This document shows, in pieces, positions 1 through 57,020 of a stretch of DNA of 57,020 nt (position 1 is the stretch's first letter; every line of letters starts with the position of its first letter). This stretch comes from a virus (Duplodnaviria > Caudoviricetes): IMG/VR virus record IMGVR_UViG_3300032018_000006, positions 1 to 57,020 of that record; one strand, given 5' to 3'. Below the pieces are notes generated by a model that was given only the letters and a program-made list of their open reading frames with translations, ran no database searches and was not told the origin of the DNA. Position numbers and translations under genes: made by a program.

Positions 1-144
1 AGCCCGACAACCGCGACCAGAACACGTCAGTAACCGTGTCGTTTTTGGCGGCTATCAATCCTTTTTTACCATCAGAGGCCGGATCGATCCAGAAAATTAT
101 TCCGCCCTGGTATTCTTCGCCAATTTGATGCACGGTTGACGTTT
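1..144. repeat. Terminal direct repeat, copy 1 (circular overlap)
   Basis: Identical to 56877-57020 except G127 vs T57003. Confidence 0.97.
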
Positions 145-2206
145 CGGTAACGTCAATTGAAATATCAATGTGTTTTGTTCCTGAATAAGGATCAACAGTC
201 GATTCGATATCGATAGTAGTATTTCCGGCATCAACTGAAGCGGTTGGAGTCCATTCGTCGCCTGTTTTCTCATCATACACCTTAACTACGGTTATGCCTT
301 TCGGAACAAGCGCTCCGGCCTCGATATAAGCCGATGAAACAAACAGCTCCAATTCAGTTAAAGTTGGCTGTGCCGGTACAGCTCCGGGAGCTCCTGTTTT
401 TATCTTCAGGTTTCCGTTTGAGTCCAGATAAAAAACGTCGATCCGGTCATACACCGGGTCCGAATCTTCAAGTGTTAATGTCGTTGGGTCAGCCGTGTAA
501 GAAATACCCAGTATTTTGTATTTCATTTCGGTTGACTCGTAAGTCAAGCCCGATTTCCAGACGATAGTTCCAGAAATAAGCTTTGAATTGCTGTCCGTCA
601 CCGATCCGCCTAAAACGATCTTCAGGTAATTCAATAAATCGTTGTACGACATGTAATACATATTCGCCAAATACTTATCGATATCTGTAACGTCAATGCC
701 CATGGCAATGAGTTGGTTTCTCAATTCTGTGAGCTGTTGCACCGTTAGTGAGGCTGTGTAGGAATTCAGCTTGGCCAGCGTGGTAGAAAAGCTTGCTTTT
801 ACCAGGGCATTGCTCAAATCGAGCGTAATGTCATACCGATTGTTCACCATATCCTTAATGCTCCGGATGCGGATCAGCACCCCACCCAGTTCAGGATCGG
901 TCAACGAACAATAACCACCAAGTTTGATTTTTCCTGAAACAGTAGCCCAGTTGTCTTTTAACCAGATAGCCGATAGCGGACCGGCATAACTGTAATTTTC
1001 CTCTTCATGCTCGTACATATATTCAACCGCCTCGCGAAACATGTCCCAGCTTGCTCCTGTTTTCGTTGCATTGTCGCAGATATACGCATCAGGCAATGAA
1101 CTGCCATACACCACAAAGGTATCTCCTGCCACCGGGAGATAAACACCACCAGGCATATAATAACCATCTATTTCTTTCGGAACAATCTCGAATAACCTTC
1201 CTTCGTGGGTGTATTTTACGTCAAACTCTTTCCCTGTAAGCATCCCGGTTTGATAAACAATAGTCATCGATTGCCCGGCAATCAAATTTTCTTCAAAGTT
1301 CAGGGCTTCGGGTATCGTGCTATCAGTGACGTTGTATAAGTTCGTTTCTGCATTAATTGGTTCAACTGAAGTAACAATACAAACACGGCTCGGGTAAATA
1401 GTCGAAGCATCCAAACTATCCTCCTGCCCGGTTTCAATCGCTTTATCTCCACGCTGGATGTAAAGTCCTCCGGCATCAGTCGTGTAGGTATGACCATTGT
1501 AAACAAGCGTTTGAGATTTGGGTAGTAACAGGTACCTGGAGCCATAGCTCGAATAATCAATATTCCGGGTTCCACCCTGAACCATCAACCGTTCAACCGG
1601 ACGGCTTTTTTCGTCGTTTTTACGCTCAATTCCTGGCTTTAGCCCGTTACCTTGACCGTACGACAATTCAAGCGGAGTTTCTTTGTTGTATTCGGTTTTT
1701 CGAACATTGATGACCTTTGCTGAAGTAATCTCGAATTCGGTTTCAGCTTCGCTGCAAATCATGGCCAAAGCTTCCATGCAGTTGTTATGATTGTAATTCA
1801 AAACAATCTCGCTTGAATCAATCACATCGCCAACGGTCCAACCTGCATCCTTTGCATTCAGTACATTGACAATCATCTGAACATGTTCAGCCGGTTTTGC
1901 TGTCAGGGAGAAGATATACCCACCACCGGCAAAATCGTAAAACTTGAACCGGGTTAATTTCTCACCAACTGCATGAAGGATGAGAATATATTCATAATCT
2001 CGGGATCCATTCTTCTTGAAATTTTGTTTTGACATCAACGTAAATCGCTCCCCGTCAAAATCGCAATAAGCCCCGACCGGAATTTCCTCAAACACCGGTT
2101 TAGCAAAATAAATAGTCAGCGCATTTTCGCCCATAATCGTCCTGTTCCTGTAGCTGTTGTCTTCAGGAGATATGATATGGTCGGTTCCGTTATAATGAAG
2201 TATCAT
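1..2206 (-). CDS. Large tail/baseplate-hub protein, N-terminal part; continues across the circular junction to 55867 (about 1071 aa in total)
   Basis: ATG at 2206 reads MILHYNGTDHIISPEDNSYRNRTIMGENALTIYF. Same frame as ORF 55867-57009 through the terminal repeat; lies after the distal-tail gene. Absent from the ORF track, consistent with running off the window edge. Only the two ends were translated by hand. Confidence 0.85.
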   Translation of the reverse strand, partial: MILHYNGTDHIISPEDNSYRNRTIMGENALTIYFAKPVFEEIPVGAYCDFDGERFTLMSKQNFKKNGSRDYEYILILHAVGEKLTRFKFYDFAGGGYIFSLTAKPAEHVQMIVNVLNAKDAGWTVGDVIDSSEIVLNYNHNNCMEALAMICSEAETEFEITSAKVINVRKTEYNKETPLELSYGQGNGLKPGIERKNDEKSRPVERLMVQGGTRNIDYSSYGSRYLLLPKSQTLVYNGHTYTTDAGGLYIQRGDKAIETGQEDSLDASTIYPSRVCIVTSVEPINAETNLYNVTDSTIPEALNFEENLIAGQSMTIVYQTGMLTGKEFDVKYTHEGRLFEIVPKEIDGYYMPGGVYLPVAGDTFVVYGSSLPDAYICDNATKTGASWDMFREAVEYMYEHEEENYSYAGPLSAIWLKDNWATVSGKIKLGGYCSLTDPELGGVLIRIRSIKDMVNNRYDITLDLSNALVKASFSTTLAKLNSYTASLTVQQLTELRNQLIAMGIDVTDIDKYLANMYYMSYNDLLNYLKIVLGGSVTDSNSKLISGTIVWKSGLTYESTEMKYKILGISYTADPTTLTLEDSDPVYDRIDVFYLDSNGNLKIKTGAPGAVPAQPTLTELELFVSSAYIEAGALVPKGITVVKVYDEKTGDEWTPTASVDAGNTTIDIESTVDPYSGTKHIDISIDVTETSTVHQIGEEYQGGIIFWIDPASDGKKGLIAAKNDTVTDVFWSRLSG

Positions 2207-2218
2207 TTTGCTTATTGG

Positions 2219-3058
2219 TTAAATGAATCGAAGCGTGATGGTAAACTGGCACCACACGTTGTCAGCATAAAATATAGTCACCGCTGAACTTTTATAATAA
2301 CATTGAGCCGATATCCCCGGAACCTGAAGTGTTCGTTCTCCGGATCGGGTCAAATCGAAAAGAAGTGCATGGTAATTTCTCCAGAAAACAGCCAGCGACG
2401 GCGCTCTCATCAGGCAATTGATTGCTACATCTTTGGCCTGGTACTTAACCGGGCTTAAATTGTCGTAAGATGATTGACCGGAATAGTCAAGGAGTCCTTC
2501 ATTTTTATTGAAATTCCTGAATTGTGCTGTTTTTACCGGAGCTCTTTTTGTGATCTCATCCAGTGATCCCTGTAAAACTGCACAGCCATAATCTGCCAGG
2601 CTTTTACCGTCCAGTGAATATCCGGCCTGATTGATAGTTGTTGGTACCGGAGCTAAATATTCATATCCTGATAGCGGGAAATCATCAGAAAATGTCAGGG
2701 AAAACAAAAACGGGTTTCCTTCAGCATCAACCTTTAGGTTCGGATGAGAAACAAGTCGTAAGCTAAAAGTCTTTCCTATTTCGTTAAAAACAAACGTGTG
2801 GTAGGCATTCGGTGACATTTCAGTAAAGAATCCTGTAAGATCACTATTCCTGTTCGCTGCAAACGAGATGGTAACCTGCTTGGCATCCAGAACAGGGCTA
2901 TCAAGGTCAACTTCCTCCCCGTCATGCTCTGGCCAGTCAATTGTAGTTAGCTGCTTTGTGCCTGGGAACGAAACGAGCCCGTCATATCCTCCATCGGTGA
3001 TGTAAATCCCGAAAATCCCGAACAGGTCCTTGCCGTTTATGATAGTTTTTCCGATCAT
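2219..3058 (-). CDS. Putative distal tail protein
   Basis: Directly after tape measure; two internally similar halves (INGKDLF / LDGKSLAD) and DWPEHDG motif seen in Bacteroidota phage tail genes. Confidence 0.7.
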   Translation of the reverse strand: MIGKTIINGKDLFGIFGIYITDGGYDGLVSFPGTKQLTTIDWPEHDGEEVDLDSPVLDAKQVTISFAANRNSDLTGFFTEMSPNAYHTFVFNEIGKTFSLRLVSHPNLKVDAEGNPFLFSLTFSDDFPLSGYEYLAPVPTTINQAGYSLDGKSLADYGCAVLQGSLDEITKRAPVKTAQFRNFNKNEGLLDYSGQSSYDNLSPVKYQAKDVAINCLMRAPSLAVFWRNYHALLFDLTRSGERTLQVPGISAQCYYKSSAVTIFYADNVWCQFTITLRFI

Positions 3059-6000
3059 TTGATTTTTATTCCTGAAGTTGTCATTAAGAAGTGCATATCA
3101 TTCATTCGATCTTTTACAGATGTCATGCTATTTTCGATATTTTCCAGACGTGCTGTATTGGTTTCTATACCTGCCAGATGTTTGAGCGCTCTCTCGCTAT
3201 TGCTTACTAAAATGCCGACACCCTGGCTCATACTGAAAGTATGGCCTTGAATTGCAGTAAACCGTCCGTTCAGTTCATCAACAGAATCCTGAGAGGCCTG
3301 TGCAATTCCTTTGGATGATCCGGTCCGGGTGGAAGTTCCTGAGTTAGGATCAATGCCGGCAACAGAATAAGCAGCATCTGTTTTTGTTTTTCCTAAACTG
3401 TAAATGTTTGTGTATTCAGCCTGAAGCGCTGCTCTCTCAGCTTCGGTCAAAATACCATCAGCCATAGCATCTGAGAAGTCCTGATACCACTTTGTCAATG
3501 CGGGTAATAAATCATTATTGGAAATCATGTTGACAATAGCCTTTCTCATATAATCCTCGAAATTATCTGCGACATCGCTCATGGTAGTATCAACACTGAG
3601 CAATAAGTCCTGAAGTTCGCTTTTTGCCGAATCAAATGAAAGATTGGTCAGCGCTTCATTGAGCGCATCTTTCATTTTTTCAATGTCAGACGTACCGTCA
3701 ATTATCGTTTGCAGATAACCTTGAGTTTGGTCATCCAGTTGTGCCCAGGCCTCTGGTAGTTTCGTTTTAATTACCTCAAGCTGTTTTGCCGATAAATCCA
3801 TGAACGATCCCGCTTCACCATCCCATGCTACGCCAAGGGCGTTGATGTCGCCAATATAAGGCTTAAGGTTTTCCCGGAGCTGATACCCGTAGCTGTGATC
3901 TCTTGCTTTTCTTGACTCAAGATAGTCATGACCCATACTTCTTGCAGCATCAACAGATTTTTGGATATTATCGAGTATCTCTTTTGACACTTCAACGGCA
4001 TCAGTTCCGCTTAAGGACGATAACAACTCCATTTGTTTATCGATCACCTGACCAATAACATTAACCAGGCTTTCATACTGCCTAATTTGCTCAGCCGATA
4101 ATTCGTGATTTTTTGAAAACGCAGTAGTAAGCTCAGCGATTCCTTTGAGGGTATCAGTAACACCACCAATAATATCTCCTGACATTAATTTCGCAACACC
4201 TGATCCGAGATCAACAGTTCCCTGAGCAACTTCTGCAACCTTTTTAGCCGCTTTTCCTATCCCTGAATCATCTTCGAATATCGTAGAAATTGAATCGCCC
4301 CATTCTTTGACCGTTGCAGCAGCTTCTTTTGCATTGTTTGTGATTGCTTTAACAGAATCGGAAATATCTTTATCATTCCCAGATTTAAAAGCGGCAAACA
4401 TGGCCTTACCGCTTTTGGCAACTGCTAAAAAAGGATTGTTGGCTTCTACCTTATTGGTAATGTCATTCAGTTTGTTTTTCCACTGAGTAAACTCTTCAAT
4501 GGACATATTTGTGAAATCGCTGATCTTTTTACCATTGGAATCAAAATTAGGCATACTGACCTGAATCATGGTCTTACCATCAACATCAACCTGTTTGGCC
4601 GAATTGAGCAGATCATCCATCTGCTTTTTGAGGTTTTCCAATGTTTTGGTACCATACTTTTCGATGTCACCAAACGCCTTTTGATAAAGTGGTGAAAGTT
4701 TCAGGGCAGTCTCCTGATTAATTTTCTGGAGTTCTTTAGCTCGTTGCTTATTAAGTTCATCAATTGCAGTAGTATCCAAAACGGATGTTGACTGTACATT
4801 TCCATCAGCATCGGTATAATTAACATTTTTTGTCTTTGCCAATTCCCTTTGCTGCGCAATCAAGTCATCGTACTTTTTATTGACTGCCCGTTTTTCTTTC
4901 TCAACATTCGATATAAAAGCTTCAGTAGATGAATCCCAGATCGCATTTTGTTTATTGGCAAGCTCTTCATCAAGCCTAAAAATGGCATTGTTCATTGATT
5001 GCCGGGCATTAACTTTCATCTGATCAAATTCATCCTGAACGTTTTCCGGAAGTGTTTTGATGTATTTGGGATTGGTACTTTCGAAACCCTCACTTTTGTT
5101 TAGTGTTTCGAGATAGTCTTTCTCTTGTTTTGCGATGGAAATAAGTTGATTCCTGTATGAATCCTCAATGGCCTTCATCTGTTTTCTTGAACCACTCTCA
5201 ATAGCCGCGGTTTTTGATTCCTCCAGAATCTGCATGATTTCAAGTTCCTTTTGAGCCAGATCTCTGAGAGCATCAAGCTTTTCTTCCTGTGTTTTAAGCT
5301 GTTTCTTTGCTTCTTTAGCCTTAACTCCTGTGAGAAATTCTTCTTTTTCCTTTAACGATTTTATAGTTTTTTCCTGTGATTCAATCTCGTCAGGTGTTTT
5401 AACCGAATCTGGAGCTCTCATTTTTTTGAGTTCAGCTTCGGCATCCTTAATTGCTTTCTGCGTATCTTCAATTTGCTTTTTAACTGTAGGCAAAATTGGA
5501 GCAGTAGGCTCAGCCTGTCCTTTTTTCGAGTCAGAAATGAATTTATTGAATGAAGTATCAATATTTTTCAATTCATCATTCATCTCACCGATCGGAAGCA
5601 ACGTCTGAGCAAAGTAGTCTTGAATTCGCCTGGCCTTGATACCTGTTACTGCATTTTTATCAATGTCAGCTAACTTTTTATAAAAGGCCAGCCATTCGGA
5701 TTCAACCTGGCTCGCAGATGTTCCGTCAATCTTAAATTTATTGATCAGATCGCTGATTATGAAGGAAACGTCTGATTTTGCTTGTCCTTCAAATTGATCG
5801 ATAAGGTTATTTTTTCCTTTTACTGATTTCTTATTATACTCATCGCTGGTGGATGAACGCATCTCATCCCGGGCTTTTAGGGCAATATGTTCGGTTATTG
5901 ACTTATTAACTTCATCATAAGCCGTTTTTATGTCACCAAGATTTTTCAGTTCCTTGTTTTGTTCCGGGATAAATTGACCGTACTGATCAATGAGCCTTTT

Positions 6001-7656
6001 CTTTGCCGATTCGTGTTCCTTTGTTCCCTCCGTGGTAAGTTTCAATGCCGAAAAAAGATCATTAACCTTGTCTTTTTCATTTTCTAACTCCACATTCATT
6101 TTAGATGTGGCTTTTTCTAGTTCAGTCTGGTAGGTTAAGTATTTGTATGTACCATATGCAATTGCTCCTAGCGCGACAGCGCCTGCAACCCAAGGATTAT
6201 TCAACATTGTGGCATTGAGAAGTTGCTGCGCTGCTGCAGATAGTTTCTTTGCCTGTGCTGCCCTTATTTCTGCACCGGTGGCCACAGTATTTGCGAGAAC
6301 TTCTTTTTGTTTTAAAGCTATTCCAGCCTCTTCTGAAATCATTTTTTGAGCATTAGCCTCTGTTACGGCCTGCGCTTCAATTCTTGAATTTACAATAGTT
6401 TCAGTTGTAAGTGCTTTTTGTTCGACTACAATGGTCTTTTGATAATTTGCCCGTGCTCGTTCAACTGCGGCAACTTCTGCAGTAACTGATATTCGTTTGC
6501 CCTGTACATGTGCCAATCGTTCTTCCGCTGCGGCTAATTCAGCAGCGGCAATTTCTGAAGCTTCCATGGCTGCAACAGTTTTAGCCATAGCAGCTTGTTT
6601 CAATTGTTCATTCGTGGCTGATTTAGCGGAAATTGCCGCCTCTTTTTCTGCCCTGGCAGTCATTGTAAGCTGTGTCTCCTTTTCAATAGCCCACTGTTCA
6701 GTAAGAGCACCTTTTTTAGCTGCAATTACTGCAAGTTCTGTTTCCTGAGATGCGCTTACAAGCATGACAGCAGCTTTGTATGCTCCATAGGTAATAGCAA
6801 GACCAGTCACAGTATCGCCTATTTCTTTATAATTAGCAATTGCGGACGTTGCCAGCGAAATGCCACCATATATCACACCCTCGTTGGCTTGACCTAATTC
6901 GTTTGCAGCAATCTGAAGTTTATCCTTTAAATTCGAAATTTGCCCGGTAACCGAAGCGTTTTGTTTCTCCATCATGTTGTAGAACTTACCACCTTCTCCG
7001 GCCATAGTCTGGAAAGCCTTAGTAACTTCATCAGCACCAATTTGAGAAGCCGAAATCATCCCCTGAATTTCAGCCTTCGTTTTTCCAAGATTCTTAGCAA
7101 GCTGATCAACAAGCGGAACACCGGCCATAGCAAAATCTCTAACTTCTCTCTCCTGAAGCCGGCCAAGTGTCATTACCTGGCCGTAGTTTATTGCCAACCG
7201 TGAAATAGGAACCGAGACACCTGAAGCAACATCACCAATGTCTTTAAGGGTTTTTAGCACTGATTCAGCCCCGACACCCATTGCCATGAGCTGTTTAGCA
7301 TTTCCAGCAACTTCGCTTAATGTGAAAGGAGATCTGGCTGCTAACTGAATTGATTTGCGCATCATTTCATCAGCTTTCTCCTTACTTCCAAGCATGGTCT
7401 CAAATGCAATTCCTAACTGCTGGAATTCGCCTCTAACCTGTATTATCTCACCACCAATTTGAGAAGCAAAGCGAAGCGATAAATAAGCACCGGCAGCCGT
7501 GGTCATTCTGTTGAATGAATTTTCAATCCTAGCACCTTGGGCAACTCCGGCATCACCAATAGAACTGAATTGCGCTTTGATTCTTGCGGCATCTGCAGCA
7601 AGCTGACTGTTATCAAGACTTACCTTAAAACCTAAACCTCCATCATTGCTTTCCAT
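3055..7656 (-). CDS. Tail tape measure protein
   Basis: 1533 aa, helical and Ala/Lys-rich; N-terminal tape-measure domain (FETMLGSKEKA...SPF); position after the chaperone. Confidence 0.95.
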   Translation of the reverse strand: MESNDGGLGFKVSLDNSQLAADAARIKAQFSSIGDAGVAQGARIENSFNRMTTAAGAYLSLRFASQIGGEIIQVRGEFQQLGIAFETMLGSKEKADEMMRKSIQLAARSPFTLSEVAGNAKQLMAMGVGAESVLKTLKDIGDVASGVSVPISRLAINYGQVMTLGRLQEREVRDFAMAGVPLVDQLAKNLGKTKAEIQGMISASQIGADEVTKAFQTMAGEGGKFYNMMEKQNASVTGQISNLKDKLQIAANELGQANEGVIYGGISLATSAIANYKEIGDTVTGLAITYGAYKAAVMLVSASQETELAVIAAKKGALTEQWAIEKETQLTMTARAEKEAAISAKSATNEQLKQAAMAKTVAAMEASEIAAAELAAAEERLAHVQGKRISVTAEVAAVERARANYQKTIVVEQKALTTETIVNSRIEAQAVTEANAQKMISEEAGIALKQKEVLANTVATGAEIRAAQAKKLSAAAQQLLNATMLNNPWVAGAVALGAIAYGTYKYLTYQTELEKATSKMNVELENEKDKVNDLFSALKLTTEGTKEHESAKKRLIDQYGQFIPEQNKELKNLGDIKTAYDEVNKSITEHIALKARDEMRSSTSDEYNKKSVKGKNNLIDQFEGQAKSDVSFIISDLINKFKIDGTSASQVESEWLAFYKKLADIDKNAVTGIKARRIQDYFAQTLLPIGEMNDELKNIDTSFNKFISDSKKGQAEPTAPILPTVKKQIEDTQKAIKDAEAELKKMRAPDSVKTPDEIESQEKTIKSLKEKEEFLTGVKAKEAKKQLKTQEEKLDALRDLAQKELEIMQILEESKTAAIESGSRKQMKAIEDSYRNQLISIAKQEKDYLETLNKSEGFESTNPKYIKTLPENVQDEFDQMKVNARQSMNNAIFRLDEELANKQNAIWDSSTEAFISNVEKEKRAVNKKYDDLIAQQRELAKTKNVNYTDADGNVQSTSVLDTTAIDELNKQRAKELQKINQETALKLSPLYQKAFGDIEKYGTKTLENLKKQMDDLLNSAKQVDVDGKTMIQVSMPNFDSNGKKISDFTNMSIEEFTQWKNKLNDITNKVEANNPFLAVAKSGKAMFAAFKSGNDKDISDSVKAITNNAKEAAATVKEWGDSISTIFEDDSGIGKAAKKVAEVAQGTVDLGSGVAKLMSGDIIGGVTDTLKGIAELTTAFSKNHELSAEQIRQYESLVNVIGQVIDKQMELLSSLSGTDAVEVSKEILDNIQKSVDAARSMGHDYLESRKARDHSYGYQLRENLKPYIGDINALGVAWDGEAGSFMDLSAKQLEVIKTKLPEAWAQLDDQTQGYLQTIIDGTSDIEKMKDALNEALTNLSFDSAKSELQDLLLSVDTTMSDVADNFEDYMRKAIVNMISNNDLLPALTKWYQDFSDAMADGILTEAERAALQAEYTNIYSLGKTKTDAAYSVAGIDPNSGTSTRTGSSKGIAQASQDSVDELNGRFTAIQGHTFSMSQGVGILVSNSERALKHLAGIETNTARLENIENSMTSVKDRMNDMHFLMTTSGIKIK

Positions 7657-7659
7657 AGT

Positions 7660-7938
7660 CTATCCGAATAATTCTTTTCTAATCTCATCCCTGTTTGCCG
7701 GGTCATCAGCATTGATCAGCTTTTTAGCCGGTTCTTTCACTTCGTCAGAGCTAAGCAGTACTGAACCGTAGAGGATTGTATTGGCATAGCTCATTTTATA
7801 AAGCACGTAATCCGGAGTCAGGTTATAACCTTTGGCCACACCTGCAACTATTGCCCAGATGCTGTCGTTTTTACCACCTCCCTGGTCGACCTGATCAGAT
7901 TTACTTCCATTAGGGAACCAGAAATGCTGAAAAAAAAA
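7660..7938 (-). CDS. Tail assembly chaperone -1 frameshift extension (gpGT-like)
   Basis: -1 frame is open from the T9 run (7930-7938) to TAG at 7660-7662 and reads ...NDSIWAIVAGVAKGYNLTPDYVLYKMSY... Confidence 0.65.
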   Translation of the reverse strand, partial: FFFQHFWFPNGSKSDQVDQGGGKNDSIWAIVAGVAKGYNLTPDYVLYKMSYANTILYGSVLLSSDEVKEPAKKLINADDPANRDEIRKELFG

Positions 7939-8342
7939 CTGAATTCCATTCCTGATAAAATCTGACCGATAATATCATTTAGTTGCTTGGGCGATATATT
8001 TGTCAGGATATATTCTGCAAGTTCGGCAACAACGTTTTTATATTTTCTGACTGGCCATACCCTGTTCCATCGAGTTTTTTTGGTGGTTGTGTTATTTGCC
8101 CCTAATATCAAAACAGCGACAATATCCCCAAAAACCTTGCAGTCTTTTGCAATGACCAAACTTTCTATCAATATGCTTTCTGGGTTCATTTCTACTGATG
8201 GCAACTGTGCGATTAATGCCGATACCTCGATAATCGTTGCGATTGTTGGAGGTGCTACCTCATATGTCCTTTCTCCGACCTGAACAGTCTGCTTTCGTTC
8301 CAGAATAGTATCTGCAACCTTACTTTCAATTGTTTTTCTCAT
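7848..8342 (-). CDS. Tail assembly chaperone (gpG-like)
   Basis: Between major tail and tape measure genes; start moved to ATG 8342 because the upstream extension overlaps a tRNA. Confidence 0.75.
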   Translation of the reverse strand: MRKTIESKVADTILERKQTVQVGERTYEVAPPTIATIIEVSALIAQLPSVEMNPESILIESLVIAKDCKVFGDIVAVLILGANNTTTKKTRWNRVWPVRKYKNVVAELAEYILTNISPKQLNDIIGQILSGMEFSFFFSISGSLMEVNLIRSTREVVKTTASGQ

Positions 8343-8365
8343 GACTGATAAAGTTTTGTTTTGAG

Positions 8366-8438
8366 AGCCTAATAACGGATTCGAACCGCTGACCAACTGA
8401 ATACAAATCAGCCGCTCTACCAACTGAGCTAATCAGGC
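8366..8438 (-). tRNA. tRNA-Thr(UGU), CCA not encoded
   Basis: Acceptor GCCTGAT/ATTAGGC; D arm GCTC-AGTTGGTA-GAGC; anticodon loop TT-TGT-AT; T arm with GGTTCGAATCC. Confidence 0.88.
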
Positions 8439-8467
8439 AAATTGCCCGGAATAGCTCCGGGCAATTT
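8439..8467. terminator. Hairpin after the major tail gene (terminator or processing site)
   Basis: AAATTGCCCGGA / TCCGGGCAATTT perfect inverted repeat abutting the tRNA 5' end. Confidence 0.6.
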
Positions 8468-8483
8468 TTAAAGATTTTTCTGA

Positions 8484-8939
8484 TTACGGAGCCTTGGTGT
8501 AAGGCTTCAGGATGTTTCCGGCAGCTGGTTTTACACCGTCGAAAGTGTATTTCCATTTCTTACCGATATCGGAACTCCAAGTTTCCACGATTGAAACGGC
8601 AGCGGCTTCCATGATCCACCCTTCGAGCGTATCATCTTCAGGTGTCAGCCTGATGGCATAGTTGGTTGTGATCAAACCATCAGCATCAGCGATAGGTTTT
8701 TCATCATCCCTTTTCACGAATACTTCACACTCAAACGAGTATTTATTCTTTTGGTACCTGGTGTCGATAACTTCTCCACCTTCTCCGAGCGCTTCAGATT
8801 TGGCTCCTTTTTCCGTGTTCAGTTGAGCAGTTTTCTCAACAATAACAGGAAATGCAACCCATACCGGCACGGCTGGAATAGCTCCATTTACATGAGCTAC
8901 AACTTCAACTAAGGGTTTTCCCCATGATAAAACTGACAT
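8484..8939 (-). CDS. Major tail tube protein
   Basis: Synteny; LSWGKP N-terminus typical of Bacteroidota siphophage tail tube proteins. Confidence 0.75.
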   Translation of the reverse strand: MSVLSWGKPLVEVVAHVNGAIPAVPVWVAFPVIVEKTAQLNTEKGAKSEALGEGGEVIDTRYQKNKYSFECEVFVKRDDEKPIADADGLITTNYAIRLTPEDDTLEGWIMEAAAVSIVETWSSDIGKKWKYTFDGVKPAAGNILKPYTKAP

Positions 8940-8949
8940 AGCTTATTTT

Positions 8950-9357
8950 TTAAAAGGTTACTAATTGAAATTTTACTTTACAATTGACAAAATGCTGGTT
9001 GAGACCATCAGCCTTGAATGTCTGAACGATTGAAGCCAGCTTAAATCTGTATTCTCCGGCTTTCAGCCCTTGAATTAGTGTGTTTGCGATTATTTCCAGA
9101 GCCTTGCACCGGGAGGTGTCCTTTACCAGAACCTTATCTCCATTGTCAATATCTGGAACATAGATATTCACGTTTAAAACACCTGTTTGGATTTGGTCAT
9201 CAAGACCGGTCAGAAACGAAACAACAACATCTTCTGTTTTAGCTCCCAGAGGTCTGGTTCCTTCCTTGTAAACAGTTCCGGCGATAGCTGTCTTTAGTGC
9301 ACTTGCTTTCACAATGGCATAAACGTCAGCTTCTATTTCTCCTCCTGTCTTTCTCAT
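8950..9357 (-). CDS. Tail terminator/completion protein
   Basis: Synteny and size; NVNIYVPDI motif. Confidence 0.65.
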   Translation of the reverse strand: MRKTGGEIEADVYAIVKASALKTAIAGTVYKEGTRPLGAKTEDVVVSFLTGLDDQIQTGVLNVNIYVPDIDNGDKVLVKDTSRCKALEIIANTLIQGLKAGEYRFKLASIVQTFKADGLNQHFVNCKVKFQLVTF

Positions 9358-9791
9358 GCTGCAAACCCTAACTTTTTCATTAATCGTGGAACTTCCTTTT
9401 CGGCCAGTAATTCGGCACTGCTCAAAACATTCAGGTTCATTGCTTCAACCTTGGCAGCATAATCCATCCCGGCAACAACAATAAGGACCAATCCGGATGT
9501 ATTTTGTATTATCAGATTTCGCAATTGCTCTTCAGCCGCTGCTCTACCTTCTGCCGTTGATCCTTGAGTAGATTCCAGTACAATTATGCCATCATCGACA
9601 ATCATATAGCCCAAAGATGCCCGTAGGTTTCCGCTTCGGTCCTGGTAGCCTTTATTTTTGTCTGCCTCAATCACGCACATTTCTCCGATGTAAGCGAGCA
9701 TTTTAATGACTTTTGCCTTTTGCTGCTCAATGAACCTTCGGATTTGATCATCCATTTCTCCGGATGTAGTTGTCAACGTGATTGGCATCAC
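9354..9791 (-). CDS. HK97 gp10-like tail completion protein
   Basis: DRSGNLRAS and MDYAAKVE motifs. Confidence 0.7.
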   Translation of the reverse strand: MMPITLTTTSGEMDDQIRRFIEQQKAKVIKMLAYIGEMCVIEADKNKGYQDRSGNLRASLGYMIVDDGIIVLESTQGSTAEGRAAAEEQLRNLIIQNTSGLVLIVVAGMDYAAKVEAMNLNVLSSAELLAEKEVPRLMKKLGFAA

Positions 9792-10108
9792 ACGGTAATT
9801 TTAATGCGGCTTGTCATCGAATAGCGGTAAATGTTTTGAGGCACTACCTGGTACTCTCCTTGCAAATAACCACCATTGTCAAAAATCCGGATAGTCGTAT
9901 GATTGAAATCGTCAAGTTCAAGGTTGATTTCGTAGGATGCCAAAACAAACTCACCGTCCTGGTACTTCATTAGCCGACCACTACTATTTGGGAATAAAAG
10001 ACAATCAATTGGATCACTCCATGCTTCAATAACTGGAATCGGATCACCTCCATCGGTTATTCCTCCGCCAGCTGTCGTTTTGTATTTAAGTGTTCCGTTA
10101 GCTCTCAT
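9788..10108 (-). CDS. Putative head closure protein
   Basis: Synteny, 106 aa, beta-rich. Confidence 0.55.
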   Translation of the reverse strand: MRANGTLKYKTTAGGGITDGGDPIPVIEAWSDPIDCLLFPNSSGRLMKYQDGEFVLASYEINLELDDFNHTTIRIFDNGGYLQGEYQVVPQNIYRYSMTSRIKITV

Positions 10109-10131
10109 CTTTTAATCCTTTGTAGTTTTGA

Positions 10132-10455
10132 TTACCACCTGCCACCAGATTTTCCTCTCGGAACTTGAATACCAAGCAAATTTGCTTTTTCCGGTTCCCC
10201 ATTGGCATTGTAAAGCTCTTTAGCTTTATTGTTATACCAGGAACGAGGATAGGTAATTGACAACTTGTTTTCCGTGAAATCAGGAAGCCCTCCGACCACC
10301 GAATACAGATCAGCAGCAGCCAAATTGGTTACAGTCATTACATCAATAGAATAATTGGCCGCCCCATTTAAGGAGCGGTCAATTAATACCTTATCGATAT
10401 AGCTTTTGCAATCAGCTAAGCCAGGGAATGTTAATATGGTTTCACGAATGGTCAT
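10132..10455 (-). CDS. Putative head-tail adaptor
   Basis: Directly after the capsid gene, 107 aa. Confidence 0.55.
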   Translation of the reverse strand: MTIRETILTFPGLADCKSYIDKVLIDRSLNGAANYSIDVMTVTNLAAADLYSVVGGLPDFTENKLSITYPRSWYNNKAKELYNANGEPEKANLLGIQVPRGKSGGRW

Positions 10456-10458
10456 CCG

Positions 10459-19464: not shown

Positions 19465-19773
19465 TTATGTAGTTAAAATAATTTGATTTTTTTCCCTGCA
19501 ATAGTTCGAAAACGAATCTAAAAGCCCATTTTCGAGAATAAAGAAGTATGCCTGATTTTTTGCATCCATCTCAATAAATGCAAAATCAATCAATTCGTTT
19601 TGAGTTTTGGATTTAAGCTTACTGATTAAGCCATTTCTGGCCTTATCGTGGTTTTTGCGGATAAAGTCAACCGGATTGTCTTGAATAAAACCTGTGGAAC
19701 GATGCTCAATTATCGGAACGGCAACCGCAGTGTCGTGGTTTTGCCTGAAGCCTATTGGATTTCTTTGGATCAT
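19465..19773 (-). CDS. Hypothetical protein upstream of the RAMP-like gene
   Basis: ORF track; internal repeat NPIGFRQNHD / NPVDFIRKNHD. Confidence 0.6.
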   Translation of the reverse strand: MIQRNPIGFRQNHDTAVAVPIIEHRSTGFIQDNPVDFIRKNHDKARNGLISKLKSKTQNELIDFAFIEMDAKNQAYFFILENGLLDSFSNYCREKNQIILTT

Positions 19774-19952
19774 GATTGGCCTCCTTCCTGAATAGTGGTT
19801 GCTAACTCACGCTTCTGGTCGCGAAGCGCAATAAGTTTTTAAAGGGTAATGCCACGAGCTTCAAGCTCTTCGCAATGCTGGCGGATTTTCTGCATTACGA
19901 TTTCGTAGGTAGATACCCTACGGCTTTTCTTTGTCTCTTTTGTGTCAGTCAT
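19770..19952 (-). pseudogene. 60-codon ORF interrupted by an in-frame TAA
   Basis: MTDTKETKK...GITL*KLIALRDQ...EGGQS*; stop at 19839-19841; final TGA overlaps the next ATG. Confidence 0.55.
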
Positions 19953-19983
19953 AACATAAAGATTAAAATTAATAAAATAAAAG

Positions 19984-20130
19984 AACCCAAGGTGTGACTG
20001 ACAATTACAACGCGGGGCGTTGGAACTCGGATACCCTTTCGGAATATCACCACCTTGGGCTTTATCTCTAAAATTTGAATTCTTGGGATTTGCCCCCGTA
20101 TGTTATAATTATCAGTCGGAGGCAAATATA
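19984..20130 (-). promoter_or_regulatory. Promoter plus structured leader (C4-like) for the RAMP/array operon
   Basis: TATATTTG at 20123-20130; crossing stems 19996-20017/20094-20117 and 19985-19994/20051-20060; GAAA hairpin at 20030-20048. Confidence 0.55.
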
Positions 20131-20154
20131 AATATTGTTTTTTGATTTGCAACA

Positions 20155-20715
20155 TTACAATAAAGATTTATTGAATATTTTCGATTTTATCAACTGGATT
20201 ACCTTACTGTAAGTCTCGTATAATTCTTTTCTTGACTCAGGACCTTCCCATTCAGAAAACGGTAAATCGCAAAAGAATCTATGCTCGAACACTCGCTTTG
20301 CCTTATCTGACAAATTGAGTGTTTCAAACGCCAGCCGAACCTGCTCAAACTGTTTGAGTATTATGGCCGGTGTGTCAACTTCCGAATCTGTAACGTCCTC
20401 AATATTGAGCCTGCGGATGTCAATGTTTGCTGATGGCATTGGCCTGTATTTTCTTTGGTATGGAGATGTCACTGAGTAAACATTCAGCTTGATCATTCGC
20501 AATACATAGAAATCGAGCTCTGTGTACTGACATTTTTTAGAATTCATAAGATTGATCAGCTTACAATCATCTTTCTGGAGCAAAGCGACTATTACCTCAT
20601 TCAGAACATCAATTGATTCGTCAGCAATTCCAGCCTGAGTACAGTGATAATTAGAATAATCGAGCCATCTTCCGTAGCGTTTCTCAATGTAGTTGTTGAT
20701 TTCTGGTATGGCCAT
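20155..20715 (-). CDS. Sigma-70/ECF-like transcription factor (putative late regulator)
   Basis: Region-2-like DVLNEVIVALL and region-4-like LNLSDKAKRVFEHRF; lies between replication and packaging genes. Confidence 0.6.
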   Translation of the reverse strand: MAIPEINNYIEKRYGRWLDYSNYHCTQAGIADESIDVLNEVIVALLQKDDCKLINLMNSKKCQYTELDFYVLRMIKLNVYSVTSPYQRKYRPMPSANIDIRRLNIEDVTDSEVDTPAIILKQFEQVRLAFETLNLSDKAKRVFEHRFFCDLPFSEWEGPESRKELYETYSKVIQLIKSKIFNKSLL

Positions 20716-20793
20716 TTCGTTTAGTTTTTTATCTTTGTTTTGCGAATAATAAAAAACCAGAGAGGCGGCACCTGATTAGGGCTGCTTTTTTGT

Positions 20794-22206
20794 TTAAAAC
20801 GGCTCATCCTTTTCGTAAAAATCAGCGTTTGCCCGTATTGATGAAAAAGTGTCAAAATCTGTGGGTTCAGAATCTGCAAATATTGTTTTTTCATCATTGG
20901 CCCAAAAGCTCACATATCCAACTTTTCCACGACGGTTTTTGCCGGTCTTCAATTTAAGTCCGTCATGATCGTAAAGGAACAATACCACATCAGCATCCTG
21001 CTCAACAGCTCCAGATTCGCGAATATCCGAAAGGTTTGGTTCTTTGTTTGTCCGCTTCTCCACCTCCCTGTTAAGCTGAGAAAGGCAAATTATCGGCACA
21101 TTTACCTCCAAGGCTGTTTGTTTCAATGTCCGGCTTATTTCAGCGATTTGCTGCTCCCTGATGGCCTTCCTGTCTGTTGGCTTTACCAATTGCAAATAAT
21201 CAATAACCACCAGATCACAGCGGCCAGCCCTGTTGTTTCGTATGGTATTTGCCCGGATCTGGCTAACTGTTGTTCCGGGATAATCATTCCAGATGATCGG
21301 CAATTTTTCAAGCGTGCTCACTCCTTTGTGCAAATTTTGCCAATCGTCAGCGATGAGTTTACCATCACGCAAATCAGATCTTGAAATTCCTGATGTTCCC
21401 GAAAGAAGTATCCGGAAGAAATCAGCATTTTTCATTTCCAAACCGTAGAAGTTGACCCATTTGCCAGACAATGCCGCTGTTTTTGCCAGATGGAGAGCAA
21501 AAGATGATTTACCGACAGATGGACGTGCTGCAAGTATGATTAGATTTCCGTTTCTCCAACCTCCAAGCGAGCGGTTCAGATCAGAAAGTCCGGTTGAAAT
21601 ACCGGGAGTGATTCCTGCTTCAGTAGCCTTGCAATCCAACTCGATCTCTTTCATGGCTTCGCGTGCTACAACTGGTGATGTCTGACCTGAATTTGAACAA
21701 AGTATCAGGTTATCAACATCGTTCAATTTTGTTCTGGCGTTGTTGATCAAATCATCAATATCAGTGCTTTCATCGTAGCTTTCTGTTTGAATCTCTGTTG
21801 ATATCCTGATCAGCTCACGTTGAATAAACTTCTGGGCAATGATTTTAGCATGAAACTCAATGTGTGCCGCAGAAGCTACTTTCGAAGTAAGTTGGGTAAC
21901 ATACATCGGACCGCCAATCGCTTCAAGTTTTCCAGAATCAATCAATGCCCTGGTAACGGTAAGCAAATCCACCGGCTTTCCTTCAATCGAAAGTTTTTTA
22001 ACCGTTTCGAAAACTGTCTGGTGTTCCTGCTTGTAAAAGCTGGCCGTATCAATCACATCCGAAATGCGGTGTAACGCATCTCTTTCAAGCATCAGCGCTC
22101 CAAGTACTGCTTCTTCAACATCAATTGCCTGTGGAGGAATCTTGCCGAATTGAGCATTTATTTCGTCAACTGTTTTACGTTGCTGGTTATTGCGTTGATC
22201 TACCAT
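20794..22206 (-). CDS. dnaB: Replicative DNA helicase
   Basis: PPQAIDVEEAVLGAL, AARPSVGKS, IDYLQL, SQLNR and SGAVEQDAD motifs. Confidence 0.97.
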   Translation of the reverse strand: MVDQRNNQQRKTVDEINAQFGKIPPQAIDVEEAVLGALMLERDALHRISDVIDTASFYKQEHQTVFETVKKLSIEGKPVDLLTVTRALIDSGKLEAIGGPMYVTQLTSKVASAAHIEFHAKIIAQKFIQRELIRISTEIQTESYDESTDIDDLINNARTKLNDVDNLILCSNSGQTSPVVAREAMKEIELDCKATEAGITPGISTGLSDLNRSLGGWRNGNLIILAARPSVGKSSFALHLAKTAALSGKWVNFYGLEMKNADFFRILLSGTSGISRSDLRDGKLIADDWQNLHKGVSTLEKLPIIWNDYPGTTVSQIRANTIRNNRAGRCDLVVIDYLQLVKPTDRKAIREQQIAEISRTLKQTALEVNVPIICLSQLNREVEKRTNKEPNLSDIRESGAVEQDADVVLFLYDHDGLKLKTGKNRRGKVGYVSFWANDEKTIFADSEPTDFDTFSSIRANADFYEKDEPF

Positions 22207-22547
22207 TTTTCCGGTCTTTTTGAGCGTTTGTAATTCTCACATTCTTCCCTGAAAACCTTCATCAAGCTAACGATGTTGAGCTTGTAAATTTCAGCATCTC
22301 CACTGGCAATCATGCGTATTGAACTGCTGTATGGCTCCAGTTCAAAGGTCATTTTGTTGGCAATGATCAACCTAACGATCATATTTACCATGATTTCCAA
22401 CTGCTTATCTGGCATCCCCATTGATAAACTTCCGTCTTCCAGCCTTCTGGGTTCATAACTGAAGCAAATGGACAGGTCGAATAACCATTGTGCCATTTTG
22501 ATTTTAAACTCGTTGATTTCTTCGGGTGTGTAATTTCTTTTTTCCAT
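22200..22547 (-). CDS. Hypothetical protein in the replication module
   Basis: ORF coupled between initiator and helicase. Confidence 0.6.
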   Translation of the reverse strand: MEKRNYTPEEINEFKIKMAQWLFDLSICFSYEPRRLEDGSLSMGMPDKQLEIMVNMIVRLIIANKMTFELEPYSSSIRMIASGDAEIYKLNIVSLMKVFREECENYKRSKRPEKW

Positions 22548-22553
22548 AATTTT

Positions 22554-23336
22554 TTATTTAAATAGTTGTTTTATAGACTCTTTCCTTTTTCTGTCATCTT
22601 CACTTAATGAAGTGGTTTGATTGGGCTTTGAACCAATGGCATCGCCTACATCATCCTCCCAGCGCCTGGCAGATAGCCAACCTTGTGCCATTTTGGGCGT
22701 TCTTCCTTTTGCAATCAACGCTGATCGTTGCTTCGCTTCAATTTCGGCAGCCAGATAAATTTGTTCGCAGATTTGCGGGTTCATATCAGGAATATCAATC
22801 CATGCATCGGCAGCTTCGGCTTTTCCTTTTGGATAATTGAACTTTTTCCAGAAAATCAAAAATGTTTCAAGTCGCTTACCGGATAGCTTCCGTTGCTTTT
22901 TGGTTAGATAAAACTCAACTTCAGGTTTTTCAACTTCAGCTTCATCGGTTTTCGATGAAGAAATATTTTCTTCTTTAATAACATTTACATTTACACTTAC
23001 ATTATCATTTACACTTACGGTTGAAAGTGTTGAGCTTTGTTGACATGTGTCAACATGTGTTGAATTTGTCGCATTTTGTTGCTTTTTTTCAGCACTTGCT
23101 ATACCTGCTTTTATCCTTTTTTCTCTTATTTCTTCATACTTTACAAGGTCACGTTTAAGTCCTTGTTTTATGGGTTCAAATGCAATCTCAATCAGTACAT
23201 TTTCAGTGACCGGATGCTCGTCATTCACATAGCTAAGTATATGCTTAAATAGCTCTCCTGCCTGTTCGTTTGAAAGTTTCTTTACCGTGTGAATCAAGTC
23301 CACGTAAAGCAAAAATGATTTTTTACCTTCTGCCAT
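22554..23336 (-). CDS. Phage replication initiator-like protein
   Basis: KKSFLLY...LSNEQAGELFKHI N-terminus, VSVNDNVSVNV linker, FW..YPK...WLSARRWED C-terminus. Confidence 0.75.
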   Translation of the reverse strand: MAEGKKSFLLYVDLIHTVKKLSNEQAGELFKHILSYVNDEHPVTENVLIEIAFEPIKQGLKRDLVKYEEIREKRIKAGIASAEKKQQNATNSTHVDTCQQSSTLSTVSVNDNVSVNVNVIKEENISSSKTDEAEVEKPEVEFYLTKKQRKLSGKRLETFLIFWKKFNYPKGKAEAADAWIDIPDMNPQICEQIYLAAEIEAKQRSALIAKGRTPKMAQGWLSARRWEDDVGDAIGSKPNQTTSLSEDDRKRKESIKQLFK

Positions 23337-23340
23337 GATT

Positions 23341-23658
23341 TTAGAATTTAAGTGGTTCAAGTTTTATCAAGGCATCTTCTGCTTTCTCCCTGAAAACCTT
23401 ATTTGTTTCCATCAGGTTATTGACCGTTTTTTTTGCGTGTAAGACGGTTGAATGATCACGGCCACCGTACATCATTCCAATATCAGCCAACGTTTCTTTC
23501 GTGTTCCGTTCACGCCACCACATGGCAAACTGACGGGCTTCAACCTCTTCTCTTTTTCGTTTCCGGTCTTCGGCTTTCATCCGTTCAACAGTCACACCAA
23601 ACGATTCTGAAACGATATCATCAATGCCCATAAGCCCAGGTCTTAAATATGCTTGCAT
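23341..23658 (-). CDS. Stand-alone DnaA C-terminal (domain IV) HTH protein
   Basis: ARQFAMW...LADIGMMYGGRDHSTVLHA signature. Confidence 0.85.
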   Translation of the reverse strand: MQAYLRPGLMGIDDIVSESFGVTVERMKAEDRKRKREEVEARQFAMWWRERNTKETLADIGMMYGGRDHSTVLHAKKTVNNLMETNKVFREKAEDALIKLEPLKF

Positions 23659-23660
23659 GG

Positions 23661-24422
23661 TCAGATTTTAATTTGGTTAACGTTCATCGTTTGAAGATTC
23701 AGGTAGGCTCCATGATAGTCGATCGATCCGGTACTGATCAGTTTCCAAATAAGAGCACTGCCCAGCTGGGCAAGAGTAGAGTTGACAAACAAATCCTGTT
23801 TGGTCAGGGCTTCGGCAAGCGAGCAGCTTGGACCGCTGTCTTCATCTTTTACCTGCGTAAGGTCAAATATATCCGCAATGGATTTCAATTCAGAAACTGT
23901 TTCAATGCCTTCAATTGTTGGTTGATCTACAGGCCTTACGGTACCAAGAACGATCTGTCCGGTATTCCTTGCATTGCCAAAGTCAAGCCAGTACATTTCT
24001 TCTGAATAATCATTGTATGACTGGTGAAGTCCATCCTTGAAATTATGGTGAAGGATTATTCGTGTATTAACGTTGTCAACGCATGAAACTGTGATGTTTG
24101 CCGGATTATCGTTATTGAACTTATCTGGTATTGCTTCCCATGAATTCAGGAAGAAACGGTTCAATCTGGTGACCAAAACAACCGCCTTATTTAAACCAAG
24201 GTCCGAAATACTGAATAACTGCCTTCCAATGTTGCTTTCAGTTACCGTATCCGGGTCATACGCTCGCACATGAAGTCCGGGATGTCCAAGTCCTTGCAAA
24301 GCATGATCAATGCGAGCCAGGCATGTTAATACCTGTGATCCGGTACCACCGATACCGATCAGGTTCACCGTAATCGGATGGGAGGGATCGAGCAGGTATT
24401 TATGGGTGTAGTGTCGTTTCAT
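23661..24422 (-). CDS. PRTRC system ThiF (E1-like) protein
   Basis: IGIGGTGS, DPDTVTESNIGRQLF, SCVDN, WLDFGN and PSCSLAEAL motifs. Confidence 0.92.
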   Translation of the reverse strand: MKRHYTHKYLLDPSHPITVNLIGIGGTGSQVLTCLARIDHALQGLGHPGLHVRAYDPDTVTESNIGRQLFSISDLGLNKAVVLVTRLNRFFLNSWEAIPDKFNNDNPANITVSCVDNVNTRIILHHNFKDGLHQSYNDYSEEMYWLDFGNARNTGQIVLGTVRPVDQPTIEGIETVSELKSIADIFDLTQVKDEDSGPSCSLAEALTKQDLFVNSTLAQLGSALIWKLISTGSIDYHGAYLNLQTMNVNQIKI

Positions 24423-25108
24423 TTGAGTAATGATTTTAGAGTTAGTTTTTTGATCGGTTTCAATTCCTTTAATGGAAATTCACATCCTGTTTCAATACAC
24501 ATCTTTGTCAGGCTGGCCAGATTACTTACCACAGGATTACTCCCGAGTAAATGATCAAATTTTGATTTCCAAAACTTATCTTCCCAGTACTTGATCACAT
24601 TGTCGTAGGTAAGTTCTTCAGGAAATTTCAGCTTGGCACTGCCAAGGCATACATCTGCGGAGTCATACACGTTGAAAAATGGAGCGTGAAACAGTTTTGT
24701 TGAAAGACTAAGCCGCTTACTCCGGACTGCATAAACAGAAAGCGTAGTGCCATTCACGACGTAAATTAAGCCAGGCGTTAACAATTCACCGTTTTCAATC
24801 CCGAGCTTGCTGGAAAAGAACATCCGGCGTTTCTCAGGTTTCCGGTACCACACATATTTTTCACGTCCTGAGCGACAATCAGCGTAAAGCATATATGAAG
24901 GAATTGTACCGTGGATGATTTTAGCAGAATCGAATGAAAGTACCTCCGATATCCCGGCCAGGCATTTTTCAGTTAAAGGTATTCCGGCTGTCATTTTACC
25001 GTTGATAATATCACGGCGTTCGAGATAACAGTCATTTCCGTTCTGATAGACAATTACTGCCATTGCTGGAGCCAGGCTGCTGGTTAAATGTTCAGTTAGT
25101 TGGTTCAT
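24419..25108 (-). CDS. PRTRC system protein B (prokaryotic E2-like)
   Basis: HAPFFNVY...VCLGSA...WEDKFW motif; adjacent to ThiF; start taken as ATG 25108. Confidence 0.85.
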   Translation of the reverse strand: MNQLTEHLTSSLAPAMAVIVYQNGNDCYLERRDIINGKMTAGIPLTEKCLAGISEVLSFDSAKIIHGTIPSYMLYADCRSGREKYVWYRKPEKRRMFFSSKLGIENGELLTPGLIYVVNGTTLSVYAVRSKRLSLSTKLFHAPFFNVYDSADVCLGSAKLKFPEELTYDNVIKYWEDKFWKSKFDHLLGSNPVVSNLASLTKMCIETGCEFPLKELKPIKKLTLKSLLK

Positions 25109-26246
25109 AGGATTCAATTTTTTCGTACAGTTTACAAAACCAATTGTAAAATTTAACAGGGTAATCAGAAGGCTGCAATGGATCTTTTGTATTCGGAGAC
25201 AATAACAGAAACTCGCTTGGCCTGTCAGCTCCAAATTCAGCCAAATCATTATTTATTGATTCCTGAAGCAGCTCTCCAAACCAGTCAGAATCATCCCAAA
25301 GTATGGCTAATGTTCGTTCAAATTCAACAGTTTCTCCGTTGTAAGGATCATCGTTTAGATTATCCTTTTCGCACGGATAGCCGAAATTTGCCAAACAACC
25401 AGAATTAAGGATTGGAATTCCTTCGATCATGATGTCAATCAATTCAAGATCAATTTCTGAAAGCGCTGGCCTAATTTCAAGGCATTTGTTCAGGATGGTT
25501 TCTGCATCGGTCTCAATATCATTGATGGCATCAAACATCGCAGGGATTTCACCCTCAGTGTACATTTCGTAATCAAGCCTATTCTCTTCATCATGTTCCT
25601 CTTCCCACATTTCAAGTTCATTCGGGATATATCCGTCAATGATGTAGTCTATATCCTGATGATCTCCAGGACCAAGTATTCCCTGCGATTGTGAGAAGTA
25701 CTTGATGAATTCAAGAAAGGTATCGGCCATAGGCTTTGCCATTCGCTGAATATTCTTGATGGGAAGAAAAATAAACTGATCAGGAAACCCGGGCTGCTCT
25801 CCATAAACTACGAAAAACAAACATCCGGTTTCAGTATTGCAGTCAATGTTCAGATGATGATCTTTTGGCAAAGCAGCATCCAGTTCGTTATAGATCAAAA
25901 TGATGTTCAAATAGCTGTCAGACTCTGCGTTGAATATTAATTGCAGGTCAAACTTTTTGCCTATCAATTCACAATAGTTTTTGGCAGAGTCGTATAAAAA
26001 CATCACACTGAAGCCGGCATCAATATCATGCCGTTCAAACAGATCCTTACGGTCCTTAATTTCACTCTCCGGAAGAATATTCAAAAACTGGGTGTTCAGA
26101 ATATCGGGTCCAAGGTTGAAGCCGGAGGAGAGCGCCGTTTTTGACGCTCCTTTACTCCGGTTGTTATGCTTGAATTCTGTTTTTCCCTGAGCAATACTTT
26201 TCCCAGCTGCATTTGAAATTCTTCGTTGCTTCGTTTCGGTTTGCAT
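25092..26246 (-). CDS. Acidic PRTRC-cluster protein (protein F position)
   Basis: Position between proteins C and B. Confidence 0.55.
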   Translation of the reverse strand: MQTETKQRRISNAAGKSIAQGKTEFKHNNRSKGASKTALSSGFNLGPDILNTQFLNILPESEIKDRKDLFERHDIDAGFSVMFLYDSAKNYCELIGKKFDLQLIFNAESDSYLNIILIYNELDAALPKDHHLNIDCNTETGCLFFVVYGEQPGFPDQFIFLPIKNIQRMAKPMADTFLEFIKYFSQSQGILGPGDHQDIDYIIDGYIPNELEMWEEEHDEENRLDYEMYTEGEIPAMFDAINDIETDAETILNKCLEIRPALSEIDLELIDIMIEGIPILNSGCLANFGYPCEKDNLNDDPYNGETVEFERTLAILWDDSDWFGELLQESINNDLAEFGADRPSEFLLLSPNTKDPLQPSDYPVKFYNWFCKLYEKIESYEPTN

Positions 26247-26253
26247 GGTTTCA

Positions 26254-26463
26254 TCAGCCTTTGGTTCCTACCGTTGTTTTGAATTCATACACAGCCGTAT
26301 CTCCCTCTATTTTGGGTCCTTGTACAGTCGATGTGGTTAACTCTGGGTAAGTGTTCGAGTAGAAGCTCATCACATCATCAGGTGTCATGCTTAAATCCGG
26401 ATCGGATAATTCGGTTTTACCGTTCTTGAAAACCCGTTTTAGTGTCTTAATGTCAAGTGCCAT
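26254..26463 (-). CDS. PRTRC system protein C (ubiquitin-like)
   Basis: LSDPD...YPELT...GP motif and C-terminal VGTKG. Confidence 0.9.
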   Translation of the reverse strand: MALDIKTLKRVFKNGKTELSDPDLSMTPDDVMSFYSNTYPELTTSTVQGPKIEGDTAVYEFKTTVGTKG

Positions 26464-26945
26464 TATTCGTCCTCCCCTTCAGTTTCGTTTTCTTCAAAAT
26501 CAACATCGGTGATATCATCAGAGGTGTCCACATTATTTTCCAAGGTGTCCACATTGTCAAGGTTATCAAACAGGCTGTTCTGATTAACTTCCGGCTTTTT
26601 CACAACAGGAGCTTCTTTCTTCTCTGCTGGTTTTTTTGCCTTTTCAGCTTTTGCAGCCTTGCTATTTGCTTCAGCTTCATTTGCGGCTTTTTCATACTCG
26701 GTCATATTTATCAGCAATCCGGTTGCCTGTTTTATCTGGGTCGAAATGGCTTCAATAAATCCTTCATTAAGTTCGTCGGTTGTACCAGTCACCACTAAAG
26801 GCGCAAGTCGGTTCTGGGCTTCATCTTTCAAACTGTTCGATTTTGGAATCACGCTTACGATGAGCCTGTTTCCACTTCTTCTAACTGTGATGTTCAGGTC
26901 AACGCCTTCCGGGATGAGTCCTGAGATTTGACTGAAAAAATTCAT
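26463..26945 (-). CDS. PRTRC system protein E
   Basis: LIVSVIPK...PLVVTGTTDELNEGF motif, acidic tail. Confidence 0.85.
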   Translation of the reverse strand: MNFFSQISGLIPEGVDLNITVRRSGNRLIVSVIPKSNSLKDEAQNRLAPLVVTGTTDELNEGFIEAISTQIKQATGLLINMTEYEKAANEAEANSKAAKAEKAKKPAEKKEAPVVKKPEVNQNSLFDNLDNVDTLENNVDTSDDITDVDFEENETEGEDE

Positions 26946-26963
26946 GTGATTTGATTTTATTGG

Positions 26964-28100
26964 TTAAACATTGATTGTTAAAGGCATAATCAGGACGGTT
27001 AGTCCTAAGTTGACGTCATCCGGAGTAATCAGGCAAGCCCTTGTCGGGTCGCTAAAGCTCATCCGCACATCTTCTGTGGTGATCGTTTCGAGGCATTTCA
27101 TAAGTGAGTTGGTTGCGAATCCAATAACTAAATCAGAGCCCTTGAATTCTGCCGCTACGTTCTCATCTGCAAACTGATTGTCGTCAGAATCAAGATTGAT
27201 CATGTTCAGTTTTGAATTACTTGCGTGAAGCCTAACTGGAGATGATGGAGAAGAAGCAAATACGGATGTTCTGCGAAGTGCAGCAGTTACGTCACCTGTA
27301 TTCGCGATGAGAAGTTTATCATTGTTCTTTGGAACGATTGAACGATAATTAGGATATTTTCCTTCAATCAGTCGGTAAACGATCTTTATATCTCCAAAAT
27401 TTACCGTTACATTCTTCTCACCGATTTCAAGTTCAATATCCGTTTCCTTGACAATCAAATCAATTAAGATCTTGGCAAGCTTTGAAGGGATTACAAGTTC
27501 ATAATCGTTAAATTCCAATCCTTCAGGACAAATGTCAAGCATTGCCATTATCGCGCTATTACTTGCACAGAATGAAATGTTGCCACTAACCGACTTAACG
27601 TAAATACCAGTCATTATTGGCCTCAAATCATCGGTAGCAACGAACTGGTAAACCGATTTGATCCCATGGAGAAAGTGCTCGCTTTTCATTTTAACCAATG
27701 AAGATACCATACTGGCGTTTTTCACCACCGAAAATACTTCGCTGCCGGTTGTCTGGATTTTATATTTTCCTGACTGATGCAGGACTGATGTGGAGTACAC
27801 GGCACCATTTTTTTCAAACAGTAGCGTGATAGGTTGCTCCGGCAATTCACGAAGACCGTCCATGGTTGTTTTGGAATCTACCAGAAAGCTCCATTTTTCT
27901 TCAGGTTCTGAAAACCTACAATCCACCGTTGCCATGATATTTCCCGCTTCATCGGCACCGGTTACGTCGAACGACGTGAGAATTTCAAACAGGAAATTTC
28001 CGTGTGCAGGAAGAACCTTGTTCGAAGAATTGATTACTCTCGATACTGCTTTTAGCTTATTTTGCAGTTCGCTTTTTGATAATTGAATTTCTAACTTCAT
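26964..28100 (-). CDS. dnaN: DNA polymerase III beta sliding clamp
   Basis: 378 aa; DDLRPIMTG, RLIEGKYPNY and LIMP motifs. Confidence 0.92.
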   Translation of the reverse strand: MKLEIQLSKSELQNKLKAVSRVINSSNKVLPAHGNFLFEILTSFDVTGADEAGNIMATVDCRFSEPEEKWSFLVDSKTTMDGLRELPEQPITLLFEKNGAVYSTSVLHQSGKYKIQTTGSEVFSVVKNASMVSSLVKMKSEHFLHGIKSVYQFVATDDLRPIMTGIYVKSVSGNISFCASNSAIMAMLDICPEGLEFNDYELVIPSKLAKILIDLIVKETDIELEIGEKNVTVNFGDIKIVYRLIEGKYPNYRSIVPKNNDKLLIANTGDVTAALRRTSVFASSPSSPVRLHASNSKLNMINLDSDDNQFADENVAAEFKGSDLVIGFATNSLMKCLETITTEDVRMSFSDPTRACLITPDDVNLGLTVLIMPLTINV

Positions 28101-28112
28101 AGTGATTTGATT

Positions 28113-28757
28113 TTAAAATAATTGTAACTGATTTGATTTATTTTCGGCAGGAATTGCCGTAGGAGGTATTGGATCTGGAGTATCCTTGTATTTTTTGTTT
28201 TTGATGATCAGTTCAGCAAATTTTCCGCTGATTTTGAATTTCTCAGAAATTTCCCGATAGGTTGATCCAGCGAGCCTCATTTGTTTGATCTCAAAAATAT
28301 CTTCCGGAGAGAGTCTTCTTTTTCTCAATCCGTTCTTGATTGCAGCAGCTTTATGTTTTTGCGTGATTTTATTCAATCCATGTTTGAACGCATGGATCTG
28401 GTTTTCGGAGTTATCATTCCATTCCAATTCCCATTCGTAATTGATGGATTTATCTCCTGTTTTATGATTTGCCTGTGGTTTGTTCTCAGGATTTGGGATA
28501 AAGGCAATGGCAACCAGTCTGTGAACTGGAAGAGTCTTTTTAATGCCATCCTTGGATAAGTAAACTTGACAATAACCTTTCGTACTATATCCAATTTTTA
28601 AAATTTTCCCGGATTCAGACTTTGTAGAATTTCTGAATTTTATGATTCTTGGTAAAGATTTTACTCTTCCAAAATTGCTTACTTGATAAAGACCTTCAAA
28701 ACCTTCAATATCCTTCCAAATTTCGTTCTGGTAATTTTTATTTTCGGTTAATTGCAT
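28113..28757 (-). CDS. NUMOD4-HNH homing endonuclease-like protein
   Basis: EIWKDIEGFEGLYQVSNFGRVKS and VHRLVAIAFIPNP. Confidence 0.9.
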   Translation of the reverse strand: MQLTENKNYQNEIWKDIEGFEGLYQVSNFGRVKSLPRIIKFRNSTKSESGKILKIGYSTKGYCQVYLSKDGIKKTLPVHRLVAIAFIPNPENKPQANHKTGDKSINYEWELEWNDNSENQIHAFKHGLNKITQKHKAAAIKNGLRKRRLSPEDIFEIKQMRLAGSTYREISEKFKISGKFAELIIKNKKYKDTPDPIPPTAIPAENKSNQLQLF

Positions 28758-28908
28758 AGCGTCTTGTTTTTTTGACGCCCTGCGAAAAATTGGTGGGTGT
28801 TATTGGGAAAGAATGATGAGCATTCTATAAACAAGAAAAGCTGGACTCAAACTTTCGTTCAAATCCGGCTCGCTTATCTCTGCTGCAAACATGGGGACTA
28901 TTTTCGAA

Positions 28909-30204
28909 TTATGCAATACGTAATTGGAAAATTTTTACTTTTTTTTCTTCAGGCTCTTTTCCCTTCTCCTTTTCGATCAATAAATCAAGCACTTTCCGAT
29001 TAACCCGGTCATAAATTGAATAGTCAATTTCAATGTAAATATCAGCCATTTTATATTCATGATTGACATGGCCTAAACAAAAATCAACGTCGGCCTTGTC
29101 AACTTCAGCTTTATTCCGTGCCAGGCTCGCCCAGCTATGACGTGCCCAATTTGTTGTCACTTTTTGAAGCCCGAAATCTTCAGAAATGATCTTCATGCCT
29201 TTGTTTACGGATTTCATCAGGTTATAAGAATTGCAGTACCTGGCTCTTAAATCAGAAAGGAATCCATGGGAGCTGTACTTATCAATCAATCGCTGAAGTT
29301 CTGGCTCAATCCTAATTGATAGCAGGAAATTGTGAATATTGTCATCAGTATTGGTTTTGCTGCGTTCATAATTTACCCGGCCAGCTACCGGATCAGCCAA
29401 TTGATAAAGGTCGTTGATGTTTATTCCCATCAGGTAGAATTGCATCAGCCATACATCGCGACCAATGTTTTCACGTTCAGTTTTAAACACACTATCCCTG
29501 ATCTTTTTAATCTCTTCAATGCCAATATTTTTCCGCTTTCGCTTGTATTTCGGGACTTTCACCTTTAAGAATGGATTATGTGGGATTCTGATCAGATCAA
29601 TGTCATCATTGTTATACTCCAATTTGCATTTATTGAAGAGCGACCGGATAGCTTCAAGGTAATTACCTACCGCTCCTGGTTCCAGTGGCTTTTTATTTGG
29701 ACCGGCCTCGTAAAGTTTTTTGACGTACAGATTTAAATTTGTACTGGTTATTTCCTTAATGTCAATTGCTCCTTTCCCAAAATACCAGCAGAGCGATGAA
29801 ATCGCATTCTCATACCAGGAAGCTGTTTTTGCTTTTTTCGTCTTTAAAATTACCGATTTGCTGAATGCAACAAAATCAATTGTCTCATACTCTGGATCAG
29901 AACCTTCTATAAGGTAGTCTTTAACCTGTTTGCAAGTCATTTTTGAAATCCTACCTGATCCATGTTTTAATAAAAGTCTTCTGTAGTTTTGAATTATGTC
30001 GCCGATATCACAATTCACGGTATCAAAGCCCGGCCAATCTTCAGAAACTTCTCCTGAATTTTCCATGCAGCCAGGATGGATATAAAATTGGGTAGATATA
30101 TATTGACTTTCCCGATTGTGGTACAATCTGATTTTAATGTTTGTTGTACCGTCATTTTTAATGTGATTTTCCTGAGGAAATACGATTGCTTTAAATGTTG
30201 CCAT
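28909..30204 (-). CDS. int: Tyrosine integrase
   Basis: YERSKT, WARHSWA, LGH and Y catalytic region; next to attP; start taken as ATG 30204. Confidence 0.92.
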   Translation of the reverse strand: MATFKAIVFPQENHIKNDGTTNIKIRLYHNRESQYISTQFYIHPGCMENSGEVSEDWPGFDTVNCDIGDIIQNYRRLLLKHGSGRISKMTCKQVKDYLIEGSDPEYETIDFVAFSKSVILKTKKAKTASWYENAISSLCWYFGKGAIDIKEITSTNLNLYVKKLYEAGPNKKPLEPGAVGNYLEAIRSLFNKCKLEYNNDDIDLIRIPHNPFLKVKVPKYKRKRKNIGIEEIKKIRDSVFKTERENIGRDVWLMQFYLMGININDLYQLADPVAGRVNYERSKTNTDDNIHNFLLSIRIEPELQRLIDKYSSHGFLSDLRARYCNSYNLMKSVNKGMKIISEDFGLQKVTTNWARHSWASLARNKAEVDKADVDFCLGHVNHEYKMADIYIEIDYSIYDRVNRKVLDLLIEKEKGKEPEEKKVKIFQLRIA

Positions 30205-30267
30205 AAATTTTAGTTTTAATGGCTCTGCAATCAATTGAAAAAGCGTTAAAATTATGTCGAGTGTAAA

Positions 30268-30535
30268 AGTTCAAAGATAGTTCAAAGAAATACCCCCAAA
30301 AATGTATGAAATATTTACACTTTTTGCCACTTTTTAAGCAAAAGAGCGACAGGATGAACTTTATCATCGTGTCGCTTATCTCTATAAAATACTGATTTTC
30401 AGTATTTTTACTCTGTGGGCGATGACGGATTCGAACCGCCGACCCTCTGGGTGTAAACCAAGTGGGCAAAGTATGTAACGAACTATTTTTCAAGCGATTG
30501 CAAAGGTTTATTTTGTGAGTTCAAAGATAGTTCAA
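30268..30535. mobile_element. attP: core is the 3' half of tRNA-Val(UAC) at 30416-30460 (-), flanked by arm-type repeats
   Basis: Minus strand TGGTTTACACCCAGAGGGTCGGCGGTTCGAATCCGTCATCGCCCA; 18-bp direct repeats AGTTCAAAGATAGTTCAA at 30268 and 30518. Confidence 0.88.
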
Positions 30536-30724
30536 GTACGGACCTCTTTTTTCGGCCTTTTCTGAGTCGTTTTTGCCCTTTCCAAGCTTCCGGTTCAACC
30601 TTTCAACTTCGTTTTCAAGCAATGCATTTTCCTGCTCCAGGGCACTACATTTTGAGTGCGTTTCCTGAAGTTCTTTCCGGAGACTGGCTATCATGATGTC
30701 CTTATTTTCCATTTTATTCAACAT
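30521..30724 (-). CDS. Small coiled-coil hypothetical protein
   Basis: ORF track; heptad pattern. Confidence 0.5.
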   Translation of the reverse strand: MLNKMENKDIMIASLRKELQETHSKCSALEQENALLENEVERLNRKLGKGKNDSEKAEKRGPYLNYL

Positions 30725-31235
30725 CTTCAGGTTTTATATTATTCCGCAAAAACCACGGACGATCTTTGACTTTAATGTTTTGTAACGAACCATCACTTTT
30801 TACTTCTTCTTCCCTTTTCCTAATCTGGAAGGTATCAATCAAAGTATTCATATCTGATTCGGTGTACACATAGTCGGCCAATTCTTCAGGTTTTAATTCG
30901 CCTGATTCCACCCGGTGCAATTGCCTGTATTTTGCCTCCAGAAAGCAGATATAACTGTCATGCGAGTGCTGCAAGGCATAGAATATCCGGGTTTTATCCG
31001 TATGAGAATGGAACTTCATGTCATCCATCTCAAGTATGGTACCTTTCCAGTCAACCGTTGCCCAGAACAGGAGATTGAAATACTCCCATTTTTCAAATAC
31101 TTCCTTTATATTGACATTGACAATATTCATAGGTCCTGGGTTGAACCCCTCAAATGTCTTGGCCAGCTTCAGCGCGTTGTCAAAGTTCTTTGACCGGCTA
31201 GTGGGGAAATGAATTTTAATAGAAAACTCACTCAT
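30714..31235 (-). CDS. Hypothetical protein
   Basis: ORF track, 173 aa. Confidence 0.65.
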   Translation of the reverse strand: MSEFSIKIHFPTSRSKNFDNALKLAKTFEGFNPGPMNIVNVNIKEVFEKWEYFNLLFWATVDWKGTILEMDDMKFHSHTDKTRIFYALQHSHDSYICFLEAKYRQLHRVESGELKPEELADYVYTESDMNTLIDTFQIRKREEEVKSDGSLQNIKVKDRPWFLRNNIKPEDVE

Positions 31236-31272
31236 AATCTATATTTTATATAAATCACTAAAATCACACATC

Positions 31273-31470
31273 ATGTTAAAATCTACAGACCAAATCGAAA
31301 TTGAACTTGAAGTAAGGCAAGCTGCTATCCAAATTGCTTCCCGGTATGGAAAAGAAGGAGTAAGTTTCTTTCATTCAGAATTTTTAGCCATAGCCGAAGA
31401 ATATGCCAACGGCTGCGAATTGAACGAACAAAACAAGTTTATTCCTCCTCCTTTTCGAGTATCAATGTAA
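31273..31470 (+). CDS. Small hypothetical protein
   Basis: ATG after A-rich leader; converges on 31439-31642. Confidence 0.5.
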   Translation: MLKSTDQIEIELEVRQAAIQIASRYGKEGVSFFHSEFLAIAEEYANGCELNEQNKFIPPPFRVSM

Positions 31471-31642
31471 CGGCCAACGAGGGCTTTGTGTGTGACTGGC
31501 TTTTGGTCGTATTGGCGTCAAAGCTTGAGGTAGAAACCTGCGTTACAATCCATCCGTTTTCGGATATTTCTTTCATTATCGGAAGTTCTGTTGCCCTATC
31601 TAAGGCAGTTATTACCGTTATAACTCTCTGTTTTTTGCTCAT
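31439..31642 (-). CDS. Small hypothetical protein
   Basis: MSKKQRVITV...ENGWIV...LILEKE; A-rich leader. Confidence 0.55.
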   Translation of the reverse strand: MSKKQRVITVITALDRATELPIMKEISENGWIVTQVSTSSFDANTTKSQSHTKPSLAVTLILEKEEE

Positions 31643-31729
31643 AGTTTTATTTTTAAGTGGGGAAATGAATTTTAATAGAAAACTCACTCATAATCTATAT
31701 TTTATATAAATCACTAAAAAATCAAAGTC

Positions 31730-31879
31730 ATGCTATTCAAAAAAATCACCACCGAAACGAGTATTGGCAAATCAGGCGGACCTTACCTTAAACGCGAAAC
31801 AAAACTTTATTTCCTTGGAATTCTCATCTATAAAGGAAATACCGTTAAAAGTTATCAAGATTTTTCAGAGTCTTTTTAA
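31730..31879 (+). CDS. 49-aa hypothetical protein (below ORF-track cut-off)
   Basis: MLFKKITT...KLYFLGILIYK...ESF*, translated by hand. Confidence 0.45.
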   Translation: MLFKKITTETSIGKSGGPYLKRETKLYFLGILIYKGNTVKSYQDFSESF

Positions 31880-32030
31880 TGTCCTCATAAGACTCTTTTA
31901 CATTTTTTGTTTTCCCCTCTATAAGCAAAACAAAAGTTCCATTCTCGGTTGGGTGGAAGTAAATGATATGGCTTATATTTATAAGCGCAGTTCCTGATTC
32001 TATTGCTGTCAATTCAATAAATTTATTCAT
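31845..32030 (-). CDS. FlbD-like small protein
   Basis: KFIELT...LINISHI...VKESYEDI; similar to 34790-35053. Confidence 0.55.
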   Translation of the reverse strand: MNKFIELTAIESGTALINISHIIYFHPTENGTFVLLIEGKTKNVKESYEDIKKTLKNLDNF

Positions 32031-32054
32031 AGTCTTTTTTATGGTTTTAGTTGC

Positions 32055-32833
32055 TTAATTAGTGTCCTTAACACAACGTACAGATAATCCAGTTTGATAA
32101 TCTCTGTGAAATTTCTCAGGATTTCCATAATTGTATCCTATTACATTCATCCATGCTTCTTTATTCCCATAATCAGTGGTTGACCACCAGTAAGAGTAAC
32201 TACCCAAGTCACTGAAACTGCCCGAAGGGTCACGAATGCCGCATGGAATGGCAGAAAAACCAGTGCTATTATTTTTTGATAAATCATAGCCAACATCACC
32301 AGTCGTGTATTCAGACATCGTTGTAATAACTTGCCAATCAGTTGTAGCGGCTAATGATTTTGAGACATGTACAATTCCGCTTGTAACTAAATAGGAGTAC
32401 AGGGTTGTCCAATCTGCATCAGAAGCGACATGCCACCCAGAAGGAGCAATATCATGGATTGTCGTAGATGTACCTTGTGCATTCGTTTCAGTGATTGTGG
32501 TTCTACGTGCAGCCCACCACGTATATAATCTTCCATATTTAGCAACTTTTGTTTCATCTCCATTATATGCCCATTGATATCTAGGATCTCTTTCTCCAGA
32601 GATATTTTCATTTGGTGTTTTTGTAGTTTTAATTAAATCGCCATTTGCGTATTTTGTTGTTCTTAAGTTTTCAGCCATCCACGTTTGATTACCTATAATA
32701 ATTGTTTTATAGGTATTACCATCAACATCAGTAACAGAACCATAAACGATTGGCTTACTTGTTGTTTCATCCTCTTTTTTACAGGAAACAAACGCTAATA
32801 AAATAAGGCAATAAGTAAAAGTTTGTTTTTCAT
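32055..32833 (-). pseudogene. Fibrobacter succinogenes major paralogous domain (FISUMP) lipoprotein with out-of-frame signal peptide start
   Basis: DVDGNTYKT..IGNQTWMAENL, YGRLYTW and SVRCVKD motifs; ATG 32833 is one base out of frame with the lipobox FVSC. Confidence 0.7.
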
Positions 32834-32899
32834 GATTTGGGTTATAAGCTGATATTATTGGTTAAATTAGACTGCAATGTTCTTTTCTGAAAACCACAA

Positions 32900-33268
32900 C
32901 TAGCTTACTTTTTTATTGGCAAGTTCGCGGAGCAAGTCAATACACTCATTTTTACACTCAATAAGTTCTTTATTAAGCCTCGCTATTTCAGTATCCTTTT
33001 TCTTGCACTCAGGACATGTTCTTTTATACAATTGGGTTCCTTCTTCAACCTTATCAATTTCTGTTTGGCTCAAAAGCATGGGTTCTTTTCCTGTTTTTAG
33101 CCACTCAATATTTAAGTCTGGATATGCTTTTTCAATTTTATTCAAGCTCTTAAGGGTGATATTATCACCAACCTTATTCACAAACCCTCTGGAAAGTCCA
33201 GCTTTTGTTTCAAATTTCAGTTGACCTATTCCTAAATAGGCTAAATATTCTACTAATCTTTCCTTCAT
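32900..33268 (-). CDS. CI-like XRE repressor
   Basis: MKERL...FETKAGLSRGFV...PDLNIEWLKTG; divergent from the Cro-like gene. Confidence 0.85.
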   Translation of the reverse strand: MKERLVEYLAYLGIGQLKFETKAGLSRGFVNKVGDNITLKSLNKIEKAYPDLNIEWLKTGKEPMLLSQTEIDKVEEGTQLYKRTCPECKKKDTEIARLNKELIECKNECIDLLRELANKKVS

Positions 33269-33329
33269 CTATTTATTTGAATTTACGGAACACATACCGT
33301 ATATTTGCCTAAACTCTAAATCAAATCAC

Positions 33330-33635
33330 ATGAAAATCAAAATCACAGTTAGCCGCGAAGAACTCGAAAAACAAGTTGAATCGTACTTTGTAAAAAGCTA
33401 CTCACAATGGGTTGATTTCGCCTGTTTTCACAACAAAAAAGCAGCAATCAAACTCGATGTTCCTGATCTTATTTTTAATGCCAAAATGAAAGTATTTAAG
33501 CTTAAGAATAAGGAAATAGCTAGCTTATTGTACTCAAAACGTTTCACTTATATTCAACTTCACATCTTCGTACTTCGATACATCAAAGATTCATTTCTGA
33601 CTAATCATCAGACTTCTCGTCAAAATCCTTCTTAA
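33330..33635 (+). CDS. Hypothetical protein
   Basis: ORF downstream of the TATATTTG box at 33300. Confidence 0.55.
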   Translation: MKIKITVSREELEKQVESYFVKSYSQWVDFACFHNKKAAIKLDVPDLIFNAKMKVFKLKNKEIASLLYSKRFTYIQLHIFVLRYIKDSFLTNHQTSRQNPS

Positions 33636-33810
33636 ATCCTTTAAAGTTTTCGTCTATCTGCTTCAACAAACGATAGACTTCTTTAAGTAGATTATAATTC
33701 TCATCCTCCAATAGCGCTATGGCTTGCATCATAGCGCTATTTTTTGTGAATAATTCACTTACCTGAGCTCTCAGGCCGTCAATAGTCCTGTCTTTTTCAA
33801 ATTCATCCAT
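33601..33810 (-). CDS. Small coiled-coil hypothetical protein
   Basis: ORF track. Confidence 0.5.
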   Translation of the reverse strand: MDEFEKDRTIDGLRAQVSELFTKNSAMMQAIALLEDENYNLLKEVYRLLKQIDENFKGFKKDFDEKSDD

Positions 33811-33993
33811 GATTTAGTTTTTAATTGTTTGTTTTTCAGTTAGTTGAAAAATAATATTGTTTTTTACGGAAAATATTCTGTATTTATTTGTTTTTACGGT
33901 ATACACACCGTATATTTACATCATTATTAAACTATGTCGCAATTCAAAGTAAGCGCAAAAAAATTAATCAATAAAGATAAAAATTAATCCATT

Positions 33994-34245
33994 ATGGAAA
34001 AGGCAGACATTGAAAAATTAAACAGCCAGTTAAAAAAAGGAGATAAAAAAGAAATCTCACGTCTGGCAGGGCTTTCAGCGGTTACTCTCAATAAATTCTT
34101 CAAGGGCAAGGAAGACCGTATTGCCGAACAAAATGTGACAAAGATTCTGGAGGCGGCAGCGATTGTGATCAAAAATCGTGAAAAGCTGAAAAAGAAGAAT
34201 GAAGCAATAAATCAGGCAATTCTTAATTCAACCCTAAAAGTCTAA
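33994..34245 (+). CDS. Cro-like HTH protein
   Basis: KKEISRLAGLSAVTLNKFFKG HTH; divergent from the repressor. Confidence 0.75.
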   Translation: MEKADIEKLNSQLKKGDKKEISRLAGLSAVTLNKFFKGKEDRIAEQNVTKILEAAAIVIKNREKLKKKNEAINQAILNSTLKV

Positions 34246-34248
34246 GCC

Positions 34249-34422
34249 ATGTCACAGACCAGAAATCAAATCAGCAAAGAAACTCAGGCAAAATTTGACG
34301 AATTAGTTAAAGACCCTGAGTTTGTAAAGTTTGCAGTGTTCCAGTTCAAGCCACAAACCCAAGGGCAAAAGAATCTGGTTGGATATGCTATTCACCGTCA
34401 TTTCCAAATCAAAACCAACTAA
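34249..34422 (+). CDS. 57-aa hypothetical protein
   Basis: MSQTRNQISKETQAKF..., translated by hand. Confidence 0.5.
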   Translation: MSQTRNQISKETQAKFDELVKDPEFVKFAVFQFKPQTQGQKNLVGYAIHRHFQIKTN

Positions 34423-34440
34423 CCCCAAATACTTAACAGC

Positions 34441-34833
34441 ATGAACTCATTTGAAAACATTATCACCAAAATTGAAAATGGCGGGCTTCCGTATGCTACT
34501 GGTTTACATTTCTCTCAAGCACAGATCAACGAAATAGAAACTTTACTTGAGAGCCGCAAAACAGAAATCGACAACTATTTCAACAACCATATCAGGCCAA
34601 AGCTCGACCAATCCGAGAACACAGACCGCGAACTTCGCAAATGGGTACTGACTTTTGAACACTCATACTCTGAACGGATACTCGATGCAATCGAATTTCT
34701 GAAAGGGTGCGAAGACCTCGCCAAAGGCAAAGAACTCTGGTTAATGTTTCGCGGCAAGAATCAGGAGAAGCTTCGCGCGATGCAAGATTTCATCGAGACT
34801 GGGTCTGAGGCTTCGCTAGTAAAAGGCCTATAA
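34441..34833 (+). CDS. Hypothetical protein
   Basis: ORF track. Confidence 0.55.
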   Translation: MNSFENIITKIENGGLPYATGLHFSQAQINEIETLLESRKTEIDNYFNNHIRPKLDQSENTDRELRKWVLTFEHSYSERILDAIEFLKGCEDLAKGKELWLMFRGKNQEKLRAMQDFIETGSEASLVKGL

Positions 34834-35053
34834 CCGTAGCGTAATCCTGATCAACATCAATCGTAAGGCAATTAGGTATGATGATCTCGAATACAGGAGC
34901 TGCTGACGAAGGCTTACGTTCAAGGTATTGGTACTGGTTTATTCTTAACTCAGTCTGTTCATCAGAAAACCCGGATATGGTAACTGAAATAACGTGATCG
35001 GCATTGACAAGGATGGGTTTTCCACCAGTTGTCAATTCAACAAATTTGCTCAT
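34790..35053 (-). CDS. FlbD-like small protein
   Basis: KFVELT...ILVNADHV...VDQDYATV. Confidence 0.55.
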   Translation of the reverse strand: MSKFVELTTGGKPILVNADHVISVTISGFSDEQTELRINQYQYLERKPSSAAPVFEIIIPNCLTIDVDQDYATVIGLLLAKPQTQSR

Positions 35054-35179
35054 AGTGTTTAGTATTTAATCATTTAAAAGCAGGGAGGCGCTTCAAGTTT
35101 GGCGACCAACAGCGCCTCCCTTAGTTCAGTAAACAATTTTCAATAATTAATCAAAAATCATTATCCAAAAACCAAATAT

Positions 35180-35461
35180 ATGAAAAAACAGTCTGCAATT
35201 AAAAAAATCAGGCCAAATCTGGAAAATTTACCACTTACAGAGTATTACAGCACCCTGCCAGATGTTCGGAAAGTACCCAAAGGCACTTTTACCCACAAGT
35301 CAATCCTCCTTCATGCCATTTCACAAGCTGTCGGGAAGCCGGCTACAAGTATCCGCAGGTGGGTAGCCGGAACCGTACAACCAGCCCCAACAGAGAAGGC
35401 TCAAATAGCCAAAATCCTGAAGTGCTCAGTTGAATGCCTATTCCCTGTTAGCCATGAGTAA
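35180..35461 (+). CDS. XRE-family HTH regulator
   Basis: ISQAVGKPATSIRRWVAG...IAKILKCSVECLFP. Confidence 0.8.
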   Translation: MKKQSAIKKIRPNLENLPLTEYYSTLPDVRKVPKGTFTHKSILLHAISQAVGKPATSIRRWVAGTVQPAPTEKAQIAKILKCSVECLFPVSHE

Positions 35462-36005
35462 CATCGAATTCTATATCACTCCAAAGGGAGACATCATGGT
35501 TCATGATCAGGAAGGTGTCCGTCAACTGAAAGAATCCGATCGGCAAAGCATCTCAGAATTACTTGCTAAAATTCAGGAATTCTATCCGGAATCAATTTCA
35601 GCTCTTTCAAAGATTTACGAGAAAAAGCGCCACAACATCCCTCATTATGAGTTTTGCATTGTCCGTCGCTTCATCAAATGTAACTGGGGCAAATTCGACA
35701 GTATCATAGATATTGACCAATTGGGAAACTTCAATTTCGAAGAGGTTGATTGTCCGCTACGTGGCGAATGTGCGCTTGAAGGGATCGTTTGCAGGCCAAA
35801 ATTCAACTCCAAGCTTTCTGATCGGGAACTGGAAATCATGCGCTACTTCTATGAAAACATGTCAGTAGAGGCTATTGCTTCAAAAATCTTCCTATCAGTT
35901 GAAACAGTCAAGACTCACAAGCGCAATGCTTTTAAGCGTGTAAAAGTACACTCACTATCCGAATTTTTCATTTACGCTAAAGACAATAATTTATTTGACA
36001 ATTGA
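35454..36005 (+). CDS. LuxR-type HTH regulator
   Basis: LSDRELEI...IASKIFLSVETVKTHKRN; CPLRGEC motif. Confidence 0.85.
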   Translation: MSNIEFYITPKGDIMVHDQEGVRQLKESDRQSISELLAKIQEFYPESISALSKIYEKKRHNIPHYEFCIVRRFIKCNWGKFDSIIDIDQLGNFNFEEVDCPLRGECALEGIVCRPKFNSKLSDRELEIMRYFYENMSVEAIASKIFLSVETVKTHKRNAFKRVKVHSLSEFFIYAKDNNLFDN

Positions 36006-36149
36006 TAAACCCAATCAACTAAATAATCAATCACGCACAGCCCTGCAAAGCGTTGCAACGGTGTTAAAACATAGTCCAGCTCGCTTATCTCTATAAAGAC
36101 TCTAACAGTGCAAAGATTACCCAGTTAAAAATCAATCACAGTAAAAAAA

Positions 36150-36512
36150 ATGGAAAGAGAAGATATTGAAAATATTACAGCATTGATCGGAATTTGCATA
36201 ATCGACACGCTTTCGCGCCTCGACCTGATTACTGAAAATCTCAGCCAATCGAAAGCCCATGAAATTTATGGGAAAAAGAACATAGTAAAGTGGAGACAAT
36301 TAGGCTGGATTGTGGCATACGAAAGCGGTAATAAGACCTACGCAACAGTTTACTACAGGCGCTCAGAGTGCGAGAAAGCTATGCTGATGACCGAAGCAAG
36401 CGATAAACCCCGAAAGGGATTAAGGATAAATCAATTAATCGATTCACAAATCAAATCACATCACAATTATGAAAACAGTAAAAATCACAAAGCTATCCCT
36501 GCTAAACTTTAA
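36150..36512 (+). CDS. Excisionase-like winged-helix protein
   Basis: LSQSKAHEIYG...KWRQLGWI...VYYRRSE pattern; upstream motif shared with attP. Confidence 0.5.
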   Translation: MEREDIENITALIGICIIDTLSRLDLITENLSQSKAHEIYGKKNIVKWRQLGWIVAYESGNKTYATVYYRRSECEKAMLMTEASDKPRKGLRINQLIDSQIKSHHNYENSKNHKAIPAKL

Positions 36513-38412
36513 AGGGATCAAGAATTTCGAAATTGAGTTTAACGACTCAACCCGCATTTACGGAAGCAACAGAGCCGGAAAGACAACTCTGGTGGATGCT
36601 TTTACCTGGCTCCTTTTTGGAAAGGATTCAACCGACCGCAAAGATTTTAGCATCAAAACGCTCGATTCTGAAAACAGGGTAATTGAAAAGCTTGATCATG
36701 AAGTCACAGGTGTATTCGAAGTAAACAACGAAACTATTACCCTTCGCCGGGTTCTTCGCGAAAAATGGGTAACCCGCAGAGGTTCTGAAACGCCGGAAAT
36801 GCAAGGACATGAAACACTGTTTTTCTGGAATGACGTACCTCTTCAGGCCGGAGAATACCAGGCTAAGGTTGATTCAATCATTTCTGAGCAAACATTCAAT
36901 ATGATTACCTCACCGCTTTATTTCAACTCCTTAAAATGGCAGGACAGGCGCAATATCCTCACTACGATTGCCGGAAATGTTTCAGATAGTGATATCGCTG
37001 GTACCAGAAAAGATTTTCAGGATCTGCTCGCAGTGATGGGAAGTAAGTCACTCGAAGAATACAAAAAGGAGCTGGCAGCCAAAAAGAAAAAGCTGAAGGA
37101 CGAATTAACACTCATTCCTGCCCGAATCGCTGAACTGGATCACAATACTCCGGAAGCTAAGGACTGGAAGATTATTCAGGACGAAATTGATATTCTGAAC
37201 AACCAGATTGAAGCAATTGACAGTCAGATTGCAGATTCATCCAAAGGGCATGAGGCTTACTATCAGGAAAAACAAAACAGGCTCCGGAAGATCAACGATC
37301 TGAAAACAAAGATTTCGGACATTGAATATAAGGGTCGCCAGGCTTTCAGCGCTCAGGTCAATGACAAACAGGCAGCTATTGAGAATGCAAAACGCCGGAT
37401 TAGCGATTTCAACTTCAGAAAATCAGATTCAGTAAAAGAACTGGAAACCCTCCAGACCAGCATCGAGATTTTTAAGGCTGAACAAAACAAGCTGCGTGAT
37501 GAATGGGGTAAAGTGAACGAGGAAGAAATGCCGGAAGTAAAAGCTGGTGATTGCACTTGCTATGCTTGTGGACAGGCTCTTCCGGAAGATCAACTTCAAT
37601 CAAAAAAATCTCATGCTCTCACAAAATTCAATGCCGATAAAGACAAGCGTTTGACCTCTATCAGGGCTGAAGGTTTGGCTATCAATCCACGCATTGAAAA
37701 ACTGGAAAAGCAGATTGAGGAAATTAAAGGTACTGACTACGATAAACTGATTTCTGATCAACAGGAAATCGTTCGTACTTGGGAAGCAAAAGAAGTTAAA
37801 AGCATTCAGGCTTTGCTTGCCGACAATACCGAATACCATCAGATAGTAAAAGACCTTAACGAACTCGAATCAACTCCTGAAGCAGAAATGGCTCCTGTTG
37901 ACAATACCAGCCTTAAACTGAAGAAATCGGGCTATGCTTCACGCATTGACGAATTGAAAAGACAGTTATCAGCAAAGGATCAAATCGAACAGGCAAAGAA
38001 CCGGAGAAATGAGCTTTCAGCACAGGAAAAAGAGTTTGCTACTCAATTGGCAGGGTTCGAAAAATCAGAATTCATCATTTCCGAATTTACCAAGGCTAAA
38101 GTTGACATCCTGGAATCACGGATCAACAACATGTTCTCAGGTGTCAGATTCCGGTTATTCGACACCCAAATTAATGGAGGACTGGTTGAATGTTGCGATG
38201 CGATTGTGAATGGCGTTCCGTGGCTCGATGTTAACAGCGCAGACAAGATCAATTCCGGCATCTCAATCATCAACGTTCTTTCTGCCCATTATGGTCAAAC
38301 GGCTCCTATCTGGTTGGACAATGCTGAGGGAGTTACAGATATCCTTAAAACAGATTCTCAACTAATCGAATTGTATGTTTCGGCTGATGATAAAACTTTA
38401 AGAATCGCATAA
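36469..38412 (+). CDS. Rad50/SbcC-like ATPase with coiled coil
   Basis: GSNRAGKT Walker A, CYAC hook, WLDNAE Walker B. Confidence 0.9.
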   Translation: MKTVKITKLSLLNFKGIKNFEIEFNDSTRIYGSNRAGKTTLVDAFTWLLFGKDSTDRKDFSIKTLDSENRVIEKLDHEVTGVFEVNNETITLRRVLREKWVTRRGSETPEMQGHETLFFWNDVPLQAGEYQAKVDSIISEQTFNMITSPLYFNSLKWQDRRNILTTIAGNVSDSDIAGTRKDFQDLLAVMGSKSLEEYKKELAAKKKKLKDELTLIPARIAELDHNTPEAKDWKIIQDEIDILNNQIEAIDSQIADSSKGHEAYYQEKQNRLRKINDLKTKISDIEYKGRQAFSAQVNDKQAAIENAKRRISDFNFRKSDSVKELETLQTSIEIFKAEQNKLRDEWGKVNEEEMPEVKAGDCTCYACGQALPEDQLQSKKSHALTKFNADKDKRLTSIRAEGLAINPRIEKLEKQIEEIKGTDYDKLISDQQEIVRTWEAKEVKSIQALLADNTEYHQIVKDLNELESTPEAEMAPVDNTSLKLKKSGYASRIDELKRQLSAKDQIEQAKNRRNELSAQEKEFATQLAGFEKSEFIISEFTKAKVDILESRINNMFSGVRFRLFDTQINGGLVECCDAIVNGVPWLDVNSADKINSGISIINVLSAHYGQTAPIWLDNAEGVTDILKTDSQLIELYVSADDKTLRIA

Positions 38413-38438
38413 TCACTCACTTTAAAATCATAATCACA

Positions 38439-39353
38439 ATGACACAGCAAAGTAACACACCGGCAACAATTGCTAGTATTCAGCAATTTAGTTTTTTCAA
38501 TCCTGAACAATTTGCCACGATGCAACGGGTAGCAACCATGTTTTGCAATAGCGAGTTGGTTCCAGATATGTACAGGGTAACAGCTGATAATCCAAAGGAA
38601 AAAGCAATCGCCAACTGCATCATAGCAATTGACATTGCAAACCGGATTGGTGCAAATATCCTGATGGTAATGCAGAATCTGGTTATCATTTACGGTCGTC
38701 CTTCATGGAGTTCAAAGTTTCTGATCGCTACTGTAAACACCTGTGGCCGATTTGATACACTGAAATACAAATTCAAAGAACTTGGAGAGCTGAAAGACTT
38801 CAAATACACCGAGTATGAAACAACTTGGGAAAAACAACCAGACGGTAAAAGCAAAAAAATATCAAAGGTTGTCAATAAGGTTCTTCCAGGTATTACAAAA
38901 AATATTGAATGCATTGCCTACACATCTGCAAAGGGTTCTGATGAAGTTCTTGAAAGTGCACCTATATCTGTTGAAATTGCAATTAACGAAGGATGGTACA
39001 CAAAAAAAGGTTCTAAATGGCAGAGCATACCAATTCAGATGCTGATGTATCGTGCAGCATCATTCTGGACTTCGGCCTATGCCCCAGAGCTTTCTATGGG
39101 AATGAAAACGGAAGATGAAGTTCGGGACATTGAAGATATACCCTACGAGGATGTAACTGAGTCAGCAAAAAAAGAACAGGCAGCTAAGGCCAATAAAAAG
39201 GAAATTTCAATCGATGATCCTGAAGGTGGAAAAGAAGCTACTGAACCGAAACTGGAAGAGCAACCTATCCAGCAACCTGCTGAAGAGAAAAAAGAGGAAG
39301 CTGCTCCAGAAGTTAAAGAAGATCCAAAACCAAAAGCTAATCCAGGATTCTGA
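38439..39353 (+). CDS. RecT/Bet-like single-strand annealing protein
   Basis: VMQNLVIIYGRPSW and KWQSIPIQMLMYRA; between ATPase and MBL nuclease. Confidence 0.75.
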   Translation: MTQQSNTPATIASIQQFSFFNPEQFATMQRVATMFCNSELVPDMYRVTADNPKEKAIANCIIAIDIANRIGANILMVMQNLVIIYGRPSWSSKFLIATVNTCGRFDTLKYKFKELGELKDFKYTEYETTWEKQPDGKSKKISKVVNKVLPGITKNIECIAYTSAKGSDEVLESAPISVEIAINEGWYTKKGSKWQSIPIQMLMYRAASFWTSAYAPELSMGMKTEDEVRDIEDIPYEDVTESAKKEQAAKANKKEISIDDPEGGKEATEPKLEEQPIQQPAEEKKEEAAPEVKEDPKPKANPGF

Positions 39354-40087
39354 TGATACTAAAGGTCCTTGGAAGTTCGAGTAAGGGTAACAGTTATATC
39401 CTTGAATCTGAAAGTCAGGTACTGGTTATTGAAGCCGGTATCAGACTTTCAGAAGTCAAAAAGGCAATTGGGTTTGATGTGAATAAGATCGTTGGATGTT
39501 TGATCAGCCACGAACACGGAGACCATGCAGCTTACATCAATGATTTCACGAAATCGGCTATCGATGTATTCTGCTCCAGGGGAACTGCTTCAAATTTCAA
39601 TGTAAGTCACCGGCTTCATAAGATTGCATCCGGAACAGCTATTCAAATAGGCGAATTTAAAGTACTTCCTTTTGACGTCGTTCACGATGCTGCTGAACCA
39701 TTTGGATTTTTGATCAATCATCCTGAGTCTGGAAACATCCTGTTTTTGACTGATACCTTTTACTCTGAATTTACTTTCCGGGACCTGAATAACATCATTA
39801 TTGAAGTGAACTATGACCTGGCTATTCTGGAAGCAAATATCAAATCAGGAAGAGTCAGCCCTTCTATTCGCAACAGGATTGTAACCTCTCACATGAGCCT
39901 GCAAACGGCAAAAGAACTGCTCTCTGCTAATGATCTGTCCAAGGTTAATAATATCGTTCTCATTCATCTGTCGGACGGAAACAGCGATACAATTAGCTTC
40001 AAAAAAGAGATTGAAGGATCAACAGGAAAGACAATTACTGTTGCTGACGGAGGATCTGAAATTTTACTCAACAAAACACCTTTCTAA
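39353..40087 (+). CDS. Metallo-beta-lactamase fold nuclease
   Basis: LGSSSKGN, SHEHGDH, HD and HLS motifs. Confidence 0.9.
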   Translation: MILKVLGSSSKGNSYILESESQVLVIEAGIRLSEVKKAIGFDVNKIVGCLISHEHGDHAAYINDFTKSAIDVFCSRGTASNFNVSHRLHKIASGTAIQIGEFKVLPFDVVHDAAEPFGFLINHPESGNILFLTDTFYSEFTFRDLNNIIIEVNYDLAILEANIKSGRVSPSIRNRIVTSHMSLQTAKELLSANDLSKVNNIVLIHLSDGNSDTISFKKEIEGSTGKTITVADGGSEILLNKTPF

Positions 40088-40089
40088 AC

Positions 40090-40518
40090 ATGATAATCAA
40101 AGAAATATTTTACGGCATAAAATGCGATCGTTGTGGTTGCTACAACGAATCAGGTGATTATAAATTTTATATGGAGGAATCACAAGCTGTTGAAAATGCT
40201 ATGGACGATGAATGGAACACAACAATTCAGGATAATCATTATTGCCCGAATTGCTACACTATAAATGAGGACACCGAAGAAATAACCATTAAACCTCCGT
40301 TCCCTGAATCTGTAAAGCGAATTGAAAAATTCATCGACACGATAACCAGAAATTGCGCTGAAGTTTACGAAAAAGAAGATCGTTTTGAAATTGAATTCAA
40401 TGAACATTTTCCGCTTGATACAGCTGCTCAAAACTGGATTACTACCTCTTACCCAGTAGCTATCGAACGAATTCCGCTAAGACGTGGAAATAAAATCCTT
40501 ATCACAATCAGAAAGTAA
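40090..40518 (+). CDS. Hypothetical protein with Zn finger
   Basis: CDRC...HYCPNC. Confidence 0.65.
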   Translation: MIIKEIFYGIKCDRCGCYNESGDYKFYMEESQAVENAMDDEWNTTIQDNHYCPNCYTINEDTEEITIKPPFPESVKRIEKFIDTITRNCAEVYEKEDRFEIEFNEHFPLDTAAQNWITTSYPVAIERIPLRRGNKILITIRK

Positions 40519-40804
40519 GCCATGGAAACAGCAAATAAAATATTCTCAAGGTTCTTTTTGGCTCTGGCCATTGCCGAAACTATTGGCTTCCTGGATGGCC
40601 GTAACTGGTGCTTTTTCGCTGCTCTTCTACTCTACGGACTTTCAGCAATGTTTCGTATCGATTCAACTAGCAAAGCATAATACCAACCACATTTTAACGA
40701 AAGGAGGAACGCCATGAGACGAATTTAATCTTCTGACAAGGTGGTTATTTGCAAATCCAACCACTCACTAAATGCAACGTCCCGGGGAAATTCCGGGCAA
40801 AATC

Positions 40805-40888
40805 GGGGATGTAGTGTATTTGGCGCACTAGGGCAATGGTCTTTCGGATGACAGCCCCTCAGAATAGGTTCGATTCCTACCATCTCCA
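40805..40888 (+). ncRNA. tRNA-like RNA with non-canonical anticodon arm
   Basis: Acceptor GGGGATG/CATCTCC-A, D arm GTGT/GCAC, T arm TAGG-TTCGATT-CCTA; anticodon arm expanded around TTCG. Confidence 0.6.
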
Positions 40889-40903
40889 CAAAAATCTATT
40901 TAA

Positions 40904-41116
40904 ATGAATAAAAATCTGATCATGACAATTGTCGCACTCTATTTTATTTTCACATCGTGCACTCCGATTAAATACAGCATTCGTCAGCACAAATGCAAGC
41001 TTATACAGCAGGAAGCGCAATCTCATGGCAGACTTCGCCTGGACAAATCACAGAGAATAATTTTTTATTGGTCGATGCGTCCAACAGGATCATGGCCTTT
41101 CGAATTTTTACAATAA
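40904..41116 (+). CDS. Small putative lipoprotein
   Basis: Hydrophobic N-terminus ending in FTSC. Confidence 0.45.
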   Translation: MNKNLIMTIVALYFIFTSCTPIKYSIRQHKCKLIQQEAQSHGRLRLDKSQRIIFYWSMRPTGSWPFEFLQ

Positions 41117-41137
41117 ACCATCAAAATCTATAAATCA

Positions 41138-41332
41138 ATGAATGTAAAACAAAACGGTCATGGATTTGAACTTCAAAACCTGACAGCGCAAGAACTTGAA
41201 ATTATCCAAATCGGCCTGATCCGGGCAAAGCACGAAGACTTTATGAACACTGAAATTTTCAATAATCAACGGGAATTGTGTGACAGCATGTATGGCCAGA
41301 TTGACGAACAACTAATCATTTCGAAGTCATGA
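41138..41332 (+). CDS. Hypothetical protein
   Basis: ATGA-coupled ORF chain. Confidence 0.55.
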   Translation: MNVKQNGHGFELQNLTAQELEIIQIGLIRAKHEDFMNTEIFNNQRELCDSMYGQIDEQLIISKS

Positions 41333-41556
41333 TTGATGCTCACTTGAATATCGTAATCGATGAAGACGGAAAGGCAAAAGTCAACTATTCCGGCGACATG
41401 GCTAAAATGGCACGGGCAATCATTCGCCTGGCTACAAAAGAAGAAGAGTTTGCCGTTGCTCTGAATACTGGAGTTATTGCTCTAAGGGATCACTTGGAAG
41501 CAATCAGGCTTCGTGATGAAATGATAGGTATAATCAATAATACAGTTAAAAAATGA
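41329..41556 (+). CDS. Hypothetical protein
   Basis: ATGA-coupled ORF chain. Confidence 0.55.
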   Translation: MIDAHLNIVIDEDGKAKVNYSGDMAKMARAIIRLATKEEEFAVALNTGVIALRDHLEAIRLRDEMIGIINNTVKK

Positions 41557-41957
41557 ATTTGATCATTACACCACCGCAGGAGATTGTTGACGAACTGAAA
41601 TTAATCGATGATTTTCTGAACGTCACCATGAGCGAAGATGCCGAAGAAGCGGTTGCCCGTGGAAATGACCTGGCTGCATACATAGCCCGGACCGGAAAGC
41701 TTCTGGCTGATGCAAAGTACCACCTGAACGAAAAAAAGAAATCAGAAGTGTTTCAGGTACTCGAAAAAACGGCAAAACAAGCCGGAGCAACAGCAACGGC
41801 CATCAATGCGATAGTCAACAGCCTTTGCAAAGAGGAACAATATTTAGTTGATTGGTCTGATCGATGTAACCGTGCAGCAACGCACCAATTAGATTGGGTT
41901 CGCTCAATTATTTCAAAAGCGAAAACTGAGATGCAATATATAAATTTTCATAAATGA
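41553..41957 (+). CDS. Helical hypothetical protein
   Basis: ORF track; coupled to neighbours. Confidence 0.65.
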   Translation: MNLIITPPQEIVDELKLIDDFLNVTMSEDAEEAVARGNDLAAYIARTGKLLADAKYHLNEKKKSEVFQVLEKTAKQAGATATAINAIVNSLCKEEQYLVDWSDRCNRAATHQLDWVRSIISKAKTEMQYINFHK

Positions 41958-42496
41958 TGAATTCAAATACTGAAATCTGGAGAGATGTTGAAGGCTACGA
42001 AGGCTTTTATCAAGCAAGTAATTTTGGCAGAATACGCAGTTTGACCAGCCAAAACAGATACAAAAGGTATAGTAGAATTAAAATATTAAACCCTGCTTTG
42101 TCAAAGGACGGTTATCTTAGAGTAGTATTATGTGTTGACCGAAAAATGAAATCATTAAATGTACATAGACTTGTTTTATCTGCATTTAGTATGAGTAATG
42201 ACAATCTTCAGGTTAATCATATCGATGGTAATAAATCAAATAATAGTCTATCAAATTTAGAATGGTGTACGCAGTCTGAAAATATGCTTCACGCCTATAA
42301 ATTAGGTTTAGAAAAACCTTGCGACAACGGTTTAAAGAAAAATGTTTCTTTAGTTAAAGATGGAACATCTGTTGGTAATTACAAATCAATTAGAGAAATG
42401 TGCCGCGTACATCTTTTGGACAGAAGAGCTGTACAGAGAGTTATTGATGGCACTTACTTAAGTCATAAAGGATTTACTTTTAAAATAAATCCATGA
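41954..42496 (+). CDS. NUMOD4-HNH endonuclease
   Basis: EIWRDVEGYEGFYQASNFGRIRS and VNHIDGNKSNN..NLEW. Confidence 0.92.
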   Translation: MMNSNTEIWRDVEGYEGFYQASNFGRIRSLTSQNRYKRYSRIKILNPALSKDGYLRVVLCVDRKMKSLNVHRLVLSAFSMSNDNLQVNHIDGNKSNNSLSNLEWCTQSENMLHAYKLGLEKPCDNGLKKNVSLVKDGTSVGNYKSIREMCRVHLLDRRAVQRVIDGTYLSHKGFTFKINP

Positions 42497-42846
42497 CTCA
42501 TATTGACATTAAGCCATTGTCTGTAAACGAGGCTTGGAAAGGTAAACGATTTAAAACCGATAGTTACAAAGTGTATGAAAATTCTGTTTTGTGGTTGTTA
42601 CCAAAAATTACAATTCCAGAACCTCCGTTTGTAATTCATTTCAAATTTGGATTTAGTTCAACTCTTTCAGATTGGGATAATCCAGTAAAGCCATTTCAGG
42701 ACATTTTAAGCAAGAAATATAAGTTCAACGATAAGTTAATCCGTAGGGCAATTGTTGAAACAGAAATAGTTGAAAAAGGCAAAGAATACATTGAATTTGA
42801 AATAAGCAAGTATGCGATTGAAACCGTTAAAGAATACCTGAAATGA
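42493..42846 (+). CDS. RusA-like Holliday junction resolvase
   Basis: PLSVN, DWDNPVKPFQD and NDKLI motifs. Confidence 0.8.
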   Translation: MTHIDIKPLSVNEAWKGKRFKTDSYKVYENSVLWLLPKITIPEPPFVIHFKFGFSSTLSDWDNPVKPFQDILSKKYKFNDKLIRRAIVETEIVEKGKEYIEFEISKYAIETVKEYLK

Positions 42847-42855
42847 ATATCGAAC

Positions 42856-43044
42856 TTGGTCGCGGATGCTGCAATAGACAGCGAAAGATTTGAGAACCTA
42901 AAACTATTTATTGATGTGTTTTCCGAAATGCACATGAAAATAGATGACATTGCTTACAGATGGAAAGATACTCATTTTGAGTCAGTCAAACCGTTTGTAA
43001 AAGCCTGTAATGATCAACTCGACGAAATGGGTATCAAAGAGTGA
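42856..43044 (+). CDS. Small hypothetical protein
   Basis: ORF track; start uncertain. Confidence 0.35.
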   Translation: MVADAAIDSERFENLKLFIDVFSEMHMKIDDIAYRWKDTHFESVKPFVKACNDQLDEMGIKE

Positions 43045-43121
43045 TTTATTATTGCCTATAACGGTTTTGCATACCAGCAGGGCAGGATTACGAGCTACTC
43101 ACTATCAATTTACACTAAATT

Positions 43122-43775
43122 ATGAACGAGAAACAAAATATCGAACACGCACCGCTACCTGACTTGACTGGTATGCAGTGTTATAACCAGCCTTTCGTCA
43201 GTCTTTTCAACGAAGATTGTCTTAAACTGATTGATTCGTGGCCTGTCGCTGATTGTGTTATTACCGATCCACCGTACCCGAACAATGCCGGACATTTTAT
43301 TGATGGAATAAAAGATGCTGTCTATTTTATGCAAAACTATAAATGCAAACACTGGTTTATTTTTTGGGATGAAATGACAAAACCGCCAATTGATTTACCA
43401 TTGGTTGCTATTCATATTTGGCATAGAAGTAATACAAATAGACCTGATAATTATGAGCCGATTTATGAATTTAACGAAAACGGAATAAAGAGAGCGAGTA
43501 GGGTAATACCTGCACCAGTTATTTATCCAGGACTTACTGGCTGTATTGAAGCAACTGGACACCCTACACAAAAGCCAGTTAAATTGATACGCAAATTAAT
43601 AACATACAACAAAATTACTGGCTTAGTTGCTGACCCCTTTTTTGGAAGCGGAACGGTAGCAGAAGCCTGTTTGAAAGAAAAAATCAACTTTATCGGAAGC
43701 GAAAAAGATTCAAAACATTATCAAGATGCAGTAAATCGCCTTGAACGTATGAGAATGTCGCCAACGCTGTTTTAA
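43122..43775 (+). CDS. DNA N6A/N4C methyltransferase
   Basis: TDPPY, HPTQKP and DPFFGSGT motifs. Confidence 0.92.
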   Translation: MNEKQNIEHAPLPDLTGMQCYNQPFVSLFNEDCLKLIDSWPVADCVITDPPYPNNAGHFIDGIKDAVYFMQNYKCKHWFIFWDEMTKPPIDLPLVAIHIWHRSNTNRPDNYEPIYEFNENGIKRASRVIPAPVIYPGLTGCIEATGHPTQKPVKLIRKLITYNKITGLVADPFFGSGTVAEACLKEKINFIGSEKDSKHYQDAVNRLERMRMSPTLF

Positions 43776-43952
43776 GGTTGGTTATAACGCATGAATGCTT
43801 GACGCAGGGACGGTTTAACAGCGATGTCCATTCCGGTCAGAGCAGCCCAAACAGGTACGGAAAGCCACCGCAAATCAGAGCTACCGGACTTGCCGCAAGC
43901 ATAAGTTATTACCAGGGCTTTATTAACGAATCAAATAACTAATAACGATTAA

Positions 43953-44249
43953 ATGACACGAAACGAAATTGAACAAAAAAGAAAAGAGAACTTCGATAAA
44001 ATCGAAACTCTAAAACGTGAAAATATAGAACTTGCAAAGCAAGCAATTCTATTATCTGACGAAAAACAGCAATTTACTGAAGTCGTTGAAACTCATCCAC
44101 GAGAAAAATGGCAACGAAAAGACAATTATCTGGACGGAAAATTAGTCGGCAGAATCCACTGGAAAGAAGAATTTAAAGACGAATCAGATGGCTCATCTAT
44201 TATTATCAATCGTCAACGAGTTGTCAGAGTCGATGGCGAGTGGATTTAG
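43953..44249 (+). CDS. Hypothetical cassette protein
   Basis: ORF fills the second cassette. Confidence 0.65.
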   Translation: MTRNEIEQKRKENFDKIETLKRENIELAKQAILLSDEKQQFTEVVETHPREKWQRKDNYLDGKLVGRIHWKEEFKDESDGSSIIINRQRVVRVDGEWI

Positions 44250-44315
44250 CCTTGGTTATAACGGTTCTCGGCTTGGCGAAGGTGGGGAAATAAACCCAAC
44301 AAACTAATTACGAGC

Positions 44316-44951
44316 ATGAACGATCAATTACAACTTTTCCCTGTCAACGAAGCGACACAACCCGGCTTTTTGGTAGCCGAAGTTATAAGCTGTTTTTGTC
44401 CAAAAAGCACACAAATGAAAAGATATAAAATTGTTTACGCCGATCCTCCGTGGAATTACAATGGTCAAATTTATGAGCGTGGTGGAACTGAAAACCACTA
44501 CGAAACAATGACAACAAACGACATTGCAAATATGAGGATTGATGATATTACTGATTGGGATTGTGTCTGTTTTATGTGGGCAACATTCCCAAAATTAAAA
44601 GATGCTTTGCATGTAATGAAATGCTGGGGATTTGATTATAAAACAGTTGCTTTTACTTGGGTTAAAATGAACAAGAAAGCAGACACACCATTTTTCGGAA
44701 TGGGAAAATGGACGAGAAGTAACGCTGAAATTTGTTTATTGGGCGTTAAAAATGAAATTTCCAGACAAAAAGCGAATGTGTCTCAGGTTATTATGAGTCC
44801 AATTTTGGAACACAGTAAAAAACCAGATGAAACCAGAGATTTAATAATTCAACTTATGGGCGATTTGCCACGTGTTGAATTATTTGCTCGTCAGTCAACA
44901 ATTGGATGGGATGTCTGGGGAAATGAAGTACAATGCGATGTCGCCATTTAA
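44316..44951 (+). CDS. MT-A70 family adenine methyltransferase
   Basis: YADPPW, HSKKP, ELFAR and WGNE motifs. Confidence 0.93.
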   Translation: MNDQLQLFPVNEATQPGFLVAEVISCFCPKSTQMKRYKIVYADPPWNYNGQIYERGGTENHYETMTTNDIANMRIDDITDWDCVCFMWATFPKLKDALHVMKCWGFDYKTVAFTWVKMNKKADTPFFGMGKWTRSNAEICLLGVKNEISRQKANVSQVIMSPILEHSKKPDETRDLIIQLMGDLPRVELFARQSTIGWDVWGNEVQCDVAI

Positions 44952-45091
44952 AATAGCTTATAACGTAAAGCGGATACACGCAGTTGCGGAGTGAACCGAT
45001 GAACACGATTGAAAAGTAAATGTAACAATTAAAAGTTTTTTTTAGGGAGGGTTTTTGTTTTCTTAATTTGTTAAATTTTAATTACTTTGTT

Positions 45092-46012
45092 ATGACGAAT
45101 ATAATCAAAATGGCTAACTTAAATTCTGATTTTTGCATAACGATTGATTTTGATAAAAAATCTGAAAACCCCTCAAGAGTTTTTCAGACAATGACTGAAT
45201 TAATCCATGCTTTTCAAAAATTCGATTCTAATTTAATTAAGGGAATTGATACACAATTAGAACCAGTAATTTTACTGGAAGATGTAGAAATTGGCTCGTT
45301 AAAAACTTGGTTGTCGTCAATAATAAGAGGCATACCGGACGAAGCAATAAAAGATGGAGATTGGAAAAAAATTATAGGTCATTATTTATTAAGGTCAAAA
45401 TACATTGTACTTAACAGAATTGAAAATAGGGTCGATATTACTGATGCAAAAGTCATAGAGGATATTCAATATGAACTTGTCGAAGAGGCTAGGAAAACTG
45501 ACATAAAAATGATGCCTTATTATGAACCATTACCGATACCAAAATTAATTCGAAGTATTGAGGAAATAAATAATGCTTTGTCATATTTAAACACTAACGA
45601 TAAGGCATATTTTGAGACTAAAGATAATGATAAAGCGACCTTTAATCTTTCCTTAGATTTTAGTCCTGAAAAAATTGAAGACTTATTAACTAAAGAAAGA
45701 ATTTCTAATGAATCAACGCTTATTATGAAAATTAAAAAGCCTGATTATTTAGGTAGCTCGATGTGGGAATTTAGACATAATAATAAAACAATACCTGCTA
45801 AAATTTTACATGAAAGCTGGTTAATACAATTTCAACAAAGAAAGATTGATATTCGACCAGGTGATTCAATAAAAGCAAAGATAAATACAATCGTAAAATA
45901 CGGTCACGATAATAATGTCATTGGAACTTCTTATGAAATATTAGAAATAATAAATGTCTTGCCATTAAATACTCCATCACAGAGTCTATTGTTTGACGGG
46001 GATAATGACTAA
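45092..46012 (+). CDS. AT-rich hypothetical protein, candidate defence gene
   Basis: Long ORF, lower GC than flanks, paired with a MTase-nuclease fusion; start uncertain. Confidence 0.7.
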   Translation: MTNIIKMANLNSDFCITIDFDKKSENPSRVFQTMTELIHAFQKFDSNLIKGIDTQLEPVILLEDVEIGSLKTWLSSIIRGIPDEAIKDGDWKKIIGHYLLRSKYIVLNRIENRVDITDAKVIEDIQYELVEEARKTDIKMMPYYEPLPIPKLIRSIEEINNALSYLNTNDKAYFETKDNDKATFNLSLDFSPEKIEDLLTKERISNESTLIMKIKKPDYLGSSMWEFRHNNKTIPAKILHESWLIQFQQRKIDIRPGDSIKAKINTIVKYGHDNNVIGTSYEILEIINVLPLNTPSQSLLFDGDND

Positions 46013-46042
46013 AAAGCAAATTCAATAAACAATATACCTCAG

Positions 46043-47488
46043 ATGAATCAATTATATTTTGGCGACAATCTTTTTATTTTAAAGAATCTATATTCTCAAC
46101 ATCCAAATGGATTTATTGATTTAATATACATTGATCCACCATTTAACTCAAAAAGAAATTATAACGTACTTTTTGAAAGTATTGATTTGTCAGATTCAAC
46201 CGCTCAAAAAGAGGCATTTGCAGATACGTGGAGCAATATATCATATATTGATACACTAAATGAACTTGCTAATTTAAACCTTCATTTATACAGTTTTTTA
46301 ACAAATCTCGAAAATATAGGTATCTCAAAAAGTGCCATATCCTACCTGACAACAATGTCAATTAGAATATGGTATATGCACAAGTTATTAAAAGAAACGG
46401 GGTCTTTTTATTTGCATTGTGATCCTACAATGAGCCATTATCTTAAAATTGTCTGTGACATAATATTCAATGAAAAGAATTTTAAAAATGAAGTTATTTG
46501 GCATTACAGAAGATGGACTGGCGATGCAAAGTCGTTTATGAAGATGCACGATGTTATACTGTTCTATGCCAAAAATAAGAATGACATAAAGTTCAATGTG
46601 CTTTATACTGATTACACTGAAAAGTCATTAAAAAGAAAACAAAATTATCATACAAGAATAAAAGGGGATGATGTGTACGTCACATCAATTGATGAAAAAG
46701 GTGTAAAGGAAAATGATGTTTGGCAAATACAGTTATTAAATTCACAGTCTCACGAACGACAAGGTTATCCGACACAAAAGCCCGAATCATTATTGGAACG
46801 AATAATTTTAGCATCGTCCAATAGCGATGACCTAATAGCCGACTTTTTTTGTGGCTGTGGCACGTCAATAGCGGTGGCAGAAAAGTTAAAAAGAAAATGG
46901 ATAGGTGTCGATATATCACATTTAGCAGTTAGATTAATAGCCAATAGAATTGGAAAAGAAAATATAAATAAAACTTTTGAAATTCATGGATTACCAAAAG
47001 ATTTAGATTCCGCAAAAGAACTCGCTAATAATGTCAAAGGCGGACGTTTGGAGTTCGAAGAATGGGTTGTTGAGTTTCTTCTACATGGCATCCTTAATGA
47101 AAAAAGAAACGAGATGGGTTTTGATGGTTATAGAACTTTTGATGCAAATGGAAAAAGATGTTTTGCTATGATAGAAGTAAAGAGCGGAAATGTGACTATG
47201 GCGCAATTTAATCATTTTCTAAAGACAGTAAATGACAAAAAAGGCGATTTGGGTATATTCGTTAGCTTTGAAGATCAAATCACCAAGAACATGAGAATAG
47301 CAGCAAAAAGAGAGGGGAATTTTGCAATTAACGACAATGTTTTTTCAGATAAAATACAAATATCTACAATTGAAGATTTGTTAGATAATAGAGTTCCCAA
47401 AATTCCTGAATCCACAAAAGAAACATTTAAGAAAGCAATCAAAAAAATCAATGAAGATGCAACACAGCCGACCTTAGATATGTTTTGA
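46043..47488 (+). CDS. DNA methyltransferase fused to an Mrr-like PD-(D/E)XK endonuclease
   Basis: IDPPF, YPTQKP and DFFCGCGT; C-terminal FEEW...GFDG...IEVKSG. Confidence 0.88.
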   Translation: MNQLYFGDNLFILKNLYSQHPNGFIDLIYIDPPFNSKRNYNVLFESIDLSDSTAQKEAFADTWSNISYIDTLNELANLNLHLYSFLTNLENIGISKSAISYLTTMSIRIWYMHKLLKETGSFYLHCDPTMSHYLKIVCDIIFNEKNFKNEVIWHYRRWTGDAKSFMKMHDVILFYAKNKNDIKFNVLYTDYTEKSLKRKQNYHTRIKGDDVYVTSIDEKGVKENDVWQIQLLNSQSHERQGYPTQKPESLLERIILASSNSDDLIADFFCGCGTSIAVAEKLKRKWIGVDISHLAVRLIANRIGKENINKTFEIHGLPKDLDSAKELANNVKGGRLEFEEWVVEFLLHGILNEKRNEMGFDGYRTFDANGKRCFAMIEVKSGNVTMAQFNHFLKTVNDKKGDLGIFVSFEDQITKNMRIAAKREGNFAINDNVFSDKIQISTIEDLLDNRVPKIPESTKETFKKAIKKINEDATQPTLDMF

Positions 47489-47833
47489 TTGTTTTTAATT
47501 CTTAACAATTTTGAAAAAATTGAAAGGTGCGTGGGCAAAAAAACTTTTAATTGTGGTGAGTACCGAAACAATATCAATGAAACATTGCTGCCGCAATTGC
47601 GGGTATACGTTGTTATGCGCTTTTTGCCGTGTTTTTTGATTTGTCGCCCCGTAGGGGCTTAAAACACGGCGTATTGCGCATAACTTGTAAATATACGCAG
47701 TTCACAAAATTGAACCATGAATAATCAGAGAAATAAAAGGCGTGAAGTTTGTGATCGACAATGATTAGCCATGCAAAAGCACAACTTTTGCCTGAAATTA
47801 TGCACAAAAATTGCCTCAAATTATATATCAACA

Positions 47834-47862
47834 AAAAGCCCGGACATATCATCCGGGCTTTT
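47834..47862. terminator. Bidirectional terminator between convergent early and late arms
   Basis: AAAAGCCCGGA / TCCGGGCTTTT. Confidence 0.8.
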
Positions 47863-47890
47863 CACTTAACCTAACTAACCTAAACCAAAC

Positions 47891-48280
47891 CTAAACCTGC
47901 GTAAGTCCATCACGTGCAAATCGGTGAACTTGCGCCATATCTTTTTGCATCAATCGTTTATTAACACTTCGGACCTCACTTGCATATAAGCACGTTCGAT
48001 AATTCAAGCAGTAGAATGAATTAAAATCAGGCCGTTTCAGTACAACATCTGCAGTGCAAACAATCGGTACACTTGAAACGAGGTCATAAGCTCCGATTTG
48101 CTGAACTACCAAAGGCAATGCAACGAAATCAAAGGTTACCATTTCATAGGCTGGCATAATCTGACCCACATCAGAAACAAGTGTTACCTGGTGAGTATTT
48201 GCAGCCTGAGCCTGATTCCCGGGTGGCATGGTTAGCAACATCCCGAACGAAAAACAAATGAGCAAAATAAATGCTTTCAT
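47891..48280 (-). CDS. Hypothetical protein with signal peptide
   Basis: Hydrophobic N-terminus with AQA site; preceded by the late motif. Confidence 0.55.
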   Translation of the reverse strand: MKAFILLICFSFGMLLTMPPGNQAQAANTHQVTLVSDVGQIMPAYEMVTFDFVALPLVVQQIGAYDLVSSVPIVCTADVVLKRPDFNSFYCLNYRTCLYASEVRSVNKRLMQKDMAQVHRFARDGLTQV

Positions 48281-48336
48281 AAATGATGAATTTTTGGTTA
48301 ATACTATGAGACTTTAAAATATAAGTTCGTTTTAAT

Positions 48337-57020: not shown

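What the first reader, a model, noticed from the sequence alone, without database searches (positions are those of the whole stretch)
43059..47684. Integron-like cassette array in a phage with no integron integrase
Seen: genes are separated by imperfect palindromes running TAAC...GTTA, with inner arms such as TGCATACCAG/CTGGTATGCA, ATGCTTG/CAAGCAT and TCGGCT/AGCCGA. Each cassette start is complementary to its own end: 43180-43194 vs 43774-43788 (14/15), 43905-43919 vs 44248-44262 (13/15), 44382-44396 vs 44950-44964 (14/15), and an empty cassette 47612-47635 vs 47661-47684 (20/24). Known: such start/end complementarity marks integron cassettes that excise as circles at G/TT. Inference: a hairpin-based gene-capture platform using a recombinase supplied in trans.
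Basis: partly seen in the sequence, partly recalled or inferred. Interest (0 to 1): 0.78.

Follow-up and report, generated by a model that had tools for sequence, protein, structure and literature searches.

The report
Hairpin-bounded gene cassettes in a phage
This phage carries a row of DNA-methylase genes, each boxed in by matching inverted repeats and separated by conserved hairpins, and the same boxed genes turn up in other phages with the joints exactly at those repeats, so this is a real gene-swapping array that resembles an integron but does not behave like a textbook one.

Summary
Three genes (two DNA methyltransferases and a 98-aa ORF) each start GTTA... and end ...TAAC, with 13-14 of 15 complementary bases. 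About 130-nt hairpin elements ('S') lie between them.

It is one example of an architecture common in Flavobacteriia phages, including Cellulophaga phage phi19:3 and Polaribacter phage P12002L. The P12002L methylase region was published as a phage 'CALIN' (PMC9892861).

Cassette 1 occurs at 89-95% identity in four other flank contexts, with homology ending at the GTT and AAC boxes.

It is not a textbook integron:
- The exchanged unit is not 'ORF plus its attC'.
- Wobble pairs (471 G:T against 128 A:C) show that the sense strand folds.
- One G:T sits at position 11 of the cassette repeat in 52 of 56 cassettes.
- In 18 of 31 S hairpins the loop holds a start codon and leader read in frame into the cargo.
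- No IntI was found in the phage or in 306 sampled host-side genomes, though no positive control rang.

Best reading: a phage-specific, integron-like socket system. The enzyme is unknown.

The parts
42856..43044 (+). 62-aa ORF upstream of the array ('cassette 0'). It is followed by the first ...CTATAAC box at 43056-43062.
   Evidence: ORF list. No Pfam, PHROG or PADLOC family. The end flank ATTGCCTATAACGGTTTTG resembles ATTGCCTACAACGTTTTG in L058. Its membership in the array is weak.
43056..43186 (+). S1 hairpin element. Order: R'' box CTATAAC, 5-nt spacer, L'' 43068-43077, loop with ATG at 43122, L' 43168-43177, spacer GT, R' box.
   Evidence: The covariance model built from 8 S elements of other phages hits 43048-43197 on the + strand at 48.8 bits, E 1.7e-8. 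The leader ORF from 43122 reads in frame into the methylase.
43180..43788 (+). Cassette 1. R' is 43180-43194 and R'' is 43774-43788 (14/15, G:T at position 11). The cargo is an N6/N4 DNA methyltransferase, ORF 43122 or 43173 to 43775, with no start codon of its own downstream of R'.
   Evidence: The same unit is found at 89-95% identity with unlike flanks in run X6 (43178-43789) and in L274, L275 and L276 (43172-43789 / 43172-43788 / 43172-43675, the last cut by the contig end).
43782..43911 (+). S2 hairpin element. L'' is 43795-43801 and L' is 43896-43902. A 26-codon mini-ORF (43824-43904) stops just before R'.
   Evidence: (I6). The covariance model does not find it at E <= 1. Fold z = -0.79. 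This is the weakest of the three.
43905..44262 (+). Cassette 2. R' is 43905-43919 and R'' is 44248-44262 (13/15, G:T at position 11). The cargo is a 98-aa ORF (43953-44249) of no known family.
   Evidence: A 77%-identical ORF in L168 sits in the same frame of repeats, but the repeats differ at 6-7 of 15 positions and still pair.
44256..44388 (+). S3 hairpin element. L'' is 44268-44273 and L' is 44375-44380. The loop holds an ATG at 44316 in frame with the methylase.
   Evidence: Model hit 44248-44399 on the + strand at 27.3 bits, E 0.0016. Its first 27 nt are 96% identical to an S element in L140, and short pieces of it occur in contigs of runs X2 and X6. Fold z = +0.65.
44382..44964 (+). Cassette 3. 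R' is 44382-44396 and R'' is 44950-44964 (14/15, G:T at position 11). The cargo is an MT-A70-family DNA methyltransferase whose conserved body starts at ATG 44415 and ends at 44951.
   Evidence: The homologue in L058 (63% aa) has the same kind of repeats. The homologue in L061 is a lone cassette directly behind a terminase-like gene (family named from reading its sequence, not tested).
44958..47619 (+). S4, a hairpin element whose loop has been blown up to 2.6 kb. Order: R'' box 44958-44964, L'' 44970-44989, loop, L' 47591-47610, then R' box 47612.
Evidence: L'' pairs with 47591-47610 at 16 Watson-Crick plus 2 G:T of 20. This is the best partner in the 3 kb downstream.
45025..47554 (+). Nested element bounded by a perfect 18-nt inverted repeat (45025-45042 / 47537-47554). 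GC is 27-33%. It carries an ORF of about 300 aa of no known family (45110-46012) and a 481-aa methyltransferase with a weak C-terminal restriction-endonuclease-like match (46043-47488).
   Evidence: I3, 100% complementary; GC drop. A contig of run X4 joins 45042 to 46043 and so lacks the first ORF (side 39).
47612..47684 (+). 'Empty' R-type hairpin. It has 24-nt arms (20/24) and a 25-nt loop with no gene.
   Evidence: (z = -6.05 on the + strand, -6.93 on the - strand).

Best explanation
The stretch is a phage-specific, integron-like 'socket' array. Two classes of inverted repeat alternate on the gene-sense strand. R'/R'' repeats (GTTA..., ...TAAC, about 15 nt) enclose each cargo gene. L''/L' repeats close the S hairpin that lies between cargos.

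Shown:
- The architecture is a conserved family in Bacteroidota (mainly Flavobacteriia) phages.
- The S stem covaries.
- The pairs tolerate G:T but not A:C, so the sense strand is the one that folds.
- About half of the S loops hold a start codon and a short leader that is read in frame through L' and R' into the cargo. Cassette 1 has no start of its own downstream of R' in the window (reading frame). In the window, L274 and L275 a loop start reads in frame into it. L276 has the same upstream element but was not put through that test.
- The boxed genes recur in different flanks, with the joints at the GTT and AAC boxes.

Inferred: the feet of the hairpins are the crossover points at which cargos, here anti-restriction-type DNA methylases, are gained, lost and swapped between co-infecting phages. 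The S hairpin doubles as a standard expression adaptor at the RNA level.

The enzyme is not identified. I favour a structure-directed, site-specific step supplied in trans, for example a host Xer-like or phage tyrosine recombinase. It is not an integron integrase encoded in the window.
For: Window anatomy.

Family membership:
- A covariance model built from 8 S elements of other phages finds window S1 (E 1.7e-8) and S3 (E 0.0016).
- It also finds sites flanking the methylases of Polaribacter phage P12002L and sites in L058, L168, L140, L176, L274, L275 and phi19:3, almost all on the gene-sense strand.
- It gives 0 hits in 78 unrelated MT-A70-bearing phage loci (757 kb) and 4 hits in 57 RusA-related loci (871 kb).

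Covariation: 10 of 25 predicted pairs show compensatory changes.

Strand:
- In 506 stems, G:T 366 plus T:G 105, against A:C 48 plus C:A 80.
- Of 56 unique cassette repeats with 11/15 or more matches, 54 are mismatched at position 11, and 52 G:T mismatches were tallied over all positions.
- All three window cassettes have G:T at position 11.

Start/end pairing is general: 56 of 360 nearest-following pairs reach 11/15 or more, against 23 of 698 later pairs.

Mobility:
- Cassette 1 alone matches a contig of run X6 (43178-43789), L274 (43172-43789, 93.5%), L275 (43172-43788, 90.1%) and L276 (43172-43675, 88.9%, cut by the contig end). S elements or flanks differ on one or both sides.
- L157 against L196: an insertion of 1181-1187 bp by the BLAST gaps, starting after ...CTACAAC and ending ...GTACAAC.
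- L176 against L241: a block replaced between ...CCTACAAC and ...CATAAC.
- L058 against L061: the same methylase occurs in an array and as a lone cassette, with homology ending at GTTA and CATAAC.

Leader: 18 of 31 model-defined S elements have a loop ATG opening an ORF that runs through R'.

Published support: one predicted P12002L attC site recombined with attI1 under IntI1 at G|TT (PMC9892861, section 3.4).
Against: - No recombinase has been tied to the sites.
- No circle and no clean empty site was seen.
- Two kinds of exchanged unit occur (R'..R'', and S + R'..R''). In addition, L058 and L176 share the S element and both repeats but hold different genes. No single crossover point explains all three cases.
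- S2 is not recognised by the model, and S2 and S3 fold no better than shuffled sequence.
- Conserved G:T, read as G.U, together with start codons in the loops, fits a purely RNA-level role. The precise joints could then come from selection for whole modules plus microhomology.
- The top-strand signal could in part be a mutational bias.
- Loops of 0.5 to 2.6 kb are unlike any known recombination hairpin.
Confidence: 0.45

Rival explanations
1. RNA-level modules only. S hairpins are translation-start adaptors or processing signals in the early polycistronic mRNA. R'/R'' stems insulate or process each cistron. No dedicated recombinase exists. Modules are swapped by illegitimate or microhomology recombination between the short conserved cores, perhaps helped by the phage's RecT / SbcC-like / metallo-beta-lactamase-fold recombination genes. 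This would parallel the promoter-stem-loop cassettes (PeSLs) of T4-type phages.
For: - Sense-strand G:T excess, and an almost invariant G:T at position 11 of the cassette repeats. In the S-stem alignment some pairs are mostly G.U as well.
- A start codon sits in an A-rich loop in 18 of 31 S elements.
- The orientation follows the array even where the cargo gene is reversed (L058 5136-5441 on the - strand).
- The window encodes an SbcC-like ATPase, a RecT-like protein and a metallo-beta-lactamase-fold protein just upstream, and phi19:3 has the same trio.
- The PeSL precedent: abstract of PMC2839356.
Against: - The joints are exact to about 2 nt on both sides in several independent contexts, although the shared cores are only 4-10 nt.
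- The R'/R'' repeats travel with the cargo into unrelated flanks.
- R' often lies inside the translated region, where ribosomes would melt a long-range RNA stem.
- The elements flank only accessory genes. They do not occur between the tightly packed genes at 40.5-42.8 kb.
- No RNA data exist.
Confidence: 0.3
2. Canonical integron relic (CALIN). The hairpins are true attC sites of cassettes captured from bacterial integrons and are moved by a host IntI acting on the bottom strand at G|TT.
For: - The layout is AAC...GTT boxes, variable inner arms and a length of 130 nt. Each cassette start is complementary to its own end.
- P12002L, which has the same architecture, was called a CALIN. One of its sites was recombined by IntI1 (PMC9892861).
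Against: - The exchanged unit never includes the downstream hairpin.
- Wobble pairs favour the top strand.
- The stems are continuous, without the extrahelical bases recalled for attC.
- The 21-nt motif of this family is exact in 106 viral stretches but in only 23 stretches of 185,579 species' genomes.
- TIGR02249 was over its cut-off in 0 of 5 motif-holding genomes, and matched at E <= 1e-40 or over the cut-off in 0 of 301 genomes of the family of one of them. No positive control rang.
- The other tested P12002L site failed in the published assay.
Confidence: 0.08
3. Non-autonomous transposable cassettes. Each R'..R'' unit, and the 45025-47554 element with its perfect 18-nt repeat, is a passenger-carrying miniature element moved by a transposase in trans. 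The transposase could be of the DDE type (mobile-insertion-cassette-like) or a single-strand HUH type (IS200/IS605- or REP/RAYT-like, which are strand-specific and insert after a short target).
For: - Terminal inverted repeats travel with the cargo.
- The lone insertion in L061.
- Units follow ...YAAC and themselves end in ...YAAC.
- The pairing is strand-specific.
- The perfect 18-nt repeat around an AT-rich module.
Against: - No target-site duplication is visible at any of the three cassettes.
- No transposase or HUH family was seen in the window ORFs that were scanned, but not all ORFs were scanned.
- The repeat sequences differ from cassette to cassette and keep only their pairing, which does not suit a sequence-reading transposase.
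Confidence: 0.1

Closest known systems
Clusters of attC sites lacking an integrase (CALINs) in virulent phages, notably Polaribacter phage P12002L (Qi et al. 2023, PMC9892861; I read the abstract, section 3.4 and passages; the supplements were not seen)
   Same: - It is a phage of a Flavobacteriia host.
- DNA methylase genes are separated by AAC...GTT hairpins.
- No integron integrase is present.
- My model of the S family hits the P12002L intergenic sites next to gp35, gp36, gp37, gp53 and gp54. Reading the sequence shows the same start/end repeats.
   Different: - The paper treats the sites as integron attC sites found by IntegronFinder and HattCI.
- In the parts I read it does not describe the cassette-enclosing repeats with the fixed G:T, the sense-strand bias, the leader-encoding loops or the breadth of the family.
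- Whether its two tested sites are the ones my model hits is an inference, because the coordinates are in supplements I could not open.
Integron cassettes and attC sites (recalled knowledge)
   Same: - Conserved AAC/GTT boxes and inner arms conserved in pairing only.
- Each cassette start is complementary to its own end.
- The sites form arrays of promoterless or startless genes.
- The recombinase need not be adjacent.
   Different: - The unit exchanged here excludes the downstream hairpin.
- The top strand folds, not the bottom strand.
- The internal loop is lopsided (5-6 nt against 1-3 nt), with continuous stems.
- The repeat at the cassette ends is about 15 nt, not 7.
- The loops carry start codons or whole genes.
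- There is no IntI, attI or Pc.
PeSL regulatory cassettes of T4-type phages (PMC2839356, abstract and outline read; PMC4122927, search listing only)
   Same: Small conserved regulatory stem-loop modules flank accessory genes in hyperplastic regions. Insertions, deletions and replacements between relatives occur at them. Phage genomes exchange modules without a dedicated integrase.
   Different: PeSLs are a sigma-70 promoter plus a terminator stem-loop, and they recombine by their sequence homology. Here no sigma-70-like promoter or terminator signal exceeds chance. The sequences vary while the pairing is kept, and the cargo is enclosed by its own repeats.
pdif (Xer) modules of Acinetobacter plasmids, and elements that exploit host XerCD (recalled knowledge, not tested)
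   Same: Gene modules are bounded by inversely oriented sites, arranged in arrays, and moved by a host recombinase in trans.
   Different: pdif sites are conserved 28-bp double-stranded sites. Here only 3-8 bases are conserved, and the two kinds of boundary have different spacers (5-6 nt against 1-3 nt), so they are not inverted copies of one duplex site.

Membership tests
Integron / attC cassette array | An integron integrase (IntI, with its extra domain) next to the array or in the host | tested here: not met
   PF00589 has no match in the 57-kb record. TIGR02249 was over its cut-off in 0 of 5 genomes that hold the family's motif. It matched at E <= 1e-40 or over the cut-off in 0 of 301 genomes of the family of one of them. 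No positive control rang, so this is weak evidence of absence. Window ORF 28909-30234 (- strand) has integrase-type N-terminal domains only.
Integron / attC cassette array | R''(..AAC) and R'(GTT..) boxes around imperfectly paired L''/L' arms, 57-141 nt long (range recalled) | tested here: met
   Three sites of 130-133 nt have AAC/GTT boxes and inner arms of 6-10 bp. In relatives the same elements reach more than 200 nt, and in S4 2.6 kb.
Integron / attC cassette array | The mobile unit is the gene plus its own downstream attC, with the crossover at G|TT of R' | tested here: not met
   Cassette 1 recurs without the downstream hairpin (X6, L274, L275). Other events exchange the upstream hairpin plus the gene, bounded by AAC| on both sides.
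Integron / attC cassette array | The bottom strand is the folded, recombined strand, marked by extrahelical bases (recalled) | tested here: not met
   G:T plus T:G 471 against A:C plus C:A 128 on the sense strand. The consensus stem is a continuous 19 bp without bulges.
CALIN as defined by IntegronFinder | Two or more hits of the attC covariance model within about 4 kb and no integrase (definition recalled) | not testable with these tools
   The attC model is not on hand. Rfam gave no match above its gathering scores in 42500-48500.
S-hairpin family of Flavobacteriia phages (defined here) | A match to the covariance model built from 8 S elements of other phages, on the gene-sense strand | tested here: met
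   Window 43048-43197 (E 1.7e-8) and 44248-44399 (E 0.0016) match. S2 does not match at E <= 1. The control gave 0 hits in 757 kb of unrelated phage loci.
S-hairpin family of Flavobacteriia phages (defined here) | Cassette repeat of about 15 nt with a G:T at position 11 | tested here: met
   3 of 3 window cassettes have it. Of 56 cassettes elsewhere, 54 are mismatched at position 11, and 52 G:T mismatches were tallied over all positions.
PeSL-type regulatory cassette | A strong sigma-70-type promoter followed by a terminator stem-loop | tested here: not met
   Promoter-like sites: 23 found against 23.3 expected, none in S1-S3. Terminator-like sites: 4 found against 3.1 expected, none in S1-S3. 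Bacteroidota promoters are not covered by that scan.
Miniature or passenger-carrying transposable element | Terminal inverted repeats plus a target-site duplication, and a matching transposase somewhere | tested here: inconclusive
   Repeats are present. No duplication is seen at the three cassettes. No transposase was found in the ORFs scanned. Hosts were not searched for one.

The most novel reading that the evidence does not exclude
Flavobacteriia phages share a cassette system of their own that needs no integron integrase. Standardised sense-strand 'sockets' alternate along the array. One is an S hairpin that presents a start codon and leader. The other is an R stem with an almost invariant G:T (G.U) at position 11 that encloses the cargo. 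Together they allow startless genes to be captured in frame, expressed and swapped. On this reading, the 'CALINs' that integron finders report in such phages are this system and not integron relics.
Probability: 0.45. Interest if true: 0.8.

Novelty: new variant of a known kind. Interest (0 to 1): 0.62.

Why it matters
If this holds, the accessory-gene regions of many marine Flavobacteriia phages are built from plug-in modules with defined joints, not from random mosaics.

- It would explain how anti-restriction methylases and small orphan genes spread between otherwise unrelated phages.
- It would mean that attC-like hits in phage genomes need re-reading.
- It would offer a natural, standardised 'adaptor plus socket' design for expressing arbitrary cargo in Bacteroidota, where translation starts do not rely on Shine-Dalgarno pairing (recalled).

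Two cultured systems carry the same architecture, Cellulophaga phage phi19:3 and Polaribacter phage P12002L, so the open question of whether this is a DNA recombination site, an RNA element or both can be tested directly.

Tried and rejected
- Rfam: 13 matches at E <= 10 in 42500-48500, all far below their gathering scores. None lies on S1-S3.

- BLAST of the stretch against named phages: only weak hits to single genes, and no close relative.

- RusA-based relatives: 57 loci were fetched, but outside RusA they share almost no genes with the window. They could not serve for a cassette-order comparison.

- Methylase 1 in viral contigs: one GC-rich, 51%-identical homologue without any repeats. 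It shows only that the repeats are not a property of the gene family.

- Metagenome scan with the exact first 22 nt of cassette 1: 0 matches.

- L058's full 180-kb record could not be searched for recombinases because it is not held.

- The phi19:3 tyrosine recombinase next to its array is not an IntI (only a weak XerD match) and is unlike the window's integrase-like ORF. That ORF has no solved relative by sequence.

- Sequencing runs: no RNA holder is listed, so nothing can be said about expression.

- Weak joints, which I do not count:
  - 43195 to 43770 in X6 (side 20). This would be an 'empty' cassette 1.
  - 42805 to 45147 in X2 and X3 (side 21).
  - 42696 to 45246 in X6 (side 22).
  The tool warns that joints with sides under 30 often come from repeats or other organisms.

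- A dif-like reading of 47675-47700 (arms 7 of 9 complementary, by eye) was not pursued.

- The loop motif GTGAGGTACGAGCAATG occurs in only 4 short S elements (L157, L214, L245, L254). It marks a subfamily, not the family.

- I considered RNase III-type processing sites (T7-like, recalled) and capsid-targeting leaders (T4-like, recalled). Nothing here tests either.

- Papers: searches for the peptide and DNA motif found 0 papers. A search on Cellulophaga or Flavobacterium phages with repeats and hairpins listed nothing relevant among the 15 shown of 860. So 'not described' rests on these two searches and on the parts of PMC9892861 that I read.

Full report
**What is there.**

The window is a complete 57,020-bp viral record. 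Downstream of a recombination and early-gene block the + strand carries a run of accessory genes. That block holds an SbcC-like ATPase (36469-38412), a RecT-like gene (38439-39353), a metallo-beta-lactamase-fold gene (39353-40087), an HNH endonuclease (41954-42496) and a RusA-like gene (42493-42846).

The accessory genes are:
- a 62-aa ORF;
- an N6/N4 DNA methyltransferase;
- a 98-aa ORF;
- an MT-A70 methyltransferase;
- an AT-rich pair, namely an ORF of about 300 aa and a 481-aa methyltransferase.

The three middle genes each begin GTTA... and end ...TAAC, with 14/15, 13/15 and 14/15 complementary bases. The 'empty cassette' at 47612-47684 has 20/24.

- Of 874 GTTA...TAAC pairs lying 200-1500 nt apart in the window, only these three reach 13/15.
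- Each start fits its own end best.
- Between the genes lie three elements of 131, 130 and 133 nt, of the form AAC - 5-6 nt - arm ... arm' - 1-2 nt - GTT.

Against this, whole-element folding energies are ordinary for two of the three (z = -2.96, -0.79, +0.65). Inverted matches of 13/15 as such are frequent in the window.

**It is one member of a large family.**

I call the gene-enclosing repeats R' (start) and R'' (end), the inner arms L'' and L', and the element between genes S. The same layout is plain in several places:
- viral loci L058, L168 and L140;
- Cellulophaga phage phi19:3, which also shares the ATPase / RecT / hydrolase / HNH block;
- Polaribacter phage P12002L, around three methylase genes.

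A 21-nt motif of this family, an R' box read in frame as VVGRSEQ, is exact in 106 viral stretches with wholly variable flanks. It is exact in only 23 stretches from one genome each of 185,579 species, mostly Bacteroidota metagenome bins. The system is therefore phage-associated.

**A covariance model confirms membership.**

I built the model from eight S elements, none from the window.
- It finds window S1 (48.8 bits, E 1.7e-8) and S3 (27.3 bits, E 0.0016). It does not find S2.
- It finds the intergenic sites beside P12002L gp35, gp36, gp37, gp53 and gp54.
- It finds many sites in L058, L168, L140, L176, L274, L275 and phi19:3, almost all on the gene-sense strand.
- It gives 0 hits in 78 unrelated phage loci that carry MT-A70 genes (757 kb).
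- It gives 4 hits in 57 RusA-related loci (871 kb).

**Structure is conserved, and on the sense strand.**

- In the eight-member alignment, RNAalifold predicts the AAC/GTT foot plus a continuous 19-bp stem. Ten of 25 pairs show compensatory changes, and some pairs are mostly G.U.
- In 506 unique stems, found with a search that treats all mismatches alike, G:T plus T:G number 471 and A:C plus C:A number 128. The set includes chance stems.
- For the cassette repeats, 56 of 360 'R' against nearest following R''' pairs reach 11/15 or more, compared with 23 of 698 pairs with later sites.
- Among the 56, position 11 is mismatched in 54, and 52 G:T mismatches (G in R', T in R'') were tallied over all positions.
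- All three window cassettes show G:T at position 11.
- The homologous 98-aa cassette in L168 (77% identical ORF) has repeats that differ at 6-7 of 15 positions and still pair.

The strand that carries the genes is therefore the one under selection for pairing. From recalled knowledge, this is the opposite of integron attC sites.

**The hairpin loops are used.**

In 18 of 31 model-defined S elements an ATG in the loop opens an ORF that runs through L' and R' into the cargo.

- Cassette 1 has no start codon of its own downstream of R'. In the window, L274 and L275 it is read from three different leaders, all in frame.
- The MT-A70 gene has its own start at 44415, and homologues align from that residue. 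The S3 leader is nevertheless in frame with it.
- Loops can also hold whole genes: about 500 nt in L157 and 2.6 kb in the window.

In the window, L'' 44970-44989 pairs with 47591-47610 (16 Watson-Crick plus 2 G:T of 20). This pairing spans an AT-rich two-gene element that has its own perfect 18-nt inverted repeat.

**Cassettes move, and the joints are at the boxes.**

- Cassette 1 alone, with unlike flanks, matches:
  - a 778-nt contig of run X6 over 43178-43789 (33 differences);
  - L274 over 43172-43789 (93.5%);
  - L275 over 43172-43788 (90.1%);
  - L276 up to its contig end.
- In L274 both neighbouring S elements differ from the window's. L274 and L275 share the upstream S but differ downstream.
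- L157 has an extra block of 1181-1187 bp (the BLAST gaps) relative to L196. It starts right after ...CTACAAC and ends ...GTACAAC.
- L176 and L241 differ by a block (S plus gene plus repeats) bounded by ...CCTACAAC and ...CATAAC.
- L058 and L061 hold the same methylase, once in an array and once alone behind a terminase-like gene (named from reading, not tested). Homology ends at GTTA and CATAAC.
- L058 and L176 share the S element and both repeats but hold different genes.

No single integron-type unit (gene plus downstream attC) explains these events.

**Recombinase.**

- No PF00589 match occurs in the record.
- ORF 28909-30234 on the minus strand has an Arm-DNA-binding domain and a SAM-like integrase domain. 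It may be a divergent Bacteroidota-type integrase, and it lies 13 kb from the array.
- The integron-integrase model TIGR02249 passes its cut-off in 0 of 5 genomes that hold the motif. There the matches skip model positions 180-238. I take those positions to hold the IntI-specific insertion (a recalled feature), so these look like Xer-type recombinases.
- TIGR02249 matches at E <= 1e-40 in 0 of 301 genomes of the family of one of those genomes. No control genome rang, so this is 'not found in those searched'.

**Comparison with what is known.**

Qi et al. 2023 (PMC9892861; I read the abstract, section 3.4 and passages):
- They report 17 CALINs in phages. One is in P12002L and carries two methylase genes.
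- They show that one of its two tested sites recombines with attI1 under IntI1 at G|TT. The other site failed.
- I could not open their supplements, so the identity of their sites with mine is an inference.

The T4-type PeSL cassettes (PMC2839356, abstract) are the closest functional parallel for module swapping at regulatory stem-loops. No sigma-70-type promoter or terminator signal exceeds chance here.

**Verdict.**

The finding is real and non-trivial, and it belongs to a published kind, attC-like cassette clusters in phages without IntI. It differs from that kind in several ways:
- the cassette-enclosing repeats with a fixed G:T;
- the sense-strand bias;
- the leader-bearing loops;
- the nested cargo;
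- the breadth of the family in Flavobacteriia phages.

These features are not in the parts of the literature I could read or search, and they argue for a phage-specific variant.

I put 0.45 on 'integron-like socket system with structure-directed exchange in trans, with S doubling as an expression adaptor'. I put 0.30 on 'RNA modules swapped without a dedicated enzyme', 0.10 on 'miniature transposable cassettes' and 0.08 on 'canonical integron relic'.

Noticed in passing
window 45025-45042 and 47537-47554: A perfect 18-nt inverted repeat bounds a 2.5-kb AT-rich module (27-33% GC). The module holds an ORF of about 300 aa of no known family and a 481-aa methyltransferase with a weak C-terminal restriction-endonuclease-like match. 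A soil-metagenome contig (run X4) has the methylase directly after the left repeat, without the first ORF.
   Followed up: partly
window 28909-30234, minus strand: This 441-aa ORF has Arm-DNA-bind_5 and Phage_int_SAM_5 domains, although the catalytic-domain family PF00589 did not match in the record. It may be a divergent Bacteroidota-type integrase, in which case the phage may be temperate.
   Followed up: partly
L058 3009, 3248, 5757; 106 viral stretches: The 21-nt motif GTTGTAGGGCRAAGCGAACAG is conserved to the base inside small, otherwise unrelated ORFs. Many of these are Cys-rich after the motif. It is read as VVG(R/Q)SEQ and contains the GCGAAGC mini-hairpin sequence. No paper holds the motif.
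   Followed up: partly
L157 755, L214 533, L245 minus strand (position 16438 on that strand), L254 6348: A subfamily of short S hairpins (about 70 nt) shares the loop GTGAGGTACGAGCAATG. Window S1 and S3 hold a related TTACGAGC in their loops.
   Followed up: no
window 47675-47700: Just after the empty hairpin the sequence reads as two 9-nt arms (7 of 9 complementary, by eye) around a 7-nt centre. This loosely resembles a Xer/dif-type core site (recalled form). It was not tested.
   Followed up: no
window 41954-42496 and 28113-28757 (minus strand): There are two NUMOD4-domain ORFs. The first also has an HNH_3 endonuclease domain and lies just upstream of the array. The second shows NUMOD4 only. 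phi19:3 also has an HNH gene beside its array.
   Followed up: no
window 40805-40889: ARAGORN calls an 85-nt tRNA-His with anticodon ATG among the early genes, and a tRNA-Thr at 8365-8438 on the minus strand.
   Followed up: no
L058 5066-5573: One cassette holds its gene on the opposite strand (5136-5441, minus). Its repeats keep the array's orientation, with G:T at position 11. So cargo can sit either way round in a socket.
   Followed up: no
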